Assembly (NCBI GenBank): GCA_016209535.1
Contig: JACQVW010000404.1
Coordinates: 1-61,894 of the forward strand
Reading direction: 5' to 3'
Source of the DNA: Planctomycetota bacterium
Lineage (GTDB): Bacteria; Planctomycetota; UBA8108; SXIK01
Length of the DNA stretch: 61,894 bases
Shown here: positions 1-61,894 of the stretch, piece after piece
How positions within the stretch are numbered: the stretch's first letter is position 1
How the letters are laid out: each line of letters starts with the position of its first letter
Program-made: the position numbers and the translations under genes
Notes under the pieces: generated by a model
Database searches by the model: none
What the model saw: only the letters and a program-made list of their open reading frames with translations
What the model was told of the DNA's origin: nothing

Positions 1-1
1 G

Positions 2-559
2 CGCGAGGCCGCCCTCGACCTCGGGGACCTCGTCCCCGGCCTCGAAGGCGCTCGGGACGACCGCGCCGAGCCCCCGCAGGCCCTCGCGGCGGCCGCCGAG
101 GATCTCCAGCGGGGCCTCACGGCCTGCGAGGAGCGGCTCGCGCGGCGCTCGCGGCTCTGGAACCACGCGCTGCCCGGCGTCGTCGCCCTGGGCTGGCTCT
201 GGTCCCTCGCGTACCCGGTCGTGCGCGGCGCGGCGCGGCGCCTCGCCGGCGAGGGCGACGCGTCCTGGGGCTCCGTCGCGAAGGACGCGTTCCTCGGCCT
301 CCTCGAGGGCCTCAACCCCGCGGCGCTCGCCTCCATCGCGGTCCTCCTCGTCCTGGCGTACCTCGTCTCGGCCCTCGCGGTGTGGGTCCGGCAGGTCCAG
401 CGGGTCGAAGCGGCCGTGACGGAGGCCGAGGACGGCTACCGCCGCCGCGTCCGCGAGCACGGCGAGGCGGCCGTGGCCCGGGCCCGCGAGGCCGCCGAGC
501 GCTGGCGGGCGGAGCGGCGCGAGCTCGAGGGGCTCGCCGGCGGCCAAGGGGACGCGTAG
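2..559 (+). CDS. hypothetical membrane protein, 3' part of a gene that begins left of the window
   Basis: Frame is open from nt 2 to TAG 557-559. One predicted TM helix (ALASIAVLLVLAYLVSALAVW) followed by a charged helical tail. No recognisable family. Confidence 0.35.
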   Translation, partial: REAALDLGDLVPGLEGARDDRAEPPQALAAAAEDLQRGLTACEERLARRSRLWNHALPGVVALGWLWSLAYPVVRGAARRLAGEGDASWGSVAKDAFLGLLEGLNPAALASIAVLLVLAYLVSALAVWVRQVQRVEAAVTEAEDGYRRRVREHGEAAVARAREAAERWRAERRELEGLAGGQGDA

Positions 560-655
560 GGCGCCCCGCAGCGCCTCCGCCGCCGCGCGGCGGACCTCCG
601 GGTCCTCGTGCTCGAGGAGGCGGGGAAGGCCAGGAGCTCTCCCTGAGACCGGCCC

Positions 656-1657
656 TCAGCCCGCGAGTATCCTCTCGAGCGCGGCCTTGAAGCCCTGGAG
701 GTCTGCATGCTCGCGGACGGCCGCCTTGAGCTCGCGGAGCTTCCCCACGTCCTTGACTTCCCGCACCCGGGGCAGGATCTCGAGACCGGGCTTGCCGAAG
801 CGGAGCTCGAGCCCGAGCTCGATGGCCTCCATTAGACCCTCACCGAACCCGCGGTCGAGCCCTTCCTTGAGCCCCTCTTCCCTCCCCTTGCGCTCGGCTC
901 TTCGCTCCCAGCTCGTCACGTATGGCATGGCTGACTCCAGGTGCAGTTCATCCAGGTTCCGCTCGAACTCATCTTCCAGGTCGTCGGGCAGGGCGACTAG
1001 CCAGTCGATGAATCTCAGCAAGTGGATTATATCCTCGCGCGAGTGCCCCCGCTCCAGGAGCTTCCGCAGGAGGAACACCTTCGCGCCGAGCCTCTCCTCC
1101 CCGCTCCTGGCCTCGAGGAGCTTCAGGTGCGCCATCACGACCAGCGCGAAGGGGTTGGGGTCCCGCTCCAGGTCGGCCCACCGCGGCCTCCAGTCGAGGA
1201 GCTTCACCGCAGGGAACTCGAGCAGGTGACGGAAAGTCCACCGCCTGCGTTCGTAGCGGCACGGGCGGTAGGTGTCGCTCGAGTCGGTGAGCACGGCGAG
1301 GCTCACGACCTCACGGCGGAAGCGCTCGAAGATCCGGTGGTTGCACGTGTCGACCCTCTCCTCGAAGTTCGGGTCCTGGTATCCCTGGATCTCCACGTGG
1401 ATGAGGATCCAGGCTTCCTCCCCGCCCCGGAGCCATACGCGCACGAGCGTGTCCACCACGCGCTTCCCGACCTCTCCGCGCCGGTGAATCTTCGCCAGCT
1501 CCTTGTTCAGGAACTGAGGCTCTCGCGACCAGTCGATGTCGGCATGGATCTCGGGGAAGAAGAAGGCCAGGAACTGGGGGAGGCACCCCTCGAGGATCTC
1601 CTTCCATGCGGTGTCCTGGTCGGAGCGGGCGGTGGCCATGGTGGCATGGTACGACAC
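656..1657 (-). CDS. Rpn-family recombination-promoting nuclease / putative transposase (PD-(D/E)XK core, DUF4351-like tail)
   Basis: 333-aa ORF with the ILIHVEIQ motif typical of YhgA/Rpn nucleases and a C-terminal ERRAERKGREEG...LELRFG tail. Start is GTG 1657 or ATG 1639. Confidence 0.7.
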   Translation of the reverse strand: MSYHATMATARSDQDTAWKEILEGCLPQFLAFFFPEIHADIDWSREPQFLNKELAKIHRRGEVGKRVVDTLVRVWLRGGEEAWILIHVEIQGYQDPNFEERVDTCNHRIFERFRREVVSLAVLTDSSDTYRPCRYERRRWTFRHLLEFPAVKLLDWRPRWADLERDPNPFALVVMAHLKLLEARSGEERLGAKVFLLRKLLERGHSREDIIHLLRFIDWLVALPDDLEDEFERNLDELHLESAMPYVTSWERRAERKGREEGLKEGLDRGFGEGLMEAIELGLELRFGKPGLEILPRVREVKDVGKLRELKAAVREHADLQGFKAALERILAG

Positions 1658-1680
1658 TTACTGCACATAATCAACAAGTG

Positions 1681-1701
1681 TCTAGATTATCTAAATCTAG
1701 A
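1681..1701. promoter_or_regulatory. AT-rich perfect palindrome TCTAGAT-N7-ATCTAGA upstream of the Rpn-like gene (candidate operator)
   Basis: Read directly in the 80-bp low-GC spacer between 1657 and 1737. Confidence 0.3.
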
Positions 1702-1736
1702 CTATCCTCGGGATATGGCCTCAGTAGCCCCGAGGC

Positions 1737-2825
1737 TCACTCCCCGAGAGCACGCAGGAGGGCCGGCACGGCCTCCCGGGCCCGCGCGCCGATCCGGCCG
1801 AGGGCCCACGCTGCGTGCATGCGCGCCACCGAGTCGCTCTCCTCGAGGACATCGATCAGGGGGCCGACACCCGCGGCGCCGGAGCGGGCGAGGGCCGCCG
1901 CAGCGGCATACGCCACGCTCGAGTCGCCGCTCTGCAAGGCTCCGGCGAGCGCGGCGGCGGCCAGCGCGGCGATCGCGCTCGGATCGCCGGCCGCCACGGC
2001 GCCGAGGGCCTCGGCGGCCGCGCGCCGCTCCTGCGTGCCGCCCGAGCTCAAGGCCGCGGCGAGGCGAGGGACCGCGGCGCGGGCACGGGGCCCGAGCTTC
2101 CCGAGGGCCTCGATGACGCCCCGGCTCCCGGGGGCGCCGAGGAGCGCCGCCAGCGTGCGCGGGTCCTCGGGGGCGACCTCGACGAGGGCGAGGGTGATCT
2201 CGTCGGTGAGCTGACGGTCCTCCTCGAGCGCCTCGATCAGGGCCGGCAGGGCCTCGGCCGCCCGCGGGCCAAGGCACGCCAGGGCCTCCACGGCCACCCG
2301 ACGCAGGGTCGAGGCCCTGTCCCGCAGCATGCCGATGAGGAAGAGGACCGCCTCCCGCGGCGCCTCGTCGAGCTCGCAGAAAGCCAGGACCGCCTCCTGG
2401 TCGGATCTGCCCTCGACGAGATTCCGGAAGAGCCCCTCGGCCTCGTGGCCGCGCCAGACTTCGAGGCGCAGCAGCGCCCCCGCCGCCACCCTCCGCACGG
2501 GCCCGCGCCAGTCGGCGAGGGCCTCGGCGAGCGCGGGAGCGCAGGGTCGCCCGATCCTCGTGAGGGCCTCGACGGCGGTCTGGACGCGGATCGTCCGCGA
2601 GCCCGTGGCCTCGAGGAGCGCCGGCACGGCCTTGAGCGACCCGAGGGACCCAAGCTGGAGCGCGGCGTGCTCGCGGGTGGCCTCGTCCTTGGAGCTGAGG
2701 CGCTGCAAGTGGCACTCGGCGAGGAGGCGGGGCCACGCGACGACCACGGCGGCCACGGCGACGGCCAGGGCCTCCGCGCAGGTGAGGACCGTGACCGTAC
2801 GCGCCGTCTTCATGCCTCGGTCCAT
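1737..2825 (-). CDS. HEAT-repeat (PBS-lyase-like) protein with N-terminal membrane anchor
   Basis: 362 aa. Repeated A..AL..LG...AVPALL.AL.D motifs. N-terminal hydrophobic helix. ATG at 2825. Confidence 0.75.
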   Translation of the reverse strand: MDRGMKTARTVTVLTCAEALAVAVAAVVVAWPRLLAECHLQRLSSKDEATREHAALQLGSLGSLKAVPALLEATGSRTIRVQTAVEALTRIGRPCAPALAEALADWRGPVRRVAAGALLRLEVWRGHEAEGLFRNLVEGRSDQEAVLAFCELDEAPREAVLFLIGMLRDRASTLRRVAVEALACLGPRAAEALPALIEALEEDRQLTDEITLALVEVAPEDPRTLAALLGAPGSRGVIEALGKLGPRARAAVPRLAAALSSGGTQERRAAAEALGAVAAGDPSAIAALAAAALAGALQSGDSSVAYAAAAALARSGAAGVGPLIDVLEESDSVARMHAAWALGRIGARAREAVPALLRALGE

Positions 2826-2937
2826 GGTATACCCCCGGTGACAGGACGGTTACAGTCCACCTGGAGAGTGGGGGTACCCATGTCGTAGAGTCGGAAAGGC
2901 CCAGAGTCGGAGGGGCCCGGACCCAGGAGGCACGACC

Positions 2938-4341
2938 ATGACCTTGAACCCCGCAGCGCTCGCGCTCTTCGCCTTGCTGGCGGGATCTCCCGCCGAGCCC
3001 GGGCTCGTCCTCATCGAGGGCGTCCCGCACGTGCGGCAGAAGCCCGACTTCTGCGGCGAGGCCTGCGCGGCCATGGCGCTTGCGAAGCTCGGGCACCGCG
3101 CGGACCAGGACCTCGTCTTCGACCGCTCCGGCCTCGACCCCCTCGAGGGCCGCGGGTGCCACACGAAGGAGCTCGAGCGCGCGCTGCGCGCGATCGGCTT
3201 CGCGGTGGGGGAGGTGTGGCACGTGGTGGGGGCCTCGGCGGCCGCGAAGGACCTCGAGAGCCTCTGGAAGGACCTGCTCGCCGACCTGCGGAAGGGGGTC
3301 CCGTCGATCGCCTGCATGCGGTACTCGGCCGCCCGGGACGCCCCCGAGCACTTCCGGCTGGTCCTCGGATACGACCCCGGGAAGGACGAGGTCCTGTACC
3401 ACGAGCCCGCCGAGGAGGGCGGCGCCTACCGCCGCATGGCGCGGGGGGCGTTCCTCGACCTCTGGCCTCTCAAGTACGATCGCGAGCGCTGGACCGTGAT
3501 CCGCCTGCGCCTCGAGGCGGGCAGGATCGCCCTGGAGCCGTCCGGCGAGCGGTTCACCGCCGCCGACTACGCGCAGCACGTGAGGGCGCTCAAGCGGAGG
3601 CTCCCTCGAGGGTTCTCCCTGGCCCTCGCACCGCCCTTCGTCGTCGCGGGCGACGAGACCGCGGCGACGGTCCGGCGCCGGGCCCGGGACACGGTCGCCT
3701 GGGCCGTGGGGCGGCTCAAGGAGGCCTACTTCGATGACGACCCCGAGGAGATCATCGACGTCTGGCTCTTCAAGGACAATGAGAGCTACGAGCGGAACGT
3801 GCGCGAGCTCTTCGGCAAGTCGCCCGCGACGCCTTTCGGCTACTACTCGGCCGATGACAGGGCCCTCGTCATGAACATAGCGACCGGGGGCGGCACCCTC
3901 GTCCACGAGATCGTGCACCCCTTCGTGCGCGCCAACTTCCCGGCGTGCCCGGCCTGGCTCAACGAGGGCCTCGCGTCCCTCTACGAGCAGTCGGGCGAGC
4001 GGGACGGCAAGATCGCCGGCTTCACGAACTGGAGGCTCGCGGGCCTCCAGGAGGCCGTCCGTGCGGGGAAGGTCCCCACCTTCCGCGAGCTGACCTCGAG
4101 CGGCGACAATGGCTTTTACCGCTCCGACCGCGGAACGAACTACGCCCAGGCCCGCTACCTCTGCTACTACCTCCAGGAGAAGGGCCTTCTCGGAAGGTAC
4201 TACCGCGAGGCCCTCAGGTCCGCGAAGGAGGACCCTACGGGCTACGAGACCCTGAAGCGCGTTCTCGGCAAGAGGGAGGACGAGATGCCGGCTTTCGAGG
4301 AGGCGTGGAGGGGGTTCGTGATGGGGCTGCGCTACCCCTAG
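2938..4341 (+). CDS. secreted fusion protein: peptidase C39-like domain plus DUF1570-like HExxH domain
   Basis: AGGAGG 8 nt upstream of ATG 2938. Signal-like N-terminus. VPHVRQKPDFCGEACAAMAL resembles the C39-like Cys site. LVHEIVHPF (HExxH) lies in the C-terminal half. Confidence 0.65.
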   Translation: MTLNPAALALFALLAGSPAEPGLVLIEGVPHVRQKPDFCGEACAAMALAKLGHRADQDLVFDRSGLDPLEGRGCHTKELERALRAIGFAVGEVWHVVGASAAAKDLESLWKDLLADLRKGVPSIACMRYSAARDAPEHFRLVLGYDPGKDEVLYHEPAEEGGAYRRMARGAFLDLWPLKYDRERWTVIRLRLEAGRIALEPSGERFTAADYAQHVRALKRRLPRGFSLALAPPFVVAGDETAATVRRRARDTVAWAVGRLKEAYFDDDPEEIIDVWLFKDNESYERNVRELFGKSPATPFGYYSADDRALVMNIATGGGTLVHEIVHPFVRANFPACPAWLNEGLASLYEQSGERDGKIAGFTNWRLAGLQEAVRAGKVPTFRELTSSGDNGFYRSDRGTNYAQARYLCYYLQEKGLLGRYYREALRSAKEDPTGYETLKRVLGKREDEMPAFEEAWRGFVMGLRYP

Positions 4342-4393
4342 CGGCTCGGATCCAGACCCGGAAGGCGGGCCGGGGCCTGGCATCCGCCGGGCC

Positions 4394-5923
4394 TCACTCC
4401 GAGCGCCCAAGCCACGCCGATCCGTGCACCTGATAGAAAAGGAGGTGCTGCGTCTGGTTGAAGCGGATCACGGCCTCGAGGTGGCCCGACCGCGCCTCCG
4501 ACAGCTCGCGGGCGGCCTCGAGGACCTCGAGCTGGATGGCGTCCCCGGCCTGGTGGCGCGCCGTGACCAGGTCCATCGCCTCGCGGGCCGCCTCCACCCT
4601 CGAGCGCGCCGCCTCGAGCCTCGAGCGCAGGCTGCGCGCCTCGTCGCGCGTCCGGATCACCGCGCCGGCGATGGCCTCCTCGAGGCCCGCGTGGCGCAAG
4701 GAGGCCTCGCGCGCCTCGGCCCTGGCGCGGCGGTACCGCGCGCGGTCCCCGAACCCGAGCCCGTCGAAGCTCCACGTCAGGGCCGCCCCGTAGTCGCCTC
4801 GGTCGCCGAAGTCCCCGAAGAAGGAGCCGCGCCCTCCGCCGAAGGCGCCGTAGCCGGCGAGGAGGTCGACGGACGGGGCCCAGGGGCTCCAGCGCGCCCC
4901 CTCGAGCCGATCCTCAGCCGCGCGCTGGAAGGCCTCGAGCTCCTGGAGGTCGGGGCGAGCGGAGAGCGCAGTCTCGAGGAGCTTCTCGACCGGCTCGTCG
5001 GGGTCCACGAGCGTGACCGGCACGATGCGCTCCTCCACCGGGACGATGAGCGTCGTCGGGGGCAACCGCAGCCACACCGCGAGGTCCACGGAGGCCCGCT
5101 GCAGGTCGCTGGTGGCCTCGAGGAGGCGCTGCTCGTCGCGCGCCAGCTCCGCTCTCGCGCGGACGAGGTTGACGCGCAGCTCGGCCCTCAGGTCGACCAT
5201 GCTCTCGCTCACCCGAACCTGCTCCCGCGACCGCGTCACGGCGTCGCGGGCCACTTCCAGGCTCCCTCGCGTCTTGACGAGCTCGAGGTAGAGGAGGGCG
5301 GAGCGGACCACCGTCTCGGCCCGGGTGCGAGCGGCGCCGTGGTGCACGGCATCGAGCGCTTGCTTGGCGCGCAGGCGCTCGAAATGGGCCCCGGCGGGGT
5401 CCAGGCTCAGGCGCACGCCGGGTCCGGCCGAGAGCGACGAGCGGGAGACGTCGAAGACGTCGCCTCGGGTCTCCTGGAACCGGCCATCGTGGCGGACGTA
5501 CCCCACCCCGACGGCAAGCTCGGGCAGGAAGAGGGCAGCGGCCGCGTCCACATCGGCCCGGGCAGCCTCCAGCCGCTCCTCGAGCAGCTTGACGTCGATG
5601 TTCCGGGCCCCCGCGAGACGGAGCGCCGTGGCGAGGTCGATCACCTCCCGGGGCCCCTCGCCCGGCTCGAGCGGAGGGACCTCGATCGCAGGCTCGTCCT
5701 TCAGCCCACGCTCCTCGGCGGCCCGGGGGGCCGCGCCGGGCGGGGCGGTGGCACCCCGGCCGTCCTTCGCGGGGCCAGGTCGACCCTCCGGGCTCTCCTC
5801 GGCTCGCGGCTCCGCACGGGAAGGCGCGGCCTCCGCAGGGTCTCCACCCCCGGAGGCGGGGCCGGCACAACCTGCGATCCCGAGCGCCAGGGGAAGGACG
5901 AGCGAGCGCGAGCCCGGGCTCAT
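4394..5923 (-). CDS. TolC-family outer membrane efflux protein (lipoprotein signal LGIAGC)
   Basis: 509 aa with two OEP-type repeats. Its ATG overlaps the upstream stop as ATGA. Confidence 0.85.
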   Translation of the reverse strand: MSPGSRSLVLPLALGIAGCAGPASGGGDPAEAAPSRAEPRAEESPEGRPGPAKDGRGATAPPGAAPRAAEERGLKDEPAIEVPPLEPGEGPREVIDLATALRLAGARNIDVKLLEERLEAARADVDAAAALFLPELAVGVGYVRHDGRFQETRGDVFDVSRSSLSAGPGVRLSLDPAGAHFERLRAKQALDAVHHGAARTRAETVVRSALLYLELVKTRGSLEVARDAVTRSREQVRVSESMVDLRAELRVNLVRARAELARDEQRLLEATSDLQRASVDLAVWLRLPPTTLIVPVEERIVPVTLVDPDEPVEKLLETALSARPDLQELEAFQRAAEDRLEGARWSPWAPSVDLLAGYGAFGGGRGSFFGDFGDRGDYGAALTWSFDGLGFGDRARYRRARAEAREASLRHAGLEEAIAGAVIRTRDEARSLRSRLEAARSRVEAAREAMDLVTARHQAGDAIQLEVLEAARELSEARSGHLEAVIRFNQTQHLLFYQVHGSAWLGRSE

Positions 5924-7125
5924 GGCGCTCCCCGGGGAGCGACGTCGGGGCGGGCGGCGACCTCCTGGCCTCGAACGAGGCCTCCGCCGCCGCGGACGAC
6001 GACCCGCTCGCCCGGCTCGAGCCCGGAGAGCACCTCGGTCAGGGTCCCGTCGGTCAGCCCCAGCCCCACGGGTCGCTCCTCGAGCCTCGTCTTGCCGTCC
6101 TCCTCCTTGACGACGAAGACGAAGGGCTTGCCTCCGCGGGGAGCGTGCATGGCGGTGTTGGGGGCCAGGACGACAGCCTCGCCGGCCACGCCGCGCGCTT
6201 CGAGGGTCGCCTTCCCGTAGAGCCCCGGGAGGAGCTTTTCATCCGCGTTCGGGATGTCGAGCTCCGCGAGCATGTGGTGGCTTTCGGGGTGGACCGCCTT
6301 CGCGAAGCGTCCGGCTCCGGCCGCGATCTCTTCCGGGTTGAGCTCGAAGACCTCTCCGGGAAGCGCGTCCAGGACGAGTCTCACGAACAGGGTCTTCGCG
6401 CGGGCTGCCCCGAGGACCAGGACCACGTCCCGCTCCGGGATCTCGACGCGGCAGCGCAGCTTGTCCGTGCGCTGGACCACGAAGAGCGGCCTCGCGTCCC
6501 CCGAGCCGCCGGCCCTCACCAGGGCGCCCGTGTCCACCAGGCGCTGCGTGATGATCCCCGCGAAGGGCGCTCGCACCTGGCCGAACTCGACCAGGGCGGC
6601 GACCCTGGTGACCCTCGCGCCGGCCTCCTCCAGCTTCGCCCTGGCGAGCTCGAGCTCGGCCATCGAGAGCTCGAGGTCCGCCTGGGCCTCTTCGAGCTGG
6701 AAGCGCGTCCTGCCTTCCTTCTCGAAGAGGCTCTTCGTGAGCTCGTGGACCGCCCTCTTGAGGCTCACCGCGGCCGTGGATCTCTTGACCTGAGCCTCGG
6801 CGGTCTTCACCTCCGCCCGTGCGCCAAGGAGATCCGCCTCGTGCTCCGGGAGCTCCAGGGATACCAGGACCTGCCCCGCCTCGACCCGGTCCCCGATGTC
6901 GGCCTTCACCTCTCGGGCGTAACCGGAGATCTTGGCGAAGACGGCGACCTCCTCGAAGGCGTAGAGCGCCGCCGCCTGACGCACGACCCGCTCGAGGCGG
7001 CCTCTCTCGACTGCGCGGGTCAGGACCACAGGCGTCTCCTGGGCCGCGAGCGGAGGAATGCCGGCGCCGGTGGCCAGTAGGATACAAACGATGACACGCC
7101 GCAGGCGTTTCCGTGTTGGCACCAT
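5920..7125 (-). CDS. efflux RND periplasmic adaptor (HlyD/MFP family)
   Basis: 401 aa with lipoyl, coiled-coil hairpin and beta-barrel motifs. Sits between the RND permease and the OMF. Confidence 0.85.
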   Translation of the reverse strand: MVPTRKRLRRVIVCILLATGAGIPPLAAQETPVVLTRAVERGRLERVVRQAAALYAFEEVAVFAKISGYAREVKADIGDRVEAGQVLVSLELPEHEADLLGARAEVKTAEAQVKRSTAAVSLKRAVHELTKSLFEKEGRTRFQLEEAQADLELSMAELELARAKLEEAGARVTRVAALVEFGQVRAPFAGIITQRLVDTGALVRAGGSGDARPLFVVQRTDKLRCRVEIPERDVVLVLGAARAKTLFVRLVLDALPGEVFELNPEEIAAGAGRFAKAVHPESHHMLAELDIPNADEKLLPGLYGKATLEARGVAGEAVVLAPNTAMHAPRGGKPFVFVVKEEDGKTRLEERPVGLGLTDGTLTEVLSGLEPGERVVVRGGGGLVRGQEVAARPDVAPRGAP

Positions 7126-7161
7126 GGCTTGGACTCCTGAGCTCTGACTTCTGACTTCTGG

Positions 7162-10100
7162 CTAGGCTTCCCCCACGGGCAGGTCGCCTTCGGGTTTCAG
7201 CGTCCGCCGGGCGAGGAGGCGATAGAGGGCCGGCATGACGGCGAGCGTCAGCACCGTCGCCGCGAGCACGCCTCCCAGGATCGTCCGCGCCAGGGCCGCG
7301 TTCGCGCCGCCCTCCCTGCCGCCGAAGAAGGCCATGGGGACGAGGGCGAGGACGGTGGTCAGCGACGTCATGAGGATCGGCCGGAGCCGGATGCTCGCCG
7401 CCTCTACGATGGCCTCCTCGAGCGGCGATCCCTCGGCGCGCCGGAGGTTGGCGAAGTCCACGAGGATGATCCCGTACTCGACCACGAGCCCGACCATGAG
7501 GATCATCCCCATGAAGGCCTGGATGTTCAGGGTCGTGCCGGTCGTCCAGAGCGTCCAGCCGACACCCACGAGGCCCAGGGGCACGGCGAGGAGGATCACG
7601 AGGGGCTCGCCGAAGGAGCGGAAGAGGACCACCAGGATCAAGTAGACGATCACGGCCGCGAGCGCGAAGCCGAACCCGAAGCTTCCGAAGGACCGCCGGA
7701 AGCTCTCGAGCTCCCCGGCCTGGAAGACCCGGAACCCCTCCGGGATCACCTTCTCCCCGGCCACCTCCGCGGACCGCGTACGCTCGATCACCCGATCCAC
7801 CCCGCGCGAGACCGACCCGACGTCGTGCCCTCTCGCGACGTTGACGAAGATGTCCACCATGCGCGTGATGTTGAGGTGGGTGATCTCCGCGGGAGCCGTC
7901 GTCAGCTCGAAGGTGGCGAGATCCTTGAGCGGGACCGGCTGGCGCGTGGCGGCCGACGTTATGAGCAGGTCTTCGAGGGTCTCGAAGCTCCGGATTGCGG
8001 CCTCGCGGTACTGGGCGCCCAGGAAGTAGTGGTTCCCGTTGCGCTCATCGATCCAGAAGGCAGGCTTGAAGTTGATGCTCGAGCTCGTGGCGGTGACGAT
8101 GTTCTTGACGATCTCCTCCTGGGTGAGCCCGTAGTAGGCCGCCTTCTCGCGGTCGACTTCGATCGAGACCTGGGGGTAGTCGACCTTCTGCTGGATGCGC
8201 ACGTCCGCCGCGCCCGGGACCTTGGCGATCTCATTCCGGAGGTGCTTGGCTATCTCGGCGGCCCTCGGGTACCCCTTCGTCCCCTCGACGCGGACGTCGA
8301 TCGGGGAGGGGAGCCCGAAATTGAGGGCGGTCGTGAGCATGCCTGCCGTGTCGAAGGCGAACTCGACGCCGGGGAACTTCTCGGGAAGCACTTCCCGGAG
8401 TCGCTCGACGTGCTCGAGCGAGGAGCGCGTGCGGTCCTCCTTGAGCTGGACGAGGACGAAGGCGTCCATGGGCCCCGAGTTCCAGGTGTACGCCGCCGGC
8501 CAGTCGAGGAGGACGCCGAGGTTGGAGATGATCGTCCGGGCGTCGCTGTCCTCGGGGATCTGGAGGCGACCGGGCTCCGATCCGGAGCTCGTCCCCGCCG
8601 CCTCGGCGGCAAGAGCGACCCCGCGGCGCGAGCTCCGGAGCTCCTCGGCGATCGTCCTCTCGACCTCCTGGACGATCTCCTCGGTGACCTCGATGCGCGT
8701 GCCCGAAGGGGCCCGCACGAAGATGGTGAGCTGCCCTTGGTCGAGCCGGGGGAAGAGCTCCCACCCGAGCCGGCTGAAGGGGAGCGCCGTCACGGCCAGG
8801 AGCGAGGCCGCCGCCCCCGTGGTGACGAGCGGATGGGCGACGGTCCAGCGCACGAGGGCGCCGTAGGCCCGGTACATCGGCCCGACGCCCGCGCCGCGCG
8901 CCGGCACCGCGCCGTTCGCTTCGGGTCGGGCGACGGGCGCGAGGAACCGGGCCGAGAAGGCGGGGATGACGAGCATCGCCAGGAGGTACGAGCTCAGCAT
9001 CCCGAAGATGACGGCCAGGGCGAGGGGGGCGAAGAGGAACTTGGCCACCCCCGAGAGGAAGACGACGGGGAAGAAGACCGCCACGAAGGTCAAGGTCGAG
9101 ACGAGCACCGGGGTGGCCACCTCGCGTGCTCCGTCCCAGGCGGCGACCCGAGGGGCTTTCCCCTGGTGCAGGTGCCGCAGGATGTTCTCCATGAGCACGA
9201 TGGCCTGGTCGACCATGACGCCCACGGCGAGCGCGATGCCTCCCAGCGTCATCGAGTTCACGGACTGACCGCTGAACCTGAGCCCGATGAAGGTCCCCAG
9301 CACGGCGAGGGGGAGCGCCAGGAGGACGGCGACGGACGGCAGGAAGGCCCTCAGGAAGAGGACGATCACCAGGGCGGCGAGCGCCGCGCCGATGACGGCG
9401 GAAAGCTCGAGCTCGCCGATGGCCTTGCGGATCGTCACCGACTGGTCAAAGGCCACATCCAGCTCGACGTCGCGGGGCTTCCCCTGCGCGTCCACGAGGC
9501 GGGCCTTGATCTCGCCGATGGCATCCTTGACGCCGCGCACGATGGCGAGGCTGTTGGCGCCGGGCTGCCGGTAGACCGGGATGTAGACCTGGCGCCTGCC
9601 GTTGACCCGGACGACGTTCGTCTGGATCTGGTGCGTGTCCTCCACCGTGCCCACGTCGCGCATGTAGACCGGGCGCCCCTCGTGGAACAAGATGGGCACG
9701 TCGTTCAGCTCCTCGACGCGGCGCACCATGCCGTTCGCGACGAGCTGGTAGTCGATGGGCCCCAGCTTGGCGTTGCCCGTGGGGATGATCGTGTTCCACT
9801 TCCCGAGCGCCTCGACGACGTCCATGGGGTCCATGTTCCGCGACTGGAGGCGGTCGCGATCCACGTAGGCGAGCACGCGCCGCAGCACGCCGCCGTAGAC
9901 CGCCGGGGCGATGACGCCGGAGATGGACTGCAGGCGGTTGCGGAGGTCGAAGTACGCGATGTCGTAGAGCTCCTTCTCGCCGAGGGTGGCGCTCGAGACG
10001 GTCAGGAGACAGAGCGGCGTCATCGCCGTCGGGTCGAACGGCATGACCATGGGGGGGATCGTCCCCGGGGGGAGGTAGAACATGTCGCTCATTGCGTACG

Positions 10101-10440
10101 AGGTCACCTGGCTCATGGCCGTGTCCATGCTGATGTCCTCGTGGAAGAAGTCCTTGACCACGCAGACGCCCAGCATGGCCTTCGCCTCCTGGTGCTCGAT
10201 CCCCACGGACTGCCCCGTCCAGCGCTCGAGCCGGCTCATGATGTCCCGCTCCATGACCTCCGCCGGCATGCCGGGATAGAAGGTCACGATCTGCACCGCC
10301 GGCGTCTTGAAGATCGGGAGGAGGTCCGCTGGCAGGAGGAAGAGGGACGTGACTCCGAGGACGACCACCAGGATCGCGGCGACGACCACCGCGTAGGGGT
10401 TCCGGAGGGCGAGGCGGATGATCGCTTCCAGAGGCCTCAC
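7162..10440 (-). CDS. efflux RND transporter permease (AcrB/AcrD/AcrF superfamily)
   Basis: 1092 aa with 12-TM architecture, two large periplasmic loops and typical N-terminal and TM4 motifs. GTG start. Confidence 0.92.
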   Translation of the reverse strand: MRPLEAIIRLALRNPYAVVVAAILVVVLGVTSLFLLPADLLPIFKTPAVQIVTFYPGMPAEVMERDIMSRLERWTGQSVGIEHQEAKAMLGVCVVKDFFHEDISMDTAMSQVTSYAMSDMFYLPPGTIPPMVMPFDPTAMTPLCLLTVSSATLGEKELYDIAYFDLRNRLQSISGVIAPAVYGGVLRRVLAYVDRDRLQSRNMDPMDVVEALGKWNTIIPTGNAKLGPIDYQLVANGMVRRVEELNDVPILFHEGRPVYMRDVGTVEDTHQIQTNVVRVNGRRQVYIPVYRQPGANSLAIVRGVKDAIGEIKARLVDAQGKPRDVELDVAFDQSVTIRKAIGELELSAVIGAALAALVIVLFLRAFLPSVAVLLALPLAVLGTFIGLRFSGQSVNSMTLGGIALAVGVMVDQAIVLMENILRHLHQGKAPRVAAWDGAREVATPVLVSTLTFVAVFFPVVFLSGVAKFLFAPLALAVIFGMLSSYLLAMLVIPAFSARFLAPVARPEANGAVPARGAGVGPMYRAYGALVRWTVAHPLVTTGAAASLLAVTALPFSRLGWELFPRLDQGQLTIFVRAPSGTRIEVTEEIVQEVERTIAEELRSSRRGVALAAEAAGTSSGSEPGRLQIPEDSDARTIISNLGVLLDWPAAYTWNSGPMDAFVLVQLKEDRTRSSLEHVERLREVLPEKFPGVEFAFDTAGMLTTALNFGLPSPIDVRVEGTKGYPRAAEIAKHLRNEIAKVPGAADVRIQQKVDYPQVSIEVDREKAAYYGLTQEEIVKNIVTATSSSINFKPAFWIDERNGNHYFLGAQYREAAIRSFETLEDLLITSAATRQPVPLKDLATFELTTAPAEITHLNITRMVDIFVNVARGHDVGSVSRGVDRVIERTRSAEVAGEKVIPEGFRVFQAGELESFRRSFGSFGFGFALAAVIVYLILVVLFRSFGEPLVILLAVPLGLVGVGWTLWTTGTTLNIQAFMGMILMVGLVVEYGIILVDFANLRRAEGSPLEEAIVEAASIRLRPILMTSLTTVLALVPMAFFGGREGGANAALARTILGGVLAATVLTLAVMPALYRLLARRTLKPEGDLPVGEA

Positions 10441-10444
10441 TTCA

Positions 10445-11233
10445 TCACCTCAGCCCCTGGAATGTCTCGAGGAGACGCCGCAGCACGCTCGGCTCCGTTC
10501 CGCCGGCCGCCACGAACAGGACGCCGCGGACGGTCGCCATGAGGACCCGACAGTCGCGCACATCCTCCTCGATCAAGCCTTCCGGGGCTGCGGCGATCGC
10601 CTCCATGACGCTCTCGGGCGGCTTCAGGGGCCCGAGGATGACCGTCACGTCCCGGCCGCCGATGCGGTACGTGACGTAGCCCACGGGACCACCCAGGAAG
10701 GTGCACCGGCGCGCCCCCACGAGCTCGGCCGGACAGGCCTCGGTCTCGGCGACCGAGCTCCCGTCGGGCACGATGACGTCGAAGCCCAGCTCGCCCGCGT
10801 AGAAGCCCCGGACGAGAGCGGCCTCCGGGCCGCGCACCTGGATCGGGCTCTTCCCGGCCAGGTACTTCTCGTGGTGCTCGACGGCCGAGCGTGCGGCGGC
10901 GGATGGGCCGGCTCGGTTCAGCGCCAGGGAGAGCAGCAGGCAGGCCAGAAGCAGGAGCGCGGCGGCGTTCGCTCCCCACAGCCACCAGGTCCTCCGGGGC
11001 CCGTGAACGGCCCGGACGCGCGCCTCGAGCTCCTGCCAGGGGAAGCCTTCGAGAGGGCCCGCGCTCTTCCAGGCCGCGCAAGCGACGGCCTCCTCGAGCC
11101 GCCGTTCCCGGGCCCACAGGTCGCGACACCCCGGGCAGGCCTCGAGGTGCAGGTTCACCTCCTCGGCGCCGCGCGGGTCGAGCTCGCTGTCGTGGTAGAG
11201 GAAGAAGAGCCGCCGGGCTTCCTCGCATCTCAT
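10445..11233 (-). CDS. membrane-spanning anti-sigma factor (zf-HC2 N-terminus)
   Basis: HLEACPGC zinc-finger motif, one TM helix and a periplasmic domain. Overlaps the sigma gene stop. Confidence 0.7.
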   Translation of the reverse strand: MRCEEARRLFFLYHDSELDPRGAEEVNLHLEACPGCRDLWARERRLEEAVACAAWKSAGPLEGFPWQELEARVRAVHGPRRTWWLWGANAAALLLLACLLLSLALNRAGPSAAARSAVEHHEKYLAGKSPIQVRGPEAALVRGFYAGELGFDVIVPDGSSVAETEACPAELVGARRCTFLGGPVGYVTYRIGGRDVTVILGPLKPPESVMEAIAAAPEGLIEEDVRDCRVLMATVRGVLFVAAGGTEPSVLRRLLETFQGLR

Positions 11234-11799
11234 GGCCTGGGCCTCCTTTCCGGGCCTTGCCCCTCGCCGAGCCGGCGCGAGGAGATGTGCACGCGAAGGC
11301 GCTTCCGGGCCCGCGCGAGGTGGCTCATGGCGGTCCCCTCGGGCATCCCCAGGGCCTCGGCGATCTCACGGTAGGAGAGGTCCCCCACGCACTTCAGGAG
11401 GAGGACGAGGCGCTCCGCCGCGGCGAGCGCGCGGATCGCCTCCGCGAGGTCCTCGTCCAGGGTGGCGAGGACCGACTCCGGCTCGTGGAAGAAGCCCTCG
11501 TAGGCCGACTCCCAATGGAGGAGCGTGTCCGGAGCCTCGAGCTCCGCGGGCAGGGGGACCTCCAGCTCCTCGCGCAGCAGGCGGTTCCGGTTGCGGACCG
11601 TGTTGACCAGGTACTTGAGGACCCAGGCCCTGAAGGAGGCGCCTTCCCGGTAGCGGGCGAAGTCGCGCCACGCCTTCAGGATCGCGTCCTGCAGGGCGTC
11701 GTCCGCGTCCGCCTTCCTCGAGAGCAGGCTGCGGCTGACTGCGAGGAGCCGCTCGCGATAAGGGGCCAGGAGCGTGAGGAAGCGTTCCGGATCGGACAA
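11230..11799 (-). CDS. ECF-type RNA polymerase sigma-70 factor
   Basis: 189 aa. Region 2 (DALQDAILKAW) and region 4 (LSYREIAEALGMPEGTAMSHLARARKRL). TTG start with AGGAG upstream. Confidence 0.85.
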   Translation of the reverse strand: MSDPERFLTLLAPYRERLLAVSRSLLSRKADADDALQDAILKAWRDFARYREGASFRAWVLKYLVNTVRNRNRLLREELEVPLPAELEAPDTLLHWESAYEGFFHEPESVLATLDEDLAEAIRALAAAERLVLLLKCVGDLSYREIAEALGMPEGTAMSHLARARKRLRVHISSRRLGEGQGPERRPRP

Positions 11800-11849
11800 G
11801 GCGCTGGGTCTCCTGGCCCTTCAATGTGCCGGGGAGGCCGATTCCTTGC

Positions 11850-11873
11850 AAAAAAAAACGGGGACACTCCCGG
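11850..11873 (-). terminator. possible weak intrinsic terminator downstream of the rhodanese gene (short GC hairpin followed by U9)
   Basis: A9 tract at 11850-11858 on the plus strand (U9 on the minus-strand RNA) preceded by GGGA-GUG-UCCC. The stem is only 4 bp. Confidence 0.25.
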
Positions 11874-11986
11874 AATCTGCGGAACGCCGTGGCTCGGCAG
11901 GGCTGGGCCGATCCGGAGCCTGCCGGGGGTGGCCGTCGACCGCGGGTCGCACCGCAGGCCCGTCGCAGGGACCGGAGGCCTGCCGG

Positions 11987-12493
11987 CTATCGCCGGCCGG
12001 ACCCCTCCGGCTTCCGCGGGGACCCCTTTCCCTTGGGAGATGTCGCGGGTTGCCTCGGAATGTCCTGCACGGGGTAGCCCGCACGGACCCACCCGGCGAT
12101 CCCGTCGGGGTACTCGATCACGTTCGAGTACCCGAGGCTTCTTAGCCGGTCCGACAGCTTCCGCCGCAGAGGGCACCGAGTATCGGTGCAGTAGACCACG
12201 ACGAGGGCACCCTTCTCATCGACCGCCGCGGCCACCTCCCCCGATGTCGGCTCGGCGGCGATGAGCTTGGCGCCCCGGATCACCTGGTCGGCCTTGCCCC
12301 GCGCGTCGAGGAGGACGAGCGGGACCCTCGATCGGAGGAGGGCCATGAGGGCGGCGCCGTTCAGCTCGGCGGTCGGCTCCTTCTTCTTTCCGGCCTTGGT
12401 GTGGCTCCCCTCTTCCTCGGGCCGAGCCACCGTGATGCCGAGGACGAGGACGAAGAGGAGCGCGGTGGCACAATACGAAGCGATCGGTTTCAT
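11987..12493 (-). CDS. rhodanese-like sulfurtransferase domain protein, secreted or anchored
   Basis: 168 aa. Signal-like N-terminus. Active-site loop VVVYCTDTRCP. AAGGAGA precedes ATG 12493. Confidence 0.8.
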   Translation of the reverse strand: MKPIASYCATALLFVLVLGITVARPEEEGSHTKAGKKKEPTAELNGAALMALLRSRVPLVLLDARGKADQVIRGAKLIAAEPTSGEVAAAVDEKGALVVVYCTDTRCPLRRKLSDRLRSLGYSNVIEYPDGIAGWVRAGYPVQDIPRQPATSPKGKGSPRKPEGSGRR

Positions 12494-12547
12494 GGATGGT
12501 CTCCTTTCTTTCGACTTGTTCCAACGACAGAGCTGAGCCTGCCCACG

Positions 12548-14095
12548 TCACCGCCGCCACGCGAACCAAGCGTGGAGGAGCTTCCTTGCCGGCGCGGTCA
12601 GCCGGGACCGGTTGTAGGCGTCGGCCGCCTTCTTCAGGACCTCCGCCTGGGTGGGGTACGGGTGGATGGTCCTCGAGAGACGCCTCAAGCCGCGGCCCGA
12701 GACCATGAGGGTCGTGATCTCGGAGATCATCTCCCCGGCGTGCCGCGCGACGAGGGTCGCTCCCAGCACCCTGTCCGTCCCGCGCTTGAGGTGGACCTTG
12801 AGGAACCCGAAGTCCTCCCCGTCGAGCACGGCGCGGTCCACCTCCGCCAGCGGGACGGTGAGCGTCTCGACGGGGATGCCGCGGGCCTCGGCGTCCTTCG
12901 CGTAAAGCCCCACGTGCGCGATCTCCGGGTCCGTGTAGGTGCACCAGGGAATGGTCAAGGCGCTCGCGCGGGCGCTCCGGAAGAAGAGAGCGTTCTGGAT
13001 CGCGATCCGGGCCAGCGCGTCGGCCATGTGCGTGAACCGGTACGGGGAGCAGACGTCGCCGGCGGCGTAGATCCTCCGGTTGGTGGTCCGGAGGAAGTCG
13101 TCGACCTTGACGCCCGAGCGCCGGTCGCAGGCAACGCCGGCCGCCTCGAGGTCGAGGCCCTCCACGTTGGGGGCGCGCCCGACGCCCACCAGGATCTCGT
13201 CCACGGGGATCTCCAGGGGCTTCCCCTCCCGGGAGAGGACGAGCCGCTTGGCGCTGCCGTTCTTGACCTCGAGGATGTCGCTCCCGCAGAGGAGGCGCAC
13301 GCCGTCGCGCTCGAGAGCCGATTCGATCACCCGCGCCGCGTCCCGGTCCTCGCGGGTGAGGATCTGGAGGTCCTTCTCGATCAAGCATACCTCGGACCCG
13401 AACCGAGCGAAGCTTTGCGCCAGCTCGCAGCCGATGGGGCCGCCCCCGATGACCGCGAGGCGCGGGGGCAAGGCCCGGAGCGAGAACACGGTCTCGTTCG
13501 TCAGGTAGCCCGCCGCGGCGAGCCCCGGTATCGGAGGCGCCGCGGCGCGGGCCCCCGTGGCGACCACGGCCCGCGAGAACCGGAGCCGCTTCCCGCCGAC
13601 CTCGACCTCGTCCCGGCCGGCGAAGCGCGCGTCTCCAAAGAAGACGTCGACTCCGAGCCCCCGGAAGCGCTGGGCGGAGTCGTTCCGGCTGATGCGCGCC
13701 CTCAGGCCGCGCATGCGGTCCAGCACCGCGGCGAAGTCCACCCGCACGCCTCCCGGGACCACGACGCCGAAGGCGCCCGCGTCCCGCGTCTCCGCGTAGG
13801 CCCTCGCGCAGCGGATCAGCGCCTTCGACGGCACGCAGCCGTAGTTCAGGCAGTCGCCGCCGAGGAGGTGCCTCTCTACCAGCGCCACCTTCGCCCCGAG
13901 GCCCGCCGCCCCGGCGGCAGCGACGAGGCCCGCGGTCCCGGCACCGATCACGACCAGGTTGTAGCGGCCGCTCGGCTCGGGGTTCACCCATTCCGGAGGA
14001 TGGACATTCGATTGCAGGGTCCGATCGTGATCGTCCATCGGCCGGCCGGCCTGGAGCCCATCCGGCGGGCTCAAGCTCTCCAGGGGTGGCTTCAT
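12548..14095 (-). CDS. FAD-dependent pyridine nucleotide-disulfide oxidoreductase (mercuric reductase / dihydrolipoamide dehydrogenase-like)
   Basis: Internal ATG 14095 of the 1086-aa track ORF. GAGTAG dinucleotide fold, redox-active GGDCLNYGCVPSK motif and C-terminal dimerisation domain. ATGA overlap with the upstream gene. Confidence 0.85.
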   Translation of the reverse strand: MKPPLESLSPPDGLQAGRPMDDHDRTLQSNVHPPEWVNPEPSGRYNLVVIGAGTAGLVAAAGAAGLGAKVALVERHLLGGDCLNYGCVPSKALIRCARAYAETRDAGAFGVVVPGGVRVDFAAVLDRMRGLRARISRNDSAQRFRGLGVDVFFGDARFAGRDEVEVGGKRLRFSRAVVATGARAAAPPIPGLAAAGYLTNETVFSLRALPPRLAVIGGGPIGCELAQSFARFGSEVCLIEKDLQILTREDRDAARVIESALERDGVRLLCGSDILEVKNGSAKRLVLSREGKPLEIPVDEILVGVGRAPNVEGLDLEAAGVACDRRSGVKVDDFLRTTNRRIYAAGDVCSPYRFTHMADALARIAIQNALFFRSARASALTIPWCTYTDPEIAHVGLYAKDAEARGIPVETLTVPLAEVDRAVLDGEDFGFLKVHLKRGTDRVLGATLVARHAGEMISEITTLMVSGRGLRRLSRTIHPYPTQAEVLKKAADAYNRSRLTAPARKLLHAWFAWRR

Positions 14096-15699
14096 GGTTC
14101 GCTCCCCTTTCCGTTGAGGGACCACTCGTAGTCCAGCCACTCGATCCTCGGCGCCTTCCCGGCCGCGAGCGCCTCCCGGAGCTCGGGGACATACCGAGCG
14201 GCGAACTCGAGCACCGAGCCTGCCCCCTGCTCGAAGTCGCCGCCGTACCAGTCGTAGAGCCGGGTGAGCCGCACGGTGCCGTGCTCCAGGTCGAGCTCGA
14301 GCCAGCGCGCAGGAGCATGCACGCGGCGCGCCTGGTCCTCGAGCTGTCCCTCCAGCCGCTTCCCGGTGAAGGCCTCGCTTCTCAACGGCGGGCAGCCTTT
14401 CGCTGCACAGACGAGCGCGAAATGGACCCGAGGCTCCCGGAACCGGGAGCGGATCTGCTCGTGCTCGATCTCCTCGAGGCTCCAGACGTGCGGCCCGACG
14501 CGCCAGCGCCGGTCCTCCCACCGCCTCGCGGCGGGTATGTCCTTGATCGAGCGTAGCGGGTAGCGCTCCAGGACCAGCCGGAGCGTGAAGGCGTTGTACG
14601 CGTTCAAGAGGAGCGCGAGCTTCTCGTCGCGCCCGAGCCCGTCGAAGGGTGCTACGGCGAGCGTCTCGATGTACCGCTCCAGCATGTCTCCGTCGTCCTT
14701 GAGCCCCCGGTAGTCCACCCGGCCTTCGCCGTCGACGTGCCGCCGGAGGAGGCCGTCGAGGAGCGCGTGGTCGAATGCGCGCCCCTCGCGCTGGTCCTCG
14801 TAAGCCTCCACCATCGTGACCCTGGGCGGGCCGAGGGCGCGCTGCAGCACGTCGCGCCCCAGGTAGGCGCAGGCGTTGGCCGCGACGACGAGTCCGGCGA
14901 GGGAGGCGAGCAGCACCGCGCGGCGGAGCGATCCGCGGGCCGGGACGGCCTCGCGAGCTCCCGGGGCGCCGCACCCGCGCGAGATCCCGGCCTCGATCCC
15001 CGCGTCGCGGACCGCCTTGCGGGCGAGACGGGTCACGTAGGCGGTCACGGCCAGCGTGGCCACGAGCCCGACGGCCAGGAGTGCCCACCGGCCCGCTGCC
15101 CCGGCTGGCCGTGTGCCGCTCGCCGCCTCGAGCCCCGCTCTGCCTGCGTACCCCAGGTACACGTAGAGGAAGGTCCCCGGCAGCATCGTCAGCCAGCTCG
15201 TCGCCAGGTACGGCCAGAAACGAATGAGTGTGAGGCCGAAGAGGTAGTTGCTCAGGCTGAACGGTATGACCGGCGACAGCCGGAGGAGCGCGAGGATGAC
15301 CCAGCCCCGCGCCCCGATCGCCGCGTCGACCGCGCCGAACGTGGGGCTCTGGCCAGCCTTCCGCCTCACGGCGTCCCTCGCGAGGTAGCGAGCGAGGAGA
15401 AACGCCAGACCGGCCGCCAGCGTCGAGGCGAGAGACACCATCGCGGTCCCCAAGGCGAGGCCGAAGAGCGCTCCGGCGGCGATGGTGAGGGCCGAGCCCG
15501 GGACCAGCAGCACGGCGGAGAGCACGTAGAGGGCCGCGAACGCAGCCGGCCCCCACACGCCGAGCCCCTCGATCCGGCCGAGGAGCGCCTGGAGGACGCG
15601 GTCGACTGGGAGCAGCCGGGCGATCGCGATCAGCCCGCCAGCGATGACCGCCGCCGAGACCCACTGGACCGCCATCGTGGAGCGCTCGTTCAGGGTCAT
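14092..15699 (-). CDS. fusion of a TVP38/TMEM64 (DedA-like) membrane domain with a DUF547 domain
   Basis: Internal ATG 15699 of the 821-aa track ORF. SNARE-associated-type TM region, then DUF547-like LLNAYNAFTL...HFALVCAAKGCPPL. ATGA overlap with arsS. Confidence 0.8.
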   Translation of the reverse strand: MTLNERSTMAVQWVSAAVIAGGLIAIARLLPVDRVLQALLGRIEGLGVWGPAAFAALYVLSAVLLVPGSALTIAAGALFGLALGTAMVSLASTLAAGLAFLLARYLARDAVRRKAGQSPTFGAVDAAIGARGWVILALLRLSPVIPFSLSNYLFGLTLIRFWPYLATSWLTMLPGTFLYVYLGYAGRAGLEAASGTRPAGAAGRWALLAVGLVATLAVTAYVTRLARKAVRDAGIEAGISRGCGAPGAREAVPARGSLRRAVLLASLAGLVVAANACAYLGRDVLQRALGPPRVTMVEAYEDQREGRAFDHALLDGLLRRHVDGEGRVDYRGLKDDGDMLERYIETLAVAPFDGLGRDEKLALLLNAYNAFTLRLVLERYPLRSIKDIPAARRWEDRRWRVGPHVWSLEEIEHEQIRSRFREPRVHFALVCAAKGCPPLRSEAFTGKRLEGQLEDQARRVHAPARWLELDLEHGTVRLTRLYDWYGGDFEQGAGSVLEFAARYVPELREALAAGKAPRIEWLDYEWSLNGKGSEP

Positions 15700-16685
15700 G
15701 CCAGCGCTCCGCCGCAGGAGGACCCCTGGCCGGCCGTGCAGCCAAAGCAGTGGGAGCCCGTCGCGATCCTCCGGGCTGCGAGCTCCCCTGGGCGGAAGTC
15801 GCGGACATGACCTCTCACGCGAGTCGAGGTGGGCAGGCCGAGGGCGTAGTTGAAGTCGCAGTCGTACAGCGTGCCGTCCCAGCCCACGTTCACCTGGCGG
15901 CGGCACATGAGGCCGTCGATGGTCGCGGGATTGAAGGCGTTCCGGAGAACCTCCATGTACTGCTCGGCTTTCCCTTGCCGTGCGAGGTCGAGGAGGAAGC
16001 GCCCGACCGGCATGTTGGCGATCGCGACGAGCCGCGTGAAGCGAATGCCGTAGCGGGCGGCCAGCTCGCGGCGGTAAGCCGCCTCGAGCGCCTCCTGAGG
16101 AGGGGGAAGGTGCGGGCCGAGGGGGTTGTAGACCAGGTCCAGGGGCAGGTCCGGCTGGACCCCGTAGCCCAGCCCGTTCAGGATGACGATGGTCGCGATG
16201 CTGTCGTCGAAGACGCCCTTGCCGCGCTGGCCGTCGACGTTCTTCTCGAGGTAGCAGGGCAGCGAGGCGACCAGGTGGACCTTGAGCTCGCGGAAGAGCT
16301 CGGGCAGGTCTTCGTAGCCCGGCTCGAGGAGGATCGTGAGGTTCGTGCGGACCATGACCTCCAAGCCCTGGGCCGCGGCCGCCGCGATGAACGCACGGAA
16401 GCGCGGGTGCATCTCCGGCGCGCCGCCCGTCAAGTCGAGCGTCCGGGCGCCCGCCTCCCGCGCCGCCGCGAGGACGAGCCGCATCGTGGGCCAGTCCATC
16501 TCCTCGGCGCGGCCCGGTGAGGACTCGACATGGCAGTGCCGGCAGGCGAGGTTGCACCTCAAGCCGATGTTCGCCTGAACGGTGTCGATGGATAGCCCGT
16601 GGAGCGGACCGCCGTCCGCTTCCGCCACGCGGCGGTCGAAGTCATTCAGCGCGGCGGACCGCATCTCTCGTGCCAGATAGGTCAT
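15696..16685 (-). CDS. arsS: radical SAM/Cys-rich protein, ArsS-type (arsenosugar biosynthesis family)
   Basis: 329 aa. CNLACRHCH (CxxxCxxC) radical SAM site. C-terminal Cys-rich GSHCFGCTAGQGSSCGG tail (Cys form, not Sec). Confidence 0.8.
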   Translation of the reverse strand: MTYLAREMRSAALNDFDRRVAEADGGPLHGLSIDTVQANIGLRCNLACRHCHVESSPGRAEEMDWPTMRLVLAAAREAGARTLDLTGGAPEMHPRFRAFIAAAAAQGLEVMVRTNLTILLEPGYEDLPELFRELKVHLVASLPCYLEKNVDGQRGKGVFDDSIATIVILNGLGYGVQPDLPLDLVYNPLGPHLPPPQEALEAAYRRELAARYGIRFTRLVAIANMPVGRFLLDLARQGKAEQYMEVLRNAFNPATIDGLMCRRQVNVGWDGTLYDCDFNYALGLPTSTRVRGHVRDFRPGELAARRIATGSHCFGCTAGQGSSCGGALA

Positions 16686-16694
16686 GTTTCCCTT

Positions 16695-17828
16695 TCATGC
16701 CAAGGGGCGAAGGAGCGAAAAGAGCCCGCCGCCGAGCAGCGCCGCGACCGGCAGCGTGGTCACCCACGCCGCCAGGATTTGGGCGATCACCTTTCCATCG
16801 GCGGAACGTCGGACGAGCCCGATCCCGAAGATCGACCCGCAGGCCACGTGCGTCGTCGAGACGGGGAGCCCCAGCCGCGATGCGCCCAGGACGAACGCCG
16901 CGGTGACCAGGTTCGCGGTCAGCCCCTGGCCGGAGTTGAGCGCCGTGATGCGCTTTCCCATGGTGCGGGCCACCTTGCGGGAGCCCAGGACTCCCCCGAC
17001 CGCCATGGCGAGCGCGATGAGCCCAAGGTGGAGCCACGAGAGCCACCTCCCGGCGGCGATCATGAGCGCCGCGATCTTCGGCGTGTCGTTGACGGCCCGG
17101 GCGAAGCAAACCACTCCCGCGCTCAGGAAGTGGACCCGGTCCACCATCGCCTGGGCGCTGAGCCCGAGGACCCGGCCCAGGTAACGCTCGCGGCATACCG
17201 CCTCGGGACCGACGGTGAGCGCGGGCACGGCCCTGGCGGGCGCGGGAAGTCGAGCGAAGGGCGCGAGGGCTGCCGCCGGGTTCGCCGGCTGGGGCGACAG
17301 ATCCCCGACGCAGACGCAGGTCTCGCGCGTGATGCCAAGGCCAGCCCGCGCAGCCCGCAGGAGCGGGTAGCAGAGCCCCGCGCCCGCGATGGCCGCGAGC
17401 GGGCTCAGGAGGAGGGGCTGCAGGAAGCGGCCTTGGAGCACGCCCCATCGCATGCGCTCCGGATCGGCAGCGAACGCCGCCCCGAGGAGCGCGCCGAGGA
17501 GAGCGTGCGTCGTCGAGGTCGGCATCCCCAGGACGGTCGCGAGGAGGATTGTGACTGCCGCGGCGCCTGCCACACTGATCCGGATCGGCCACGTGCCCAT
17601 GAGCTCACCCGACAGGATCCCCTCCCCGCTGAAGGTCGCTGCCAGGCGCCTGGCCAGCAGGACAGCGGCGCAGCTCCCGGCCAGTGTGGCGAGGGTCGAC
17701 CACGAGAGCGCCGCCCGGAACCCGGTCGTGCCGCTGCCGTAGAGCGTTGCGACCCCCTTGAAGTTGTCATTGGCCCCGTTCGCATAGGCGAGCCACAGGA
17801 CCGTGACAAGGAGGACCCAGGCCGTCAT
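16695..17828 (-). CDS. PiT-family inorganic phosphate (possibly arsenate) transporter
   Basis: GANDNFKG signature. About 10 TM helices. ATG 17828 preceded by GAAGGAGGA; the track ORF extends upstream artefactually. Confidence 0.85.
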   Translation of the reverse strand: MTAWVLLVTVLWLAYANGANDNFKGVATLYGSGTTGFRAALSWSTLATLAGSCAAVLLARRLAATFSGEGILSGELMGTWPIRISVAGAAAVTILLATVLGMPTSTTHALLGALLGAAFAADPERMRWGVLQGRFLQPLLLSPLAAIAGAGLCYPLLRAARAGLGITRETCVCVGDLSPQPANPAAALAPFARLPAPARAVPALTVGPEAVCRERYLGRVLGLSAQAMVDRVHFLSAGVVCFARAVNDTPKIAALMIAAGRWLSWLHLGLIALAMAVGGVLGSRKVARTMGKRITALNSGQGLTANLVTAAFVLGASRLGLPVSTTHVACGSIFGIGLVRRSADGKVIAQILAAWVTTLPVAALLGGGLFSLLRPLA

Positions 17829-17856
17829 GCGTCCTCCTTCTCGGATCGCGGGCGCA

Positions 17857-18978
17857 TCAGCAGCACCCCGAGCCGCACTGGCCGGTCGCATCCTGAGGCC
17901 CAGGCAGCGGCCCGACCGGCAGCACCTCGCCGGCATAGGGCCCCGCTGGGTTCGTCAAGATGTCGTGGGTCTTGCGGCACACGGGAGCTCGGCGGCCTCG
18001 GACGAAGACGTGGCCGTCGTCGTCGCGCACCTCCTTCCAGGGGCCGCGATAGATCACCGCCTGGCCATCGTCGATGCAGGGCCCCTCCTTCCCCTTGTAG
18101 GCCCTCACGGTGAGCGAACGAAAATCGACCCCTTCAACCACCTTCCACGGCCTCTCGCTCCGCTCGAGGATCTCGATTCCATGGAACCCGGCCTCCTCGA
18201 ACATCTCGAGGAGGGCCTCCTCCCGGAAGGCACCCGCGATGCAGCCGCTCCAGAGCTCCGGGTCCTTCCGGATCGCGGGCTCGGGCTCCCTGTCGCACAC
18301 GATGTCCGAGATCACCGCGCGCCCGCCGCGGCGCAGCACGCGGTGGATCTCCTGGAAGAGGTGCAGCCTGTCGCGCGGCGCCACCAGGTTGAGCACGCAA
18401 TTGGAGACGACCACGTCGATGGTCTCATCGGCGATCAACGGCTCCTCCCTCCGCAGCCGGTTGCACTCGGCCTCGAGGGCGTGGAGCCCGCTCGATGAGG
18501 AGACCGGGTTCGCGTCGAGCCACAGGTCCACTCGCTCCAGGTCGAGCGCCAGGTCCTGGATCCGTGCCTTCACGAACCGGGTGTTGGCGTGGCCAAGCTT
18601 CCGGGCCATCTCGGCCTGGTATTTCCGCGCCACGGCCAGCATCTCGTCGTTGAAGTCGGCGCCGGTGACGGATCCCTTCGGTCCGACTTTCTGGGCCAGG
18701 ATGTAGCAGACTTTGCCCGCGCCGCTCCCGAGGTCCAGCACTCGTTCGCCCTCGCCGACGTGCCGCGACGGGTCGCCGCAGCCGTAGTCCTTCTCGAGGA
18801 TCTCGCGGGGCAGCTTTTCGAGACAGGCGGGGTCGTAGGACGTGGGGCAGCAGAGGCCCGCCTCGCGGGCCCTGGCGCCCCGTCCGTAGCGCTCGAGGAC
18901 CGCCGCCTCGACGCTCCAGTCGAAGTCATCGACCTTTCCCGTGAGGTCCGATCCTCTCCGCGCGGCAATTTTCGCCAT
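17857..18978 (-). CDS. arsM: arsenite S-adenosylmethionine methyltransferase ArsM-type
   Basis: 373 aa. CC pair, YGCGDP, VLDLGSGAG SAM motif, VVSNCVLNL and CIAGA motifs typical of ArsM. AGGAGA precedes the ATG. Confidence 0.8.
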   Translation of the reverse strand: MAKIAARRGSDLTGKVDDFDWSVEAAVLERYGRGARAREAGLCCPTSYDPACLEKLPREILEKDYGCGDPSRHVGEGERVLDLGSGAGKVCYILAQKVGPKGSVTGADFNDEMLAVARKYQAEMARKLGHANTRFVKARIQDLALDLERVDLWLDANPVSSSSGLHALEAECNRLRREEPLIADETIDVVVSNCVLNLVAPRDRLHLFQEIHRVLRRGGRAVISDIVCDREPEPAIRKDPELWSGCIAGAFREEALLEMFEEAGFHGIEILERSERPWKVVEGVDFRSLTVRAYKGKEGPCIDDGQAVIYRGPWKEVRDDDGHVFVRGRRAPVCRKTHDILTNPAGPYAGEVLPVGPLPGPQDATGQCGSGCC

Positions 18979-18996
18979 GGTTTCTCCTGTAAAGAC

Positions 18997-19023
18997 AACG
19001 AAAACGTCTCGCCACCTGGTTCC
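18997..19023 (-). promoter_or_regulatory. candidate ECF-type promoter GGAAC-N18-CGTT upstream of arsM
   Basis: Minus-strand GGGAAC (19023-19019), 18-nt spacer, CGTT (19000-18997), ending 18 nt before the arsM ATG. Same motif class occurs at three other sites. Confidence 0.3.
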
Positions 19024-19116
19024 CTGCTGCCTGTTGGTCGGTCCAGCCGCTCCGCCCTTACATCGTTGCCCCTCGCCTCGCCCGTCGCAGCGGCGGGGTA
19101 AGCCAGGAGCGCTCCG

Positions 19117-19374
19117 TCACGCGTCCCTTTTCTTCAGGGACGCCTGGATCCGTTCTCGGGCCTCCGCCGAGAGGCTCGGGCCGCCAGGGAGTCGCGCGGA
19201 GCCGCGAGAGAAGCGCCTGCAGACGAGCGCGTTCAGCAGGATCACCTGCCGGCGGTACGCCCGACAGGCCCCGCACAGGAGGACATGGAGGCGGACCGCC
19301 AGCCTCCGGTCGAGGGGCAGGTCGCGGTCCAGGCCTTCGGAGACCAGGCGCGTCACGTCCTTGCACGAGAGCAT
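19117..19374 (-). CDS. small zf-HC2 anti-sigma factor
   Basis: 85 aa from internal ATG 19374. HVLLCGACRAYRRQ motif. Lies immediately downstream of the ECF sigma gene. Confidence 0.6.
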   Translation of the reverse strand: MLSCKDVTRLVSEGLDRDLPLDRRLAVRLHVLLCGACRAYRRQVILLNALVCRRFSRGSARLPGGPSLSAEARERIQASLKKRDA

Positions 19375-19378
19375 CGGG

Positions 19379-19987
19379 TTACTCCCCTTCGGGGCGCTGG
19401 AACCAGCGCGCCTCGAGGCAGCGTCGCAGCCGCGCCCGGGCACGATGGAGCATGACCCCAAGATTAGTCGCGGTGACGCCCAGGACCTTACACGTCTCTT
19501 GGGGCTCCAGCTCCTCCAGGACCCGGAGGGAGAACGCCGCGGCAAGCCGCGGAGGCAAGCGGGAGAAGCACCCCTGGAACACGTCCCAGAACTCGCTCTG
19601 CTCGAGCAGCGCGCCTGCGTCGGGCACCCACGGACCGGGCTTCACCCTCCACCACCCGTTGGGCTGGAAGAGGCCGTCGGCCTCGGGGTCCTCCGTTTCG
19701 ATGTCCACCACGGGCTGTTCGCGGGCCGCCCTGCGGAAGCAATCGACGATCTTGCGCCGGAGGATGCTGACGAGCCAGGTGAGCTCGGACGAGCGCCCCT
19801 GGAACTCCGACCGGGCCCGGAACGCGGCGAGGAATGTCTCCTGCACGGCGTCCTCGGCGCTTGCCGGATCCCGCAGCCGCAAATACGCGTAGCGAAAGAG
19901 CTCATCCCCGTACCGATCCACCCAGTCCTCGGGCGCCGAGAGCCCTCTCTCACCGGGGGTGGGCCGATCCTCGTGCACGGGCGTCAT
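19379..19987 (-). CDS. ECF-type RNA polymerase sigma-70 factor
   Basis: 202 aa. Region 2 (EDAVQETFLAAF) and region 4 (ETCKVLGVTATNLGVMLHRARARLR). ATGA overlap with the kinase stop. Confidence 0.85.
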   Translation of the reverse strand: MTPVHEDRPTPGERGLSAPEDWVDRYGDELFRYAYLRLRDPASAEDAVQETFLAAFRARSEFQGRSSELTWLVSILRRKIVDCFRRAAREQPVVDIETEDPEADGLFQPNGWWRVKPGPWVPDAGALLEQSEFWDVFQGCFSRLPPRLAAAFSLRVLEELEPQETCKVLGVTATNLGVMLHRARARLRRCLEARWFQRPEGE

Positions 19988-21588
19988 GACCTCCGGATCG
20001 GCTCAAAGGCGGTCTCGGCCTGGCGGGAAGCCCTGTTTTCCGATGCCCGGGTCGGCTCGGCCACGCTCGACTCGTTCCTGCGCAGCCTCTCGAAGTCCTT
20101 CCACCAGGCTTGGGCCAGGTCCTCGGACCAGGCCGAGGCATCCTCGCACGCTTCCAGCGCGTGGATCAGGTCCTGCGCGCTCCGAGGACGCCTCGCAGGC
20201 TCCTTCTCGAGGCAGGAGAGGACGAGCCTCTCGAGATCCGCCGGCACGGGAAAGCTCCCGCGAGCCGAGGGAGGGACAGGCGGCGTCTGCACGTGGTGGA
20301 TGCAGACCTCAACGAAGGTCTTTCCCTCGAACACCTGCCTCCCCGCGAGGAGGTGGTAGGCCAGTGCTCCGAGGGAGTAAATGTCGCTCCTGGGGTCCAG
20401 GGCGTCCGGGGTCTGGATCGCCTCGGGCGATAGGTAGTGGATCGTCCCGAGGATGGCTTTCGGGACGCTCGCCGTCGTCTGGGAGAGGTTCCCGATGTCC
20501 TTCACCAGGCCGAAGTCCACGACCTTGACCACATCGTGCAGGCCGCCCCGCTCGCAGAGGATCACGTTGGCGCCCTTGATATCGCGGTGGATGAGCCCGA
20601 TCCCGTGCGCCTCGGAGAGCGACCCGCACACCTGCTTCAAGATGTGGATGACGCGGCCCGCAGGCTGGGGCCCGTCCTGTCGCACGAGGTCCTCGAGCGT
20701 GATCCCCGGCAGGTGCTCCATGGCGTAGTAGAAGACCCCGTCGGGCGTGCGGCCGTAGTCGTAGATCGAGACGGTGTTGGGGTGCGTGAGCCGGCTCGTG
20801 AGCTGGACTTCCCGCTCGAAGCGGGCGATGCTCCGTTCCCCCGCCAGATCCGGCCGGAGGAGCTTGACGGCGGTCGGGCGCCGCAGCATGGCGTGGCGGG
20901 CGCGGTAGACCTCGCCCATGCCGCCCGCGCCGATCTTCTCCTCCAGGGTGTACTGGCCGAGGCGCCGCGCCTCCGTCACCTCGCAGCGGAGCTCGTAGAG
21001 GAGCTTCGATGCGAAGGTCGAGAGCACGACCGCGACGACGTACCCGAGGCACTGCGACAGATCCAGGGGCTCGGCCAGGGCCGCGAGGACGACGCCCGGG
21101 ACCGAAGCCGCCGCGCCGATCGAGAGCGTCTCGTAAGCCCGGCTCGGTACCAGGAGGGCGCGGGCCACCAAGATGCTGACCGCCGCGAGCAGCGCCTGGT
21201 GGTTTGTGCTCCCGGTGCCCGCGCTGATGCCCGGGAGCGCGGCGAAAGCGCACGCGAAGAGGGTGCCGCAGGCGTCGAGCCCGCGCAGGCGCGCATAGGA
21301 CGAGCTCCTCCAGGAGGTGAGCCACCCCATGGCGGCGAGGACCAGGGATGCGGCGAGCGGGGGCAGGGGCGAGGCGCCGGAAGGATCGATCCACCAGAGC
21401 CACCCTGTCCTCGAGCTCGACGGCCCCTGAAGCCTGTCGAGCAGGTAAAGGGAAACCGGGACCGCGAGGAGAACCCTGGTGAAGAGCGCGAGGCGTCTCC
21501 GGAGGATCTCTCTGCCTACTTCCGAGTCGCTCGGGGACCAGAGGCAAGGCACCGTGGAGCCAGTCTCGAGGTCGGAAGGGTGCGACAT
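19984..21588 (-). CDS. membrane-associated Ser/Thr protein kinase (N-terminal multi-TM region, C-terminal Hanks kinase)
   Basis: Internal ATG 21588. GAGGMGEVY glycine loop, VKLL lysine, HRDIKGAN catalytic loop, DFG, SPE. Confidence 0.85.
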   Translation of the reverse strand: MSHPSDLETGSTVPCLWSPSDSEVGREILRRRLALFTRVLLAVPVSLYLLDRLQGPSSSRTGWLWWIDPSGASPLPPLAASLVLAAMGWLTSWRSSSYARLRGLDACGTLFACAFAALPGISAGTGSTNHQALLAAVSILVARALLVPSRAYETLSIGAAASVPGVVLAALAEPLDLSQCLGYVVAVVLSTFASKLLYELRCEVTEARRLGQYTLEEKIGAGGMGEVYRARHAMLRRPTAVKLLRPDLAGERSIARFEREVQLTSRLTHPNTVSIYDYGRTPDGVFYYAMEHLPGITLEDLVRQDGPQPAGRVIHILKQVCGSLSEAHGIGLIHRDIKGANVILCERGGLHDVVKVVDFGLVKDIGNLSQTTASVPKAILGTIHYLSPEAIQTPDALDPRSDIYSLGALAYHLLAGRQVFEGKTFVEVCIHHVQTPPVPPSARGSFPVPADLERLVLSCLEKEPARRPRSAQDLIHALEACEDASAWSEDLAQAWWKDFERLRRNESSVAEPTRASENRASRQAETAFEPIRRS

Positions 21589-21598
21589 GGTGCGGGTG

Positions 21599-21626
21599 AG
21601 TATAGAGGCCCGAAGGCTGGCGACAA
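21599..21626 (-). promoter_or_regulatory. candidate sigma-70-type promoter TTGTCG-N16-TATACT directly upstream of the kinase ATG (near-leaderless)
   Basis: Read on the minus strand. The -10 ends 10 nt before ATG 21588. Confidence 0.25.
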
Positions 21627-21665
21627 CGACGATACCGCCGCCACGGTGAGATCGCTGACGAAAAG

Positions 21666-21691
21666 GGAACCCTGCGGCGTCGGTGGACGTT
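21666..21691 (+). promoter_or_regulatory. candidate ECF-type promoter GGAAC-N17-CGTT upstream of the ferredoxin-NADP reductase gene
   Basis: GGAAC 21666-21670 and CGTT 21688-21691, 59 nt upstream of the proposed TTG start. Confidence 0.35.
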
Positions 21692-21750
21692 CTATCCTGG
21701 GGAGAGGGGGCGTTCCCCCTGAACTTCCCTTCCACGAGCACGAGGACTCC

Positions 21751-22563
21751 TTGGCTCAAGACACCCTGAACGCGATCGTCACCCAACGGCTGGAGGAGTC
21801 CCCGGGGTTGATGATCCTCAGGGTCGCCCCGGATGGCTGGCGCCTGCCTGCGTTCCGGGCCGGGCAGTTCGCGGTGCTGGGTCTCCCTTCTTCGGCCCCC
21901 CGGTGCTCGTACTGCGATCCCGAGGAGGCGGCAAGCCCCGGCTCGCTGATCAAGCGAGCGTACTCCATCGCCTCCTCTTCGGTCTCCGACGCGTACCTGG
22001 AGCTCTACATCTCCCTGGTCCATTCCGGCGCCCTCACACCGAGGCTCTTCGCGCTCCGGCGAGGGGATAGCTTGTGGCTCTCCCCGCGAGTGAGCGGGCT
22101 CTTCACCCTCGCCGAGGTGCCCCGGGACCAGCACGTGGTCCTCATCGCGACCGGCACCGGGCTCGCCCCCTACATGAGCATGCTCCGGAGCGAGCTCACC
22201 TGCGGGGGGCCCCGCCGCTTCGCGGTGCTGCACGGCGCCCGGCACTCCTGGGACCTGGGCTATCGCTCGGAGCTCATGGCGCTTCAGAGGATGTGCCCCA
22301 ATTTCGCCTACCTGCCCACCATCAGCCGGCCGGAGGAGGAGCCCGCCCCGTGGAATGGGCTGAAGGGGCGCGTGCAAGAGCAATGGATGGCCTGGCGCAT
22401 CGAGGAGAGCGCCGGGCTCCGTTTCACCCCGGCGAACAGTCACGTCTTCCTCTGCGGGAACCCCGGCATGGTCGACGACATGCAGGAGCTCCTCGAGCGT
22501 GAAGGGTATGGGGAGCACACCCGGGGGAGACCAGGGCAGCTTCATGTGGAGCGATACTGGTAG
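21751..22563 (+). CDS. ferredoxin/flavodoxin-NADP+ reductase (Fpr-like)
   Basis: RAYSIAS FAD-binding motif, ATGTGLAPY NADP motif, C-terminal HVERYW. No in-frame ATG nearby; TTG 21751 with GAGGA upstream is proposed, so the start is uncertain. Confidence 0.75.
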   Translation: MAQDTLNAIVTQRLEESPGLMILRVAPDGWRLPAFRAGQFAVLGLPSSAPRCSYCDPEEAASPGSLIKRAYSIASSSVSDAYLELYISLVHSGALTPRLFALRRGDSLWLSPRVSGLFTLAEVPRDQHVVLIATGTGLAPYMSMLRSELTCGGPRRFAVLHGARHSWDLGYRSELMALQRMCPNFAYLPTISRPEEEPAPWNGLKGRVQEQWMAWRIEESAGLRFTPANSHVFLCGNPGMVDDMQELLEREGYGEHTRGRPGQLHVERYW

Positions 22564-22600
22564 CCGGGGCGGCTCGGGCTGGGCCTTGCGCGAGGCGAGC

Positions 22601-24079
22601 ATGGCGGATCCTGAAGGGATGGCGGGGGCGGCAGGAGCGGGCGCAGAGGGAGTGCGGCGCCGCGTCTTCCTGGCCATCGCCGCCACCTGGTTCGCCCTCG
22701 CGGCCGGCTGTGCGCCCAGGCGCCTGCCTGACCTGGGTGAGCTCTACAACCGCGCGGCCCAGTACCACGGTGAAAGGCGCAACCCAGTGATCCTCATCCC
22801 CGGTATCCTCGGTTCGCGGTTGATCGATTCGAAGACCGGCCGGGTTATCTGGGGGGCGTTCTCGGGCGACTATGCCGACCCCCGTGACCCCGAGGGCGCG
22901 AGGCTGTGCGCCCTCCCGATGCGTGAGGCCGTTCGCCTGGAAGAGATGCGTGACACCGCCGTCCCCGGCGGAGTCCTCGACCGGCTACGGTTTCCAATCT
23001 TTGGCCTTCCCGGCGAGCTGAAAGCGTATGCGGAGATCCTCAGGACCCTCGGCGCAGGTGGCTACCGCGACGAGGATCTCGGCCTCTTTGGCGCTATCGA
23101 CTACGGCGAGGGCCACTTCACCTGCTTTCAGTTCCCGTACGACTGGCGACGCGACAACGTCGAGAACGCACGGCGCCTCCACGCGTTCATCCTCGAGAAG
23201 CGCGCCTACGTGCAGGCGGAGCTGAAGAGGCGGTTCGGCGTGGAGGGATACGATGTGAAGTTCGATATCGTGGCCCACTCGATGGGCGGACTCATCGCGC
23301 GGTACTACCTCCGCTACGGAACGGCCGACCTCCCGGCCGACGGATCGCTGCCGCCCGTCACGTGGGAGGGAAGCAAGCATGTCGCGAAGGCGGTCCTCAT
23401 CGGAACGCCCAACGCCGGCTCCCTCGAGGGCTTCAAGGACCTCGTCGAGGGCCTCGAGCTCGGGTTCTTCCTCCCCTCCTACGAGGCTGCGATCGTCGGG
23501 ACCATGCCATCGGTGTACCAGCTCCTGCCTCGAAGCCGCCACGGCGCCCTCGCCGACGCGGACTCAGCCAAGCCCCCTATGGACGTCTTCGATCCCGAGC
23601 TTTGGATACGCATGGGCTGGGGTCTGGCCTCGCGGGACCAGGACAGGGTCCTCGAAGCCCTGCTCCCCGACGCCGGCGATCCGGCAACGCGCCGGCGGAT
23701 CGCTCTCGACCACCTCGCGAAGTGTTTGAAGCGGGCGAGGCAGTTCACGTCGGCCCTCGACGTTCCCACGTCACCTCCTCCCGGCGTGAGCCTCTACCTC
23801 GTCGTGGGAGATGCGCTTCCCACGGATGCGGTCATGTCCGTGAACGCAAGGACCGGCGCGAGGGCGGTCGTCGAGAAGCGGCCGGGCGACGGCAGCGTCC
23901 TTCGCTCGAGCGCCCTCCTGGACGAGCGGGTCGGAGGGGCCTGGGAGCCCACCCTCGTCTCGCCGATCTGCTGGAAGCAGGTCCTCTTCCTCTTCACCGA
24001 CCACCTTGGCTTGACGAAGGACCCGGCCTTCACGGACAACGTCCTCTTCTTCCTCATGGAGCGGCCCCGGCAGGACTGA
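22601..24079 (+). CDS. alpha/beta-hydrolase lipoprotein, lipase / LCAT-like
   Basis: Lipobox LAAGC. Nucleophile elbow AHSMGG. PVILIPGILGS oxyanion region. ATG 22601 follows the upstream stop. Confidence 0.7.
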   Translation: MADPEGMAGAAGAGAEGVRRRVFLAIAATWFALAAGCAPRRLPDLGELYNRAAQYHGERRNPVILIPGILGSRLIDSKTGRVIWGAFSGDYADPRDPEGARLCALPMREAVRLEEMRDTAVPGGVLDRLRFPIFGLPGELKAYAEILRTLGAGGYRDEDLGLFGAIDYGEGHFTCFQFPYDWRRDNVENARRLHAFILEKRAYVQAELKRRFGVEGYDVKFDIVAHSMGGLIARYYLRYGTADLPADGSLPPVTWEGSKHVAKAVLIGTPNAGSLEGFKDLVEGLELGFFLPSYEAAIVGTMPSVYQLLPRSRHGALADADSAKPPMDVFDPELWIRMGWGLASRDQDRVLEALLPDAGDPATRRRIALDHLAKCLKRARQFTSALDVPTSPPPGVSLYLVVGDALPTDAVMSVNARTGARAVVEKRPGDGSVLRSSALLDERVGGAWEPTLVSPICWKQVLFLFTDHLGLTKDPAFTDNVLFFLMERPRQD

Positions 24080-24140
24080 CGAGCATCGCGTTCAACCTCT
24101 CCACGACGAGCCTCCGCCCGAAGCTCAAACTGAATCGCCG

Positions 24141-24932
24141 TCAGCACTGCGCAGCATCGTAGACGCAGTCGTCGAGCGGCGGTTCCTCCGGTGTGGGATC
24201 CGGCCCGCATGTCGAGGGCCCCGGCGCCGGAGGAGGCGCGTTCCCGAGGAAGAGGAACCCGAGGTCGAAGATGGCATCGGTGATATCGAGGGCGCCGCTG
24301 TCGTCCGCGTCCGCGGCGTCGGGGCAGGGCGGCGGACTGTCCCCGAGGAACAGGAAGCCGAGGAGGAAGACCGCGTCCGAGAGGTCGACCCTTCCGCTCG
24401 CGTTCGCATCGCCTCGCTTGAAGGCGGGGCCGGGGGGAGGCGGCGGCGCGGAGAACGTGAAGTCGTCGATCACCCCCGCCGTGAGCTCCACCCTGGCGAT
24501 GGGCTCGGCAGGATCGAGGGTGACGAAGTTGCCCGGGTCGCCGAAGAAGGTGGCTTGCCTGCTCGCCACGGAGCCGAGCGTCTCCCCCCGGTCGTTCAGG
24601 GCCGTCGCGGTCCCCTCCGGGAACCCGAACCCATGGACGAAGAAGAACCGGACGCTGTCGACTTGCTGGTCGAAGCGGACCTCCCCGCCGCCGCCACCGA
24701 TCTCGTAGGAGAAGCTGCCCGAGGCGTAGAGGCCGAAGATCCCCTCCGTCGCGACGACGCCTCCCTTCCAGCGCGAGCCCTTGAAGGTGAGCTCGGTCGC
24801 GCCCGGGACGGTGACCCCGGCCTCCTCCCCCGTGTTGTCGAAAGAGATCCTGACCGTCTCCTGCGCTAGCGCTTGCGACGGAGCCAAGCATGCGGTGACC
24901 ACCGCCGCGAGGGAAAGCGTTCTTGGGCACAT
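24141..24932 (-). CDS. secreted protein with C-terminal dockerin-like double EF-hand module
   Basis: Internal ATG 24932 with AGGAG upstream. Signal peptide. GDANASGRVDLSDAVFLLGFLF and DADDSGALDITDAIFDLGFLFLG repeats. Confidence 0.7.
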   Translation of the reverse strand: MCPRTLSLAAVVTACLAPSQALAQETVRISFDNTGEEAGVTVPGATELTFKGSRWKGGVVATEGIFGLYASGSFSYEIGGGGGEVRFDQQVDSVRFFFVHGFGFPEGTATALNDRGETLGSVASRQATFFGDPGNFVTLDPAEPIARVELTAGVIDDFTFSAPPPPPGPAFKRGDANASGRVDLSDAVFLLGFLFLGDSPPPCPDAADADDSGALDITDAIFDLGFLFLGNAPPPAPGPSTCGPDPTPEEPPLDDCVYDAAQC

Positions 24933-25035
24933 GTCTCCTGTCCTCCTGGGCTTGAGGCGTCCGCGGCGCCGCTCCCTGCGGCGCCATCTCGGTAACGCTG
25001 CGGCTGGCGGCGCTGATTCCACGAGGCGAGCCGAC

Positions 25036-26475
25036 TCAGCATCCCAGCCCGTCCCACGTCGGGTCCAGTCCCGGCGCCGGGTGGGGCGGCGGGGGCGGCT
25101 GGCCGCCGAGGAAGAGGAAGCCGAGGGCGTGGATCGCGTCCGTGATGTTGACCTGGCCGCCGTCATCCGCGTCCGCCGCGTCCTCGCAGGCGGGCGCCGG
25201 GCCGCCGAGGAAGAGCCAGGCGAGGATGTAGACGGGGTCCGAGACGTCCACCTTCCCATCGCCGTTCGCGTCGCCACGCAGGAAAGTCCTCCGCGGCGGC
25301 CGCTCGGGGCCGAGCTTCACGACCAGGATGTCGAAGTACGGTGTCGATCGCGGGCGCGTCGAGCCCGCGAAGATGTACCCGCCGTCCGAGGTCACCTGGA
25401 CGGAGGAGGCCCAGCCGGTCTCGCCCGGCCTGAGGACGGGCATCGACCAGAGGAGCAGCCCCTCGCCGTCGGTCCTGGCCACCCGCGGCTCGTTGTCGCC
25501 GTAGACCGGCGAGCGCCTCAGCCCGCCGAGGACGTACCCGCCGTCGGCGGTCCGCCAGAGCGCGTTCGACTCGAAGCTCCCGAGCCGCCTCTCCCAAAGC
25601 AGCATCCCCGACCCGTCCGTCTTGAAGAGGTGCATCTCCTCGGCGCTGCTCCCGGTTGCGACGAAGTCTCCCTCGGGCGTCACGACGACCCCTTCGCTCC
25701 AGTCGGGGCCCTCGCCGCCGAACCAGGCGTGCCACTCCATGTGGCCCTCGGGGTCCGTCCTGAGGAGGTACGCATTGTGGCTGTCCGTCGGGCCCAGGGA
25801 CGTCGTGAGCCCCGCGACGACGAAGCCGCCGTCGAGGGCCCGCGCGAGCGAGAAGCCCGTCTCGGACCCGTCGCCGCCGAGGCGCCGCTCCCACTCCGGG
25901 GCCCCCGAGGCGTCCGTCCTCACCAGGAGGACGTGGCTCTCCGTGAATCCCGCGCCGACGAAGGCGCCCTCCGGCAGCTCGACGACGGAGTAGGCCGTGC
26001 CGGGCCCGTAGGTTCGCTGCCACTCCGGCTCGCCCGAAGCACCGGTCTTGAGCAGGAGGAACTCCTCCGCGAGCCTGCCCGCCGCGATGAAGCCGCCGTC
26101 GGATGCGGGCTCGACGGCGCGCAGCACGTCCTCGCGGGGCCCGCCGAGCGCCCTCGCCCACAGCACGCTGCCGTCGGCCCCGAGGCGCAGGAGCTCGAGG
26201 TCGAAGTCGCCCTCCTCCATGCGCCGCGCGGCCACGATGTAGCCGCCGTCCGGAGTCTGGCGCACGTCGTTCGAGAGGTCGTTCTCCGCGCCGCCAAGGA
26301 CCAGTTCCCATTCCACGAGCGGCAGCTCACCCTCGGCAGCCGCGCCACGCCCCGCCACGAGGCACCCGCCGAGGCCGCCCAGAAGGAGGACGGCGGCGCG
26401 GTGGAGGTGGTGGGCGAGTCCGTGACGGACAGAGGCAGCCGAACCATCGCCCAGGAACGCGTCGGGAGTGAGCAT
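25036..26475 (-). CDS. secreted beta-propeller-type repeat protein with C-terminal dockerin-like module
   Basis: Internal ATG 26475. About 8 repeats of DGG(Y/F)(I/V).(A/G)G...L.(K/R)(T/L)D..G...W. C-terminal GDANGDGKVDVSD...DADDGGQVNITD. Confidence 0.7.
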   Translation of the reverse strand: MLTPDAFLGDGSAASVRHGLAHHLHRAAVLLLGGLGGCLVAGRGAAAEGELPLVEWELVLGGAENDLSNDVRQTPDGGYIVAARRMEEGDFDLELLRLGADGSVLWARALGGPREDVLRAVEPASDGGFIAAGRLAEEFLLLKTGASGEPEWQRTYGPGTAYSVVELPEGAFVGAGFTESHVLLVRTDASGAPEWERRLGGDGSETGFSLARALDGGFVVAGLTTSLGPTDSHNAYLLRTDPEGHMEWHAWFGGEGPDWSEGVVVTPEGDFVATGSSAEEMHLFKTDGSGMLLWERRLGSFESNALWRTADGGYVLGGLRRSPVYGDNEPRVARTDGEGLLLWSMPVLRPGETGWASSVQVTSDGGYIFAGSTRPRSTPYFDILVVKLGPERPPRRTFLRGDANGDGKVDVSDPVYILAWLFLGGPAPACEDAADADDGGQVNITDAIHALGFLFLGGQPPPPPHPAPGLDPTWDGLGC

Positions 26476-26719
26476 GGGCCTTGGAAGATGCGAGGGCCTG
26501 GCAGGAGACGACGGGAGACCCCGGGTCGCCCTGCAAGGCAGATCTGGTGAATTGGCCATCCCGGAGGGCTCCGGGCGACGGGTTGTGGTCCGGGCGTGCT
26601 TCCACGGCACGCCCGCCTCTGAGACAACGGCCGATCCCGCGGAGAAGTTCCAGACCACGGGGGGCCGGAGTCTCGAGCATGGTAGGCTGGCGCCGGACCG
26701 CGGATCAAGGCCGAGCTCT

Positions 26720-26745
26720 GGAACCTTTCGCGCCCCGGGGCCGTT
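26720..26745 (+). promoter_or_regulatory. candidate autoregulated ECF-type promoter GGAAC-N17-CGTT upstream of the sigma gene at 26793
   Basis: GGAAC 26720-26724 and CGTT 26742-26745, 47 nt before the ATG. Confidence 0.4.
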
Positions 26746-26792
26746 ATGCTTGCAGGAACCGAAAGATTCCCCGCCGGCTTGACGGGAGACGG

Positions 26793-27392
26793 ATGCCCAG
26801 CTCGAGAGAAGAATCCCACGAGTTCGAGGAGGCGATGCTGCCGCATCTCGACGCCGTCTACCGGTTCGCCGTCTACCTCACGGGCAACGAGCCCGACGCC
26901 GAGGACCTCGTTCAGGAGACTTACCACCACGCCATGCGCCGCTTCGACCGCTTCCAGCCCGGCACGAACGCCAGGGCCTGGCTCTTTACCATAGCCAGGA
27001 ACTGCCGCATCGACCGTGCACGGCGGGAGTCCCGGGAGTCCCACTTTGCGGACATCGCGGACCTCGAGGAGACGCTCGACCTCGAGGACCGCAAGGCGAG
27101 CCCCGAGGCGCGCTTGGAGGACTGGGCGAGCCTGTCCATCGACGGCGAGGACGTCTTCTTCGACCTCTTCGGCGACGAGGTGAACCGGTTCCTCGCCGAG
27201 CTGCCCTCCGGTTTCCGGGCCGCCCTCCTCCTCTGCGACGTGGAGGGGCTCAGCTACCGCGAGATCGGCGAGGCGCTCGGCTGCCCCGTGGGCACCGTGC
27301 GCTCGCGGATCGCGAGGGCACGAGAGCACCTGAGGGTCAAGCTCTACGAGTATGCCAAGGGGCTCGGTTTCGTGAAGCACGGGGCGGGTTGA
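26793..27392 (+). CDS. ECF-type RNA polymerase sigma-70 factor
   Basis: 199 aa from ATG 26793 (GGGAGA upstream). Region 2 (EDLVQETYHHAM) and region 4 (LSYREIGEALGCPVGTVRSRIARAREHL). Confidence 0.85.
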   Translation: MPSSREESHEFEEAMLPHLDAVYRFAVYLTGNEPDAEDLVQETYHHAMRRFDRFQPGTNARAWLFTIARNCRIDRARRESRESHFADIADLEETLDLEDRKASPEARLEDWASLSIDGEDVFFDLFGDEVNRFLAELPSGFRAALLLCDVEGLSYREIGEALGCPVGTVRSRIARAREHLRVKLYEYAKGLGFVKHGAG

Positions 27393-27415
27393 TCCCGAGA
27401 GAGAGCGCGGAAGCC

Positions 27416-28228
27416 ATGGACTGCAAGCAAGCCCTCGAGAGGTTGCACGAGCTGGTGGACGGTGAGCTGCCCGGCCTCGCGGAGGAGGCCGTGCGCCAGC
27501 ACCTCGCCTCGTGCCCGGGCTGTTTCCGGACCCACGGAGGCCTCTCGAGCCTGAAGCGGCTCGTCCAGCAGAAGGTCAGGAAGCTCGCGCCGCCCCCGGC
27601 CTTGCTGTCCCGGGTCGTTCGGCGGCTCCGGAGGGGGACCGCGCCAGGCCGGTCGCGTCCCTGGGCGCGTGCTGCTCTGGCGGCAGGGCTGGCCTTCGCG
27701 ACCGTCCTCGGACTCAGCCTGGCGTTCGTCCTGCGGGGACCGAGGCTGGGGCACGCGGAGGCCTCCTCGGCCTGCGCCGATGCCTTCCGGAGCTTGCTCT
27801 CCGGCCTGGGAGCCTCGAGCCGGCCCGAGGGCTGGCAGGCGGACCTCCTCGGGGAGGTCCGGCGGGGGGCGGGGGTCCAGCTCGACCATGTGCCCGAGAT
27901 CCCCAACGCGGCGTACCTCGGCTGGCAGGTGGAGACCGTGAGCAGGGTGAAGACGATCCGCATGGACTTCAGGCCGCTCGAGGGAGCGAGGGACGGGATC
28001 GATGGAAGGAAGGCCGGCGCGGCCCTGATCTCGGTCTTCTTCCTGCCGCTCAAGAGCCTGCACCTGGAGCCTGTGTTCCTCGAGGAGCTCGAGAAGGGCC
28101 ATCCCTGCACGCGCTGCGTCGACATGAGGGACGGAAGCATCTTCTGCTTCCGGTCCCGGGGGTTCCTGCTCACCGTGGTCAGCACGGTGAGCGAGGAGGA
28201 GCTCCTGACGCGACACAGGCCCCGGTGA
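27416..28228 (+). CDS. membrane-spanning anti-sigma factor (zf-HC2)
   Basis: MDCKQALERL...HLASCPGC motif and one TM helix. ATG 27416 is preferred over TTG 27389. Confidence 0.7.
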   Translation: MDCKQALERLHELVDGELPGLAEEAVRQHLASCPGCFRTHGGLSSLKRLVQQKVRKLAPPPALLSRVVRRLRRGTAPGRSRPWARAALAAGLAFATVLGLSLAFVLRGPRLGHAEASSACADAFRSLLSGLGASSRPEGWQADLLGEVRRGAGVQLDHVPEIPNAAYLGWQVETVSRVKTIRMDFRPLEGARDGIDGRKAGAALISVFFLPLKSLHLEPVFLEELEKGHPCTRCVDMRDGSIFCFRSRGFLLTVVSTVSEEELLTRHRPR

Positions 28229-28401
28229 GCCCGCAAGACACCCAACAGGGAGGGGGAGGACGCGCCAGGTACAACAGGTACCGAACCCGACCGGCGGTTC
28301 TCCCCCTCCATTCCTCGCCCCGCGGACGCGGGGTCGGTGTGATGGTGTCGCGAGCGCGGACCGAGGCCGCCGGCGGGCTTGCCGGGACCCCTCGTTTCCC
28401 G

Positions 28402-28428
28402 GGAACTCGAGTGCCCCCCAGGACCGTT
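28402..28428 (+). promoter_or_regulatory. candidate ECF-type promoter GGAAC-N18-CGTT upstream of the YHS/selenoprotein genes
   Basis: GGAAC 28402-28406 and CGTT 28425-28428, in the 300-bp spacer after the anti-sigma gene. Confidence 0.35.
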
Positions 28429-28532
28429 GGAAGGAGAAAGAAGCGGAGGAACGGCCTCCGTCGTGCTGCAAGACGCTCGGATGCAGACCCTGCTCCCGGC
28501 GCGTTCTGGACTTTCTGGAGGAAGGACCTGTC

Positions 28533-28847
28533 ATGCGATACCTCTTCACTGTGGTGGCCCTGGGCGTTCTTGCGAGCGGCTGCCGCGACCCGAAAAAAGT
28601 CGAGGTGCGGGAGCCTGCCGCCCACGGGCACCCTGGCTCCCAGGCGGCCTTGACCTGCCCGGTCTCGGGAGACCCGGCCAGGGAGGACGTCACCTACGTG
28701 CACGAGGGGAGGACGATCCACTTCTGCTGCGCGGACTGCATCGCGCCCTTCAAGAAGGACCCCGGGAAGTACCTGAGCGGGGGCGCGCCCGCAAGGGGCA
28801 AGGCTGCCCCCGGAGGCGCGTCCCGAGAGGGCAGCGGCGCAAAGTGA
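28533..28847 (+). CDS. YHS-domain lipoprotein (metal-binding)
   Basis: Lipobox LASGC. CPVSG...Y..EGRTIHFCCADCIAPFKKDPGKY matches the YHS/TRASH-type pattern. GGAGGAAGGA precedes the ATG. Confidence 0.7.
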   Translation: MRYLFTVVALGVLASGCRDPKKVEVREPAAHGHPGSQAALTCPVSGDPAREDVTYVHEGRTIHFCCADCIAPFKKDPGKYLSGGAPARGKAAPGGASREGSGAK

Positions 28848-28861
28848 GGAGAGCTCGACGG

Positions 28862-30388
28862 ATGTCAGTACCGACCACGCCTCGCACGCCCCTCTCGTGG
28901 CACCTGGTCCTGGCCACAGCCCTCCTGGCCCCTTGCATGGCACGCGGCGACGATCCGGCCGCCAAGGCTCGGCGCGCCATCGCGGATTTCCGCGCCGGCT
29001 TCAAGCCGGAGAAGAGCTACATGCGCCCGCTCGGCGACGAGGGCTGGAAGGCGCGCTTCACCGCGCTCGCGGACCTCGTCGCCTCCGGCGCGGCCTCCAC
29101 GCCGACGCTCCTCGAGGCCCTTGGAGAAGAAGATCCGGAGCTGCGAGTCTTCTCCGCGCAAGCCCTGTCCGTCACGGCCGATCCGCACGCGCTGCCGAGG
29201 CTCCTCGAGGCGGTGGAGAAGGACCCCGAGCCTGCCGTCCGGCTCTATGCCGCGGACGCCCTGGGAACCCTGGACGGCGCCGGGGCCCGCCAGGCCCTCG
29301 AGAAATCGAAGGCCGAGGACAAGAACGGCGACGTGCGGGCTCACGCCGGCTTCGCCCTCGAGCGGAAGGGGCGGGAGGCCCTCGAGGAGGTCCGCAAAGC
29401 GCTCGAGGGCTTCGACCCGAAGCGGCTGGCCGCCGCGAGGCTCGGCGAGCCAGCTCCGGACTTCACCCTACGGTCCCACGACGGCGCCGAGGTCGAGCTC
29501 AGGAGCTTCCGGGGCAAGAAGACCGTCATCCTCGTCTTCATCTACGGCGACACGTGACCCGTCTGCCACAAGCAGCTCGCGCAGTTGCGCGAGAGGAAAG
29601 GCGAGCTGGAGAATCTCGGGGCCCAGGTCCTCGTGATCGATCCGCACGAGTCCTACCGCGTGGCCCACATGCTGCGGAGCTCGGAGCGCGAGGGAGCGGG
29701 GGCCGGCTTCCCCGTGCTCGCCGATGCCGCCGGCGCCGTCAGCGCCTCCTACGGGGTGGCCATGCAGATGCGTATTCACGGGGAGCGCTCCAACCGCCCG
29801 GCGACCTTCGTGATCGACCGGGACGGCGCGATCCGGTTCCAGCAGCTTGCGACGACGTACTCCGACCGGCCTGCGCCCGAGAAGCTCATGGCCCTTGTCC
29901 GCCGCCTGGCGGGCGCTCCCCCGGAGCCGGAGCTCGAGGTGCGCGGCAAGGCGGAGACGCCGCCGGTGCGTCCTGGGCAAGCCGAGGCAGGTTTCACCCG
30001 CCAGCGCTTCCTCGAGGAGGTCTCCCGCTCGAAGATCGGCTACACGGTGGCCACGGTCTTCCACCCCGCATGCCCCGGCTGCCTCACCGAGGCCATCGCG
30101 CTCGCCGGGGTCGAGAAGGCGTGGGGCGAGCTCGGGGTCGGCATCTTGGGGCTCGCCGTGACGGCGCTCGAGGACCCGGTGCGCCGGTTCGTCAAGGCGT
30201 CCAAGGCAGGCTACCGCGTGGAGCTCGCTCCCTGGGCGCTTGAGGCGTTCGGGGTCAGGTTCTTCCCGACCCTGATCATCTTCGACAAGAAGGGCGAGGA
30301 GGTCTTCCGCGCCGCCGAGGACCACGAGGACCCGGTCGGGGCCGCGCGCGAGTTCCTGGAATCGAGGCTGAAGACGCGGGGGTCCTGA
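28862..30388 (+). CDS. candidate selenoprotein: signal peptide, HEAT repeats, redoxin domain with T-U-P-V-C (TGA 29555-29557 read as Sec), second thioredoxin-like domain (CPGC)
   Basis: The ORF stops at TGA exactly where redoxins carry the first Cys of CxxC (VILVFIYGDT*PVCHKQL). The same frame stays open to 30388. A hairpin lies 19 nt downstream. The downstream fragment has no ATG or SD of its own. Confidence 0.6.
29576..29593 (+). promoter_or_regulatory. SECIS-like stem-loop (CUCGCGC-AGUU-GCGCGAG) downstream of the in-frame UGA
   Basis: Perfect 7-bp stem and a 4-nt apical loop containing GU. The loop G is 29 nt 3' of the U of the UGA, within the spacing used for bacterial SECIS models. Confidence 0.4.
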
Positions 30389-30415
30389 TCCCCTCCGACC
30401 CCCGCCCCTTTCCTG

Positions 30416-30453
30416 GAGGACCGGGCGCCCCTCCGCGCCCGGTCCTCTTTCTC
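30416..30453 (+). terminator. intrinsic terminator-like hairpin (13-bp perfect stem GAGGACCGGGCGC / GCGCCCGGTCCTC, loop CCCTCC, then TTTCTCC)
   Basis: Read directly. Lies between the convergent genes ending at 30388 (+) and 30483 (-). Confidence 0.6.
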
Positions 30454-30803
30454 CGGCTCAATCTCGCCGAATCCGCACGGCACTAGGGGGACTCTCTCGC
30501 CTCAAAGCCCGCCTCCGCGACCGCCTTCATGATCGGCGAGGGCGCGGGCGGCCTTTTGGCGTCGAGCGTCAGGACCGCGCGCCCGTCCTGGAAGCTGACG
30601 ACAACCCTCTGGACGCCGGGGATGCCGGCGGGCTTCCTCTCGAGCTGGAGCGCGCAGGCCTCGCAGGTCATCCCGTCGATCCGGAGGGTCAGGACCCTCG
30701 TCGGGCCGGCGGCGGCCTTCTCGACGCGCGGCCGGCTCGAGAGGAGAAGGGGGGCGTAGTACGGGAACGAGGCGGCGGCAAGCGCTGCTGCGGCTGCGAT
30801 CCA
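30426..30803. repeat. direct repeat copy A (about 95% identical to 38128-38529): 3' part of an HMA-domain gene plus about 55 nt downstream
   Basis: Manual alignment of the two segments gives roughly 15 substitutions plus one indel block. Confidence 0.85.
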
Positions 30804-30872
30804 AAGGACAACGGATCCCTGGGCCCTGAGGTTCCAACAACCTGGAACCGACCGGCCTCTCTGAACGTTCAT
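30483..30872 (-). CDS. membrane-anchored heavy-metal-associated (HMA) domain protein, MerP/CopZ-like
   Basis: 129 aa from internal ATG 30872. One TM helix. GMTCEAC metal-binding motif. The C-terminal ~105 aa are near-identical to the end of the 38209-39345 product. Confidence 0.75.
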   Translation of the reverse strand: MNVQRGRSVPGCWNLRAQGSVVLWIAAAAALAAASFPYYAPLLLSSRPRVEKAAAGPTRVLTLRIDGMTCEACALQLERKPAGIPGVQRVVVSFQDGRAVLTLDAKRPPAPSPIMKAVAEAGFEARESP

Positions 30873-31228
30873 CGGATGCCCCTTGTTCGGCCAGACCCGA
30901 TGGGTCCTCGGTGCCAACCAGCCGCGTGGCACCGAGTTCCGAGCGGGGGGGAGCACGGGGAAAACGGTAACGCGTACCCCCAAGTGTGCCTCCTCCCCGC
31001 TTCTCTTGCTGGGGATAGGGCACAGACTGCCATCTACGGCGCGGCCAGAAGGGGTTCCGAGCGAGCCCGAGAGGAGATCCGGACCAACCGGCCCACTCGA
31101 GCTTAAAACGTAGCGGGAAGCAGTCGCGAGTTCTCACTTGTTGCGGATCTCGCGTGGGTGGAGAATGGTCCTCGGTACGCGTTCCCGGGAGCGCCGGGTT
31201 GAAGGCCGCGCTCGGAAGGAGAACCAGG

Positions 31229-33211
31229 ATGGGTCCCGAGGCTATCCCTGGGGCGTGCTGGGCGGCGGTCTGTCTTGACAGGAGAGGCGTCACGATCGTC
31301 TCAGGCCTCCTGTCGGCCCTTGCAATCCCTCTGCTCGCGCTGGGCCAGGTCGAGGAGGCGTGGATCGCTCACTGGCGTCCCCCCTTTGGCGGGGAGGATG
31401 TGCCCACGGATCTGGCGATTGACGCCGCTGGGAACCTCTACGTCGCCGGGACCTCGAGTGGAGACTACTTGGTCCTGAAGTACGACTCGAGCGGGAGACT
31501 GTCGTGGTGTAGGAGCTACGACGGGCCCGGCTTCGGCAACGGCGACGAGAGGCTGACGGCGATGGCGCTCGACCCGGAAGGCAATGTCGTCGTGACGGGG
31601 CAGGCCGCATCGAGCACGGCCCCCGGGTCGTTCGACTACACGACGATCAAGTACTCTCCCGGTGGCGATAAACTCTGGGTCGCCCGGCATCCAGGGCCTT
31701 CCTACGTTGCTCGCGTCGAGCTCGCGGTGGATCGGTCGGGCAACGTGTACGTCGCGGGGATCGCGGGCTCCGGCAGCACGGCAACGGACTTCGTGACCGT
31801 GAAGTACGGCCGCGACGGCAAGCCGCTCTGGGAGGCGCGCTACGATGGGCCCGAGGGGAAGATCGACGAGCCCAAGGCCATCGCCGTGGACGCCGGCGGG
31901 AACGTCCACGTGACGGGGTCGACCACGGAAGGGTTCTACCCCGTCGCTCGCCCGAGGAGCCAGTACGCGACCGTGAAGTATGACCCCGATGGGAATCTGC
32001 TCTGGGAGGCCGTCGCCGCCCATACTGACCCGGACGGGGTCCCTGCTGCCCTCGCGATCGACCGCGAGGGGAGCGTCATCGAGACCGGCCAGGCCGGGAC
32101 GGTGAAGTACGCCGCGGCGGGCAACCTGCTCTGGGCCTTGCCTCTCGGAGAGGGGGGAGCTTCCGGGCAGGCCGTGGCCGTCGACCGTCAAGGCAACGTG
32201 CTCGTGGCGGGGCCCGGTGGCGCGACGAAGTACTCGCCGGACGGAAAGGAGCTCTGGAAAGGCGATGCCGTGAAGGGTGTCCTGAGGCGCGCCCTCGCCC
32301 TCGACCCCGCGGGGGGCGTTTACCTTTCCGGCGTGCTGCCTGGTGTCGGGCCGGGGCTCGCGAAGTATGGGGCGGACGGCACCCTCGCCTGGACCGTCTC
32401 CTACGAGCTGCCGGGCGCGGCCCCGATAGCGCTCAGCGTGGGGCCTGCCGGGAGTGTGTTCACAGCCCTGACCTTTCAGGGTGATTACGGGACGTTCGCA
32501 CACGATCCGGAGGGGAAGCCGCTCTGGTCGGACCGCCACGATGGTCCCGCCGGGAAGGGCCGTGGCACCCAACCCTCGGCCGTCGCCCTGGACCCGCGAG
32601 GCGACATCGTCGTGGCAGGGCAAGCCGGCGGGGACATCGCCACCCTGAAGTACGACGCGGCGGGAAACCAGCTCTGGGTCGCGCGGATCGACAACCCCGA
32701 GGCTACGACCTTGCAGGAGCAGGTGGTCGCCCTCGCGGTCGCTCCCGACGGCAGCGTCCACGTCGCGGGGGAGACCTGGTCGTCCTGTGATTTCACAGGT
32801 TGTCTCGGTCTCGACTACGCCGTCGCGAAGTACGACTCCGCGGGCAAGCTATTGTGGCGGGACACCTACGACGGCCCGGCGGCGCCGAGCGACTCGCCGC
32901 GGGGCATCGCGCTCGACGGCGCGGGCAACGTGTACGTGACGGGAGGATCCATCAACGGTTTCTTGAATGTCGCCTCGGCCACGCTCAAGTATGACCCGGC
33001 CGGAAGCCTCATCTGGGTCGCGCGCCACATCGGAGCTGCCGCTACCGCTCTGGCGGTCGACGAGGTTGGGAACGCCTGGGTCGCCGCGAGCTCGAACCGG
33101 GCGGACGCCGAGTTGCCCGGCGCGGTCTGGAAGTACGATCCGCAAGGCAACCAGCTCTGGATCGCCTACCATGAAACTCGCGTACGCCTAAGTACAGCCG
33201 AATCGTCGTAA
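31229..33211 (+). CDS. SBBP-type beta-propeller repeat protein (probable 5' part of a disrupted SBBP-dockerin gene)
   Basis: GGAAGGAGAA upstream of ATG 31229. Signal-like N-terminus. About 12 repeats of AxD..GN.YV.G......D(Y/F).T.KY...G..LW. Confidence 0.7.
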   Translation: MGPEAIPGACWAAVCLDRRGVTIVSGLLSALAIPLLALGQVEEAWIAHWRPPFGGEDVPTDLAIDAAGNLYVAGTSSGDYLVLKYDSSGRLSWCRSYDGPGFGNGDERLTAMALDPEGNVVVTGQAASSTAPGSFDYTTIKYSPGGDKLWVARHPGPSYVARVELAVDRSGNVYVAGIAGSGSTATDFVTVKYGRDGKPLWEARYDGPEGKIDEPKAIAVDAGGNVHVTGSTTEGFYPVARPRSQYATVKYDPDGNLLWEAVAAHTDPDGVPAALAIDREGSVIETGQAGTVKYAAAGNLLWALPLGEGGASGQAVAVDRQGNVLVAGPGGATKYSPDGKELWKGDAVKGVLRRALALDPAGGVYLSGVLPGVGPGLAKYGADGTLAWTVSYELPGAAPIALSVGPAGSVFTALTFQGDYGTFAHDPEGKPLWSDRHDGPAGKGRGTQPSAVALDPRGDIVVAGQAGGDIATLKYDAAGNQLWVARIDNPEATTLQEQVVALAVAPDGSVHVAGETWSSCDFTGCLGLDYAVAKYDSAGKLLWRDTYDGPAAPSDSPRGIALDGAGNVYVTGGSINGFLNVASATLKYDPAGSLIWVARHIGAAATALAVDEVGNAWVAASSNRADAELPGAVWKYDPQGNQLWIAYHETRVRLSTAESS

Positions 33212-33230
33212 GTCGGTTTCATGTCTCAGG

Positions 33231-34082
33231 GTGCGCGCAGCGCATGGAAACTCACTCCCAGCGAGGCCCCATGCCGTGGCGCTGGACCAGCGCGGCAACG
33301 CGTTCGTGCTGGCCCTACGCTCGGTTTTGGCCGTCCAGGACGACCTGGTCGTGAAGTATGACCCGGACGGCCGGGAGCTCTGGTCGGCCATCGGAACGGC
33401 CTCCTTGGGATTGGAGGTGGATCGAGAAGGGAACGCCTACGTGCTGAGCCTGCCGGACAAGGATACCGCGGTCACGAAGTACAGTGGCGAGGGAAAGGCC
33501 CTCTGGACCGCCTTCCACGATCACGAGCGGGACTGGTTCGCTGCGATGGCTCTGGACCGTGATGGCAACCTCTACGTCGCGGGCTCATCGGCTCATGAGC
33601 ACACGATCCACCACCAGGTTCTCCTCAAGTACAACCCTGAGGGGGACCTGGTCTCGTCGGCGCACCGCGAAGTGCGCGTCTACGGGCGCGTCTCAGATCT
33701 GGCCCTCGGCCCCGAGGGCGACGTCTACGTCGCCGGGTCCGAGGACGGGGAGCTCGCCACGGTCAAGTACGTCCCGACAGGCCTGCGGAACGCGTTCGTC
33801 CGCAGCGACTGCAATGGCAACGGCGATCTCGGCGGAGTCACCGACGCGGTCTTCCTCCTCAGCTACAACTTCCACGGAGGCCCGGAGCCCCTTTGCCTCG
33901 CCGCCTGCGATGCCAACGGGGACGGACAGCTCACCGGTCAGGTGACGGACGCCGTCTATCTCCTCGCCTACAGCTTCCTCGGCGGTCTCGCGCCGCCCGA
34001 CCCGTTCCCAGCTTGCGGGCCAGGCCGCTCGCCAGCGGACGAGGCCCTGGGTTGCAGGCGGGCTCCGGAGGTGTGCCGGTGA
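33231..34082 (+). CDS. SBBP repeats plus C-terminal dockerin-like module (probable 3' part of the same disrupted gene)
   Basis: No signal peptide and a GTG start. The repeat phase continues that of the upstream ORF. C-terminal CNGNGDLGGVTDAVFLLSYNF and CDANGDGQLTGQVTDAVYLLAYSFLGG. Confidence 0.6.
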   Translation: MRAAHGNSLPARPHAVALDQRGNAFVLALRSVLAVQDDLVVKYDPDGRELWSAIGTASLGLEVDREGNAYVLSLPDKDTAVTKYSGEGKALWTAFHDHERDWFAAMALDRDGNLYVAGSSAHEHTIHHQVLLKYNPEGDLVSSAHREVRVYGRVSDLALGPEGDVYVAGSEDGELATVKYVPTGLRNAFVRSDCNGNGDLGGVTDAVFLLSYNFHGGPEPLCLAACDANGDGQLTGQVTDAVYLLAYSFLGGLAPPDPFPACGPGRSPADEALGCRRAPEVCR

Positions 34083-34111
34083 ACACAAGATCTCACGGAA
34101 GGACGACACCC

Positions 34112-36673
34112 ATGAACCCATCCGGGCTCTTTCTGATCTTTCTGGTCTTGCTTTCCAGCGAACCCCTCGGCGCCGCCGACTGCAACGGGAACGGGATCGG
34201 GGACGCCGGGGACATCGCCTCCGGCGCGAGCCCCGACTGCAACTCGAACGGCGTCCCGGACGAGTGCGACCTCGCTCCCACCTTCAGCCTCGATGAGATC
34301 ACGCTGCCTGCCGGGAACAGCCTCTGGGGGATCACGGCAGCGGACCTCGATGGCAACGGGCTCGTGGACCTGGTGGGAGCGGAGCTTCATGGGACGATCT
34401 GGCTCGTGCTCAACTCCCAGGGCGGCGGCCTCACCGTGGTTGACGGCGTTCGGGCTGGAAGCAGCGCCGCCCAGGTCCTGTCGGGGGACCTGGACGGGGA
34501 CGGGGATCAAGACCTGGTGACGCTCGACCCATTCCAACGGAGGCTCCACGTCCTCGAGAACAGCGGGGGCGGGAAGCTCGTGGTTGCCCGGACCCTCGTC
34601 GCGGGAGCCCTGCCGCGCTCCCCGGTCGCGGCGGACCTCGAGGGCGATGGCGACCTGGATCTCGCCGTCGCCAACGGGGCCTCGAATGACCTCTCGCCCG
34701 GCATGTCCAACAGCGTCTCCGTGTTCCTGAACCAGGGCGGCGGCCGCTTCTTGCCGGCCACCCATTACCCTGTCGGCCGGGCTCCGGTGTCGGTGGCGGC
34801 AGGGGACCTGGATGGAGACCGTGACCTGGACCTGGCCACGGCCAACTTCGAGTCCCTCGACGGTTCCGTCCTCTGGAGCCGCGGGGACGGCACGTTCGAG
34901 GAGGCCGTCGCGATCGAGCTCTCGGGCAGGCAGACCGCGGTGGCCGCTGCCGACCTCGACGGCGATGGCCGCGACGAGCTCATCGAGGGCGGCCACAGCG
35001 GACTTGGCGTTTACTCGCGCGCCGCGGACGGCTCTTTCCTCACGGTGGCCGCGGTTCCCCAGAGCTCGGTTGTGGGCCAGGTGGTCCCCGCCGACCTGGA
35101 CCGTGACGGCGACCTCGATCTGGCCCTTAGCCTTTTCGACGGAGTCGTCCTCCTGTTAAACGCCGGCCAAGGGAAGCTCGAAGACCCGATCGTATTGCAG
35201 GCAGGCGCGCGCCCTTCGGCGATCGCGCCGGGAGACCTGGATGGAGACGGCGACCTGGACCTGGGAGTTGCGGACTTCGGCACGAGCCTCATCCCCGTGA
35301 TCTGGAACGAGGGGCAGGGCGCCTTCCGCCTGCGCTCTTCGATCGCCGTGGAAAGCGTCCCCGAGGGCATCGCCGCCGGCGACCTGGACCGCGACGGCAA
35401 ACTGGACCTGGCCGTCGCCGATCGTCTGTCCGGGGCGCTCTCGGTGCTGAGGAGCCTCGGCGGCGCGCTCTTCAGCGAGCCCATGGACTTCAGCGTGGGC
35501 GCTGAGCCCCGCTCCCCCGCGGCGCTCGACCTCGAGGGCGATGGCGACATCGACCTCGTGACCGCAGTGTCCCTCGGCGCCGCGGTCCTCCGCAATGCGG
35601 GCGGCGCGAGCTTCCTCCCGGTCGAGGCCTATCCCACGCCGTCTGAGCCCGTGGCCTTGACCTCCGGAGACCTCGATGGCGACGGCGATCCCGACCTGGC
35701 GACGGCCAACGCTCAAGTGCGGAGCGACCTGCCCACTAACGTGTCGGTCTTCGCCAACGGCGGGAGCGGGAGCTTCGCCCCTGCGCGCAACTACGCCGCG
35801 GGGTCACAGCCCGCCGGGATCGCCGCCGCCGACCTCGATGGCGACCTCGACCTCGATCTCGTGCTGACGGATCGGGAGGGGTTCCTGGTCCTCCAGGGCG
35901 ATGGCACCGGAGCCTTCCCGGCGAGCCTGAGGCTCGTGCATCCCGAGGGGCCGTGGCTGGGCCGCATCCTCGCGGCCGACCTCGATGGAGATGGGAGGGA
36001 GGACCTGGCGACCCTGAGCCAGAAGAAGCTCCTCTACCTGAGGAACGCGGGCGAAGGGAGCTTCGTGGAGACCGCCGCGTTCCGCCTGGGGAGGCTGGCG
36101 GTGGACCTCATCGCGGCCGACCTCGAGGGTGACGGCGACCTGGATCTCCTGGGCCTGAGCTGGAGCCCCGATTTGCTCTGGGTCCTCGCCAACGATGGCG
36201 CCGGGTCTTTGCGCGCCGTGGCCTCGGCCACGGGACGGGCACGCCCGGCGGCCCTGGCGGCAGGCGACTTCGAGGGAGACGGGCGCATCGGCGCCGCCGT
36301 CGCCCACGATGGGGCCGTGCAGTTGCTCAGGCAGGCGGCCCCGCCTGCGCACGAGGACCTGGACGGCGACCGCCTGCTCGACGAGTGCGAGGGGGAGACG
36401 CTCTTCCGCCGCGGCGACGCCAACGCGGACGGCGCGCGCGACATCGCGGACCCGGTCTCCATCCTCGCGTACCTCTTCAACGGCGGGGCCTCGCCGCCGT
36501 GCGAGAAGAGCGCCGACCTGGACGACTCGGGCGGGCTCGACATCACGGACGCGGTGAGGCTGCTCGGGCACCTCTTCCTCGGCGGGCCGCCGGCGCCGGC
36601 GCCGTGGAGCGCCTGCGGCCTCGACCCGACTCGAGACGCGTTGACCTGCAGCGATTTCCCGCCTTGCCCGTAA
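34112..36673 (+). CDS. secreted FG-GAP/VCBS-repeat protein with C-terminal dockerin-like module
   Basis: ATG 34112 with GGAAGGA upstream. Signal peptide. At least 12 repeats of (A/G)DLDGDGDLDL. C-terminal GDANADGARDIAD...DLDDSGGLDITD. Confidence 0.8.
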   Translation: MNPSGLFLIFLVLLSSEPLGAADCNGNGIGDAGDIASGASPDCNSNGVPDECDLAPTFSLDEITLPAGNSLWGITAADLDGNGLVDLVGAELHGTIWLVLNSQGGGLTVVDGVRAGSSAAQVLSGDLDGDGDQDLVTLDPFQRRLHVLENSGGGKLVVARTLVAGALPRSPVAADLEGDGDLDLAVANGASNDLSPGMSNSVSVFLNQGGGRFLPATHYPVGRAPVSVAAGDLDGDRDLDLATANFESLDGSVLWSRGDGTFEEAVAIELSGRQTAVAAADLDGDGRDELIEGGHSGLGVYSRAADGSFLTVAAVPQSSVVGQVVPADLDRDGDLDLALSLFDGVVLLLNAGQGKLEDPIVLQAGARPSAIAPGDLDGDGDLDLGVADFGTSLIPVIWNEGQGAFRLRSSIAVESVPEGIAAGDLDRDGKLDLAVADRLSGALSVLRSLGGALFSEPMDFSVGAEPRSPAALDLEGDGDIDLVTAVSLGAAVLRNAGGASFLPVEAYPTPSEPVALTSGDLDGDGDPDLATANAQVRSDLPTNVSVFANGGSGSFAPARNYAAGSQPAGIAAADLDGDLDLDLVLTDREGFLVLQGDGTGAFPASLRLVHPEGPWLGRILAADLDGDGREDLATLSQKKLLYLRNAGEGSFVETAAFRLGRLAVDLIAADLEGDGDLDLLGLSWSPDLLWVLANDGAGSLRAVASATGRARPAALAAGDFEGDGRIGAAVAHDGAVQLLRQAAPPAHEDLDGDRLLDECEGETLFRRGDANADGARDIADPVSILAYLFNGGASPPCEKSADLDDSGGLDITDAVRLLGHLFLGGPPAPAPWSACGLDPTRDALTCSDFPPCP

Positions 36674-36706
36674 CCCGCGAAAACCTTGAAAGGAGGTCAC
36701 GAACCC

Positions 36707-38095
36707 ATGCGCAGGCTCTTCACCTGGTCCTTGGCTGCGATCGCGATCATCCTCGTCTCTCCCGCCGCCGTCCTCGGGACGTCCTTCGTCCGCGGCGACG
36801 CGAACGTGGACGGGATGGTGGACCTGAGCGACGCCGTGACGGTGCTCGGGGTCCTGTTCCTGGGAACACCCGGCACCGTCCCCTGCCAGGACGCGCTGGA
36901 CGCGGACGACTCGAGCGGCCAGCTCGAGATCACCGACGCCGTCTACCTCCTCCAGTTCCTCTTCTCCGGCGGCAGCCCGCCCCCGGCCCCCTACCCTGAC
37001 TGCGGCCTCGACCCCACCGCGGACGGCGTCACCTGCTACGGGTATCCCCCCTGCGCCGCCAGGCTGTTCGCGCCCCCGACTTCCTACCGGGCCGGCGACG
37101 GCCCCGTCGCCCTTGCCCAGGGCGACCTCGACGGCGATGGCGCGCTGGACCTGGCGGTGGCGGACAGCCCCCGAGGCGCCGCCTCGATCCTCCTCGGCCG
37201 GGGCGATGGGACCTTTGCCAGGGCGGTGAGCTATCCGGCGGGCGCCGAGCCGGGGGCCGTGGCGCTCGGCGACTTGAACGGCGATGGTGCCCTCGATCTC
37301 GTCGCCGCCAACCGCGCCTTCCGCGGCGGGACCCAGGGCTTCTCGGTCCTCCTCGGACAGGGCGATGGCACGTTCAGCGGAGCGGCGACCCGAGCCGCGG
37401 GCAGCCGCCCGGAATCCGCGGCGCTCGGCGACCTGGACCGGGACGGGGCGCTGGACCTCGCCCTGGCGGGCGGGAGCGGCGCCGTCTCGGTGCTGCTCGG
37501 CCGGGGAGACGGGACCTTCGGCGACGCTCGCGACCACCGAGCCGGCGTCCACGCGCGGTCGGCGGCCCTGGGCGACCTCGACCGCGATGGCGTTCCGGAC
37601 CTCGCCGTGGCCGACGTCTCCTCCGTCACGGAGTCGGTCTGGATCCTCCTGGGTCTCGGCGATGGCGACTTCGCGGAGGCGGTGGCCTACCCGGCGCCGG
37701 GCAACCCGTTCGCGGTGGCCGTGGCGGACCTCGACGGGGACGTGGCGCTCGACCTGGCAGTGGCGGGCGGCGGCGCCTGGGTCCTGCTTGGTCGAGGCGA
37801 CGGGACATTCCCTCGGGCGGATCGTTATCCGACTGGCCCGGGCCCGGTGGACGTGGCCGTCGCCGACGTGAGTGGAGACGGCACGCCGGACCTGGCCGTG
37901 GCGAGCCTCGCGAGCAGCACCGTCTCGGTCCTCCTCGGCCGGGGCGACGGGACGTTCGTCGATGCGGTGGGTTACGTGGCCGGCGAACGTCCCGATTCGA
38001 TCGCCGCCGGCGACCTCAACGCGGATGGCACGGCGGACCTGGCCGTGACCAACGCGATCCGCGGGACCGTTTCGCTGCTGCTATCTGTCAGGTGA
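36707..38095 (+). CDS. secreted protein with N-terminal dockerin-like module followed by FG-GAP/VCBS repeats
   Basis: AAGGAGG 10 nt upstream of ATG 36707. Signal peptide. GDANVDGMVDLSD...DADDSSGQLEITD, then 7 GDL(D/N)GDG..DLAV repeats. Confidence 0.8.
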   Translation: MRRLFTWSLAAIAIILVSPAAVLGTSFVRGDANVDGMVDLSDAVTVLGVLFLGTPGTVPCQDALDADDSSGQLEITDAVYLLQFLFSGGSPPPAPYPDCGLDPTADGVTCYGYPPCAARLFAPPTSYRAGDGPVALAQGDLDGDGALDLAVADSPRGAASILLGRGDGTFARAVSYPAGAEPGAVALGDLNGDGALDLVAANRAFRGGTQGFSVLLGQGDGTFSGAATRAAGSRPESAALGDLDRDGALDLALAGGSGAVSVLLGRGDGTFGDARDHRAGVHARSAALGDLDRDGVPDLAVADVSSVTESVWILLGLGDGDFAEAVAYPAPGNPFAVAVADLDGDVALDLAVAGGGAWVLLGRGDGTFPRADRYPTGPGPVDVAVADVSGDGTPDLAVASLASSTVSVLLGRGDGTFVDAVGYVAGERPDSIAAGDLNADGTADLAVTNAIRGTVSLLLSVR

Positions 38096-38127
38096 GGTTC
38101 GCGCTCGCTCAGTCGTCGTCATCATCA

Positions 38128-38529
38128 CGCCCCTCCGCGCCCGGTCCTCTCTTTCCGGCTCAAGCTCGCCGAATCCGCACGGCGCCAAGGGCCTTCTCAT
38201 GGAAGGCCCTAAGGGGACTCTCTCGCCTCAAAGCCAGCATCCGCGACCGCCTTCATGATCAGCGAGGGTGCGGGCGGCCCTTTGGCGTCGAGCGTCAGGA
38301 CCGCGCGCCCCTCCTGGAAGCTGACGACAACCCTCTGGACGCCGAGGATGCCGGCGAGCTTCCTCTCGAGCTGGAGCGCGCAGGCCTCGCAGGTCATCCC
38401 GTCGATCCGGAGGGTCAGGACCCTCGTTGGGCCGGCGGCGGCCTTCTCGACGCGCGGCCTGCTCGAGAGGAGAAGGGGGGCGTAGTACGGGAACGAGGCG
38501 GCGGCAAGCGCTGCCGCCGCCGCGATCCA
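38128..38529. repeat. direct repeat copy B (partner of 30426-30803) with an extra 27-nt palindromic segment at 38184-38210
   Basis: Manual alignment. The insert forms a 9-bp hairpin AGGGCCTTC-TCATG-GAAGGCCCT spanning the stop codon of the 38209 gene. Confidence 0.85.
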
Positions 38530-39345
38530 CAGGAAGACCCGCCGCAATCGATGGGACCGCACTCCCGCCCCAGCGCACGCCCCGCCGGAGCACGCGTTCT
38601 TCCTCCGAGAGCAGGTGAGGTAGAACCCCGCGGCGAGGAGAAGGGGAGCGAGGGCAAGGAAGAGTGGGCGCAGGCGCTCGAAGGTCGCGGCCATCCCTGC
38701 CGCGGAGATCCCGAAGAGCACCAGGAGGACCGGCAGCCAGCAGCACGCCGAGGCGAGGAGGGCCGCGAGGAGAGCGGCTCCGGCCGCAAGGAGCCCGGCG
38801 CCCCCGCGGCGCGAAGTGGCCTCATCGGGCTGGGGTGGCGCGGGCAGCGGAGCGCAGCAATCGTGGCCCTGGTCTGGCACGGAGGGGAGCTGGGAAGGGA
38901 GCGGCTTCGCGCGCCGAGGCCACCGCGATGCCGCGAACGCCTCCTCCACGGCCCTTTGCACGTCGCCCAGGCAGCAGCTCCCCTTGGGATTGAGGACCTC
39001 GCAGCGGCAGAGGCCCGCCTTGACCTTCGCTGTGATCGAGGCCAGGACGGAGCTCTCGCCCGTGCCCTCGATCTCCGCCCGGATGCTCTCGGCAGTGTGG
39101 CCGAAGCAGTAGCAGAGAGGGCGAGGGGAGGTCTTCTCCTTCAGGCCCACGCGGACCTTCAAGGCGCTCCTCGAGAGCGTCCTCCCCCCGGGGGTGAAGT
39201 AGACGACGTCGCAGTCAGGGAGGTCGCAGAAGAGCCACTCCTCCGTCTCGACGCCCCGAGCGTGCTCCTCCTGGACGAGGCTACGCACGGTGACGGAGGG
39301 CACGGGCACGCCGGGCTTCCCGGCGGCGGGGCAGAGAGTCTGCAT
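38209..39345 (-). CDS. three-part metal-handling protein: N-terminal Cys-rich (CopZ-NT / 2Fe-2S-like) domain, MerT-like CC-containing TM region, C-terminal HMA domain
   Basis: 378 aa. CYCFGHT...GLCRCEVLNPKGSCCLGD. TM helix with ASACCWLPVLL. GMTCEAC. Confidence 0.7.
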   Translation of the reverse strand: MQTLCPAAGKPGVPVPSVTVRSLVQEEHARGVETEEWLFCDLPDCDVVYFTPGGRTLSRSALKVRVGLKEKTSPRPLCYCFGHTAESIRAEIEGTGESSVLASITAKVKAGLCRCEVLNPKGSCCLGDVQRAVEEAFAASRWPRRAKPLPSQLPSVPDQGHDCCAPLPAPPQPDEATSRRGGAGLLAAGAALLAALLASACCWLPVLLVLFGISAAGMAATFERLRPLFLALAPLLLAAGFYLTCSRRKNACSGGACAGAGVRSHRLRRVFLWIAAAAALAAASFPYYAPLLLSSRPRVEKAAAGPTRVLTLRIDGMTCEACALQLERKLAGILGVQRVVVSFQEGRAVLTLDAKGPPAPSLIMKAVADAGFEARESP

Positions 39346-39359
39346 CGCGAGCCTCGGCG

Positions 39360-39584
39360 CTACGAGCGCTCGCAGCAGGAGCCCGCTGCGGTCTTGGCTG
39401 CGGACTTGGCCGCCTCAGGGCCCAGAGGGCACCGGTCGGCGCAGACCTCCTCGCCGGTGATCGGGCAGATGATCTTGCCGGGGCAGTCCGGCCTCTCTCC
39501 GCCTGCGAAGCCGAGACCAGAAAGCGCGATTCCCGAGCCGAGGAGGACGGAGAGGGCCACGATCCAAGGGGCGGTCTTCTTCAT
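39360..39584 (-). CDS. small secreted Cys-rich protein
   Basis: 74 aa from ATG 39584. Signal peptide. CPGKIICPITGEEVCADRCP and C-terminal CC. Lies between merR-like and merT-like genes. Confidence 0.5.
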   Translation of the reverse strand: MKKTAPWIVALSVLLGSGIALSGLGFAGGERPDCPGKIICPITGEEVCADRCPLGPEAAKSAAKTAAGSCCERS

Positions 39585-39660
39585 AGCGCACACCTTTCTC
39601 GAAAGGGCTGCTTGGCGCGCGAGGGCACCCTCGCGAGGTCGCCTTCAGCAGTAGGTCCCG

Positions 39661-39692
39661 AGCTTACGGCCTGCACCCGGGTACAAGGTCAA
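39661..39692 (-). promoter_or_regulatory. candidate MerR-type promoter: TTGACC, 20-nt spacer with an imperfect dyad (ACCTTGTAC CCGG GTGCAGG), TAAGCT
   Basis: Read on the minus strand. The -35 overlaps the merR-like stop codon. The over-long 19-20-bp spacer is the hallmark of MerR-family-controlled promoters. Confidence 0.35.
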
Positions 39693-40156
39693 GCGTCTTT
39701 TTTGCCTGTCCGGGAGCCCCGGGTCGGGGGTGGGCTGGCGGGCGACGCCTTCGACGCCTCCTCGAGCGTCCCCAGGACGGCGCAGCGGCCCGACGGGGCG
39801 GCATCCTTGCACATCTCGAGCGCCGAGCGGATGACGGCCCGGAGCCGGCGGAGATCCTTGAGCCTCCCCTCGACCTCCGACAGCCGCGCCTCGAGGAGGT
39901 CCTGCACCTCCGGGCAAGGAGCCAACTTCCCCGCGCGGAGGTCGAGGAGGGCGGCCGCGTCCTCGAGGGTGAGCCCGGTGGCCTGGGCGGCCTTGATGAA
40001 CCGGAGGCGCTCCAGCTCCGGCTCCCCGAAGAGGCGGTAGTTCCCCAGCGACCTGCCTCGAGGCCGCAGGAGGCCGCGCCGCTCGTAGTACCGCACGGTC
40101 GATACAGGCACCTGGGCCCGGGCTGCCAGCTCACCGATGGTGTACCGTTCTTCCAT
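39689..40156 (-). CDS. MerR-family metal-responsive transcriptional regulator
   Basis: 155 aa from internal ATG 40156. YTIGELAARAQVPVSTVRYYERRGLL wHTH, coiled coil, C-terminal Cys residues (C81, C116, C125). Confidence 0.85.
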   Translation of the reverse strand: MEERYTIGELAARAQVPVSTVRYYERRGLLRPRGRSLGNYRLFGEPELERLRFIKAAQATGLTLEDAAALLDLRAGKLAPCPEVQDLLEARLSEVEGRLKDLRRLRAVIRSALEMCKDAAPSGRCAVLGTLEEASKASPASPPPTRGSRTGKKDA

Positions 40157-40176
40157 AGCGCCCGCACGCCTCCCCG

Positions 40177-40890
40177 CTACCGCGTCAGCTCCAGGAAGAT
40201 CTCCTCGAAGTCCTTCTGGCTCGAGGCCTCGCGGAGGCCCTCCACGGAGCCGTCGTAGAGGAGGCGGCCCTTGTGGATGATCCCGATCCTCTCGGCGACC
40301 TCCTCGGCGATGTCGAGGGAGTGCGTCGACATGAAGATCGTGACGCCCTTCCGCGCCTCCTGCCTCAGGAACTCGATGGCGGTACGGATGTTGCGCGGGT
40401 CCAGGCCGACCCAGGGCTCGTCGATGATCACGACCCGCGGCTTGTGGAGGAAGCACGCCGCGAAGGCGAGGCGCTGGCGCATGCCGTGGGAGTAGCCGTC
40501 GATGAGGCGGCCCGCGTCCTCCAGGAGGTCGAAGGTCCCGAGCAGGTCCGCTCCCCGCTCCTCGATCGCCTCGCGCCCCATCCTGTGGAGCCCTCCCACG
40601 AAGTGGAGCAGCTCCCAGCCCGTGAGCTTCCCGTAGAGGAACGGGTGGTCCGGGATGTAGCCGATCCGCGTCTTGGCCTCGACGGGGCTCCACACGACGT
40701 CGATCCCGTCGATGAGGACCGTGCCGGCCGTGGGCCGGAGGAGCCCGGCCATGATCTTCATGGTGGTCGTCTTCCCGGCCCCGTTGGGCCCCAGGAACGT
40801 GAAGAAGACCCCGGGCCCCACCTTCAGGTCCAGGCCGTCGACGGCCCGCTTGCCGTCGTAGGTCTTCACGAGACCCCGGATCTCGATCAT
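40177..40890 (-). CDS. ABC transporter ATP-binding protein
   Basis: Walker A GPNGAGKTT, signature YSHGMRQR, Walker B VVIIDEP. ATG 40890 with GAGGTGAG upstream (alternative ATG 40917). Confidence 0.9.
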   Translation of the reverse strand: MIEIRGLVKTYDGKRAVDGLDLKVGPGVFFTFLGPNGAGKTTTMKIMAGLLRPTAGTVLIDGIDVVWSPVEAKTRIGYIPDHPFLYGKLTGWELLHFVGGLHRMGREAIEERGADLLGTFDLLEDAGRLIDGYSHGMRQRLAFAACFLHKPRVVIIDEPWVGLDPRNIRTAIEFLRQEARKGVTIFMSTHSLDIAEEVAERIGIIHKGRLLYDGSVEGLREASSQKDFEEIFLELTR

Positions 40891-40917
40891 GGCGCTCTCA
40901 CCTCGACCGGCTCCCAT

Positions 40918-41718
40918 CTATTCCTTGAACGGCCTCTGCGCGTTCTCGCGCCGCTCCTTCCGGAGGACGACGTCGCCCAGGGGAGGGCCGAACCTCTGGA
41001 TGAGGACCTCGCTCGCATCGTTCACCCAGGACTTGCCCACGATGCCGCGGAACGTCGTCTCGAGGTAGTGAGCCTCCACGGACATGCCGTCGAGCTCGAT
41101 CACCTCCTTGCGGAGCACCCTCACCGTGGCCACCGAGCGGCTGAGCGTGATGGGGTCGAAGCACGGCACCCGGAGCTCGTCCCCGGCTCGCAGGCCCGCG
41201 ATCGGGAGCGAGGGGACGAGCGCGTCCCCGAGGTGCAGCTCCTCGAGGGGCAGGCTCATCTTGAACGGTGCCGAGGAGCCGACCTTCACGTCCACGAGGA
41301 GCTTGCCCTCGCCCCGCCGGCCCGCGAGCGTCACTGCGGGCTGGCTCTGGAACTTGGCGTCGAGCTGCAGCGAGAGCGGCTTCAGCTCCTTGTCGGCGAC
41401 GAGCGTCCCGTGGATCTCGACGCGCTGGCGGACGCCGAAGACCTCGATCTCGAGGCGGGACTCGAGGGTGGAGTGGACCTCGATCCCCTCGAGGGCGAAG
41501 ACCTTCTCGAAGGTGTACCCCGTGTAGCCTATCTTCCGGCCGCCTCGGTAGATCCCCATCCACCGTTCGCGCAGGAACCCGGTCCCGAGGAACTGCGTCA
41601 CCCCCGACCGGTAGCGGTCGAGGCCCTCGAGCTCGAGCTGGCGCAGGAAGACGAGCGAGTTCATGGCACCCCAGAAGGCGAAGACGGCGGCCGTGAGGAT
41701 CGACCCGAGGTGCTTCAA
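40918..41718 (-). CDS. membrane-anchored beta-rich hypothetical protein (ABC-system accessory?)
   Basis: TTG 41718 preceded by GGAGGAGGG and overlapping the upstream stop (TTGA). N-terminal TM helix. No recognised family. Confidence 0.5.
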   Translation of the reverse strand: MKHLGSILTAAVFAFWGAMNSLVFLRQLELEGLDRYRSGVTQFLGTGFLRERWMGIYRGGRKIGYTGYTFEKVFALEGIEVHSTLESRLEIEVFGVRQRVEIHGTLVADKELKPLSLQLDAKFQSQPAVTLAGRRGEGKLLVDVKVGSSAPFKMSLPLEELHLGDALVPSLPIAGLRAGDELRVPCFDPITLSRSVATVRVLRKEVIELDGMSVEAHYLETTFRGIVGKSWVNDASEVLIQRFGPPLGDVVLRKERRENAQRPFKE

Positions 41719-43388
41719 AAGTCCCTCCTCCGGAGCGAGCTCGCCCCCAGGCGGAACGAGACGAGGGCGACGCCCGCCGTGAACGCCGTGGCGCCGGCGT
41801 GCGAGGCGAGGAGCCAGGGGAGCGGTGGCTCCTGGCCCAGGAGGACGTACGGCAAGGCCTCGATCCCGGCGAGCACGGCCACGGCGAGGGCGCTCGAGAT
41901 GAAGTTGAGCGTGCCGCCCATGCCCACGGCGATGCGGGCCGGGTTGTCCTCGTCGAAGACGGGGTAGGCCGCCCCGAGGCCCGTGGCGAGGAAGGTGAGG
42001 CAGACGCCGGCGAGGATCGTCGCGTACACGGCCCCCGCGAACTGCGCCGGCGGGGAGCCGAGCGAGGCGTTGGAGGCGATGATCGTGAGGAGCCCGAGGG
42101 TCCCGCTGACCCCCAGCCCGAAGGCCGCCTTCTGGAGGACGAGGTAGCCCCGCGACACGGGCGCGAGCCCGACGATCCAGAACGCCTTGCCCTCGAGGCT
42201 CACCAGGGGGAACAGGAACCGCGAGGTGAAGGAGGACAGGATCGTGCAGACGGCGATGAGGTTCGCGAAGTAGATCACGACCTGGAGCTTGCCCGGGAAC
42301 TCGGGGATGCGCATGAGGCTCAAGGAGTAGACGACCATGAGCAGGATGAAGAGGATCGACTGGCTGAGCTGGGATGGGTCCCGGACGAAGACCAGGATGT
42401 CCTTGAGGACCATGGCCCCGAGGGGGCCCCTCGCCCGGGCGTCCGAGGGCGCGGGCCGGAGGTTGCGCCGCGGCGCGCCCGCCGCCCTCCGGGCGCGCGC
42501 CGGGCCCCTCGACCGCCCGCCGCGGACCGCGATCCACTGGCGGCCGTACCAGCGCGCCCCGTACCAGGAGAAGAGGGGCAGGAAGACGAGCGTGTTGGCG
42601 AGCAGCGTGCCGCCCTGGAAGGCCACCTCGGCATGGCTCCCGGAGGCGGCGGCGAGCACCGCGCCCGCGGCCCACTGCCCCGGGAAGTAGGGCGAGTGCA
42701 TCGTGGAGATCTGCGACATGAAGCGGTCCAGGATGAGCAGGTCGTTCTCGCCGTCCATGTCCCAGAAGTTGAAGGACCGCAGGAACAGGAACCCGAGGCC
42801 GCCGAGCACCGCTCCGCTCGCGACGAGGAGCTGGCGGCCCGAGAGGAGCCTCACGATGGGCGCGATGGCCATGGCGATGGCCGTCCCCAGGAAGCCCGCG
42901 AAGAGCAGGAAGACCCCCAGGACGGCCGCCGTCTCGAGGTAGTAGGCCGTGCCGGCCCGCCGCAGGCAGCCGTAGGCGACCAGGACGGGAAGGCACAGGA
43001 CGAGGGTGGCCCAGGAGCTGAAAGCGATCGCCTCGGCGAGCTTCACCCCGAGGATGGTGCGGGGAGGGATCGGGTGCTGGAAGAGGAAGTCGGTCTCGCG
43101 GGCCAGGAAGATCGTCGTGTAGGTGACGATGATGGTCGAGAGGACCACCAGGACGAGGAGCGTGAGGAAGAGGAGCGAGATCACCTTGGCGTTCAGCGCC
43201 GTCCCGAAGGCGGGGAGCTCCTCGATGAACCGGAAGCTCGCGAAGGAGACCCAGAAGCTGATCCCCAGCACGGTCCCGAGGCCGAAGACGACGACGCCCA
43301 CCTTGGCGACGGAGTCCGCCTTGACGCTCCGGACCCTGTTCCAGAGCGAGGCGGCGCGCATGCGGGCGATGGAGCAGAGGGGCGTCAT
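41715..43388 (-). CDS. polytopic membrane protein, putative ABC exporter permease
   Basis: 557 aa from internal ATG 43388 (ATGA overlap). About 12 TM helices in two halves separated by an Arg-rich loop. Operon context with the ATPase. Confidence 0.6.
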   Translation of the reverse strand: MTPLCSIARMRAASLWNRVRSVKADSVAKVGVVVFGLGTVLGISFWVSFASFRFIEELPAFGTALNAKVISLLFLTLLVLVVLSTIIVTYTTIFLARETDFLFQHPIPPRTILGVKLAEAIAFSSWATLVLCLPVLVAYGCLRRAGTAYYLETAAVLGVFLLFAGFLGTAIAMAIAPIVRLLSGRQLLVASGAVLGGLGFLFLRSFNFWDMDGENDLLILDRFMSQISTMHSPYFPGQWAAGAVLAAASGSHAEVAFQGGTLLANTLVFLPLFSWYGARWYGRQWIAVRGGRSRGPARARRAAGAPRRNLRPAPSDARARGPLGAMVLKDILVFVRDPSQLSQSILFILLMVVYSLSLMRIPEFPGKLQVVIYFANLIAVCTILSSFTSRFLFPLVSLEGKAFWIVGLAPVSRGYLVLQKAAFGLGVSGTLGLLTIIASNASLGSPPAQFAGAVYATILAGVCLTFLATGLGAAYPVFDEDNPARIAVGMGGTLNFISSALAVAVLAGIEALPYVLLGQEPPLPWLLASHAGATAFTAGVALVSFRLGASSLRRRDF

Positions 43389-44437
43389 GCGTCGAGCTCG
43401 GCGGGACGTCGGGAGAGGAACCGCTGGACCTCCGCCGCCGGGTCGGCCCCCGGCGGCAGGCTTCTCAAGTAGCGTACTAGATCGGCGATGCGCCCGCACA
43501 GCTTTTCCGATAACCTCTCGAGGAGCGGCTCGAGCTCGTGGTAGCGAGCCGCCGACAGGACGAGGGCGTTCGAGGCGGGGCTCCCCCGAGCAGGCGCCGA
43601 GGGCTCGAGGATCTCGAGGGCCCGGGCGGCCGTGGCGAAGACCTCGGCCTTGCGGGCGAGCTTCTCCGGCGCGTCGAGGGGGCCCCGGTAGAGCGCGTCG
43701 AGGTCGTCCCGGAGGCGGAGGATGACCTCCTCCCGCTCCGCCGCGGCGGAGCGCTCCGCGAGGTACCCGGGCAGGAGGCCCTGGAGCTCCGGCCGGGACC
43801 GCAGGAAGCGGCACGTCCCCTCGCGCGCCACGAAGGTCGCGAGGCTCTCGTTGAAGGTCGCGGCTCCCGGGAAGTACACGGTCCTGTGGGTCGCCTCGTG
43901 GATGATGACGTCCGCCAGGTCCGCGACGCTGCCCTCGAGCATCGTGGAGAGCACGGGGTCATCGAACCACCCCAGCGTGCTGAAGGCGCCTACGGGGGCG
44001 ACGAGGACGTCCAGGCCGAGGGCCCGGAGCCCTTCCGCCTCGGCGCGGGCGTCCGCGGCGTCGAAGTGGGCCTTGTAGGGCACCCGCCCCGCGAAGGGGA
44101 ACCGCCACTCGTAGGGGATGAGGGCGAGAGGGTGGGAGGCCGTCACGGCGTGGCTCACGGGGCCCTCGCCGATGTCGAGGTACGTCCTGTAGGAGCCGCC
44201 GGGGTCGAGGCCGAGGTCGCCGCGGCAAAGCTCGAGGATCCGGGGTACCCACCGGAGCTTCTCGGCGGCACCGGAGCCGACCTCCGCGGCCAGCTCGGAG
44301 CCCTCGATGGGCACGGCGCGCCCGCGCAGCGCGAGGTGCCTCGCCCCCTGCTTGAGGACGTAGCCCGCCTGGCAGCCGCAGAAGAGCGCCGCGAGGAGCG
44401 CCCCCGCGGCCCGGCCCGGCACCCGTTCACCCGACAT
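43385..44437 (-). CDS. putative zinc aminopeptidase lipoprotein (DUF2265-like, HExxH)
   Basis: 350 aa from internal ATG 44437. Lipobox LFCGC. VIIHEATHRTVYF motif. Confidence 0.65.
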   Translation of the reverse strand: MSGERVPGRAAGALLAALFCGCQAGYVLKQGARHLALRGRAVPIEGSELAAEVGSGAAEKLRWVPRILELCRGDLGLDPGGSYRTYLDIGEGPVSHAVTASHPLALIPYEWRFPFAGRVPYKAHFDAADARAEAEGLRALGLDVLVAPVGAFSTLGWFDDPVLSTMLEGSVADLADVIIHEATHRTVYFPGAATFNESLATFVAREGTCRFLRSRPELQGLLPGYLAERSAAAEREEVILRLRDDLDALYRGPLDAPEKLARKAEVFATAARALEILEPSAPARGSPASNALVLSAARYHELEPLLERLSEKLCGRIADLVRYLRSLPPGADPAAEVQRFLSRRPAELDA

Positions 44438-45728
44438 CGCGCCTGAGGAGGTCCTCCACGGTCTCGCGCCGCACGACGAGCCGCGCGTCGCCCCTCCGCA
44501 CGAAGACGACGGGCGGGCGGCAGAAGTAGTTGTAGTTGCTCGCCATGGTGTGGTTGTAGGCGCCCGTCGAGAGGACCGCGACGATGTCGCCGGGCCGCGG
44601 CAGGGGCAGCCGCACGTCGAAGAGCGTGTCCGTCTCGCAGTGCCTCCCGGCGACGCGGACGACGTGCGTCGGCCCCTCGGCGGCTCGGTTCGCCAGGAGG
44701 ACCGGGTAGCGGGCGCCGTACAGGAGCGGGCGCGGGTCATCCGAGAGCCCGCCGTCGACGACGACGTAGGTGCGCGTCTCGTTCTCGCCCGATGGGACCT
44801 CCTTCACGGGCCCCACGCGGTAGAGCGTGAGCCCCGCCTCGCCCACGAGGGAGCGGCCCGGCTCGAGCTCGATCCGCGGCGGCTTCAAGCCGCAGGCCTG
44901 GGATGCCCTCCGCACGGTCGCGACGACGGTCCGCACCAGCTCCGAGACCGCGGGCGGCGCGTCGTCGTCGCCGTAGCAGATGCCGAGGCCTCCCCCGAGG
45001 ACCAGGAGGCCCGCCGTCCAGCCCGTCCGCACCGAGGCGGTCTTGGCGAGACCGACCATCTTCTCGGCGAGGAGCGCGAAGGGCCCCAGGACGAGGATCT
45101 GGGAGCCGATGTGGGCGTGGAGGCCGACGAGCTCGAGGCCCGGGAGCCCGAGGCACTCCTCGACGGCCCGGAGGGCCGCGCCGTTCTCGGCCGTGATCCC
45201 GAACTTCGTGTCGTTGCGTCCCGTCGAGATCGCGTCCAGCGTGTGGCCGTCGATCCCCGGCGCGACGCGGATCACGACGCGCTGGCGCCTCCCCGTCGCG
45301 GAGGCGAGGCGCGAGAGGGCGCGCATCTCGTCGGTGGAGTCGATGGCCACGAGGCCAACGCCCGCATCGAGCGCGGCCAGGAGCTCCTCGTCCTTCTTGT
45401 AGTTCCCGTGGAAGGTGATGGTCTCGGGCTCGACCTTCGCCTCGAGGGCCGCCTGGAGCTCGCCGAGGGAAGCGACGTCGATGCGGAGCCCCTCCTCGGC
45501 GGCGAGCTGGGCCGCGGCGCGGCAGAGGAAGGCCTTCGTCGCGAAGGCGACGGACGCGCCGGGCGCCTCACGGCGGAGCTCCGAGACGTACTCGCGGCAC
45601 CGCGCTCGGAACGAGTCCTCGTCGACGACGTAGATGGGCGTGCCGAAGCGCTCGGCGAGGTCCACGGCGTCGACGCCGCCGACCTCGAGGTGTCCTCGTG
45701 CGTTGACTCTCTGCGTGCCGAAGAGCAT
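44427..45728 (-). CDS. lysA: diaminopimelate decarboxylase
   Basis: 433 aa. PLP-lysine region FATKAF, GGGLG, and the EPGRSLVG and CETD motifs of the Orn/DAP/Arg decarboxylase family. Confidence 0.92.
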   Translation of the reverse strand: MLFGTQRVNARGHLEVGGVDAVDLAERFGTPIYVVDEDSFRARCREYVSELRREAPGASVAFATKAFLCRAAAQLAAEEGLRIDVASLGELQAALEAKVEPETITFHGNYKKDEELLAALDAGVGLVAIDSTDEMRALSRLASATGRRQRVVIRVAPGIDGHTLDAISTGRNDTKFGITAENGAALRAVEECLGLPGLELVGLHAHIGSQILVLGPFALLAEKMVGLAKTASVRTGWTAGLLVLGGGLGICYGDDDAPPAVSELVRTVVATVRRASQACGLKPPRIELEPGRSLVGEAGLTLYRVGPVKEVPSGENETRTYVVVDGGLSDDPRPLLYGARYPVLLANRAAEGPTHVVRVAGRHCETDTLFDVRLPLPRPGDIVAVLSTGAYNHTMASNYNYFCRPPVVFVRRGDARLVVRRETVEDLLRRDVG

Positions 45729-45920
45729 GGAGCGGACTTGCGGTCCTCTCGCTGGTGAGATGGATCTCGTGGGGAAGTTGACAGCGCCATTGTAGCCCCC
45801 GGGGCGCGACGCGGGCTACATCGTCGAGCACCACCTCACCCCGGCCCAGCGAGACGCCTTCTGGAAGGTCGTGCTCCCTTCAACGGCGAGCTCGCGAGGG
45901 AGGGTCAGGCGCCGATTTAC

Positions 45921-46205
45921 GTGGGGATCGGAATCCATACGGGCCCCGCCCTCGTCGGGTGCGTGGGCGCCGAGCTCGCGGCGGGGGGCGGGAAGACCCG
46001 AGTGCGGCGAGAGCTCACGGCCATCGGCGAGACGATCAACCTCGCGCAGCGCCTCGAGCAGCTCACGAAGGCCAAGGGAGGGCCCATCCTCCTGAGCGAG
46101 GCGACGCAGGGGCGGCTCCGCGACCTCTCGAGGCTCGAGTCCCTCGGCCCCCAGGGCCTCGAGGGCTTCGAGGGGCAGGTCCTCGTCTACAGGGCCAGAG
46201 CCTGA
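45921..46205 (+). pseudogene. C-terminal remnant of a class III adenylate/guanylate cyclase catalytic domain
   Basis: GIGIHTGPALVGCVG...TAIGETINLAQRLE matches the distal half of the cyclase homology domain. Only about 190 bp separate it from lysA, so the N-terminal half is absent. The upstream sequence reads in another frame. Confidence 0.5.
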
Positions 46206-46313
46206 AGGGCCGGTGGGCCGGTAAGGGGCCAGGGTGGGCCGCGCGCCGTCGAAGGAACGATCATCGATTACAATCCCTCGCGAGTATCTTCACCAAGGTA
46301 CGGGACGCCTGGG

Positions 46314-46329
46314 AGGCACTGCATTTGCA
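46314..46329 (+). promoter_or_regulatory. sigma-54 (-24/-12) type promoter aGGCAC-N5-TTGCA
   Basis: GG 46315-46316 and GC 46327-46328 with the canonical 12-nt offset, 46 nt upstream of ATG 46375. Confidence 0.5.
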
Positions 46330-46374
46330 GCGGAGCCTCGGCTCGTCCCCCACGAAAAAGGAAAACGGTGCACC

Positions 46375-47973
46375 ATGGAGCGACCAGTCCCCATGCCGGC
46401 GGCTGGCTCAAGAACGATTCGCAGCGCCTCGACCCTCCTCGTCCTGGGGCTCGCCTTGGGCGCGACGGTTCTCTGCTCGAGCCCCGGAGGGGAGGACGTG
46501 CCTGGCAAGGGGCCCGAGAAGCCCAAGCAGTACAAGCAATCTGGCGACTGGCGCGACGGCGGCTCGGGCTACCTCCGCCAGAGCCCTCCCGCGGTCGCCG
46601 TCGGCCGCTCCCCCCTCGACTACGGCCTCGGGGAGCACCACGCCTCGAAGCTTCCGGCCTATCCGCCCGGGATCGAAGGCGACCGCACGCCCTTCGACCT
46701 CTGGCGCTACGCGGGCCGCGGGAGGAGCTCCTGGGGCGCGCCCGTGCTGCCCGTGCCCCTGGAGGAATGGATCGCGAGGCACCGCGAGCAGAAGCCCAAG
46801 CTCATGGCCGACGTGCGGGCAACCATGGCGAGCCGCTATGACTTCTCGGGGAGGACCATCGCCCGAGCGACCATGTCGGGCGGCAAGCCCATCATGAAGG
46901 GCCCCGTCGCCAGGCTGCCGAAGGGCGTGGAGTCGTTCGAGGCCCTCGCAGCCCTGTCGCCAGACGAGGTCCTGCGGCGCGACCTCTTCCCGTACAAGCC
47001 CCTCGCCCACCCGCTGCAGACGACCGCCCACATGGTCTTCCCCGACATGTGGGTCAAGGCGCACCCCGAGCACGAGCGGATCGACGTGGACCTCGACATC
47101 CCCGACGCCTACCTGCCCGAGTTTCCGCCCCCGATGTTCCTCACGACCCACAAGGAGCTCGGCGACGTGACGGGGGGCGTCGAGGTGACGCTCGGGAACT
47201 ACTACGACATGTTCAACGGGCTCCTGACCGCGGAGCAGATGGAGGGCCTGAAGGAGCTCCTGCGGCCTTCGCCCACGACCTGGTTCAACCACACCGAGCA
47301 CCGCGTCACGGCCGAGCCGAGCGCCGGGGTAGCTTGCCTCTCGTGCCACGTGAACGGCCATACGAACGGCGCGATCGAGCTGGCGCCCGACTCGCGGCCC
47401 AACCAGGCGCGCCTCCGCGTGGACACGCCGAGCATGCGCGGGAACTACAACTCGATGCAGCTCTCGAGCAAGCGTTCGATCCGCAGCATGGACCACTTCG
47501 CGGAGGTGGAGGAGTACTTCGATGGGGACCCGGGCCTCATGCAGGCCATCGGCCCGCGCTCGCAGCAGAAGCAGGTCACGAACCGGATGGGGGACTTCAA
47601 CGCGATCCTCGACTTCCCGCCGGCTCCGAAGCTCGGCCCCTTGATGAGGCTCAAGCCATCGATATCGACGCCGGCCGAGCTGCGCGGCGAGCAGGTCTTC
47701 CACGGGAAGGGCCAGTGCGTGAAGTGTCACTCGGGCCCGGCCTTCACCGACGACTACATGCACGACCTCCAGGTGGAGCGGTTCTACGCGGGCCGCCCCG
47801 AGGGTCCGATCAAGACCTTCGCGCTTCGCGGGATCAAAGACTCCCCGCCCTACCTCCACGACGGCCGCTGCCCGACGCTCCACGACTCGGTGGAGCTCTT
47901 CAACCTCGTGCTGGAGCTCGGGCTGACCCGGGAGGAGAAGGAGGACCTCGTCGCGTTCCTGCTCTGCCTCTGA
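46375..47973 (+). CDS. di-haem cytochrome c peroxidase-like (CCP/MauG superfamily) secreted protein
   Basis: 532 aa from ATG 46375. Signal or lipoprotein-like N-terminus. Two CxxCH motifs (CLSCH, CVKCH). C-terminal PPYLHDG motif. Confidence 0.75.
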   Translation: MERPVPMPAAGSRTIRSASTLLVLGLALGATVLCSSPGGEDVPGKGPEKPKQYKQSGDWRDGGSGYLRQSPPAVAVGRSPLDYGLGEHHASKLPAYPPGIEGDRTPFDLWRYAGRGRSSWGAPVLPVPLEEWIARHREQKPKLMADVRATMASRYDFSGRTIARATMSGGKPIMKGPVARLPKGVESFEALAALSPDEVLRRDLFPYKPLAHPLQTTAHMVFPDMWVKAHPEHERIDVDLDIPDAYLPEFPPPMFLTTHKELGDVTGGVEVTLGNYYDMFNGLLTAEQMEGLKELLRPSPTTWFNHTEHRVTAEPSAGVACLSCHVNGHTNGAIELAPDSRPNQARLRVDTPSMRGNYNSMQLSSKRSIRSMDHFAEVEEYFDGDPGLMQAIGPRSQQKQVTNRMGDFNAILDFPPAPKLGPLMRLKPSISTPAELRGEQVFHGKGQCVKCHSGPAFTDDYMHDLQVERFYAGRPEGPIKTFALRGIKDSPPYLHDGRCPTLHDSVELFNLVLELGLTREEKEDLVAFLLCL

Positions 47974-48673
47974 CGAGCCTGTCTCTGACGAGCCTCTTTG
48001 CGATCTCCGGCCAGCAGCGCTCCCTCGAGAGGAAGGCCGCGCCGAGCCCCGCGGCCGCGAGGGCGGAAGGCTCGAGGCACCGGATGCCGAGGGACTCGAA
48101 CGTGGCCGCGAGGTCCGGGTCGCCGGGGCCATCGGCGATGAGGAACGACTCGAGGCCGTTCTCCCCGTAGGCGAGGACGTCGCCCGGCTTGTCGCCGATC
48201 CCGCGCTCGATCCGGAGCCCGCGGTCCCGGAGGGCCCGGATCGCCGCGGACTTGAGCTCGGCCCGGGCGCGCTCCGTGAAGAGGAGCCGCCGCGAGAAGA
48301 CGACGGGCATCGGCGGGAAGCCGTTCGCCGCGAGCCAGCCCACCGTGCGCCCCGCGAAGGAGTCGTCCCGCGCCGTGAGGAGCACCAGGTCCCAGCGCTC
48401 CGCGAGCGCGCGGAGCGCCTCCGGAGCGCCCGCGAAGGGCGCCATGCGGGCCGGCGCGAGGCCGCAGGCGAGGCGCAGGCTGCTCCACGCGCCGCCGTCG
48501 ACGAGGGTGTCGTCGATGTCGACGACCAGGGCGGGCCGGCAGCGCGAGGGGTCGGCGTAGAGGCCGAGCAGGTCCTCCCGCTCGGCATGCCAGGCGGGCG
48601 GTCCCGAGGCGCACCCGCAGGCGGCGAGGGCGAGGAGTGCCATGACGGCTCGGAGAAAGCGTGCCGGTCTCAC
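47900..48673 (-). CDS. HAD-superfamily phosphatase-like lipoprotein
   Basis: Lipobox LAACGC. DxDxT motif VVDIDDTLV, LLTARDD, GDKPGD. GTGA overlap with the upstream gene. The 3' tail overlaps the convergent gene by 74 nt. Confidence 0.6.
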   Translation of the reverse strand: MRPARFLRAVMALLALAACGCASGPPAWHAEREDLLGLYADPSRCRPALVVDIDDTLVDGGAWSSLRLACGLAPARMAPFAGAPEALRALAERWDLVLLTARDDSFAGRTVGWLAANGFPPMPVVFSRRLLFTERARAELKSAAIRALRDRGLRIERGIGDKPGDVLAYGENGLESFLIADGPGDPDLAATFESLGIRCLEPSALAAAGLGAAFLSRERCWPEIAKRLVRDRLVRGRAGTRRGPPSPPGSARAPARG

Positions 48674-49665
48674 CGTGCCTCCGCGTCCTCGATGGCGTCA
48701 GGAGCCTCGAGCACACCGGCGCGCTCGAGGGCCTCGAGGGCCCGCCGCGCCCGCCGGTCGCCCGGGACATGGTCCAGGGCGGCCCGGAGGTGCTCGGCGG
48801 CGGACTCGCGGTCTCCGGCGAGGGCTCGGGCGACCCCCAGGTTGTAGTGGGCCCCGGCCGCCTCGCGCGCCCGTGGCTCGGCGAGGGCGCCCGCGTCCAT
48901 GTCCTTGAGGAGCGCCGAGCGAAGGTCCGGCGCCGCGGCGCGGAGGTCGGGGTCGTAGCGGCCCGTGAGGAGGACGGACCGGATGCACTGCTCGAGCTCG
49001 CGCACGTTCCCCGGCCAGGGGTAGCGGGCCGGGAGGCATCCCTCCATCGCCTCGCGCACCCGGCCCGCGACCTCGGCGGACTCGGTCCCGGTCACGCGCC
49101 GCAGCACGTGGGCGACGAGCTCATCGAGCTCGCCCGGGTCCTCGGCGAGGCGCTGGCGGAGGGGCGGGACCGTGATCGTGTCGGAGCAGAGCCTGTAGAA
49201 GAAGTCGTCGCGGAAGGTGCCTCTCCGCCGCAGCTCCTCCAGGGTCGCGTTCGTGGCGGCCACCACGCGGCCCTGGAAGCGCCTCGTCTCGTGGCTCCCG
49301 ACGGGCGAGAAGACGCGGTCCTGGAGGACCTGGAGCAGCTTGATCTGCACGGGCGCGGAGACCTCTCCGATCTCGTCGAGGAAGATCGCGCCGTGGGGGC
49401 TCGACAGGGTGAGGACGCCCTCGTGGTCCTCGACGGCGCCGGTGAAGGCCCCCTTCCTGTGGCCGAAGAGCTCGCTCTCGATGAGTCCCTCGGGGAACTG
49501 GGAGAGGTTGATCGCGACGAAGGCGCCGGCGAAGCTCTCGGCGAAGCGGCCCTTGCGCTCGTCGAAGGGGATGAACCCCGACCTCCCGATGGCGGCGGCC
49601 GCCGTCCCCTTGCCCGTCCCCGTCTCGCCCAGGAGGAGCGTCGAGAACTCCTCCATGCGGTCCAT
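48670..49665 (-). CDS. sigma-54 interaction (AAA+) domain protein with a C-terminal TPR-like tail; no receiver/sensor domain and no HTH
   Basis: Walker A GETGTGKG, GAFTGA loop, Walker B IFLDEIGE, R-finger region, WPGNVRELE. An in-frame TGA lies 11 codons upstream of the ATG, so the N-terminus is short. Confidence 0.8.
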   Translation of the reverse strand: MDRMEEFSTLLLGETGTGKGTAAAAIGRSGFIPFDERKGRFAESFAGAFVAINLSQFPEGLIESELFGHRKGAFTGAVEDHEGVLTLSSPHGAIFLDEIGEVSAPVQIKLLQVLQDRVFSPVGSHETRRFQGRVVAATNATLEELRRRGTFRDDFFYRLCSDTITVPPLRQRLAEDPGELDELVAHVLRRVTGTESAEVAGRVREAMEGCLPARYPWPGNVRELEQCIRSVLLTGRYDPDLRAAAPDLRSALLKDMDAGALAEPRAREAAGAHYNLGVARALAGDRESAAEHLRAALDHVPGDRRARRALEALERAGVLEAPDAIEDAEAR

Positions 49666-49787
49666 GAGGAAGCGGACGTACCAGCGGATAAGGTTGCGTC
49701 AGCGCCCTATGACCACCCGACTCTTGAAAACCTGAAGCGCTTTCCTATACACCAAAGGAGTCTCAGAGGGATCATGCACCAAGTGGG

Positions 49788-50402
49788 TTAGGACTCACTT
49801 GCCTTTCCTCGCAACAAACGCCACCAAGATAGTAAGGAAGACAATATCGCACACATCCACTCAAGAAAGGCATTTGTCTCTCCAATCAAATCTATCACAA
49901 GCTCGAATACCGGAACATGATAATCCGCTTTTGTGGTTAATGCTCCTGGTAAACGCTCCTTAAGGCTTGGAACTATCACACACGCAACGGATATCACCAT
50001 AAGCCCAACATTGCCACACAGAATAGCCAAATTGAGGTGTCTATTACCAATTCCCATTACTCGATTATGCTCTAACCACTCCTGCGCCTTTTCTCGGTAA
50101 AAAGTCTCTGCCCAACGTCGCTTTCCTACTCCACGCATCCAGCGACGCCAATTCCAAGCAAGGAATGGAAGAAAAGCCCACGAAACAGCCCATAGTTCGT
50201 GAAAGTGCTCAAGCACCTCCGCCCCTCGTCCACGCAGCACACCCATAACAGCAACACAACATGCAAACAAAAGACATACGCAGTATGGAACCACCGCACC
50301 CGTTAGATAAGATCCAACCTTGCCCAGCTTATCCAAAGCAAAAAACAAAAGGAACGCTGGGACTCCTACAATGAAAAAGGCCAACAACTCAACTATATCC
50401 AT
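49788..50402 (-). CDS. orphan polytopic membrane protein encoded in a low-GC (about 44%) island
   Basis: 204 aa with 4-5 hydrophobic helices and AT-rich third codon positions. It is the only long ORF in this segment. No recognisable family. Confidence 0.6.
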   Translation of the reverse strand: MDIVELLAFFIVGVPAFLLFFALDKLGKVGSYLTGAVVPYCVCLLFACCVAVMGVLRGRGAEVLEHFHELWAVSWAFLPFLAWNWRRWMRGVGKRRWAETFYREKAQEWLEHNRVMGIGNRHLNLAILCGNVGLMVISVACVIVPSLKERLPGALTTKADYHVPVFELVIDLIGETNAFLEWMCAILSSLLSWWRLLRGKASES

Positions 50403-50409
50403 CTGCCAC

Positions 50410-50778
50410 CTAGGCCCGCACCCCGGGCTCGTCTTCCTGGCCTTGGCCCGCGAGATAGACCCTGTCCTCCGGCCCAGGAGGCCAGCACGGCCGCGTTCGC
50501 GCGAGGTCCTGCTTCAGCTCCTCCAGCGCCTGCAGCACAGCCGTGCACGAAGGATCGCCTTCCTGGGCAAAGGCGCACGGGTCCCGTCCGCGATCGAAGA
50601 GCCATTGCAGCAGGAAGATCGGGTCGGCGATGTTGATCCTTCCGTCGCAGTTCACGTCGCCGTTCCGGGTGGCCAGCGGACCGCCGCCGGCACGGACGCC
50701 GACCGGAACGCCGAGGAAGGCGACGGTGATGACGACGCCGGCAAAGGCGGAGATGAGGACGGTGATGAGCTTCCTCAT
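50410..50778 (-). CDS. small anchored or secreted protein with a single dockerin-like half-module
   Basis: 122 aa from ATG 50778 (AAAGGGGAAG upstream). N-terminal TM or signal sequence. GDVNCDGRINIADPIFLLQWLF. Confidence 0.55.
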   Translation of the reverse strand: MRKLITVLISAFAGVVITVAFLGVPVGVRAGGGPLATRNGDVNCDGRINIADPIFLLQWLFDRGRDPCAFAQEGDPSCTAVLQALEELKQDLARTRPCWPPGPEDRVYLAGQGQEDEPGVRA

Positions 50779-51050
50779 GATGCTTCCCCTTTCGTGAGGT
50801 GTGCCCTGGTTCGGCGGGATCCAGCGTCCCGACCTGGCCGCGATGGTAGGCGAGCGGCTGGGTGGCTGCAAGCAAGCGCGCGAGGGTCAGCGGGGCACGC
50901 AGGGTCCATTCCCGCCGCCGCTGCACTCCCCGCGTCACGGGCCGCGGACGGCAGCGAAGTAGTGAGCCTCCTGGGCGTTGACAGCAGGGTATCCGCGGAG
51001 GAAACTCGTACATTCTGGACATGGCGTACGTCTTGTAAGGAGGCCCTTCC

Positions 51051-51296
51051 ATGCCAACCGTGAGCACAACCAAGGTCCGCGAGGAGCTCTCGGAGACCTT
51101 GAACCGTGTCGCCTACGCCGGAGAGCGGATCATCCTTGGCCGGCGCGGCAAGGCCATCGCCGCTCTGGTCCCGGTAGAGGACCTCGAGATTCTCGAGGCC
51201 CTTGAGGATCGTCTGGATGTCGAAGCCGCCAAGAAAGCCCTCAAGGAGAAAGGCAGTATCCCCTGGACCAAGCTCAAGAAGAAGCTCGGACTCTAG
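51051..51296 (+). CDS. Phd/YefM-family type II antitoxin
   Basis: 81 aa. VSTTKVREELSETLNRVAYAGERIILGRRGKAIAALVPVEDLE is a typical Phd/YefM fold sequence. AAGGAGG lies upstream. Confidence 0.85.
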   Translation: MPTVSTTKVREELSETLNRVAYAGERIILGRRGKAIAALVPVEDLEILEALEDRLDVEAAKKALKEKGSIPWTKLKKKLGL

Positions 51297-51302
51297 CACG
51301 CC

Positions 51303-51566
51303 GTGGCCTACACGATCGACGTAAGGCCCAAGGCGGCCCGGCAGCTTGAGGCCCTGCCGCCGAGGATTCAACGTCAGGTCGCCGCCCGGATCGACAGCCT
51401 GGCCGTGGACCCGAGGCCCCCAGGATCGAAGAAGCTCAAGGGCGTAGAGGAGCTGTACCGCCTCCGGTCCGGCGACTACCGCATCATCTATCAGGTCCAG
51501 GACAAGAGGCTCCTCGTGCTCGTGCTGCGGATCGCCGACCGCAAGGACGTCTACTGGGATCTTTGA
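51303..51566 (+). CDS. RelE/ParE-family type II toxin
   Basis: 87 aa. YRLRSGDYRIIYQVQDKRLLVLVLRIADRKDVY is the characteristic C-terminal RelE/ParE motif. GTG start 7 nt after the antitoxin stop. Confidence 0.85.
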   Translation: MAYTIDVRPKAARQLEALPPRIQRQVAARIDSLAVDPRPPGSKKLKGVEELYRLRSGDYRIIYQVQDKRLLVLVLRIADRKDVYWDL

Positions 51567-51717
51567 GGGTGCTCTCTCGACACTCCGCACCTCAAGCGCG
51601 TCGGACCGAGACGTTTCGAGCATCAGGGCAACGCTCGGGTTGCAGGCCGCTGGCCTTGTGGGCCCCCGGCCCTTCCTGGGTTACGTTTCCAGGCAGGCTC
51701 TTCAAGGAACCAAGGAG

Positions 51718-51764
51718 TGGCGCGCCCGGAGGGACTCGAACCCCCGACCCTCTGCTTAGAAGCG
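51718..51764 (-). other. tRNA-Arg(UCU) 3'-half remnant (anticodon loop to CCA); probable att core of the adjacent integrated element
   Basis: The minus strand reads CTTCTAA-GCAGA-GGGTC-GGGGG-TTCGAGT-CCCTC-CGGGCGC-G-CCA. No matching acceptor 5' strand or D arm lies upstream, so it is not an intact tRNA. Confidence 0.5.
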
Positions 51765-51846
51765 AGATCCTCAGGCGCTCTGCCGCGCGAAGTTGCAGAA
51801 ATCCCTTGTATTTAAGGAGAAACTAGGAGACACTAAAAGACAGCCA

Positions 51847-51868
51847 GGTTGCAACGAAGGTTGCAACG
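51847..51868. promoter_or_regulatory. tandem palindromic sites GGTTGCAACG-AA-GGTTGCAACG (candidate integrase/Xis arm-type or repressor sites)
   Basis: Read directly in the low-GC spacer between the tRNA remnant and int. Related GTTGCA copies occur at 51634-51639, 51793-51798 and 56949-56955. Confidence 0.4.
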
Positions 51869-51962
51869 GGCAAAAGGTAAAGTGCTGGATTCTAAGAAAC
51901 TGCCCGGTTAGCCGCGACACCCCGACGAGGCGAAAGGGTGCCGGGACCGAAAGGAGACCGAG

Positions 51963-53345
51963 ATGCCGAGGGCGAAGCGCAACCGATCCCACATGTGGAG
52001 TGTCGAGGGCAAGCCCTGGATCTACCGCCGTCCGTTTCTCGCCCGAGGGAAGTGGCGAGTGCGAAGGCGGAGCAGGCTCGTGGAGGGACGGCTCGAGATG
52101 ATCACCCTGGCGAGCAAGAACCTCACCGACGCCAAGCGCGACGTCGAGGAGATGGCCCGCAAGGAGCGCAAGGCGGCCGAGGAGGCCGAGGCGAACGGCG
52201 GGCCCATCGAGCCCAAGAATGCCACGGTCCGCGAGGCGCTCGACGAGTGGCTGGCCGTCATGCGCGCCAAGAGCGAGCTGCGCGAGCGCTCGGCCGTGAA
52301 CTACGAGAAGACGATCCCGCTCTACGCCCGCATGCTCACCCCCGATCGCCTCGTCGCCTCGCTCGAGTACGGCGACGTGGAGCGGCTCTTCACCGAGCAG
52401 TGGGATGACCCTGAAACGCCCAGGGGCCACAAGAGCCGCCTGGGCTGGAAGAACGCCTCCGGGCGGACGCGCATCATGCACCGCGGCGCGCTTGTCCGCT
52501 GGCTCGCCTGGTGCAGGAAGAAGGGGTACACCAGGGCGAACCCCGCCGAGGCGTTCGAGATCCCGGCGAGCTGGCAGAAGGAGGCGACCCGGGCGACCCG
52601 CGAGACCGGGCAAGCACTCAGCCCGGACGAGATGCGCAGGTTTCTCCGCGCCTGCGAGGATCCCTACCTCGTCGACTTCACTCCGAGGACCCGGAGCGGC
52701 AAGAGGCTTGCGCCCGCCTCGACGACGCCGAGCGAGGTTCGGCCGCCCGGGTGGCTCCACCCGTTCGTTTTCTTGAGCCTGCGAACGGGGCTGCGCGTCT
52801 CGAACCTCCTCGGCTCCCCGCACAAGCCGCCCCTGCGCTGGTCCAACCTCGATCTGGAGAAGGGTGTTGTACGCATCAGAGCCGAGCACATGAAAAACGA
52901 CAGCATGTTCGGCGCGCCGCTCCACCGAGAGGTTGTGGAGTACCTCCGGCGGCTCCGCGGGGACCGGATCCCGGCGCCCGAGGATGCCGTGATCCCCGGC
53001 ATGACACGGGAGGTCGACCGGCCGTTCCACGCCGTGCTCCGGCGCGCCGGGCTCGAGGAGCCCGTCACTGGGAACTTCCTCGGCGAGCTGCGCGACCAGG
53101 ACAATCCCCACGCCTTCCGCGTCCACGATCTGCGCCACAGCGCCCTCAGCCTCATGGGGGCCAGCCTCCCCGAGTTCGTCGTCGCGCGGCTCGCGGGCCA
53201 CGCCGGCGGGAGCATCACACGGAAGTATGCTGGCAAGATCCCGATAGATGAGCTGCGCCGCCACCTCGACGCGCTCCCGCCGCTCCTCGAGGAGCCCGGC
53301 GGCGACGAGCACCCGTCGAAAAGACTTGCCTGCCAGACAGGGTGA
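51963..53345 (+). CDS. tyrosine-type site-specific integrase
   Basis: 460 aa. AAGGAGA upstream. Catalytic-domain motifs LRTGLRVSNL (Arg), HDLRHSALSL (H-x-x-R), LAGHAGGSITRKY (His...Tyr). Confidence 0.9.
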   Translation: MPRAKRNRSHMWSVEGKPWIYRRPFLARGKWRVRRRSRLVEGRLEMITLASKNLTDAKRDVEEMARKERKAAEEAEANGGPIEPKNATVREALDEWLAVMRAKSELRERSAVNYEKTIPLYARMLTPDRLVASLEYGDVERLFTEQWDDPETPRGHKSRLGWKNASGRTRIMHRGALVRWLAWCRKKGYTRANPAEAFEIPASWQKEATRATRETGQALSPDEMRRFLRACEDPYLVDFTPRTRSGKRLAPASTTPSEVRPPGWLHPFVFLSLRTGLRVSNLLGSPHKPPLRWSNLDLEKGVVRIRAEHMKNDSMFGAPLHREVVEYLRRLRGDRIPAPEDAVIPGMTREVDRPFHAVLRRAGLEEPVTGNFLGELRDQDNPHAFRVHDLRHSALSLMGASLPEFVVARLAGHAGGSITRKYAGKIPIDELRRHLDALPPLLEEPGGDEHPSKRLACQTG

Positions 53346-53515
53346 CATAGAATGCCACCGGGTGCAGGGCGGGCGCGGCTGGAGGCCGAGATGCTCGGCT
53401 GACCACAACCGCGGCGTAGCCGCGCGGGCGCACCCCGGCGCGGTGAGGCGGCGCCCCCCATGGGACGGGGAAGCCGAGGGCGAAGAGCCAACCAACGGGA
53501 GGCAAGGCCCCATCC

Positions 53516-53803
53516 ATGGGAGTCCCTCTCATGTTCGCTCCTCTCCTCTCCCGCGACGAGCCCACCGTCGGCGACGTGCTCAACACGGAGGACATCTGCG
53601 CCCTCTTCGGTATCACGAAGCGCACTCTTAGCCGCTGGGTAGCGCGCCCGAGAAATCCCCTGCCCGTGTCCCGCCCCGGGGGCCGGCGCGCGTACATCCC
53701 GCGGGCCAGGTTGCTCGCCTGGCTCGCCACGCTCGAGGAGCGTGGGCCCTCGCCGCCGCCTCGCCGGGCACGAAAGGCCGCGTGCGTGGGGCGCAGCGCA
53801 TGA
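53516..53803 (+). CDS. excisionase / AlpA-like helix-turn-helix DNA-binding protein
   Basis: VLNTEDICALFGITKRTLSRWV followed by RRAYIPRARLLAWL is the typical Xis-type wHTH pattern. Lies next to int. Confidence 0.6.
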   Translation: MGVPLMFAPLLSRDEPTVGDVLNTEDICALFGITKRTLSRWVARPRNPLPVSRPGGRRAYIPRARLLAWLATLEERGPSPPPRRARKAACVGRSA

Positions 53804-54657
53804 GCCTCTCGGCCGGGATCCGGCGGCACCGCGACGCGTGGCGAGCCCATGCACGTTGGGTTGAGGCGCTCGAGCGCCTCTCTCGCGGTCGCGACGGAGC
53901 GGGCCGTCTCGCGCGAGAGCTGGCCGGCTGCGCCTTGCGCCTTCGGGTGGATCTCCGGGCCCAGCACGGCCTCGACCTCAGGAGCCTGCGGCCGCCCGGG
54001 TTTGTGCTGAGTCGGCGCCTGGCCTGGAGGGAGCTCTGGGCGTTGTGCTGGAAGCTCAGGATCCTCGTCGTCGCCCGCTACGCCCTGGCAGCGGCCGCCG
54101 CGGGCGATGTCCCCATGGCGATCGAGATCCTCTGCGCTGCACCGTCGGCGGTTGCACACCTCGAGCACCTCGGGGGTGGGGTCCTCCGGCTCGACGCGAT
54201 GGGGAGCCTGGCCGGCTTCGTGGCCTCGAAGGCCTCGCTCCGGACGAACCGCAGGCTCCGGGCGGCGCTCTCAGCGGAGGGCGGGGACCCGGCCCGCGAG
54301 CTGCTCCAGCGGCTCCCCGGGCCAGTCACCGTCGCCTGGAGCGAGCGCGGCCCCCGGGACGGCGCGGACGATGTTGCCCGGCGCGCCCTGCGGGCGCTCG
54401 AAGAGGAGCGGCCGAAGGCCCACGGGGAGGTGGAGCTGGGGGAGCACCTGGAGGCGCCCACCCCAGATGAACAGCGGGTGCCCACTATCGCCAGCCGCGA
54501 CCTGGCCCGGCTCTTGGCGCTCGCCTCGCCGGCGGAGCGTAGGCTCCTAGCCGCTTTGGCCGCGTCTTCCTCGATCGCCGAGGCTGCAAAGAAACTCCGC
54601 ATGAGGCCCGGCACCCTTCGGGTGGCGCTGCATCGCCTGCGCTGGCGGGCGATGTGA
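53800..54657 (+). CDS. hypothetical protein with a C-terminal sigma-70 region-4 / LuxR-like HTH
   Basis: ATGA overlap with the upstream stop. The C-terminus is SPAERRLLAALAASSSIAEAAKKLRMRPGTLRVALHRLR. Confidence 0.45.
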   Translation: MSLSAGIRRHRDAWRAHARWVEALERLSRGRDGAGRLARELAGCALRLRVDLRAQHGLDLRSLRPPGFVLSRRLAWRELWALCWKLRILVVARYALAAAAAGDVPMAIEILCAAPSAVAHLEHLGGGVLRLDAMGSLAGFVASKASLRTNRRLRAALSAEGGDPARELLQRLPGPVTVAWSERGPRDGADDVARRALRALEEERPKAHGEVELGEHLEAPTPDEQRVPTIASRDLARLLALASPAERRLLAALAASSSIAEAAKKLRMRPGTLRVALHRLRWRAM

Positions 54658-54690
54658 TGTAACGCCCGATGCATATAGGTAGAGGACCCA

Positions 54691-54903
54691 ATGACCAAAG
54701 TCTACGTCACTCTTTCCCGCGGCCCCTCGCCCGACCTGGCCGAGCCGCTCGCTGTCCTTGACGCGCCCGAGGTTGCCGAGGCTGTCCTGAAGGCCTTGGG
54801 GCGAGTCCTTCGGCCCCGCGGCGCGCTGCAGCCTCGGCTCATGTCCGACCTGGCCACGTCAACGAAGACCGCGGCAGCACGCCCCCAAGCAAGAACCCCG
54901 TAA
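54691..54903 (+). CDS. hypothetical small protein
   Basis: 70 aa. GAGGA upstream of the ATG. No recognisable family. Confidence 0.3.
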   Translation: MTKVYVTLSRGPSPDLAEPLAVLDAPEVAEAVLKALGRVLRPRGALQPRLMSDLATSTKTAAARPQARTP

Positions 54904-54960
54904 ACAAACCGGGCGCCCGACCGTCGATCACGGCCCCGGGCGCCCTGACTTGGTGAACCT

Positions 54961-56499
54961 ATGATGAAAGACAACCTACTGCACAATGAGTCGGGGCGCA
55001 ACGGCGGGAGCGAAGGGATTCCGCCGAGCGAGGCCCGGCTTCTTCGAAGGCTCTCCTGCCGCCGGCTCGAGGTCCACGACTCGGTGTTGTGGATAGATGC
55101 CCTCGGGGAGCGCAGGTATGGCGTCGTCCTCGAGGTCCAGGGCGACGAGACCCTCCGTATCCACGTCGAGACCGGCCGGACCGACAAGGAGTGGCTGGAC
55201 CCGGCGATCGTTGCTTCCCCCGGCTCGCCGAAGAGGCGAGAGGGATCCTCCGGCCCGACGCCGGTGTGGAACCTCTGCGACACCGAAGATGAGAGACTTG
55301 AGACCCTCGCCGGGCGAATCCACGAGGTGAACGCCACCGTCGCCCCGCCGCGCGCGCTCGTCGACGAGGGTCGCACGGCGTGCCCCCTGAGGCCTCTCTG
55401 CCGCGCCTCGCAGCCTGCGGCGCTCGGCGGCTCGGAGCACGCCACGCCGCGCACAGCGTTCAACCTCGGGTGGATCGACGGGATCGCTGTGATCCCCGAG
55501 GGCATGCGGAACGACAGCGTATTCCGCCTCCTCGCCGCATGCCGCGCCCGCGGCGCGGACGATGACCTCCTCGCGGAAGTCGCCGGCGAGATCAACGAGG
55601 CGCGCTGCGCCCCCCCCCTCGCCGCGCGCGAGCGCGACGGGATCGTACGGTCCGTCCGGCGCAACACCGTCGGGCCCAGCCGGACCCGGCCCGACCCCGG
55701 CGCGGCCGAACGCGCCCGGGCGCAGGAGGTCCTCAACGCCTGGATCGACGCCGTCTCGCCGGGCCTCGGCCGCCGATTCTGCCCCGACCGCCGCGCTCTG
55801 CACCTCGAGCACGCCAAGACCGGCGCCGGCCACGGCATGTTCCTCGACTGCGGCCGCCACAGTTGCGACTGCTGCGGGGCCAAGGCCCGCGCCATCGCCG
55901 CCTGGACCTTCGTCGAGAGCGCCCGCAACGTGAAGCTCTACGCATGGATCGTCCCCGCGGCCCGCTGGCCCGCACTCCGGCGCCGCCTCCGGAAGCTGGA
56001 GAAGGAGCAGGGCATCGCCTTCGCGGGTGCGGTCCTCCGAGGCGGCGACATCCGCGTCTACGCGTCCGCGCGCCTCGCACCCGAGGCCGTGGCCGTCCAG
56101 GACCGCCGCGAGGCTGCCTTGGCATTCGCTCGGGAAGCCGACCTAAGCCGCCCCCGGCGGTCGCCCTGGCTCCTCTGCTCGAGCTGGCGAGCCCGTCGCC
56201 GCGCGATCCTCGAGACGCTCCGCTACCCACGGAACGAGGACCTCCGGCTCGTCGCTATCGGCGCCGCGCCGTCCCACGCCGCCCTCCACGAGGCCGCGAC
56301 AGCCCTCGGCGTCGAAGTAACCACCCAGGCCGACGGCTACCGCGTTCGGCTCCGCCAGGGCGTCACGCATGAGACCTGGTGCCGGGCCATCGGGCTGAAA
56401 GTCGTGCGGTCGTTTCTACCTTCGCTCGCACCGAAGGTGGAAACGACGTGCCGCATGGCCGCGCACCTCTCCACCGGCCCGCCAGGCCAGGGGCCATGA
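54961..56499 (+). CDS. replication-associated protein with a PriCT-1-like (primase C-terminal) motif
   Basis: 512 aa. IPEGMRNDSVFRLLAACRARG...INEARCAPPLAARERDGIVRSV resembles the PriCT_1 pattern RN..LF..A..L....N......PL...E...I..S. Confidence 0.5.
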   Translation: MMKDNLLHNESGRNGGSEGIPPSEARLLRRLSCRRLEVHDSVLWIDALGERRYGVVLEVQGDETLRIHVETGRTDKEWLDPAIVASPGSPKRREGSSGPTPVWNLCDTEDERLETLAGRIHEVNATVAPPRALVDEGRTACPLRPLCRASQPAALGGSEHATPRTAFNLGWIDGIAVIPEGMRNDSVFRLLAACRARGADDDLLAEVAGEINEARCAPPLAARERDGIVRSVRRNTVGPSRTRPDPGAAERARAQEVLNAWIDAVSPGLGRRFCPDRRALHLEHAKTGAGHGMFLDCGRHSCDCCGAKARAIAAWTFVESARNVKLYAWIVPAARWPALRRRLRKLEKEQGIAFAGAVLRGGDIRVYASARLAPEAVAVQDRREAALAFAREADLSRPRRSPWLLCSSWRARRRAILETLRYPRNEDLRLVAIGAAPSHAALHEAATALGVEVTTQADGYRVRLRQGVTHETWCRAIGLKVVRSFLPSLAPKVETTCRMAAHLSTGPPGQGP

Positions 56500-56798
56500 C
56501 CTCGCACACGTCGCCCACCCCCCCAGACCACCCGAAAACCGAGCCCCCCGCGGGGACGGTCTGCCTGTACCCCGCGCCGCGCGCCTCGCGACAGCGCCGG
56601 CGCCGCCTCCGGCGGCTCTGGGACTCGGCGACCATATCCGGGAGCGTGGGCTGGCCCCCCCCCGAGCCCCCCGACCTCCTCATGCTCCGGTGCCGCGCCT
56701 GCCACCGCGAGGAGGTGGTCCGGCCCGGAGAGGGGCACCCACGCCCCTGCCCGTGCGGCGGGGGGACACTCGAGGTCGAGGAGTGGGCAAAGTTGTGA
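56496..56798 (+). CDS. zinc-ribbon small protein
   Basis: ATGA overlap with the upstream stop. CRAC...17 aa...CPCGG. Confidence 0.4.
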   Translation: MTSHTSPTPPDHPKTEPPAGTVCLYPAPRASRQRRRRLRRLWDSATISGSVGWPPPEPPDLLMLRCRACHREEVVRPGEGHPRPCPCGGGTLEVEEWAKL

Positions 56799-56903
56799 GC
56801 CCCGGGCTTTGCGTGGCACATCTCTGGGCCGTCACCGAAGGCGCCCTCCCGTCCGTCCGTGTGGCGTGGGGCGGAAGCTTAGGCCATCTGATACCATATC
56901 GGA

Positions 56904-56931
56904 TTGACGCTATACAGGGCGTTGCTATACT
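56904..56931 (+). promoter_or_regulatory. near-consensus sigma-70 promoter TTGACG-N16-TATACT; predicted start site coincides with ATG 56939 (leaderless)
   Basis: Read directly in a local low-GC patch that also carries GTTGC-type repeats. Confidence 0.4.
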
Positions 56932-56938
56932 TCGACTT

Positions 56939-57697
56939 ATGGAAGTCGTTGCAACCTGCGTTGAAACCTCGCCCGTAACGGCAACCGGACAGGACGCGGT
57001 GCGAGAGCGCACGCGGGCAACCGCCAGGACACGTGCCCGTCGTGCGAGGACCCGCGCCCTGGAGCGGGCGTGGCGCGGTCGGGCGGCTCCATGTACCCCT
57101 GGGCTCGCGTGCCCGTACCGCGAGGTCGCTTACTTGGTCTCCACGACGGAACACCCCGACGGGATCTGCGCGGATGCGGCTCCGGCCCGGCCTTGCTGCT
57201 GGGAGAGAAAAGTCTGGCAGACGGCTTACGAGGCGGCCTGTCAGGTCTGGTCGCCCGGAACGGCGGTCCTCGTCGCGAACCTTCACGCGACGATCACCCG
57301 CCGGGAGGTTCGCGGCCAGGACGCGACGCCGGAGAAGCTTCAGCTCCTCAAAGTCCAGGTTGAGAGTGAGGACCGAAGGGCGCGCCTCGACTTCGATCGT
57401 CAGCGCTTTCAGGAGCGACAGCGTGAGCTTGATGCGCGGCGTCGAGACGGCCCCGACCTTTTGAGTGCCTTGCTGGCCGCGCCGTGCGCCCCGGCCCTAC
57501 CCCCTGGCGCGATCCTCCACGCCGTCGCGCCGGACGCCCCCGGGGCGAACGGGGCGCGTGCCGGCGCCTCTCCCGTGACGACCCCGCCCGCTGCGTCCTC
57601 CGCCCCTCCCCCGGACGCTGCGGTGCCCTCGACGACCCCGGCCGAGGCGGCGGCCGGGGAGGCGGCGCCGGGCCTCTCCTCGGGAGGTACCCCATGA
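56939..57697 (+). CDS. hypothetical protein (Arg-rich N-terminus, coiled-coil centre, Pro/Ala-rich tail)
   Basis: Internal ATG of the 335-aa track ORF, immediately after the promoter. No recognisable family. Confidence 0.35.
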   Translation: MEVVATCVETSPVTATGQDAVRERTRATARTRARRARTRALERAWRGRAAPCTPGLACPYREVAYLVSTTEHPDGICADAAPARPCCWERKVWQTAYEAACQVWSPGTAVLVANLHATITRREVRGQDATPEKLQLLKVQVESEDRRARLDFDRQRFQERQRELDARRRDGPDLLSALLAAPCAPALPPGAILHAVAPDAPGANGARAGASPVTTPPAASSAPPPDAAVPSTTPAEAAAGEAAPGLSSGGTP

Positions 57698-57912
57698 GGC
57701 TTGCTCCCGTCCCCCCGAGCCCCGAGGCCTGCCCTGCGGCCCGCTGCGCGTCCTGCCGGCGGCTCGGGGCGGCGGTTACGGAGGCCGTTCGCGACTTGCA
57801 GGATCTCCTCATGACGGCCGACCTCGACGGCTCGGCCTTGCGGACGCTTCACCGGGCGCTCGAGGGTCTCCTTGAAGCCGCCCCGGGCCGCCCCCCGGGA
57901 GGCGAGCCGTGA
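57694..57912 (+). CDS. hypothetical small protein
   Basis: ATGA overlap with the upstream stop. 72 aa. Confidence 0.3.
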   Translation: MRLAPVPPSPEACPAARCASCRRLGAAVTEAVRDLQDLLMTADLDGSALRTLHRALEGLLEAAPGRPPGGEP

Positions 57913-58136
57913 CCGCGCCCTTCCGACGGTTTTCCCTTCGACGCGAGCCCATGATCGTCGAAGCGCGGCGGAACGACGGGCGCGACCCGATCGGCGTGGC
58001 GAACGTCGCCGGAGGCTGGCCGCCGGGGGCCTGGCTCCTCGTCGTCCCGCTTCCGTCCGGCGCGCGGCGGATCGTCATAGACGATGAGCTGTTCAAGGCG
58101 CTCTTCGCCGAGGCGGCCGAGGAGGCGCGCCCGTGA
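57909..58136 (+). CDS. hypothetical small protein immediately upstream of TerL (the position of a small terminase)
   Basis: GTGA overlaps on both sides. 75 aa. The functional suggestion rests on position only. Confidence 0.3.
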   Translation: MTAPFRRFSLRREPMIVEARRNDGRDPIGVANVAGGWPPGAWLLVVPLPSGARRIVIDDELFKALFAEAAEEARP

Positions 58137-59563
58137 GTGTCGCGGCGGCACACCTCTCGTTCATAGAATTCGTCCACTCCGGCCTCCTGCTTGGCGACCA
58201 CGGCCAGCCCATAGCCATGACTCCGCTCCTGTCGCGGTTCGCGGATGTGGTCGAGGGCGGGGCGCGGGTGATCGTCCTCTGCACTCCGAGGCGGTGCGGG
58301 AAGTCAACGTGCCTCTCTGTCCTCGCGGCGTGGTTCCTCCTGACGAGGCCCATGAGCTTCGCCACGTACGTTTGTAGTACGAGCGACCAAGCCGCTGACG
58401 TCCTCGGTCAAAAGCTCGGAACCCCGCTCCGGCTCTTCGGGGCGGCGGTGAAACTCGGGCTCGGCGTGGCGCGCGATCGGCTGACCCGACCACGCTTCGG
58501 CTCGACGGTGGCGGTCCTGCCAGCGGTCGAGGTCTCGGCGGTGGGGCGCAGCCTCGATTGTTTGATCCTCGACGAGTGCCGGGGGATTGCGGAGGAGGTC
58601 GTCGAGATCCTGCGACCGAGCGCCATGCGGGGCCTGATCGTCATGGCTGGCACGCCAGGCGCGCCGCGTGGCTGGTGGCACCGGGCGGTCACGCAGCCCG
58701 AGCCTGGAGCCCGCGTGATTATCCTTAACGATCCAGCCGAGGCGGGGAACCCGGAGCTGGACTTGGGCTTTGTCGCGCGTGAGCGCGAGCGTCTCAAGGC
58801 CCGCGGTGCCTACGGCGAGTTGCTGGCGGCGCGCGAGTGGGGCGCGGCTTGGGTGGACGCGGTCGAGACGCCGTTCCTGAAGCCGTCGGATATCGGGCGC
58901 TCGAGCGTGGAGGAGGTCGAGGCGTTCGACCGCTCGGCGGGCGACGTGGCCTTCGCGGCGGCGGACCTCAGCGTTACCCGTGATCTCACTTCGACCGTGG
59001 TCGTCGCACGGCGTGGGGAGTCCTATCGCGTGGTCCACGTCGACGTCCTCGACCCAAGGCGTTACGGAGGGACTCTGCCGCTCGAGATAGTGGAAGAGCG
59101 GCTTGAGAAGGTCTGGCGGGACTATCAGCCGCGCCGGTTCGTGGTGGACCAGTACCAAGCGGTGTCGATCGCGCAGCGGCTAAGGGGGCGCGGTGTGCGG
59201 GTAGAGCCTGTGGCAGTAACGGCTGGACTGAACATTCTCGCGTTCGAGACGCTCGCCGAGCTGCTCGCCCAGGGCCGGCTGCGCTGGCGGCGGCACGAGC
59301 GCCTGGAAGCGGAGCTTGCCAACCTGGAGGTCGAGGAGACTCGGGGAGGGAACTTCCGTATCACTGACAACAACGCGCGGCTTCACCGCGACGTGGCCTG
59401 GAGCCTCGCCGTCGCATGTCACGAGGCGGTGCGCTCGCCCGGCCCCTGTCGGATCTGGGGTGGGGCTCTATGGGACGACTTGCCCGCCGCCGGCCCGGCG
59501 GGCCCACGACCAAAAGCGGAGATTAAGGCCGACGTCCGGCTGGCTTTACTGCGGGACTACTAA
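58133..59563 (+). CDS. phage terminase large subunit-like protein
   Basis: 476 aa. Walker A CTPRRCGKST, Walker B CLILDE, and a C-terminal RNaseH-like nuclease region (AAADLS...FVVDQYQ). Confidence 0.7.
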   Translation: MSVAAAHLSFIEFVHSGLLLGDHGQPIAMTPLLSRFADVVEGGARVIVLCTPRRCGKSTCLSVLAAWFLLTRPMSFATYVCSTSDQAADVLGQKLGTPLRLFGAAVKLGLGVARDRLTRPRFGSTVAVLPAVEVSAVGRSLDCLILDECRGIAEEVVEILRPSAMRGLIVMAGTPGAPRGWWHRAVTQPEPGARVIILNDPAEAGNPELDLGFVARERERLKARGAYGELLAAREWGAAWVDAVETPFLKPSDIGRSSVEEVEAFDRSAGDVAFAAADLSVTRDLTSTVVVARRGESYRVVHVDVLDPRRYGGTLPLEIVEERLEKVWRDYQPRRFVVDQYQAVSIAQRLRGRGVRVEPVAVTAGLNILAFETLAELLAQGRLRWRRHERLEAELANLEVEETRGGNFRITDNNARLHRDVAWSLAVACHEAVRSPGPCRIWGGALWDDLPAAGPAGPRPKAEIKADVRLALLRDY

Positions 59564-59577
59564 ACAGGAGGTGTCTC

Positions 59578-59850
59578 ATGGACAGGATCGAGCGAGCGTG
59601 GTCCGACGGCGTGCGGGCCGGGGCGACGTTGCACGCGCGGGGCGGCGGGACGCGGGAGGAGTTCATCACGGGGATCGAGCGCGAGTACGGGCCGGTCTTC
59701 GCGGAGGCGCTGGCCGTCCTGCCGCGCACGCCTGCGGCGCGCACTTTCCTCGAGGACACGGTCGCGCGGCTTCGCGGGCTCCGGGCGATCGGGGCCTTCC
59801 CCGACCTCGACCCCGCACCGCTCGAGCGTGCGCTCGCGGGGGTCGCATGA
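59578..59850 (+). CDS. hypothetical protein
   Basis: AGGAGG upstream of the ATG. 90 aa. Confidence 0.4.
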   Translation: MDRIERAWSDGVRAGATLHARGGGTREEFITGIEREYGPVFAEALAVLPRTPAARTFLEDTVARLRGLRAIGAFPDLDPAPLERALAGVA

Positions 59851-60110
59851 CCCCGCCCGTCGCCGATCGCGACCGGGTCCGCGCGGAGCTGGAGGCCGCG
59901 GGCGCGGCGGTTCTCGACGCTGCGCGTGCGGCGGCCCGCGGGCTCGCGCTCGCCGGTGAGGCGCTCGAGGGGCTCGAGCGCGAGCGTCACGCGCGACTGC
60001 GGGGCGAGGCGCTTCGCCTTTCCGTACCCGCGCACGTGCTCGACAACCTCAAGAACCTCGCGCGCAAGGCTGCCGGGCTCGTCCCCCTGCTTGGCGGAGG
60101 CTCGCCGTGA
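59847..60110 (+). CDS. hypothetical helical protein
   Basis: ATGA overlap. 87 aa. Confidence 0.35.
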   Translation: MTPPVADRDRVRAELEAAGAAVLDAARAAARGLALAGEALEGLERERHARLRGEALRLSVPAHVLDNLKNLARKAAGLVPLLGGGSP

Positions 60111-60829
60111 AGATCGCGCACCTGGATCGCGTGGTCGTCCTCGAGGCCGAGTCGGCCGCGGACCGTCGCGAGAGGCTTCGCCTGCGTGACGGGAAGCGTG
60201 CCGAGCTGCTCGAGCGTGAGTGCCGCCGGCGCGAATGCTCGTTTCAGCCGCCGCGCGACGAGGCGCTCGAGGCCGGCGAGGCTCGGCTCCGGGCGCTGCG
60301 CGAGCGGCTCGAGGAGGCGCGGGGCCGCCAGCGAGAGGCGCGCTCGGCGCTCGAGCGCTTGCGAGGCGCCGGGCCGGCGGCCGATGCCGTGGTCGCGGGT
60401 GCGGATCCCCTCGTGGCGGTCCAGGCCGCGCGGCGCGTGGAGAGGGGTGCGCGCGTTCGGCTCGAGGCCCTCGCCGAGGATGTCCAGGCGACGGAGGAGG
60501 CTCTCGCGCTCGAGGAGCGCCGCGTCGAGCCGCTCCGCGAGGCGCACCGCGCGCGCGTCCTCGCCGGCGCGCTCGAGGCGCAGCGGGCGGCCGTGGCGCG
60601 TGTCCTGGGGGCGCTGCGGACGCTCGTCGAGGCGGACGACGACCTGGTCGGGCTCGCCGACGTCGTGCACGCGGTGTGCGGGCGTCACGCCGCCCTGCCG
60701 CAGGCGCGGTTGGCGCTCGCCGGCCGCCCGTTCCCCGGGGACCTGGGCACCCCGGGGACCTTCGGTCACACCTACCTCGAGCGCCTGCGGCGCGCGGGGC
60801 TGGACGTCGACGGGCTCCTGGAGCCGTGA
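60107..60829 (+). CDS. hypothetical coiled-coil protein
   Basis: GTGA overlap. 240 aa rich in E/R/A heptads. Confidence 0.4.
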   Translation: MKIAHLDRVVVLEAESAADRRERLRLRDGKRAELLERECRRRECSFQPPRDEALEAGEARLRALRERLEEARGRQREARSALERLRGAGPAADAVVAGADPLVAVQAARRVERGARVRLEALAEDVQATEEALALEERRVEPLREAHRARVLAGALEAQRAAVARVLGALRTLVEADDDLVGLADVVHAVCGRHAALPQARLALAGRPFPGDLGTPGTFGHTYLERLRRAGLDVDGLLEP

Positions 60830-61344
60830 CCGTGGGCGTGGCCGCGTGCGAGCACGTCTACCGCCGCGTGGATCCGCGGCACGTCCCGCGGGCGGTGCGT
60901 GCGGCCGTGGCCGGGGCTCTGCGGCTTGCGGCCGAGGTCCTGGGCGACCCTGGCCTGGCCGAGCTACGGGTCGCATGGTTTCGCGAGGAGAGCTTCCCGC
61001 CGGTCCGCGAGGCGCTTGCGCCGCGCGCGGACCGCGAAGCGGCCGAGGAGGCGCCGGAGGTCTTCGCGTACCCCCGGAGCCTCGGGGGGGTCTTCTACCC
61101 CGAGCACCCCGGGGCGATCCGGCTCAACGCGGTCTCGACGCCGCGGGAGGCCGCGCGCGCGGCAATCCACGAGGCGACCCACGTCTGGCAGTTTCGTCGG
61201 GGGCTCAGCCCCGTTGACGAGGGAACGCGCCGGCTGGCCGAGGAGCACGCGCAGCGGACAGAGCGCGCCCTCGCGTCCCTCTTCGCGGGGCTCGACGGAG
61301 ACGACGAGGTCAAGCTCGAGGAGGTGGTGCCGTGCCCGCCGTGA
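60826..61344 (+). CDS. hypothetical protein with an HExxH motif (IHEATHVW)
   Basis: GTGA overlap. 172 aa. Confidence 0.4.
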   Translation: MTVGVAACEHVYRRVDPRHVPRAVRAAVAGALRLAAEVLGDPGLAELRVAWFREESFPPVREALAPRADREAAEEAPEVFAYPRSLGGVFYPEHPGAIRLNAVSTPREAARAAIHEATHVWQFRRGLSPVDEGTRRLAEEHAQRTERALASLFAGLDGDDEVKLEEVVPCPP

Positions 61345-61586
61345 CGCCCCCGCCGTCCCTCGCTCGCCAGGTCGCGGTGGCGAGGCTTCGCGTCACGGAT
61401 CTCTCGCGCCGGCTCGCGGCGGCGGAGCGTGCGGAGCCGGGCGTTCCGCCGGCGTACCTGCGGGAGGACCCCGCGGCGGCTCGCCGGGCGCTCGAGCGGC
61501 TCGAGGTGCTCGAGGCCGAGGAGCGGGGCCGAGACGGCCGGCGGGGGAGTGCTGTGCGGGAGGAGGTGGATCGTGCGGACCGTTGA
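61341..61586 (+). CDS. hypothetical small protein
   Basis: GTGA overlap (alternative GTG 61332). 81 aa. Confidence 0.3.
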   Translation: MTPPPSLARQVAVARLRVTDLSRRLAAAERAEPGVPPAYLREDPAAARRALERLEVLEAEERGRDGRRGSAVREEVDRADR

Positions 61587-61839
61587 CGAGAGACCCATGC
61601 GGCGGATCGACGAGCGGGCGGCGCAGATCGCCTCGCTCTTTCGTCGTGTCCGCGACCCCGAGGCGTGGGCGATCGCGTTGCGTCGCGCGGCTCTCGTGCT
61701 CGAGGAGCGGGAACGTCGTCACGGCGGTTCGCACGCGCGGCCGGTGGAGGTGCGGCGGCTCGGGCTCGAGGCCGCGGGCGGCGAGGTGGGGCCGGTGGCG
61801 CACCGCTCGCACGTCGCGGAGCCGGATTCCGACGTCTGA
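61573..61839 (+). CDS. hypothetical small protein
   Basis: GTG preceded by GGAGGAGG. 88 aa. Confidence 0.3.
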   Translation: MRTVDERPMRRIDERAAQIASLFRRVRDPEAWAIALRRAALVLEERERRHGGSHARPVEVRRLGLEAAGGEVGPVAHRSHVAEPDSDV

Positions 61840-61894
61840 CGCCGTTTCTGGGCTCGACTGCCAGAAACGGCGCGCGACGTTGCCCCAGGAGCGA

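Follow-up and report, generated by a model that had tools for sequence, protein, structure and literature searches.

Gene layout and transcription signals

The window, that is, the whole 61,894-nt stretch of planctomycetotal DNA analysed, carries six intact open reading frames between 11987 and 18978, all on the minus strand, and profile searches gave a significant family match for 6/6 products. Features are listed by position.

11850..11858 (-), T9 run, 129 nt downstream of the rhodanese stop
11987..12493 (-), single-domain rhodanese, exported or membrane-anchored, 168 aa (PF00581)
12548..14095 (-), class-I pyridine-nucleotide disulfide oxidoreductase (FAD reductase), 515 aa (NF004991, Pyr_redox_2)
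14092..15699 (-), VTT/TVP38 (DedA COG0398-type) protein with an extra TM helix, fused to DUF547 (PF09335, PF04784)
15696..16685 (-), ArsS radical-SAM enzyme, 329 aa (TIGR04167, PF12345 DUF3641, Radical_SAM)
16695..17828 (-), PiT/PHO4-family anion permease, phosphate/arsenate type, 377 aa (PF01384)
17857..18978 (-), ArsM-family As(III) SAM methyltransferase, BgArsM-like subfamily, 373 aa (by NCBIfam, PDB and Cys spacing)
18997..19023 (-), candidate ECF-type promoter GGAAC-N18-CGTT, its 3' end 18 nt upstream of the methyltransferase ATG
19117..19374 (-), zf-HC2 anti-sigma factor, 85 aa (Pfam zf-HC2, 30.4 bits)
19379..19987 (-), ECF-type sigma factor (Pfam Sigma70_r2, 61.5 bits; Sigma70_r4_2, 41.4 bits)
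38209..39414 (-), zf_CopZ-MerT-HMA fusion (Pfam MerT, 46.6 bits; HMA, 36.3 bits; zf_CopZ, 54.5 bits)

Successive gaps within the unit are 28, 9, -4, -4, and 54 nt, both negative values being real ATGA stop/start overlaps (15696-15699 and 14092-14095). The layout given in the preliminary description, six minus-strand genes with gaps of at most 54 nt and two such overlaps, is thus borne out, coordinates included. Together with ribosome-binding sites at the chosen starts, it makes co-transcription probable. The T9 run behind the last gene, the sole A/T homopolymer of at least 7 nt in the 61.9-kb window, and the ECF-like motif before the first gene also point to a single unit. We would therefore describe the six genes as probably one compact transcription unit whose core is a genuine ArsS and a methyltransferase of ArsM type. 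The motif GGAACN{15,19}CGTT occurs seven times in the window (1.56 expected; 0/100 shuffles reached 7). The T9 run may be the U-tract of a terminator closing the unit; the hairpin before it is weak, drew no call from the terminator scan, and folds no better than shuffled sequence.

Upstream, the sigma gene overlaps the preceding Ser/Thr kinase gene by 4 nt, and the anti-sigma gene starts 5 nt past the sigma gene, leaving 138 nt from its own end to the methyltransferase start. This pair probably controls the operon; ECF sigma/anti-sigma pairs also flank the related clusters L162 and L165.

Chance does not account for the gene set: other assemblies (L002, L162, L163; locus numbers are our own) have these genes in matching order, and synteny with L002 ends exactly at both edges of the six-gene block.

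The six products

Family matches mark the radical-SAM protein as a true ArsS (TIGR04167, 411.7 bits, cutoff 300; PF12345 DUF3641, 176.4 bits), and its CX3CX2C motif (C44/48/51) and six further cysteines are invariant in 17 homologues. It ends in CFGCTAGQGSSCGG; the public gene call on the same contig places its start at 16664, giving 322 aa. Going by NCBIfam names, selenoprotein variants exist in the ArsS family and in several neighbouring families.

The methyltransferase reaches no curated ArsM cutoff among the three models: the arsinothricin-type model NF040538 is the top match (315.3 bits, cutoff 500), followed by PRK11873 (172.2 bits, cutoff 263) and AsSugarArsM (122.3 bits, cutoff 400), the last placing it outside the cyanobacterial arsenosugar-ArsM clade. 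All four arsenic-binding ArsM cysteines are nevertheless kept (Cys43/44, 67, 194, and 246, spaced as BgArsM Cys30/54/181/233), and the closest PDB match is CmArsM (4fr0/4kw7, E = 3e-35). The ArsM/ArsS pair first proposed therefore stands as regards the true ArsS and the ArsM cysteines, but not as regards the arsenosugar type of methyltransferase.

The PiT permease matches PF01384 (PHO4) over its full length (193.6 bits, profile positions 1-350 of 350); matches to PitA and CysP are weak only. Its start is an ATG with GAAGGAGG before it; the mechanical ORF extends to 17936 and would overlap the methyltransferase gene, and homologues are 376-378 aa long.

The VTT-DUF547 protein, proposed earlier as a TVP38-DUF547 fusion, is confirmed as such by matches to both domains in one ORF (PF09335 VTT_dom, 92 bits; PF04784 DUF547, 79.8 bits); NCBIfam gives it no match whatsoever. 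Its TM segments include 262-280, and an additional TM helix precedes DUF547. That helix, and the signal peptides on stand-alone DUF547 proteins, suggest that the DUF547 domain is probably periplasmic. Its cysteine pair C431-x4-C436 is invariant in 30 homologues; the VTT domain has zero cysteines, so it cannot relay disulfides itself. In the AF2 model, mean pLDDT is 80, and blocks of 10 residues in DUF547 score roughly 82-97.

The FAD reductase, its start preceded by AAAGGGGAG, has a redox-active pair C82-x4-C87 (Pyr_redox_2, 208.9 bits) and scores 810.4 bits against NF004991 (cutoff 620), a model named generically "FAD-containing oxidoreductase". It carries GGDCLNYGCVPSK, a His-Glu dyad (HPYPTQAE), an N-terminal HPxxWxNP, and a basic/aromatic C-terminal tail; subfamily signatures are kept in 95, 75, and 73 of 101 homologues. 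The closest PDB match is the mercuric reductase MerA 5x1y (271 bits). Identity as MerA was rejected, the protein having no C-terminal Cys pair and scoring below the TIGR02053 cutoff (385.3 bits against 454). What survives of the suggested mercuric-reductase-like enzyme is a disulfide oxidoreductase with CX4C.

The rhodanese (PF00581, 24.9 bits, cutoff 22.2) has an active-site loop C102-x4-C107 and a hydrophobic N-terminus (residues 4-22) forming a signal or anchor, in keeping with the secreted protein first described. Its linkage is hardly kept: the same gene recurs in L002 only, where the orthologue lies directly 3' of the FAD gene and shares the YCxxxxCP motif. In L165 a fatty-acid-hydroxylase-rhodanese fusion lies nearby.

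Conservation of the linkage

Linkage was followed in both directions, each set consisting of the best-scoring 80 loci of a capped candidate list, not a random sample. Among the 80 best-scoring ArsS loci (forward search; about five phyla), a strong FAD homologue (at least 365 bits) is present in 17, an adjacent weaker reductase of the same superfamily in 3 more, and 15 have VTT beside the reductase or fused to it. A methyltransferase occurs in 24/80 of the same loci, a frequency comparable to that of the reductase; TIGR04282 accompanies ArsS in 40/80 and TIGR04169 in 10/80. Record titles assign the loci to Planctomycetota, Gamma- and Betaproteobacteria, Thermoanaerobaculia, and Myxococcota. Where VTT and FAD are fused, about 20 residues separate the VTT domain from the reductase domain behind it.

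In the reverse set, 80 best-scoring metagenome loci picked by the FAD protein, VTT is present in 55/80 and ArsS in 20/80. Of the 20 loci with ArsS, 18 have it no more than about 2 kb from the FAD gene, and the remaining two have it at 3.7 and 7.9 kb. Where at least 3 kb is available on both sides, ArsS is found in 9/22 loci and any of ArsS, an ArsM-like methyltransferase, or TIGR04282 in 13/22; in roughly half of those FAD loci that are well flanked, no ArsS lies within 10 kb. Five loci picked by VTT-DUF547 contain ArsS in 3/5 and DUF2064 (TIGR04282-type) in 5/5, with the FAD gene overlapping or at most 6 nt downstream in 4/5; in L161, VTT-DUF547 lies near ArsS and the FAD gene is absent. The PiT gene, correctly placed between the methyltransferase and ArsS genes by the preliminary description, recurs in about nine related loci, mostly directly beside ArsS (adjoining it in L002, L085, L143, L162, and L163).

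The idea that the accessory genes are kept next to ArsS thus holds, whichever way the search was run and in several phyla, for VTT/DUF547 and the FAD reductase. They also appear new to the pathway, as had been supposed: among the papers open to our search, none treats them as part of it, and none links the VTT/FAD-reductase pair to ArsS.

Interpretation and comparison with known systems

We read the operon as an organoarsenical pathway (DDMAA or arsenosugar-type) with a conserved membrane thiol-redox/transport module, at a probability of roughly 0.6. The six genes would serve to make a carbon-arsenic compound and to handle it at the membrane. The PiT permease would let in arsenate or a related oxyanion; reduction would fall to enzymes encoded elsewhere (the 62-kb window has no arsR, arsC, or acr3), the ArsM-type methyltransferase would methylate As(III), and ArsS would put the 5'-deoxyadenosyl group of SAM onto dimethylarsenite.

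Judged by sequence and linkage, the accessory module probably belongs functionally to the ArsS pathway. VTT(DedA)-DUF547, together with an NAD(P)H-dependent disulfide reductase in the cytoplasm, would form a conserved two-part module, often fused. At the membrane this module may provide or regenerate reducing power for thiols, and it may carry a thiol, an arsenical, or an intermediate bound to lipid from one side to the other. In this way trivalent, thiol-bound arsenic would be shielded from oxidation on its way from uptake to the ArsM and ArsS reactions. With a conserved CX4C dithiol apiece, periplasmic DUF547 and the exported rhodanese would be likely outside partners or arsenic-binding sites. 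The thiol theme comes from the CX4C pairs of the FAD enzyme (with its His-Glu dyad), DUF547, and rhodanese; thiol-redox maintenance as the specific role is a tentative assignment. The chemistry put forward in the preliminary description (As(V)-to-As(III) handling, thio-arsenicals, or arsenolipid export) is likewise speculative. Relatives insert AhpC/TSA redoxins (that of L005 with a lipoprotein signal), as well as Trx-like/MerT/HMA proteins and a T4-deiodinase-like protein, into their clusters.

A rather unlikely alternative is lipid-linked export, with VTT/DedA as flippase for a polyprenyl-phosphate- or phospholipid-linked arsenosugar: GT2 would load the sugar at the cytoplasmic face, DedA flip it, and a GT-C enzyme (GT87) transfer it outside, with DUF547 working on the periplasmic face and the reductase auxiliary. 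DedA proteins are described as undecaprenyl-phosphate/phospholipid flippases or scramblases in PMC10127716 and PMC10193950. GT87-GT2-DUF2064(-GT2) fusion genes lie directly 3' of FAD/rhodanese in L002, L163, and L165 and nearby in L162 and L164; a nucleoside hydrolase gene two genes upstream of VTT-DUF547 in L165 could strip adenine from DDMAA; and lipid-modifying neighbours occur (fatty-acid hydroxylase in five FAD loci; Tes-like rSAM in L161). The 62-kb window, however, has no TIGR04282/DUF2064, GT2, or GT87 gene, so that an arsenosugar end product cannot be asserted, and the fusion of a disulfide reductase to VTT is left unexplained. TIGR04169 and nucleoside hydrolase genes are absent from the window as well.

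It is improbable that VTT-DUF547, the FAD enzyme, and rhodanese are a general membrane/thiol homeostasis module free of arsenic chemistry, merely sharing a promoter or genomic island with arsM/arsS. PMC10127716 calls COG0398 DedA-reductase fusions widespread and the most frequent fusion in the subfamily, and ties them to aerobic metabolism generally, so the module may serve a more general role; the ArsS-free half of the well-flanked FAD loci fits this, as do the neighbouring ECF sigma factors and RND pump, typical of stress regulons. The association is nevertheless reciprocal and spans at least four phyla, with gene order and fusion state varying; ArsS and VTT overlap or are separated by a very short gap in the window, L003, L022, L063, and L077; and a second, unrelated rSAM-ArsM fusion adjoins VTT-FAD in L090, L113, and L126.

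We give little credence to another thiophilic element (Se, Te, Sb, or Hg) being alkylated by the ArsM-like and ArsS-like enzymes, with mer-like membrane and reductase parts for uptake and reduction. The selenoprotein variants mentioned above would suit it, as would the nearest solved relatives of the reductase being MerA proteins and a MerR gene in L164. So would the zf_CopZ-MerT-HMA gene, 20 kb from the operon and possibly related to it in function; its product is 38.7% identical to L002:10821-11987 (Trx-like/MerT/HMA), homologues in relatives sit inside the cluster between ArsS and VTT-DUF547, and in L163 that spot is taken by Trx-like and HMA genes. Against it, neither the C-terminal Cys pair nor the NmerA domain of MerA is present in the reductase, which keeps the His-Glu dyad typical of disulfide reductases; PiT is an oxyanion carrier of phosphate/arsenate type; L163 abuts a canonical ArsR-ArsC-ArsM-ACR3 operon (ArsM PRK11873, 313 bits, cutoff 263; ACR3, 448 bits, cutoff 283); and the sole known ArsS biochemistry is the adenosylation of DMAs(III) to DDMAA in vitro (PMC13598754). 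An arsinothricin-type cluster, an arsQML analogue suggested by the NF040538 match, the BgArsM cysteine spacing, and pitA beside arsQML in Burkholderia gladioli, is hardly credible and already disfavoured, given the DUF3641/TIGR04167 enzyme with its CFGCTAGQGSSCGG end, a GntP-like rather than PiT-type ArsQ, and a methyltransferase under the 500-bit cutoff.

The organoarsenical reading is best set beside arsM-arsS of Synechocystis sp. PCC 6803, which likewise co-transcribes an ArsM-type methyltransferase with a TIGR04167/DUF3641 radical-SAM enzyme and for which the same chemistry, As(III) to DMAs(III) to DDMAA, would be expected. The present operon differs in its ArsM subfamily, the PiT gene between the two, three further translationally coupled downstream genes, and, probably, ECF sigma control. 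In Synechocystis arsM is slr0303 and slr0305 a TVP38 protein; a VTT gene may thus lie next to arsS there too. ArsS is a member of the NCBIfam arsenosugar neighbourhood (TIGR04167 ArsS; TIGR04169 peroxidase-like; TIGR04282 DUF2064 glycosyltransferase), whose other two families are missing from the window and in which the FAD, VTT, and DUF547 proteins have no pathway-specific name. In B. gladioli, arsQML is also a single operon in which a BgArsM-type methyltransferase is accompanied by a radical-SAM enzyme requiring As(III) and by a dedicated permease, but with ArsL (RCCLKC tail) in place of ArsS, GntP-like ArsQ in place of PiT, and no VTT, FAD, or DUF547 gene. The fusions of PMC10127716, left functionally unexplained there and with no ArsS/ArsM link drawn, contain the same two domains, adjacent or fused, whereas here VTT is fused to DUF547 and the reductase has a gene of its own, translationally coupled. 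The mer operon (MerP/MerT/MerA) has a comparable arrangement of extracytoplasmic thiol proteins, membrane protein, and cytoplasmic FAD/NAD(P)H reductase with CX4C, and MerT/HMA homologues occur inside related clusters; the reductase here differs in its score (385 bits, MerA cutoff 454), its His-Glu dyad, and its lack of the C-terminal Cys pair and N-terminal HMA, and it is partnered in the membrane by a DedA-type protein instead of MerT. Set against these systems, the six-gene unit joins the enzymes that start arsenic-sugar synthesis to a PiT-type permease and a conserved, uncharacterised membrane/reductase module.

Layout and surroundings of the probable six-gene operon

Six intact open reading frames lie on the minus strand at 11987-18978, listed here from the first gene to the last:

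17857-18978, minus strand, methyltransferase (MT), 373 aa
16695-17828, minus strand, PiT permease, 377 aa
15696-16685, minus strand, radical-SAM protein (ArsS), 329 aa
14092-15699, minus strand, fusion of a DedA/TVP38 membrane domain (VTT) and DUF547, 535 aa
12548-14095, minus strand, FAD disulfide oxidoreductase, 515 aa
11987-12493, minus strand, rhodanese, 168 aa

The junctions measure 28, 9, -4, -4, and 54 nt, the two negative values being ATGA stop/start overlaps; the six-gene arrangement and both overlaps of the preliminary description are thereby confirmed. The PiT gene starts at an ATG behind GAAGGAGG, and its homologues have 376-378 aa; the FAD gene starts at 14095 with a good ribosome-binding site, AAAGGGGAG. 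For the radical-SAM gene, a public gene call takes an ATG at 16664 as the start (322 aa vs. 329 aa), which explains why the longer form has no exact protein match. The junction between VTT-DUF547 and the FAD gene, overlapping or of 6 nt, is kept in L162-L165, which belong to five loci (L161-L165) chosen by VTT-DUF547. All genes share one strand, their junctions are short or overlapping, and their order is conserved in other genomes, as in a single transcription unit; from this layout and conserved order the six genes are predicted to form one operon. Synteny with L002, a locus from the ArsS-chosen set, does not extend beyond the six genes.

A T9 run on the minus strand (11850-11858), 129 nt past the rhodanese stop, is the only A/T homopolymer of at least 7 nt in the 61.9-kb window; the hairpin ahead of it is weak and folds no better than shuffled sequences, and a terminator scan gave terminator-like matches only inside genes. 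An Rfam scan of 11000-20500 for leader RNAs or elements returned a single chance-level match. G+C content is about 70% throughout, with a dip to 0.61 at 50001-52000 (vs. about 0.70 elsewhere), and tRNA genes are absent from the window. Judged by its best database matches, the window probably derives from Planctomycetota and looks Phycisphaerae-like.

The upstream genes, also on the minus strand, code for a Ser/Thr kinase, an ECF sigma factor (19379-19987), and a short anti-sigma factor of zf-HC2 type (19117-19374). The 138-nt leader before MT contains an ECF-like motif, GGAAC-N18-CGTT; a pattern search of the window with GGAACN{15,19}CGTT gave seven occurrences (18997, 21666, 26626, 26720, 28402, 30810, and 30844) vs. 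1.56 expected, a number reached in none of 100 shuffles. A promoter scan found no sigma-70 promoter. Directly downstream (4394-11799, minus strand) follow an ECF sigma factor, a zf-HC2 anti-sigma factor, and an RND efflux system (AcrB-like pump of 1092 aa, membrane-fusion protein, outer-membrane factor); this sigma factor (11230-11799) is the best match in the window (114 bits) to the one heading the related L162 cluster. The window has at least three ECF sigma genes (11230-11799, 19379-19987, and about 26830-27389).

Families of the encoded proteins

The radical-SAM protein scores 411.7 bits against TIGR04167 (cutoff 300; profile positions 5-303 of 303) and carries a C-terminal Cys-rich DUF3641 domain (PF12345, 176.4 bits). 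Its CX3CX2C motif is C44/C48/C51, and C313, C316, and C324 lie within HCFGCTAGQGSSCGG; 17 homologues retain the motif and six other cysteines without exception. On these matches the protein is assigned to ArsS. Conversion of DMAs(III) to DDMAA by redox-neutral adenosylation has been shown for characterized ArsS only (PMC13598754).

The MT aligns to crystal structures of the methyltransferase CmArsM (E = 3e-35), with cysteines C43/44, C67, C194, and C246 in contexts (YGCG, SNCV, GC(I)AGA) that align to CmArsM; they are spaced by 24/127/52 residues, exactly like C30/54/181/233 in BgArsM, the arsinothricin-type ArsM of Burkholderia gladioli. ArsM proteins methylate As(III). All curated ArsM models are matched below cutoff (NF040538, 315.3 bits, cutoff 500; PRK11873, 172.2 bits, cutoff 263; AsSugarArsM, 122.3 bits, cutoff 400), the arsinothricin-type model far better than the cyanobacterial arsenosugar model (315 vs. 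122 bits). By fold and motifs, the MT is placed in the ArsM superfamily, within an un-modelled BgArsM-like subfamily. The proposed ArsM/ArsS core thus stands for ArsS, which exceeds its family cutoff, and for the four ArsM cysteines of the MT, but the MT falls below every curated ArsM cutoff. At 16 loci or more, a BgArsM-like MT accompanies ArsS, and in Planctomycetota and Methylotetracoccus ArsS usually has a partner of this subfamily. L163 carries a BgArsM-like MT beside PiT-ArsS and also a classical ArsM (PRK11873, 313 bits, cutoff 263), its canonical arsR-arsC-arsM-acr3 operon (L163:16611-19462) adjoining, and convergent with, the MT-PiT-ArsS...VTT-DUF547-FAD-GT cluster; the presence of both subfamilies in one locus marks the ArsS-linked MT as a dedicated paralogue.

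The permease matches PF01384 over its full length (193.6 bits, profile positions 1-350 of 350) and is on this basis classed in the PiT (PHO4) inorganic anion transporter family, whose members carry phosphate and arsenate.

The VTT domain of the fusion protein (PF09335, 92 bits) has hydrophobic segments at 9-27, 48-66, 77-95, 121-139, and 200-218 and no cysteines; an additional transmembrane helix lies at 262-280. Homologues are named 'YdjX (TVP38/TMEM64 family)' by JGI and are putatively of COG0398 type. The DUF547 domain (PF04784, 79.8 bits) contains the motif H-F-A-L-x-C-A-x-x-G-C-P with an invariant C431-x4-C436. Stand-alone DUF547 proteins of related loci carry signal peptides, so the domain is most likely periplasmic. 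Its AlphaFold (AF2) model is confident (pLDDT about 82-97 over the domain); a Foldseek search against PDB found no solved relative at E < 0.001 (best E = 0.88), and the fold therefore gives no functional hint. The sole other context found for DUF547 is in plants, where it is fused to class IV glutaredoxins.

The reductase scores 810.4 bits against NF004991 (cutoff 620). It has C82-x4-C87, Pyr_redox_2, Pyr_redox, and Pyr_redox_dim domains, and a His-Glu dyad in HPYPTQAE, features that assign it to the class-I pyridine-nucleotide disulfide oxidoreductases. Three signatures distinguish its subfamily: GGDCLNxGCVPSK, found in 95 of 101 homologues; HPxxWxNP in the N-terminal part, found in 75 of them; and a C-terminal tail of basic/aromatic character. 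The description as a mercuric-reductase-like enzyme holds as far as an FAD disulfide enzyme with a CX4C site is concerned; identity with MerA is rejected on the TIGR02053 score (385.3 bits, cutoff 454.45), a C-terminus (...LLHAWFAWRR) without cysteines and hence without the C-terminal Cys pair, and the lack of an HMA domain. In VTT-FAD fusions the reductase domain begins about 20 residues past the VTT domain. Since the enzyme uses NAD(P)H, it is expected in the cytoplasm.

The putative rhodanese exceeds the PF00581 cutoff by a weak margin (24.9 bits, cutoff 22.2). It has an N-terminal signal or anchor; its loop, YC102TDTRC107P, forms a CX4C site and so differs from both the classic CRxGx[R/T] loop and the CX5R loop of Cdc25/Acr2, and the YC-x4-CP form is common to the L002 orthologue.

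Gene neighborhoods of ArsS and of the reductase

Two sets of loci were compared: the best 80 genome loci with ArsS homologues (47-66% identity) and, in reverse, the best 80 metagenome loci selected on the reductase alone (59-70% identity). Both consist of the best-scoring members of longer candidate lists and are not random samples; neighbors were called from six-frame ORFs scored with phmmer, and the frequencies are lower bounds because many metagenome contigs are short.

Within 6 kb of ArsS, the commonest neighbors in the best 80 loci are the DUF2064 glycosyltransferase-type family TIGR04282 (40), MT (24), and the FAD/VTT/DUF547 group (25 by clustering). A strong homologue of the reductase occurs in 17 of the 80, VTT, adjacent or fused, in 15, and DUF547 in 7; PiT occurs in 3 and rhodanese once, in L002, just beyond the 6-kb range. 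The expected conservation next to ArsS is borne out for the reductase, VTT, and DUF547, and less so for PiT and rhodanese. The FAD/VTT-positive ArsS loci are titled Planctomycetota, Gamma- and Betaproteobacteria, Thermoanaerobaculia, and Myxococcota, the proteobacterial ones being Neptunomonas, Marinobacterium, Methylotetracoccus, and Noviherbaspirillum. Their gene orders differ (some ArsS-VTT-FAD, others divergent), with VTT and FAD either as two genes or as one fusion, which argues for a linkage kept by selection rather than for shared ancestry of one island.

The reverse set has VTT in 55/80 and ArsS in 20/80 of the best reductase loci; at 18 of the ArsS-positive loci, the distance from ArsS to the FAD gene is about 2 kb or less. 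Of the reductase loci with at least 3 kb on both sides, 9/22 have ArsS and 13/22 have ArsS, an ArsM-like MT, or TIGR04282. The five loci chosen by VTT-DUF547 contain ArsS (3/5), a coupled downstream FAD gene (4/5), and DUF2064 (5/5). By our own estimate, a single-copy gene would by chance come as close as about 6 kb to a particular other gene in well under 1% of cases; the linkage data argue against a simple coincidence of the operon parts.

In three metagenome loci chosen by the reductase (L090, L113, and L126), the place of ArsS is taken by a SPASM-type rSAM-ArsM fusion. These fusions (L090:1992-4514, L113:15153-18143, L126:12896-15997; 841-1034 aa) lie near VTT-FAD; that of L113 has an MbdU-like Cys-rich C-terminal domain, and that of L090 is also near PiT. 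They add a second rSAM/ArsM combination, apparently undescribed. Fatty-acid-hydroxylase proteins lie near VTT-FAD in 5 of the best 80 FAD loci (L113:11434-12315 among them); that of L165, a locus chosen by VTT-DUF547, is fused to rhodanese (L165:2519-3862). A membrane protein of about 170 aa without Pfam match recurs in six FAD loci, in one just upstream of VTT (L157:1434-1961).

L002, L162, and L163 share the order MT-PiT-ArsS-[inserts]-VTT-DUF547-FAD-(rhodanese)-[GT87-GT2-DUF2064 fusion], the inserts being Trx-like/MerT/HMA, SpoIIE phosphatase, and AhpC/TSA or DUF3179-redoxin genes; L165 has an additional ribonucleoside hydrolase, a candidate for the removal of adenine from DDMAA. The window operon is a compact version of this cluster. 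ArsS directly joins VTT-DUF547, with a near-equivalent in L003, of the ArsS-chosen set (55-nt gap), and the glycosyltransferase, hydrolase, and ars resistance genes of the relatives are absent from the window. Homologues of two insert types are found elsewhere in the window:

38209-39414, minus strand, zf_CopZ-MerT-HMA fusion, 20 kb from the operon, with homologues inside the relatives' ArsS clusters (L002:10821-11987; Trx-like and HMA genes of L163)
29558-30388, plus strand, AhpC/TSA redoxin, homologous to insert genes of the relatives

Near the redoxin gene lies an HMA-domain protein (30486-31133, minus strand), and two GGAAC-N-CGTT motifs (30810-30869) stand back to back in the interval that separates the HMA gene from the next one. 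L161, which has no FAD reductase, carries a TrsS/Tes-like radical-SAM protein (tetraether-lipid-synthase relative, 472 aa) with a DVU_1556-like MT (L161:7646-9912) directly upstream of VTT-DUF547, and ArsS, DUF2064, and a BgArsM-like MT 3-5 kb away; a reading of the radical-SAM/MT pair as ArsL/ArsM2 was rejected in favor of these families.

Proposed role and comparison with known systems

Trivalent methylarsenicals are oxygen-sensitive and highly toxic. In the proposed mechanism, imported arsenic would be turned by the operon into DDMAA or a derivative, and VTT, DUF547, FAD reductase, and rhodanese would make up a thiol system across the membrane, composed of an NAD(P)H disulfide reductase in the cytoplasm with glutathione-reductase-like chemistry, a physically coupled DedA-type transporter, and exported CX4C proteins. 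Such a system may hold arsenic in its trivalent, thiol-bound form in cells living aerobically. Alternatively, these proteins may serve to flip a lipid-linked arsenosugar; the GT2/GT87 fusions in the relatives' clusters point this way, as does the flippase role reported for DedA proteins (PMC10127716; PMC10193950). The reading that combines both, with the DedA(VTT)/DUF547/FAD module as an obligatory organoarsenical arm that keeps arsenic trivalent and thiol-bound and flips a lipid-linked arsenosugar outward (GT2 to DedA to GT87), is a long shot, with a probability of about 0.15. If true, arsenic-containing sugars would be built into envelope lipids or glycans by Planctomycetes and several proteobacteria, and DUF547 and the DedA-reductase fusions would gain their first biochemical function.

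To our knowledge, the experimentally known steps of arsenosugar synthesis are the first two (ArsM, ArsS). The reciprocal, cross-phylum linkage nominates the reductase subfamily, the DedA-type protein, and DUF547 as missing parts of the pathway. The finding is of value as a reproducible genomic association: it suggests a function that can be tested for two families without one, DUF547 and the COG0398 DedA-reductase fusions, and brings both within reach of experiments; cultivable carriers are Alienimonas chondri LzC2 (L047), Methylotetracoccus oryzae C50C1 (L026), Neptunomonas marina HPM-16 (L022), and Marinobacterium arenosum CAU 1594 (L077).

The arsM-arsS pair and an 'arsenosugar' neighborhood (TIGR04167, TIGR04169, TIGR04282) are known, as are the COG0398 DedA-reductase fusions, for which a 2023 survey gave no explanation (PMC10127716). 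No paper tying DUF547, TVP38, or mercuric reductase to arsenosugar or ArsS was found in the accessible literature, in agreement with the earlier statement that the accessory genes are uncharacterized in this pathway, and NCBIfam holds no pathway name for the VTT-DUF547/FAD proteins. In Synechocystis PCC 6803, arsM (slr0303) is co-transcribed with arsS, and a TVP38/DedA protein is encoded by slr0305; if arsS is slr0304, this VTT gene comes right after it. The arsinothricin cluster (arsQML), raised by the best HMM match of the MT, was rejected on the radical-SAM and permease families: ArsL, the source of the ACP radical, has an RCCLKC tail, whereas the radical-SAM protein here is of the DUF3641/TIGR04167 type with a C-terminus without RCCLKC, and ArsQ is a GntP-like efflux permease, whereas the permease here is of the PHO4/PiT family.

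Follow-up and report, generated by a model that had tools for sequence, protein, structure and literature searches.

Prx-like thiol:disulfide oxidoreductases with a UxxC or UxxU motif are described selenoproteins of the AhpC/TSA fold (PF00578), which include Geobacter WP_010940744.1 and 'Prx-like 1' of the GOS survey and whose functions are predicted (PMC13188914, PMC9312934, PMC2398784). These proteins have in common an AhpC/TSA domain, selenocysteine (Sec) at the first position of UxxC, UxxU variants, Cys-containing homologues and an in-ORF SECIS element just downstream of the Sec codon. SelL (UxxU) and the SelL-related redox protein (NF040769) show the Prx-like fold with the redox motif in the corresponding position. 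In PrxU (NF040737; TxxU), also a selenoprotein of the AhpC/TSA fold, Sec is the peroxidatic residue. AhpE and the BCP/PrxQ-type peroxiredoxins (1xxu, 3drn, 3hjp) contain neither selenium nor a HEAT or thioredoxin fusion.

We analysed a 61,894-nt stretch of a Planctomycetota genome (assembly GCA_016209535.1, contig JACQVW010000404.1; hereafter the window). Judging from sequence comparisons, positions 28862-30388 very probably form one gene for an exported selenoprotein of about 480 residues, which would consist of a signal peptide, a HEAT domain, a Prx-like domain with a U-P-V-C motif and a TlpA-like CPGC domain, and in which UGA would be read as Sec by means of a hairpin (Table 1). By the domain-plus-motif rule, the predicted product belongs to the known class 'Prx-like thiol:disulfide oxidoreductase (UxxC/UxxU)': the PF00578 match lies above threshold, UGA is first in UxxC, and Cys homologues align at this position. 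The gene is a fairly ordinary member of a known bacterial selenoprotein class with an unusual domain fusion, and current understanding is not overturned by any of these findings.

Compared with the described Prx-like selenoproteins, the window protein carries extra parts on both sides: a putative signal peptide and a HEAT domain at the N-terminus, and a CPGC thioredoxin-like domain at the C-terminus. The best NCBIfam match was NF040769, and the UxxU motif of SelL occurs in some members of the present family, but the window protein reached 54.6 bits where the cutoff is 120, with the alignment limited to model positions 1-79 of 173, and falls outside the SelL-related subfamily. The PrxU model was matched at 53 bits against a cutoff of 270; unlike in PrxU, Sec would replace the Thr, and Cys holds the peroxidatic position. 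The nearest full-length relative (P0001; 51% identity, 94% coverage) is named 'DUF3179 domain-containing (seleno)protein' by NCBI and comes from the Planctomycetota MAG GCA_052744835.1. Its HEAT, Prx-like and CPGC domains follow one another as in the window protein, and its locus also contains an ECF sigma factor, DUF547, VTT and methyltransferase. P0001 differs in having TCA (Ser) for TGA and in extending into a DUF3179 domain with its own TGA in U-H-L-C, whereas the window protein ends before any DUF3179 domain.

Peptide patterns that ignored the UGA codon retrieved 153 homologous loci, among which Sec is all but fixed (149 TGA, 0 Cys). The combination of HEAT and UxxC-redoxin represents a large, almost exclusively Planctomycetota family and is not rare. 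The HEAT fusion is family-wide, and the extra CPGC domain is rare, being found in 1 of 128 complete TGA-bearing loci and in the Ser-variant lineage P0001/P0007. The initial annotation had called the three-part architecture unusual, which is true of the CPGC domain and not of the HEAT and UxxC-redoxin pair. Cys forms dominate most Sec families, including Prx-like 1 in the GOS survey (225 Sec forms to 2,740 Cys forms), whereas the HEAT-Prx clade is nearly fixed for Sec and nearly confined to Planctomycetota. Planctomycetota thus emerge as users of a predicted exported selenoprotein, with Tautonia sociabilis GM2012, whose gene lies at 6001-6897 of L010 (NZ_RYZH01000015.1), as a cultured carrier. 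HEAT and Planctomycetota are not mentioned in PMC13188914, PMC9312934, PMC2398784 or the Haft preprint, and no description of HEAT or Planctomycetota selenoproteins was found in the literature searched; of two further papers, one names Planctomycetes once in an unrelated context and the other does not name them. A more far-reaching reading, possible but rather doubtful, is that the 'YGDT-U-PVCH' HEAT-Prx-like proteins constitute an undescribed, Planctomycetota-specific, exported and near-obligately Sec-dependent family, of which the three-domain form would be a self-contained periplasmic UxxC-to-CPGC relay under the adjacent ECF sigma/anti-sigma pair in a metal(loid)-stress island. If so, the family would represent a selenium-based envelope defence, beyond another generic 'Prx-like' oxidoreductase.

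Reading frame and domain organisation

That a single frame runs through an in-frame TGA at a redoxin motif had been proposed in the initial annotation, and the frame agrees with this: from ATG 28862 to the final stop it contains one internal TGA, and the AhpC/TSA match covers residues on both sides and therefore crosses codon 232. The residues around this codon are ...VFIYGDT-TGA-PVCHKQLAQLRER... The GC3 value was 0.94 before the TGA and 0.91 after it, coding-type on both sides without a break, and this is the sole TGA in the window that combines coding-type GC3 on both sides with a redox motif. Three further candidates elsewhere in the window were rejected, each TGA being an ordinary gene junction. 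Resequencing might have replaced the TGA by TGC or TGT, but an independent assembly, the Logan contig SRR12113390 (L168), is identical to window positions 28162-29621, without a mismatch over 1460 nt that take in the TGA, so the TGA is not a sequencing slip.

Table 1 Features of the candidate selenoprotein locus and its surroundings in the window
Feature	Position	Strand	Details
CusABC-like RND system	4397-10449		
ECF sigma factor	26481-27392	+	Pfam Sigma70_r2/r4_2
zf-HC2 anti-sigma factor	27389-28228	+	Pfam zf-HC2
YHS/TRASH-like small lipoprotein ORF	28533-28847	+	immediately 5' of the candidate selenoprotein gene; stop TGA 28845-28847
Shine-Dalgarno-like GGAGAG	28848-28853	+	8 nt 5' of ATG 28862; read directly from the sequence
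Candidate selenoprotein gene	28862-30388	+	508 codons including putative Sec232; true stop TGA 30386-30388; frame otherwise unbroken
Signal-peptide-like N-terminus	28862-28942	+	residues 1-27, ...LVLATALLAPCMA|RGDD
YMRPxDDxGW motif and HEAT-repeat domain	29018-29359	+	residues 53-166
AhpC/TSA (peroxiredoxin-like) domain	29444-29839	+	residues 195-326; putative Sec codon is the sole interruption
Putative Sec232 codon, UGA	29555-29557	+	first position of U-P-V-C; T-U-P-V-C is codons 231-235
Cys235 (TGC), putative Sec partner	29564-29566	+	aligns with the peroxidatic Cys of AhpE
SECIS-like hairpin CUCGCGC-AGUU-GCGCGAG	29576-29593	+	small apical loop with G-U; 18 nt after UGA, stem start 22 nt from its U
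Arg312, SNRPATF motif	29795-29797	+	equivalent to the peroxiredoxin catalytic Arg; aligns with ANR-GTF of AhpE
Putative C-terminal TlpA-like thioredoxin-fold domain	30044-30385	+	CPGC and cis-Pro-type FPT motif
CPGC motif	30071-30082	+	residues 404-407
Intrinsic-terminator-like hairpin	30415-30448	+	14 bp, then UCUUUCUCC; 3' of the true stop
CopZ-MerT-HMA fusion	38212-39414		

A hydrophobic signal-like segment was present in 62 of the 63 family loci with a complete N-terminus. The HEAT region matched Pfam HEAT_2 (residues 81-166, E 3.7e-14), the W and R of the YMRPxDDxGW motif are invariant in A1, and the AF2 model of P0001, which was read for its confident domain cores, shows a confident helical repeat there. 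The AhpC-TSA match was strong (E 3.8e-32, 111.3 bits against a cutoff of 26) and was accompanied by a match to Pfam Redoxin (E 5e-25), a weak SCO1/SenC match below threshold (E 0.0024) and a weak match to ResA. The closest solved homologue of this domain is AhpE of M. tuberculosis (E 1e-15). Among the Foldseek matches listed, nearly all were peroxiredoxins, and the top target-normalised TM-scores were those of BCP-type peroxiredoxins (0.86-0.88), followed by the thiol-disulfide oxidoreductase 4nmu (0.80-0.85).

The active site keeps the peroxidatic-position Cys and the catalytic Arg of AhpE and BCP, and the first five residues of the near-invariant SNRPATF motif never vary in A1. Since the alignment places residue 232 opposite the Thr in the TxxC motif of AhpE and Cys235 opposite the peroxidatic Cys, the U-P-V-C motif is predicted to be a restored CxxC-type centre in a peroxiredoxin scaffold. 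The peroxiredoxin signature PxxxT/SxxC is not kept (Y-G-D-T-U-P-V-C against P-L-A-F-T-G-I-C in AhpE): the Pro is absent and Sec would stand for Thr, and peroxidase activity is therefore not assured. The replacement of Thr by Sec beside a retained peroxidatic Cys and Arg would be a natural experiment in which a peroxiredoxin scaffold turns to CxxC-type chemistry.

A second, CPGC-containing thioredoxin-like domain had also been noted, and we located it at the C-terminus. In its CxxC, putative cis-Pro motif and predicted fold it resembles TlpA/ResA-type periplasmic thiol-disulfide oxidoreductases, with weak matches in PDB sequences to the 'putative thioredoxin' 2l5o (E 2e-4, the best) and to 3or5 (E 2e-3), in which CPGC and [YF]PT align. 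No Pfam or NCBIfam model matched this domain at threshold, and its equivalent in the P0001 model is a beta-alpha-beta arrangement of alternating strands and helices with pLDDT 67-89. Unlike TlpA and ResA, it would be a fused accessory and not a stand-alone membrane-anchored protein.

Gene neighbourhood and proposed chemistry

The gene was initially described as lying behind an ECF sigma/anti-sigma pair and a YHS metal-binding lipoprotein. These neighbours are present as described, with the YHS match below the Pfam cutoff (23.6 against 30.3 bits), but the context is not conserved across the family, although an ECF sigma factor also flanks the P0001 locus. The YHS-like ORF has a lipobox-like LASGC and an HFCCADC motif; it was rejected as a selenoprotein, as its frame is unbroken by stop codons and NCBIfam gave no match. 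An HMA ORF is located downstream of the candidate gene, an ArsM-like methyltransferase is also found in the window, and the CopZ-MerT-HMA ORF matched selenoprotein models below cutoff only.

From the fold and the conserved residues, a chemistry can be proposed for the predicted selenoprotein. Sec232 would be the nucleophile at the CxxC-equivalent position and would attack an oxidised periplasmic substrate, for which a hydroperoxide is favoured and a protein or small-molecule disulfide is the alternative. Cys235 would then resolve the intermediate to give an intramolecular selenenylsulfide. Re-reduction of this selenenylsulfide in the three-domain variant is most likely the task of the fused CPGC domain, which may itself be recharged by a membrane electron shuttle. 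The HEAT module, conserved family-wide, presumably docks a partner or substrate.

If the selenoprotein is accepted, its role could still be different, with the selenolate/thiolate pair and CPGC binding or reducing Hg, Cu or As under induction by the ECF sigma factor. We consider such a metal(loid)-handling function unlikely. It fits the metal-themed window (the YHS-like lipoprotein, the HMA ORF, CopZ-MerT-HMA, the CusABC-like RND system and the ArsM-like methyltransferase), the ECF sigma, DUF547, VTT, methyltransferase and DUF3179 (seleno)protein shared by the P0001 locus, the SCO1/SenC match, and the fact that several metal-transport proteins are known selenoproteins (PMC13188914). However, the SCO1 match is below threshold, both the retained peroxiredoxin Arg and the Prx/BCP fold speak for redox catalysis, and across 70 genome loci no metal-gene neighbour was conserved; no convincing operon partner of any kind that might hint at a substrate was found in these loci, in which the commonest neighbour was a Crp-type regulator (12 of 70).

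The UGA column across the family

The selenocysteine reading of UGA 29555 is strongly supported by what homologues carry at this column. TGA was found in 149 of the 153 loci, which are 36-56% identical where TGA is conserved, and the four exceptions were one Ser (TCA) lineage in three assemblies and one paralogue without the motif. Two close homologues (P0002 and P0004) have Cys at this column and read GDTCPVCH, with the TGT codon read in the P0004 gene (L165), and CxxC is carried by more distant HEAT-Prx-like sister subfamilies. In five loci (L060, L110, L139, L140 and L161) the Cys235 codon is itself TGA, giving UxxU variants. In all homologue read-throughs the frame runs on through PVCH and completes the AhpC/TSA fold; homologues that truly end at this point, followed by a separate downstream gene, were not observed.

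It is very improbable that the TGA is a real stop, in which case the locus would encode a HEAT protein for secretion and, behind it, either a truncated redoxin gene of its own or a pseudogene produced by a nonsense mutation. Public gene callers do annotate the family in this way: the genes of L004, L006 and L007 are split into two adjacent calls, and at least 67 of the best 150 representatives are N-terminal fragments ending exactly in ...YGDT, an ending verified in P0022 and P0026. The first in-frame start after the TGA is a TTG at 29585, located in the loop of the downstream hairpin, and later GTG and ATG codons follow; the initial annotation had given the downstream fragment a TTG start without a Shine-Dalgarno sequence. 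No Sec machinery was found in the window. However, a nonsense mutation would not persist at one column in 149 loci of such divergence, and the stop would fall within the AhpC/TSA fold at its active-site motif, as had been pointed out from the sequence. The downstream calls in L004, L006 and L007 have inconsistent start sites and lack the CxxC strand, whereas the coding-type GC3 is unbroken and the Cys-form homologues are colinear single proteins. With the UGA read as Sec, public catalogues list the gene and over 140 of its relatives mostly as two truncated ORFs. The family is not covered by any NCBIfam model, so that curating one would correct the annotation of many Planctomycetota genes.

The downstream hairpin and the decoding of UGA

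A bacterial SECIS is a stem-loop immediately 3' of the UGA whose small apical loop includes a G (PMC1088965), and the hairpin at 29576-29593, with its AGUU loop, has this form. The 7-bp stem with a GU-containing loop reported initially is present and is conserved in relatives: an AGUU-loop hairpin was found at the equivalent site in 96 of 131 unique family segments. In the alignment 84.7% of cells were paired, double changes occurred in 4 of 7 pairs, and 0 of 500 shuffles reached the observed value. Compensatory L->V/E->N codon swaps preserve the stem pairing, and A-Q-L is encoded by GCG/CAG/TTG in all of the 100 genes compared, against background shares of 0.36/0.64/0.20. For a divergent subgroup, RNAalifold independently gave a different 7-bp stem at the equivalent site. 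The Cys-form gene L165, a control consisting of a single gene, no longer has the hairpin, and the Ser form P0001 retains it. Part of the conservation is at the protein level, as the stem overlaps the conserved A-Q-L-R residues.

Folded alone, the hairpin had an energy of -12.0 kcal/mol. For the 66 nt that follow the TGA, the folding energy was unexceptional (z = -0.78) and is not discriminating in this 70% GC sequence, so the case for an RNA element rests on comparative evidence. For the main group, default RNAalifold returned a weak unrelated 4-bp stem and not the hairpin, whereas direct energy evaluation and RIBOSUM scoring favoured the hairpin. An alternative hairpin, GCAGCU/AGUUGC (columns 18-23/29-34), pairs well but was rejected: none of its pairs shows compensatory changes, and its consensus energy is weaker than that of the hairpin at 29576-29593 (-4.1 against -9.2 kcal/mol). 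Rfam gave no meaningful family in a gathering-threshold scan of the window or an E-value scan of 29500-29700. In these comparisons the candidate SECIS behaves as a conserved structured RNA. The comparative evidence strongly supports a reading of UGA 29555 as Sec by the standard bacterial route, in which the hairpin would act as a SECIS that recruits SelB and Sec-tRNA(Sec). All checks named in the initial annotation that this analysis covered favoured a Sec codon in a UxxC redoxin, with support from the Sec/Cys column, the conserved hairpin and the continuity of the fold.

UGA can be read through at a low level by tRNA-Trp or tRNA-Cys in bacteria, and selA, selB, selC and selD were absent from the 62-kb window (ARAGORN, and Pfam on about 40 ORFs). 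Recoding to something other than Sec, by such near-cognate read-through or by a lineage-specific code change, is nevertheless highly unlikely: TGA ends the YHS ORF and also this gene, ahead of a strong terminator-like hairpin (dG -35.6 kcal/mol, z = -6.2, 0 of 200 shuffles as stable), ORF lengths in the window are normal under table 11, homologues have a redox Cys at the UGA column, the hallmark Sec/Cys pair, and a conserved structured element lies where a bacterial SECIS should be. In one relative (L064), moreover, selA, selD, tRNA-SeC(UCA) and selB adjoin the family gene at a distance of 2-6 kb.

In-frame TGA codon and gene structure

The gene under study begins at ATG 28862, with a GGAGAG Shine-Dalgarno-like motif 8 nt before it, and its frame ends at TGA 30386-30388. 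The single in-frame TGA is located at 29555-29557, codon 232 (...KKTVILVFIYGDT-TGA-PVCHKQLAQLRER...), and is followed by the hairpin CUCGCGC-AGUU-GCGCGAG at 29576-29593. When the TGA is translated as a residue, Pfam matches HEAT repeats at residues 81-166 and AhpC/TSA at 195-326 (E 4e-32), the latter spanning codon 232. Re-reading of the sequence confirmed the ORF, TGA and hairpin described in the initial annotation. Scanning the entire window showed TGA 29555 to be the sole TGA with coding-type GC3 on both sides and a redox-motif context. An independent public assembly (Logan SRR12113390, locus L168) matched window positions 28162-29621, covering TGA and hairpin, with 0 mismatches; it also carries TGA, not TGC or TGT, which makes a sequencing slip at this codon unlikely.

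The Sec column among homologues

Protein searches found two close homologues with Cys at the Sec column, P0002 and P0004 (GDTCPVCH), one full-length relative, P0001, with Ser (codon TCA), and three proteins terminating exactly at ...FIYGDT (P0010-P0012). In the DNA of these three, the stop is TGA and the frame runs on through PVCH and completes the AhpC/TSA domain, so that homologues do not genuinely end at this point. We then drew homologous loci from species-representative genomes and metagenomes using A1, an alignment of the HEAT and AhpC region. The peptide patterns used for retrieval exclude the Sec column, and the sample is therefore unbiased for that codon. Among the 153 loci whose alignment crosses the column, 149 carry TGA, three carry TCA, all from one single lineage, and one is a motif-less paralogue. 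The TGA or Cys that the initial annotation had looked for in homologues was thus found at this column, in 149/153 loci and in P0002 and P0004, respectively. The hosts of genome matches were almost all Planctomycetota (Pirellulaceae, Planctomycetaceae and Isosphaeraceae), including the cultured Tautonia sociabilis GM2012.

In five loci the partner-Cys codon is TGA as well, giving UxxU (L060, position 4608; L110, 2544; L139, 893; L140, 852; L161, 139). L139, L140 and L161 share the motif FFIEDT-U-PI-U, and L140 and L161 have a long C-terminal HEAT array instead of the CPGC domain, extending about 516 residues past the first Sec.

When the Cys-form P0002 was searched against 1.84 billion representative proteins, at least 67 of the best 150 matches were N-terminal fragments stopping at the Sec column, and the ...YGDT ending was confirmed in P0022 and P0026. 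The full-span matches were more distant HEAT-Prx-like subfamilies with CxxC, in the forms C-M-[FY]-C, C-P-Y-C and W-C-P-V-C. TGA-terminated fragments together with full-span CxxC relatives are the classical signature of a Sec/Cys pair. In public gene calls, family members mainly appear as two pieces, a HEAT fragment ending in ...YGDT and a short AhpC/TSA piece called on its own, whose start varies from call to call. Such split calls are a systematic mis-annotation.

In the P0001 lineage, TCA replaces TGA (L001, 3929-3931, from the Planctomycetota MAG GCA_052744835.1; likewise L002 and L003) and the SECIS-like hairpin is kept. Its retention despite TCA suggests that a recent Sec-to-Ser change may have occurred. 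The P0001 protein call stops at a second TGA (L001, ~4997-4999) within DUF3179, in the UxxC motif ...AIAATW-TGA-HLCHNG, which probably accounts for the NCBI name '(seleno)protein'. Past this TGA, the following DUF3179 gene call seems to lie in a different frame.

SECIS-like hairpin and Sec machinery

A hairpin with an AGUU loop was observed in 96 of 131 unique 66-nt post-TGA segments, its stem beginning 22-23 nt from the U of UGA. In A2, a gapless alignment of the 114 main-group segments, the stem (columns 22-28/33-39) has 84.7% of cells paired, more than in any of 500 shuffles, and sliding the partner strand lowers pairing to 9-68%. Both sides have changed at 4 of 7 pairs (21 cells); one compensatory example, CUC...GAG to GUU...AAC, entails paired amino-acid changes, L to V with E to N. 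Synonymous sites at A-Q-L are frozen: the codons are GCG, CAG and TTG in 100/100 genes, against 0.36, 0.64 and 0.20 elsewhere in the same genes. The single Cys-form gene with DNA read (L165) encodes the same A-Q-L-R as GCT CAG CTG CGC, by which the stem is broken and the loop GU is gone. A divergent subgroup (YGDG-U-PVCLGQ) has another stem at the same site, CAAGCUG...CAGCUUG, with loops AGUUC, CGUGU or CGUGA; RNAalifold recovered it unaided, pairing 12/12 sequences, and two of its pairs show compensatory changes.

Folding energy by itself was unremarkable for the post-TGA region, no Rfam model matched the element, and default RNAalifold on the A2 main group missed the hairpin. Evaluated directly on A2, the hairpin has -9.2 kcal/mol versus -1.2 for the default structure and -4.1 for an alternative hairpin, which shows no covariation and was rejected; RIBOSUM scoring gave back a 6-bp core of the hairpin. 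Default consensus folding may overlook short, near-invariant hairpins in coding regions, as with A2.

No tRNA lies in the window, and about 40 ORFs examined yielded no SelA, SelB or SelD. In a Planctomycetota MAG (FR_30, JAOSKN010000002.1; locus L064), a selA, selD, tRNA-SeC and selB cluster (9149-12883) is located 2-6 kb downstream of the family gene copy. The tRNA-SeC anticodon is UCA, and tblastn against E. coli gave 2e-83 for selA, 2e-63 for selD and 3e-61 for selB. The lineage bearing the family thus possesses the machinery, once right beside the family gene. The TGA tally, the Cys homologues, the conserved hairpin and this cluster support the Sec reading made in the initial annotation; comparative evidence shows UGA 29555 to be a predicted Sec codon, decoded via a SECIS inside the ORF.

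Active centre, classification and neighbourhood

The N-terminus is signal-peptide-like, as in 62 of 63 family loci with a complete N-terminus. The middle domain is nearest to M. tuberculosis AhpE by sequence (E 1e-15) and, among the matches listed, to BCP-type peroxiredoxins by structure. Alignment of AhpE P-L-A-F-T-G-I-C against Y-G-D-T-U-P-V-C puts Sec232 in place of the conserved Thr and Cys235 at the peroxidatic-Cys position, and the catalytic Arg is kept inside the invariant SNRPATF motif of A1. The predicted active centre is a CxxC-type pair with Sec N-terminal, on a scaffold retaining the peroxiredoxin Arg. The third domain, which occurs in the window protein and the P0001/P0007 lineage, is a putative thioredoxin fold of the TlpA type, having CPGC and a cis-Pro FPT motif; an AF2 model of P0001 has three folded modules at moderate confidence. 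Of the three-part architecture regarded as unusual in the initial annotation, the HEAT and UxxC-redoxin pairing proved common, since 122 of 128 complete TGA-bearing loci end 100-140 residues past Sec and are thus two-domain proteins. The CPGC domain is indeed rare, found among these loci in the window protein only (1/128).

In CxxC proteins of the thioredoxin fold, it is the N-terminal residue of the pair that attacks. Sec232 would attack an oxidised substrate, Cys235 would resolve the intermediate to a selenenylsulfide, and the CPGC domain fused on in this variant would recycle the centre. The Prx fold and the conserved Arg favour peroxide reduction as the reaction, with disulfide reduction of the TlpA/ResA kind as the near alternative. 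The only pointer to a metal-handling role is the window neighbourhood: a YHS-like lipoprotein and an HMA ORF flank the gene, and the window also contains a CopZ-MerT-HMA fusion, Cus-like RND efflux and an ArsM-like methyltransferase, with partial synteny to the P0001 locus. Family-wide, however, there is no conserved partner gene.

Reviews of the prokaryotic selenoproteome sort families by domain and Sec motif. By this rule the gene belongs to the Prx-like (UxxC/UxxU) selenoprotein class, with all testable defining features present. It is not a typical peroxiredoxin, because the PxxxT part of that signature is absent. A SelL-related curated subfamily (54.6 bits, cutoff 120) and PrxU (53 bits, cutoff 270), in which Sec is at another position, were also rejected; no NCBIfam model reached its cutoff for this protein. 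HEAT-fused or Planctomycetota members of the class are not described in the literature searched. The finding is real: the gene represents an already known kind of bacterial selenoprotein, in a domain architecture and a lineage that are new for it. Its use lies in annotation, and its biological interest is moderate, the clade being putatively exported, close to fixation for Sec and represented in culture; specialists would not be surprised.

Features of the window around the selenoprotein gene
Feature	Coordinates	Strand	Remarks
Outer-membrane factor, RND efflux	4397-6238	-	Same RND system as 7165-10449
HlyD/CusB-like, RND efflux	5923-7161	-	Same RND system as 7165-10449
AcrB/CusA-like, RND efflux	7165-10449	-	System after second ECF sigma/anti-sigma
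zf-HC2 anti-sigma	10448-11365	-	With second ECF sigma
Second ECF sigma	11233-11820	-	zf-HC2 anti-sigma alongside
VTT-domain and DUF547 ORF	14095-16641	-	First of three-ORF run 14095-19116
PHO4 phosphate-transporter family ORF	16698-17954	-	Three-ORF run 14095-19116
ArsM-like arsenite methyltransferase	17860-19116	-	314.8 bits, arsinothricin ArsM model (cutoff 500)
Terminator-like hairpin, very stable	30415-30448		After true stop; dG -35.6, z = -6.2
HMA-domain ORF	30483-31130	-	Tail-to-tail with selenoprotein gene
Metal-handling ORF, three-part (CopZ N-terminal Fe-S/zinc domain, then MerT, HMA)	38212-39414	-	NCBIfam CopZ_Nterm_CC, 120.6 bits (cutoff 100); far below cutoff for 'MerT/CopZ fusion-like heavy metal transport selenoprotein' (77 vs 375)
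Phage-type integrase	51912-53342	+	Among ORFs without family match
PriCT_1 primase-C-terminal ORF	54949-56496	+	Among ORFs without family match
HEAT-repeat protein	1740-2849	-	HEAT_2 E 2e-25; unrelated to selenoprotein locus

The P0001 locus (L001) is likewise flanked by DUF547, VTT and a methyltransferase, which suggests a metalloid-related neighbourhood shared with the window. The right end of the window (51912-56496) may be an integrated mobile element, and HEAT_2 modules seem common in the source genome.

Follow-up and report, generated by a model that had tools for sequence, protein, structure and literature searches.

CIME-type elements are non-autonomous integrated elements whose short att-core repeats are recognized by a cognate integrase. 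The locus described here resembles them in that direct repeats bound a block free of recombination genes at the 3′ end of an intact gene, but no integrase is linked to this block and nothing marks it as foreign. Campbell-type single crossover, a laboratory as well as a plasmid and phage mechanism, likewise predicts an insert between two direct copies, of which one makes the gene whole and its counterpart is a 3′ fragment lacking a promoter, although a natural circular donor with propeller and FG-GAP genes is hypothetical. A naturally occurring arrangement of this shape is found in Escherichia coli K-12, where icd runs into e14 and icdC, a C-terminal pseudogene, lies at the far end (PMC13626634). 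When e14 excises, icd and icdC recombine to give a chimeric gene that is functional (PMC13626634, citing Hill et al. 1989, PMC210168).

The locus lies in a 61,894-nucleotide stretch (the window; contig JACQVW010000404.1 of assembly GCA_016209535.1) from an uncultured groundwater Planctomycetota genome. It shares with icd/icdC-e14, and with the phage 21 counterpart, an insert in the 3′ end of a protein-coding gene, which is intact because its last part occurs twice. That 3′ end stands on both sides of the insert in direct orientation. One copy completes a conserved gene, and the other, a C-terminal fragment, lies at the far, downstream flank; the differences between the copies are few and mostly conservative. 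Unlike e14, a prophage remnant with its own integrase and excisionase and an SOS-induced, site-specific excision, the 7.3-kb insert here encodes no recombinase or phage gene and has a host-like composition. The repeat is also longer here, 385-410 bp with 57-81 nt of 3′ flank, and while excision is known for e14, the copies here are known from sequence alone.

The gene concerned recalls MerT and MerP of mer operons, with a MerT domain followed by a MerP-like HMA domain containing GMTCxxC and a MerR-family regulator upstream. In contrast to those systems, MerT and HMA are fused and an N-terminal zf_CopZ domain is added; there is no merA within the window.

Results and Discussion

The 3′ End of a Transporter Gene Is Present Twice

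The intact gene, which we call merTP-type, is the last of a merR/small-Cys-protein/merTP operon (Table 1), an order that is kept in relatives. Its MerT domain matches PF02411 at residues 190-291 (E = 1.1e-11, 45.2 bits, cut-off 32.9), and the first TM helix carries a Cys pair in the motif ACCWLP. The same architecture of zf_CopZ, MerT, and HMA recurs in >100 relatives, with alignments that span residues 1-378; the closest relatives found (species-representative genomes, JGI metagenomes, 5.8 billion proteins) are 54-61% identical. Their database names vary from "cation transporter" to "iron-sulfur cluster-binding metallochaperone", and a literature search on the fused transporter family returned nothing useful.

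Table 1. Features of the locus in window coordinates
Feature	Coordinates	Strand	Remarks
HEAT-repeat + AhpC/TSA-redoxin gene (HEAT-AhpC)	28883..30388	+	left neighbour; in-frame TGA at 29555
Hairpin	30415..30448	+	perfect 14-bp stem, loop 30429-30434, then CTTTCTCC
Repeat copy A	30426..30812	-	57-nt 3′ flank (30426-30482) + last 110 codons of merTP-type gene
ORF A	30483..30872	-	129 aa; annotated in the public record
Spacer "x"	30813..31228		left end of the putatively inserted DNA; 65% GC
SBBP beta-propeller repeat gene	31154..34082	+	signal peptide; C-terminal dockerin-like pair
Secreted FG-GAP/VCBS repeat protein	34109..36673	+	854 aa; FG-GAP_3 E = 2.6e-81
Secreted FG-GAP repeat protein	36686..38095	+	469 aa; FG-GAP_3 E = 5.6e-50
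Repeat copy B	38128..38538	-	residues ~269-378 of the 378-aa gene + 81-nt 3′ flank
Indel	38185..38208		24 nt in copy B only, directly 3′ of the stop codon
zf_CopZ + MerT + HMA fusion gene (merTP-type)	38209..39345	-	378 aa; Pfam
Cys-rich small protein	39360..39593	-	77 aa; upstream operon partner
MerR-family regulator	39689..40180	-	upstream operon partner

The final 330 bases of this mercury/copper-type transporter gene, with a short downstream stretch, occur a second time in the same orientation. The two copies align end to end at ~95% identity, and in a self-comparison of the whole window they are the sole long near-identical repeat. By blastn, 30479-30808 matches 38205-38534 over 330 nt (95.2% identity, E = 3e-148). 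A repeat scan recovers 300 nt at 96% plus a separate 71-nt segment of the 3′ flank at 87%, and in the MAFFT alignment similarity sets in suddenly at 30426/38128 and tails off at ~30812/38538. Copy B, the native 3′ end of the 378-aa gene, consists of the third TM helix and the HMA domain; copy A holds the codons for the TM helix, the linker, and the HMA domain with GMTCEAC, separated from the rest of a merTP-type gene. The copies differ at 21 positions and by one 24-nt indel, and their longest identical run is 70 nt. Of the substitutions, the 57-nt 3′ flank has 4, the stretch 30483-30788 has 11, and the 24 nt of 30789-30812 have 6; such unevenness at the right end would not be expected from a single recent event. 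The indel of copy B creates a hairpin with a 9-bp stem (38188-38210), of which the window holds no second copy.

An earlier, sequence-only reading of this DNA had described ~95%-identical direct repeats around a 7.3-kb block, each encoding a TM helix and a GMTCEAC domain with about 55 nt of 3′ flank, and had proposed a BLASTN-type self-comparison, which recovers the repeat as given above. These claims are borne out, with a measured flank of 57 nt in copy A and 81 nt in copy B, and Pfam finds the HMA domain in the 129-aa product and zf_CopZ, MerT, and HMA in the 378-aa product as that reading had it. Other details needed adjustment. The palindromic insert that it placed across the stop codon (27 nt, 38184-38210) does contain a palindrome, but it is the 24-nt indel of Table 1, which adjoins the TAG (38209-38211) on its 3′ side; it is the hairpin that covers 2 nt of the TAG. 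What was called the left edge of copy A is the 3′ flank because both genes lie on the minus strand.

A Split Hairpin Polarizes the Junctions

The large hairpin beside copy A starts 27 nt past the stop of the HEAT-AhpC gene and has no second copy in the window. Its fold is unusually stable (z = -4.2; 0 of 200 shuffles were equally stable). The repeat boundary at 30426 falls at the hairpin apex, 3 nt ahead of the loop, and the complete hairpin stands beside copy A only; in copy B the left, outside arm is missing but for 3 nt, whereas the loop and the right arm are retained. The hairpin had been reported as a 13-bp terminator at 30416-30447 with the edge of copy A in its loop and a single arm at copy B. 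The hairpin and its one-armed counterpart stand, whereas the stem has 14 pairs over 30415-30448 and the edge lies just before the loop. A strict terminator scan does not call it because the tail, CTTTCTCC, holds just 4 T in 8; the promoter and terminator scans of the locus were otherwise uninformative.

We agree with the earlier view that this is a duplication junction and not independent conservation because the boundaries are abrupt, identity carries on beyond the stop codon through 57 nt of non-coding DNA, and the break falls at the apex of a hairpin whose complete form is found at copy A alone. The junction left of copy A is native, one hairpin arm lying outside and one inside the repeat, and so is the junction right of copy B, where the MerT match crosses residues 269-271. 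The split hairpin identifies the ancestral junctions, and together with the full-length architecture that the copy-B gene shares with its relatives it polarizes the direction of the event. Being intact at A and partial at B, the hairpin points to an ancestral order of HEAT-AhpC gene, hairpin, and transporter gene, the two genes convergent and the hairpin common to both. It is the one feature that suggests this adjacency; a HEAT-AhpC gene lies beside the transporter gene in none of 160 related loci.

The Block between the Copies

The block (30813-38127) contains SBBP and FG-GAP repeats as its only Pfam content. Four secreted-protein genes had been counted between the repeats; the genes are indeed of secreted proteins, but three is the more likely number because the two SBBP ORFs (31154-33211 and 33231-34082) are one gene split by a frameshift. 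The last FG-GAP gene stops 32 nt short of copy B. A dockerin label was not upheld: the C-terminal repeat pairs, present in the 854-aa protein as well as the SBBP protein, reach at best 13.3 bits against PF00404 (Dockerin_1; cut-off 22.9, E = 0.1) and E = 0.054 for EF-hand, and we call them dockerin-like only. In the spacer, codon-position bias is absent in every frame and no frame matches a Pfam domain; the promoter or promoters of the block presumably lie here.

Pfam reveals no mobility gene in the 7.3 kb, spacer included, whether integrase, transposase, or of another kind. The only integrase in the window, a tyrosine recombinase gene at 51963-53345, is 13 kb off and shares no repeat with the locus. 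There is no tRNA near the locus and no Rfam family. The G+C content of the block (0.66-0.76) matches that of the window (~0.70), and so there is no mark of foreign origin in its composition. The block thus has neither the deviant composition nor the border tRNA or mobility genes of a foreign genomic island.

Neither an SBBP/FG-GAP block nor a distant second copy lies beside merTP in any of the 160 related loci, and the arrangement is therefore lineage-specific, within a presence/absence comparison limited to genomes of ~60% protein identity at the nearest, with no close relative in the collections. An exact-product look-up of three window proteins gave no match; a cluster look-up does find the proteins of the contig. 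In runs X4 and X5, a related strain at 87-97% identity and 2-5x covers parts of both flanks and yields no piece of at least 100 nt between 30389 and 39600, at a coverage and identity too low to infer that the block is absent.

A Proposed Insertion and Its Alternatives

We propose, with a probability of about 0.6, that a single insertion into the 3′ end of the merTP-type gene left a long target duplication. The start state would have been the HEAT-AhpC gene on the plus strand, the common hairpin, and the convergent transporter gene on the minus strand. Some 7.3 kb, the spacer and the secreted SBBP/FG-GAP genes, would then have entered the transporter 3′ end, leaving ~385 bp on both sides, a stretch that begins at the hairpin apex, takes in the stop codon, and reaches the start of the third TM helix. 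That target stretch may have been duplicated, or the incoming DNA may have brought its own copy in a Campbell-style integration. Either route would have kept the transporter intact with copy B as its 3′ end and stranded copy A at the old hairpin as a C-terminal fragment, with the start codon and first ~20 codons of ORF A drawn from non-coding-like DNA. The footprint would be that of icd/icdC around e14, though the block has no integrase. An origin by tandem duplication and deletion was set aside; it takes at least three steps and requires a second block copy right of the operon, which is absent.

Copy A might instead be a new gene, born by partial duplication, in which ORF A would be a functional MerP-like metallochaperone and the repeat would be kept by selection; we find this unlikely. 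The duplicated module, a signal-anchor TM helix with a periplasmic HMA domain, is just what a MerP-like protein would require to stand alone. Structurally this view could share its origin with the insertion model, only the status of copy A differing, and the ORF's start codon and short N-terminus would have been recruited from the spacer. ORF A is similar to a membrane-anchored MerP: with the repeat boundary falling where TM3 starts, A encodes a complete TM and HMA unit with GMTCEAC, a positively charged N-terminus precedes the helix, and the HMA domain matches PF00403 over its full length (1-62 of 62, E = 8.8e-9) with a score close to that of copy B (36.1 vs 36.5 bits). The frame is intact, and sequence resembling a ribosome-binding site stands ahead of both candidate starts, AAGGGG before the annotated ATG at 30872 and GGAGGAGG before a TTG at 30983. 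Copy A even retains the consensus Pro of a "..PGV" motif that copy B has lost, and extra HMA modules are recurrent in the family, a second HMA directly following the first in ~15 of 146 loci. The coding differences (10 synonymous to 7 nonsynonymous, dN/dS 0.26, p = 0.005 vs neutrality; 5 of 6 in the TM-coding end at third codon positions and synonymous) could mean selection on both copies, but against a model of one neutral and one constrained copy the bias is not significant (p ~0.12, an estimate), and without the 24-nt cluster at the right end the core shows 5 synonymous to 6 nonsynonymous changes, indistinguishable from relaxed selection. The three changes in Ala codons all fall within a (GCN)5 tract, and templated slippage there could yield third-position changes without selection. 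Also against a working gene are the first 20 codons (30813-30872), which are unique, lie outside the repeat, and look non-coding (GC3 0.65-0.74 vs 0.88-0.90 in the shared and merTP coding parts), and a Pro in HMA helix 1 where all 136 relatives have L (123), I (8), or V (5), so that at this site ORF A departs from the conserved hydrophobic helix-1 core of the HMA fold. Unlike MerP, ORF A lies outside the operon, on the opposite side of the insert from merR and its control. As a protein query, ORF A matched only itself and, weakly, one other sequence, no RNA run containing this stretch was found, and chance open frames persist in 70% G+C DNA, where many overlapping spurious ORFs are listed. Because its new N-terminus is non-coding-like and a Pro occupies an invariant hydrophobic site, copy A is probably a displaced remnant, decaying or at best a very young ORF.

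The uneven divergence is what would be expected if two old paralogues, a stand-alone TM-HMA gene and merTP, stood beside the block and ~360 bp had recently been homogenized by gene conversion: the core differs by 3.6% and the last 24 nt by 25%, mostly synonymously, like older selected divergence at a tract edge, and one per-run contig has the A-type base at 38428 in a B-type path. We nevertheless consider conversion quite improbable. Homology is gone 24 nt past the putative tract, with no weaker similarity on either side; identity reaches 57 nt beyond the stop and ends in the hairpin, with no further homology as an anchor; and half a hairpin at B with a whole one at A is the mark of a breakpoint rather than of conversion between independent 3′ regions. 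A mixed contig is expected from bubble-popping in k = 31 assemblies. The source is a metagenome co-assembly, and the possibility that the contig is an assembly artefact, which is unlikely, has to be weighed as well; its specific form, a mis-join at a shared HMA segment in which the true state is an uninterrupted locus with the block elsewhere (in another strain's genome or on a circle), we hold to be very improbable, a shade more so than conversion. The per-run assemblies, made at k = 31, end inside the repeat and do not phase its left and right flanks, and an excised configuration would show all four junctions too. No joint that skips 7.7 kb or closes a circle appears in these contigs, which are broken or bubble-popped inside the repeat and could not display one. 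Against a mis-join, all four junctions are present in two independent samples (X1 and X2) at 6-11x in junction-spanning contigs with zero mismatches, at a depth like that of flanks and block, which are equal to each other (~8-10x in X1, ~6-8x in X2). Reads and the k = 141 assembler can phase the copies because they carry 21 differences and the 24-nt indel, with no identical run above 70 nt, shorter than a read; the deposited contig is unbroken through both copies and carries on for another 30 kb to either side of the repeat. Copy B's half of the hairpin shows that a real breakpoint relates the two copies, whatever the configuration.

The single insertion is our preferred reading. A bolder claim, that the TM anchor and HMA module was copied out as a new MerP-like gene or that the block is a recombinase-less cassette targeting merTP 3′ ends, appears doubtful to us. 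The first version would be a gene fission or birth seen in progress, a candidate separate membrane-anchored metallochaperone with a de novo start and an N-terminus from non-coding DNA; the second would make the block a candidate new kind, carrying a replacement merTP 3′ end.

Implications

The phenomenon is, in our assessment, familiar from icd/icdC-e14, real but fairly ordinary, and opens no new question. It nevertheless offers a clean, polarized case, in an uncultured groundwater Planctomycetota genome, in which an apparent 3′-end insertion leaves a gene intact and creates a long direct repeat. Annotators should be wary of the 129-aa "HMA protein", probably a fragment of a gene; if copy A were functional, it would represent a small, dated domain fission with a de novo N-terminus. 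Judged from the repeats themselves, loss of the block by repeat-mediated recombination, as the sequence-only reading also supposed, is plausible: RecA-type recombination between the copies (330-385 bp, 95% identity, identical runs of at most 70 nt) could delete it precisely and would leave a chimeric yet intact transporter gene. With such a repeat around them, the secreted-protein genes of the 7.3-kb block are potentially unstable, and strains are likely to vary in whether they have this set.

Extent and divergence of the repeat pair

The sequence-only reading had proposed that two direct repeats, here copy A and copy B, bracket a block of genes, and self-comparison of the window, a repeat finder, and a MAFFT alignment with flanks uphold this pair with small corrections. 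In the self-comparison, 30479-30808 matches 38205-38534 over 330 nt at 95.2% identity (E = 3e-148); this is the sole strong off-diagonal match, and no other repeat of like quality occurs in the 61.9 kb. A further piece (30426-30496 versus 38128-38198, 87%), in register and 24 nt off the main match, comes from the repeat finder, and MAFFT places a sharp onset of similarity at 30426/38128 and its end at ∼30812/38538; a single gap of 24 nt falls in copy A relative to copy B. Counted position by position, the copies differ by 4 substitutions in the 57-nt 3' flank, 11 across 30483-30788, and 6 in 30789-30812, and the longest unbroken identity is 70 nt. Five of the six differing positions in the right-end 24 nt of homology are third codon positions, and three lie within a (GCN)5 Ala tract. 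This cluster could be older selected divergence bordering a later conversion tract, or the outcome of templated slippage in the triplet tract with decay at the breakpoint; it might also predate the event, if the incoming DNA already included a copy derived from a related lineage.

Features of the merTP locus and per-run contigs over its four junctions
Feature	Coordinates	Strand	Description
Copy A	30426-30812		repeat
ORF A	30483-30872	-	129-aa HMA protein in the public record; holds the coding part of copy A
Spacer	30813-31228		416 nt, ∼65% G+C
SBBP beta-propeller gene	31154-33211 and 33231-34082		two ORFs, different frames
FG-GAP repeat proteins, two	34109-36673 and 36686-38095		
Copy B	38128-38538	-	final 110 codons of the 378-aa protein gene (38209-39345) and 81 nt of its 3' flank
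Left flank into copy A	29603-30615		per-run contigs
Copy A into spacer	30586-31307		per-run contigs
Block into copy B	37429-38341		per-run contigs
Copy B into rest of merTP	38485-38626		per-run contigs

Native context of copy B and polarity of the event

Copy B is the 3' end of merTP, the gene for an intact transporter with zf_CopZ (E = 1e-14), MerT (1.1e-11), and HMA (6.5e-9) domains. The MerT match (residues 190-291) spans the repeat boundary at residues 269-271 without interruption, and more than 100 proteins, mainly from Planctomycetota, Verrucomicrobiota, and Acidobacteriota, share this architecture and align over residues 1-378. A Cys-rich ORF of 77 aa and, beyond it, the gene for a MerR-family regulator are situated upstream of merTP, and this order recurs in related loci (MerR in 107/160, the small gene in 20/160). 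The conserved operon order, the three-domain architecture, and the MerT match across the boundary together place copy B in its native gene context.

Left of copy A, the convergent HEAT-repeat/AhpC-TSA gene (28883-30388, +) ends, and 27 nt past its stop a hairpin with a perfect 14-bp stem (30415-30448, loop 30429-30434) begins. The fold scores z = -4.2, with 0 of 200 shuffles folding equally well, and the window contains no further copy of the hairpin. With 4 T in 8 in its tail, it is not called by a strict terminator scan, and we therefore name it terminator-like. The repeat begins three bases ahead of the hairpin loop, and copy B has the loop and right arm without the left arm. A 14-bp complement cannot have been made by chance across a junction, so the contiguity of HEAT-AhpC gene, hairpin, and repeat is older than the duplication. 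Combined with the native context of copy B, this points to an ancestral order that would have run HEAT-AhpC gene, hairpin, merTP, to which 7.3 kb (30813-38127) and a second copy of ∼385 bp would have been newly added. The earlier proposal of a duplication junction is supported, and the split hairpin and the context of copy B refine it to the insertion of DNA accompanied by a long duplication of the target. The extra 24 nt of copy B (38185-38208) directly follow the TAG stop and contribute to a 9-bp-stem hairpin (38188-38210); there is no second instance of this piece in the window and no T-run beside it on either strand. We speculate that this hairpin could act as an mRNA 3' structure replacing the lost ancestral one.

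Several observations concern the neighboring genes. The 77-aa ORF (39360-39593, minus strand) has a signal-like N-terminus, a Cys-rich stretch (CPGKIICPITGEEVCADRCP), no Pfam family, and homologues in the equivalent position in 20 related loci, making it an uncharacterised conserved partner of the merTP transporter family. A second HMA follows within a few tens of bases of the first in ∼15/146 related loci (e.g., L008 9275-9484, L019 11189-11374, and L099 2763-2966), and tandem duplication of the HMA module is therefore recurrent in this family. Two long minus-strand ORFs, 40918-42996 (no Pfam match) and 41715-43814 (ABC_tran_2, E = 3.6e-93), overlap by ∼1.3 kb in different frames; a further frameshift, or a spurious ORF drawn too long, may explain this.

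The HEAT-AhpC gene contains an in-frame TGA (29555-29557) at the first position of a redox motif (VFIYGDT-TGA-PVC, that is, UxxC). The Pfam AhpC-TSA profile is matched on both sides of it (positions 2-34 before, 48-123 after), and a 7-bp hairpin (CTCGCGC-AGTT-GCGCGAG) begins 19 nt 3' of the TGA. Public annotation divides this gene, with a 267-aa product from 29585; we regard the full product as a candidate selenocysteine protein. Just to its left (26472-28847) are genes for an ECF sigma factor (26472-27392), a zf-HC2 anti-sigma factor (27389-28228), and a YHS/TRASH-type metal-binding lipoprotein (28533-28847), which, with the merR operon across the insert, look like one metal/redox-stress neighborhood divided by the block.

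Copy A as gene or fragment

ORF A consists of ∼20 unique codons followed by a TM helix, a linker, and an HMA domain, and its product clusters with the 378-aa protein at 90%. In favor of gene status, the frame is open, GGAGGAGG lies 5 nt ahead of a TTG at 30983 and AAGGGG ahead of the ATG at 30872, and copy A comprises a complete signal-anchor plus HMA unit. Also in favor, the two copies differ by 10 synonymous and 7 non-synonymous changes, a synonymous bias (dN/dS 0.26, p = 0.005 versus neutrality). Against gene status, GC3 is 0.65-0.74 in the unique N-terminal codons versus 0.88-0.90 in the shared segment and the remainder of merTP, copy A has a Pro in HMA helix 1 at a site occupied by L, I, or V in 136/136 aligned relatives, and the core without the right-end cluster holds 5 synonymous and 6 non-synonymous changes. 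Our own binomial estimate over all the differences fails to reject a model with one copy neutral and one constrained (p ∼0.12). Copy B has an unusual residue as well, a Leu in place of the common Pro of '..PGV'. On balance, copy A is most probably a gene fragment that was displaced; at most, it would be a gene of very recent origin.

The inserted block and its assembly

The spacer shows no codon-position bias in any frame and no Pfam match. A single SBBP repeat unit (KYDPQGNQLWIAYHE ... HAVALDQRGNAFV) runs across the ORF break (33175-33235), which indicates a single SBBP gene whose frameshift marks a pseudogene or is an error of sequencing or assembly. Per-run contigs from both samples also end at 33192-33230, near this break. 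Short Ca-binding-like repeat pairs in the block are dockerin-like only (Dockerin_1 E = 0.1); similar modules at 24-25 kb of the window indicate that such genes are native to this genome, and the block matches the window in G+C.

The window derives from a groundwater metagenome. Independent per-run assemblies of two samples show each of the four junctions without a mismatch, at depths (6-11x) equal to those of flank and block, and the contig extends ∼30 kb to the left and 23 kb to the right of the repeat pair. The per-run contigs (k = 31) end or bubble-pop within the repeat, and in them an integrated arrangement looks the same as an intact locus plus a separate 7.7-kb molecule. Since identical runs are at most 70 nt, reads and a large-k assembler can phase the copies, and we consider an assembly artefact very unlikely. 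In one run (X1), a contig over mid copy B has the copy-A base (C) at 38428 (30702 in copy A) with copy-B bases at neighboring variable sites, which could reflect k = 31 bubble-popping or a conversion variant in the population.

Comparison with known systems and fate of the block

The closest match is icd/icdC-e14 of E. coli K-12. In the account of e14 within PMC13626634 (Hill et al. 1989, PMC210168, cited therein), icd runs into that element, whose far end has a C-terminal icdC pseudogene; excision joins gene and pseudogene into a functional chimera. Both loci combine a gene left intact with a displaced fragment, in direct repeats whose differences are mostly conservative. Unlike e14, the merTP insert has host-like composition and no recombinase or phage gene, and its repeat is longer and takes in 3' flank. 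No integrase, transposase, tRNA, or Rfam element was found in or adjoining the block; lacking the integrase that marks integrase-driven elements, the merTP locus is likened to icd/icdC in its working and kept out of that class. A tyrosine recombinase gene elsewhere in the window (51963-53345, +; Phage_integrase E = 1.7e-14) adjoins its only low-G+C stretch (49000-52000; 0.61-0.64 vs ∼0.70) and may belong to a separate integrated element; that region has no repeat in common with the merTP locus. The observed product is exactly what a Campbell-type single crossover would yield from a circle with the segment on it, the donor being hypothetical. The merTP locus is a new instance of a known structure type, in an unstudied lineage.

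As a recombination substrate, the repeats offer 330-385 bp of 95%-identical sequence with uninterrupted matches of up to 70 nt, and RecA-dependent exchange has a minimal length well under this. Gain or loss of the block through recombination between the repeats, as the sequence-only reading suggested, is plausible. Among the per-run contigs, which end within the repeat, there is no joint that skips the 7.7 kb; a related strain occurs at thin coverage in other groundwater runs, and the genome collections searched contain none closer. Were the block lost, an intact chimeric merTP would be left beside a complete hairpin.
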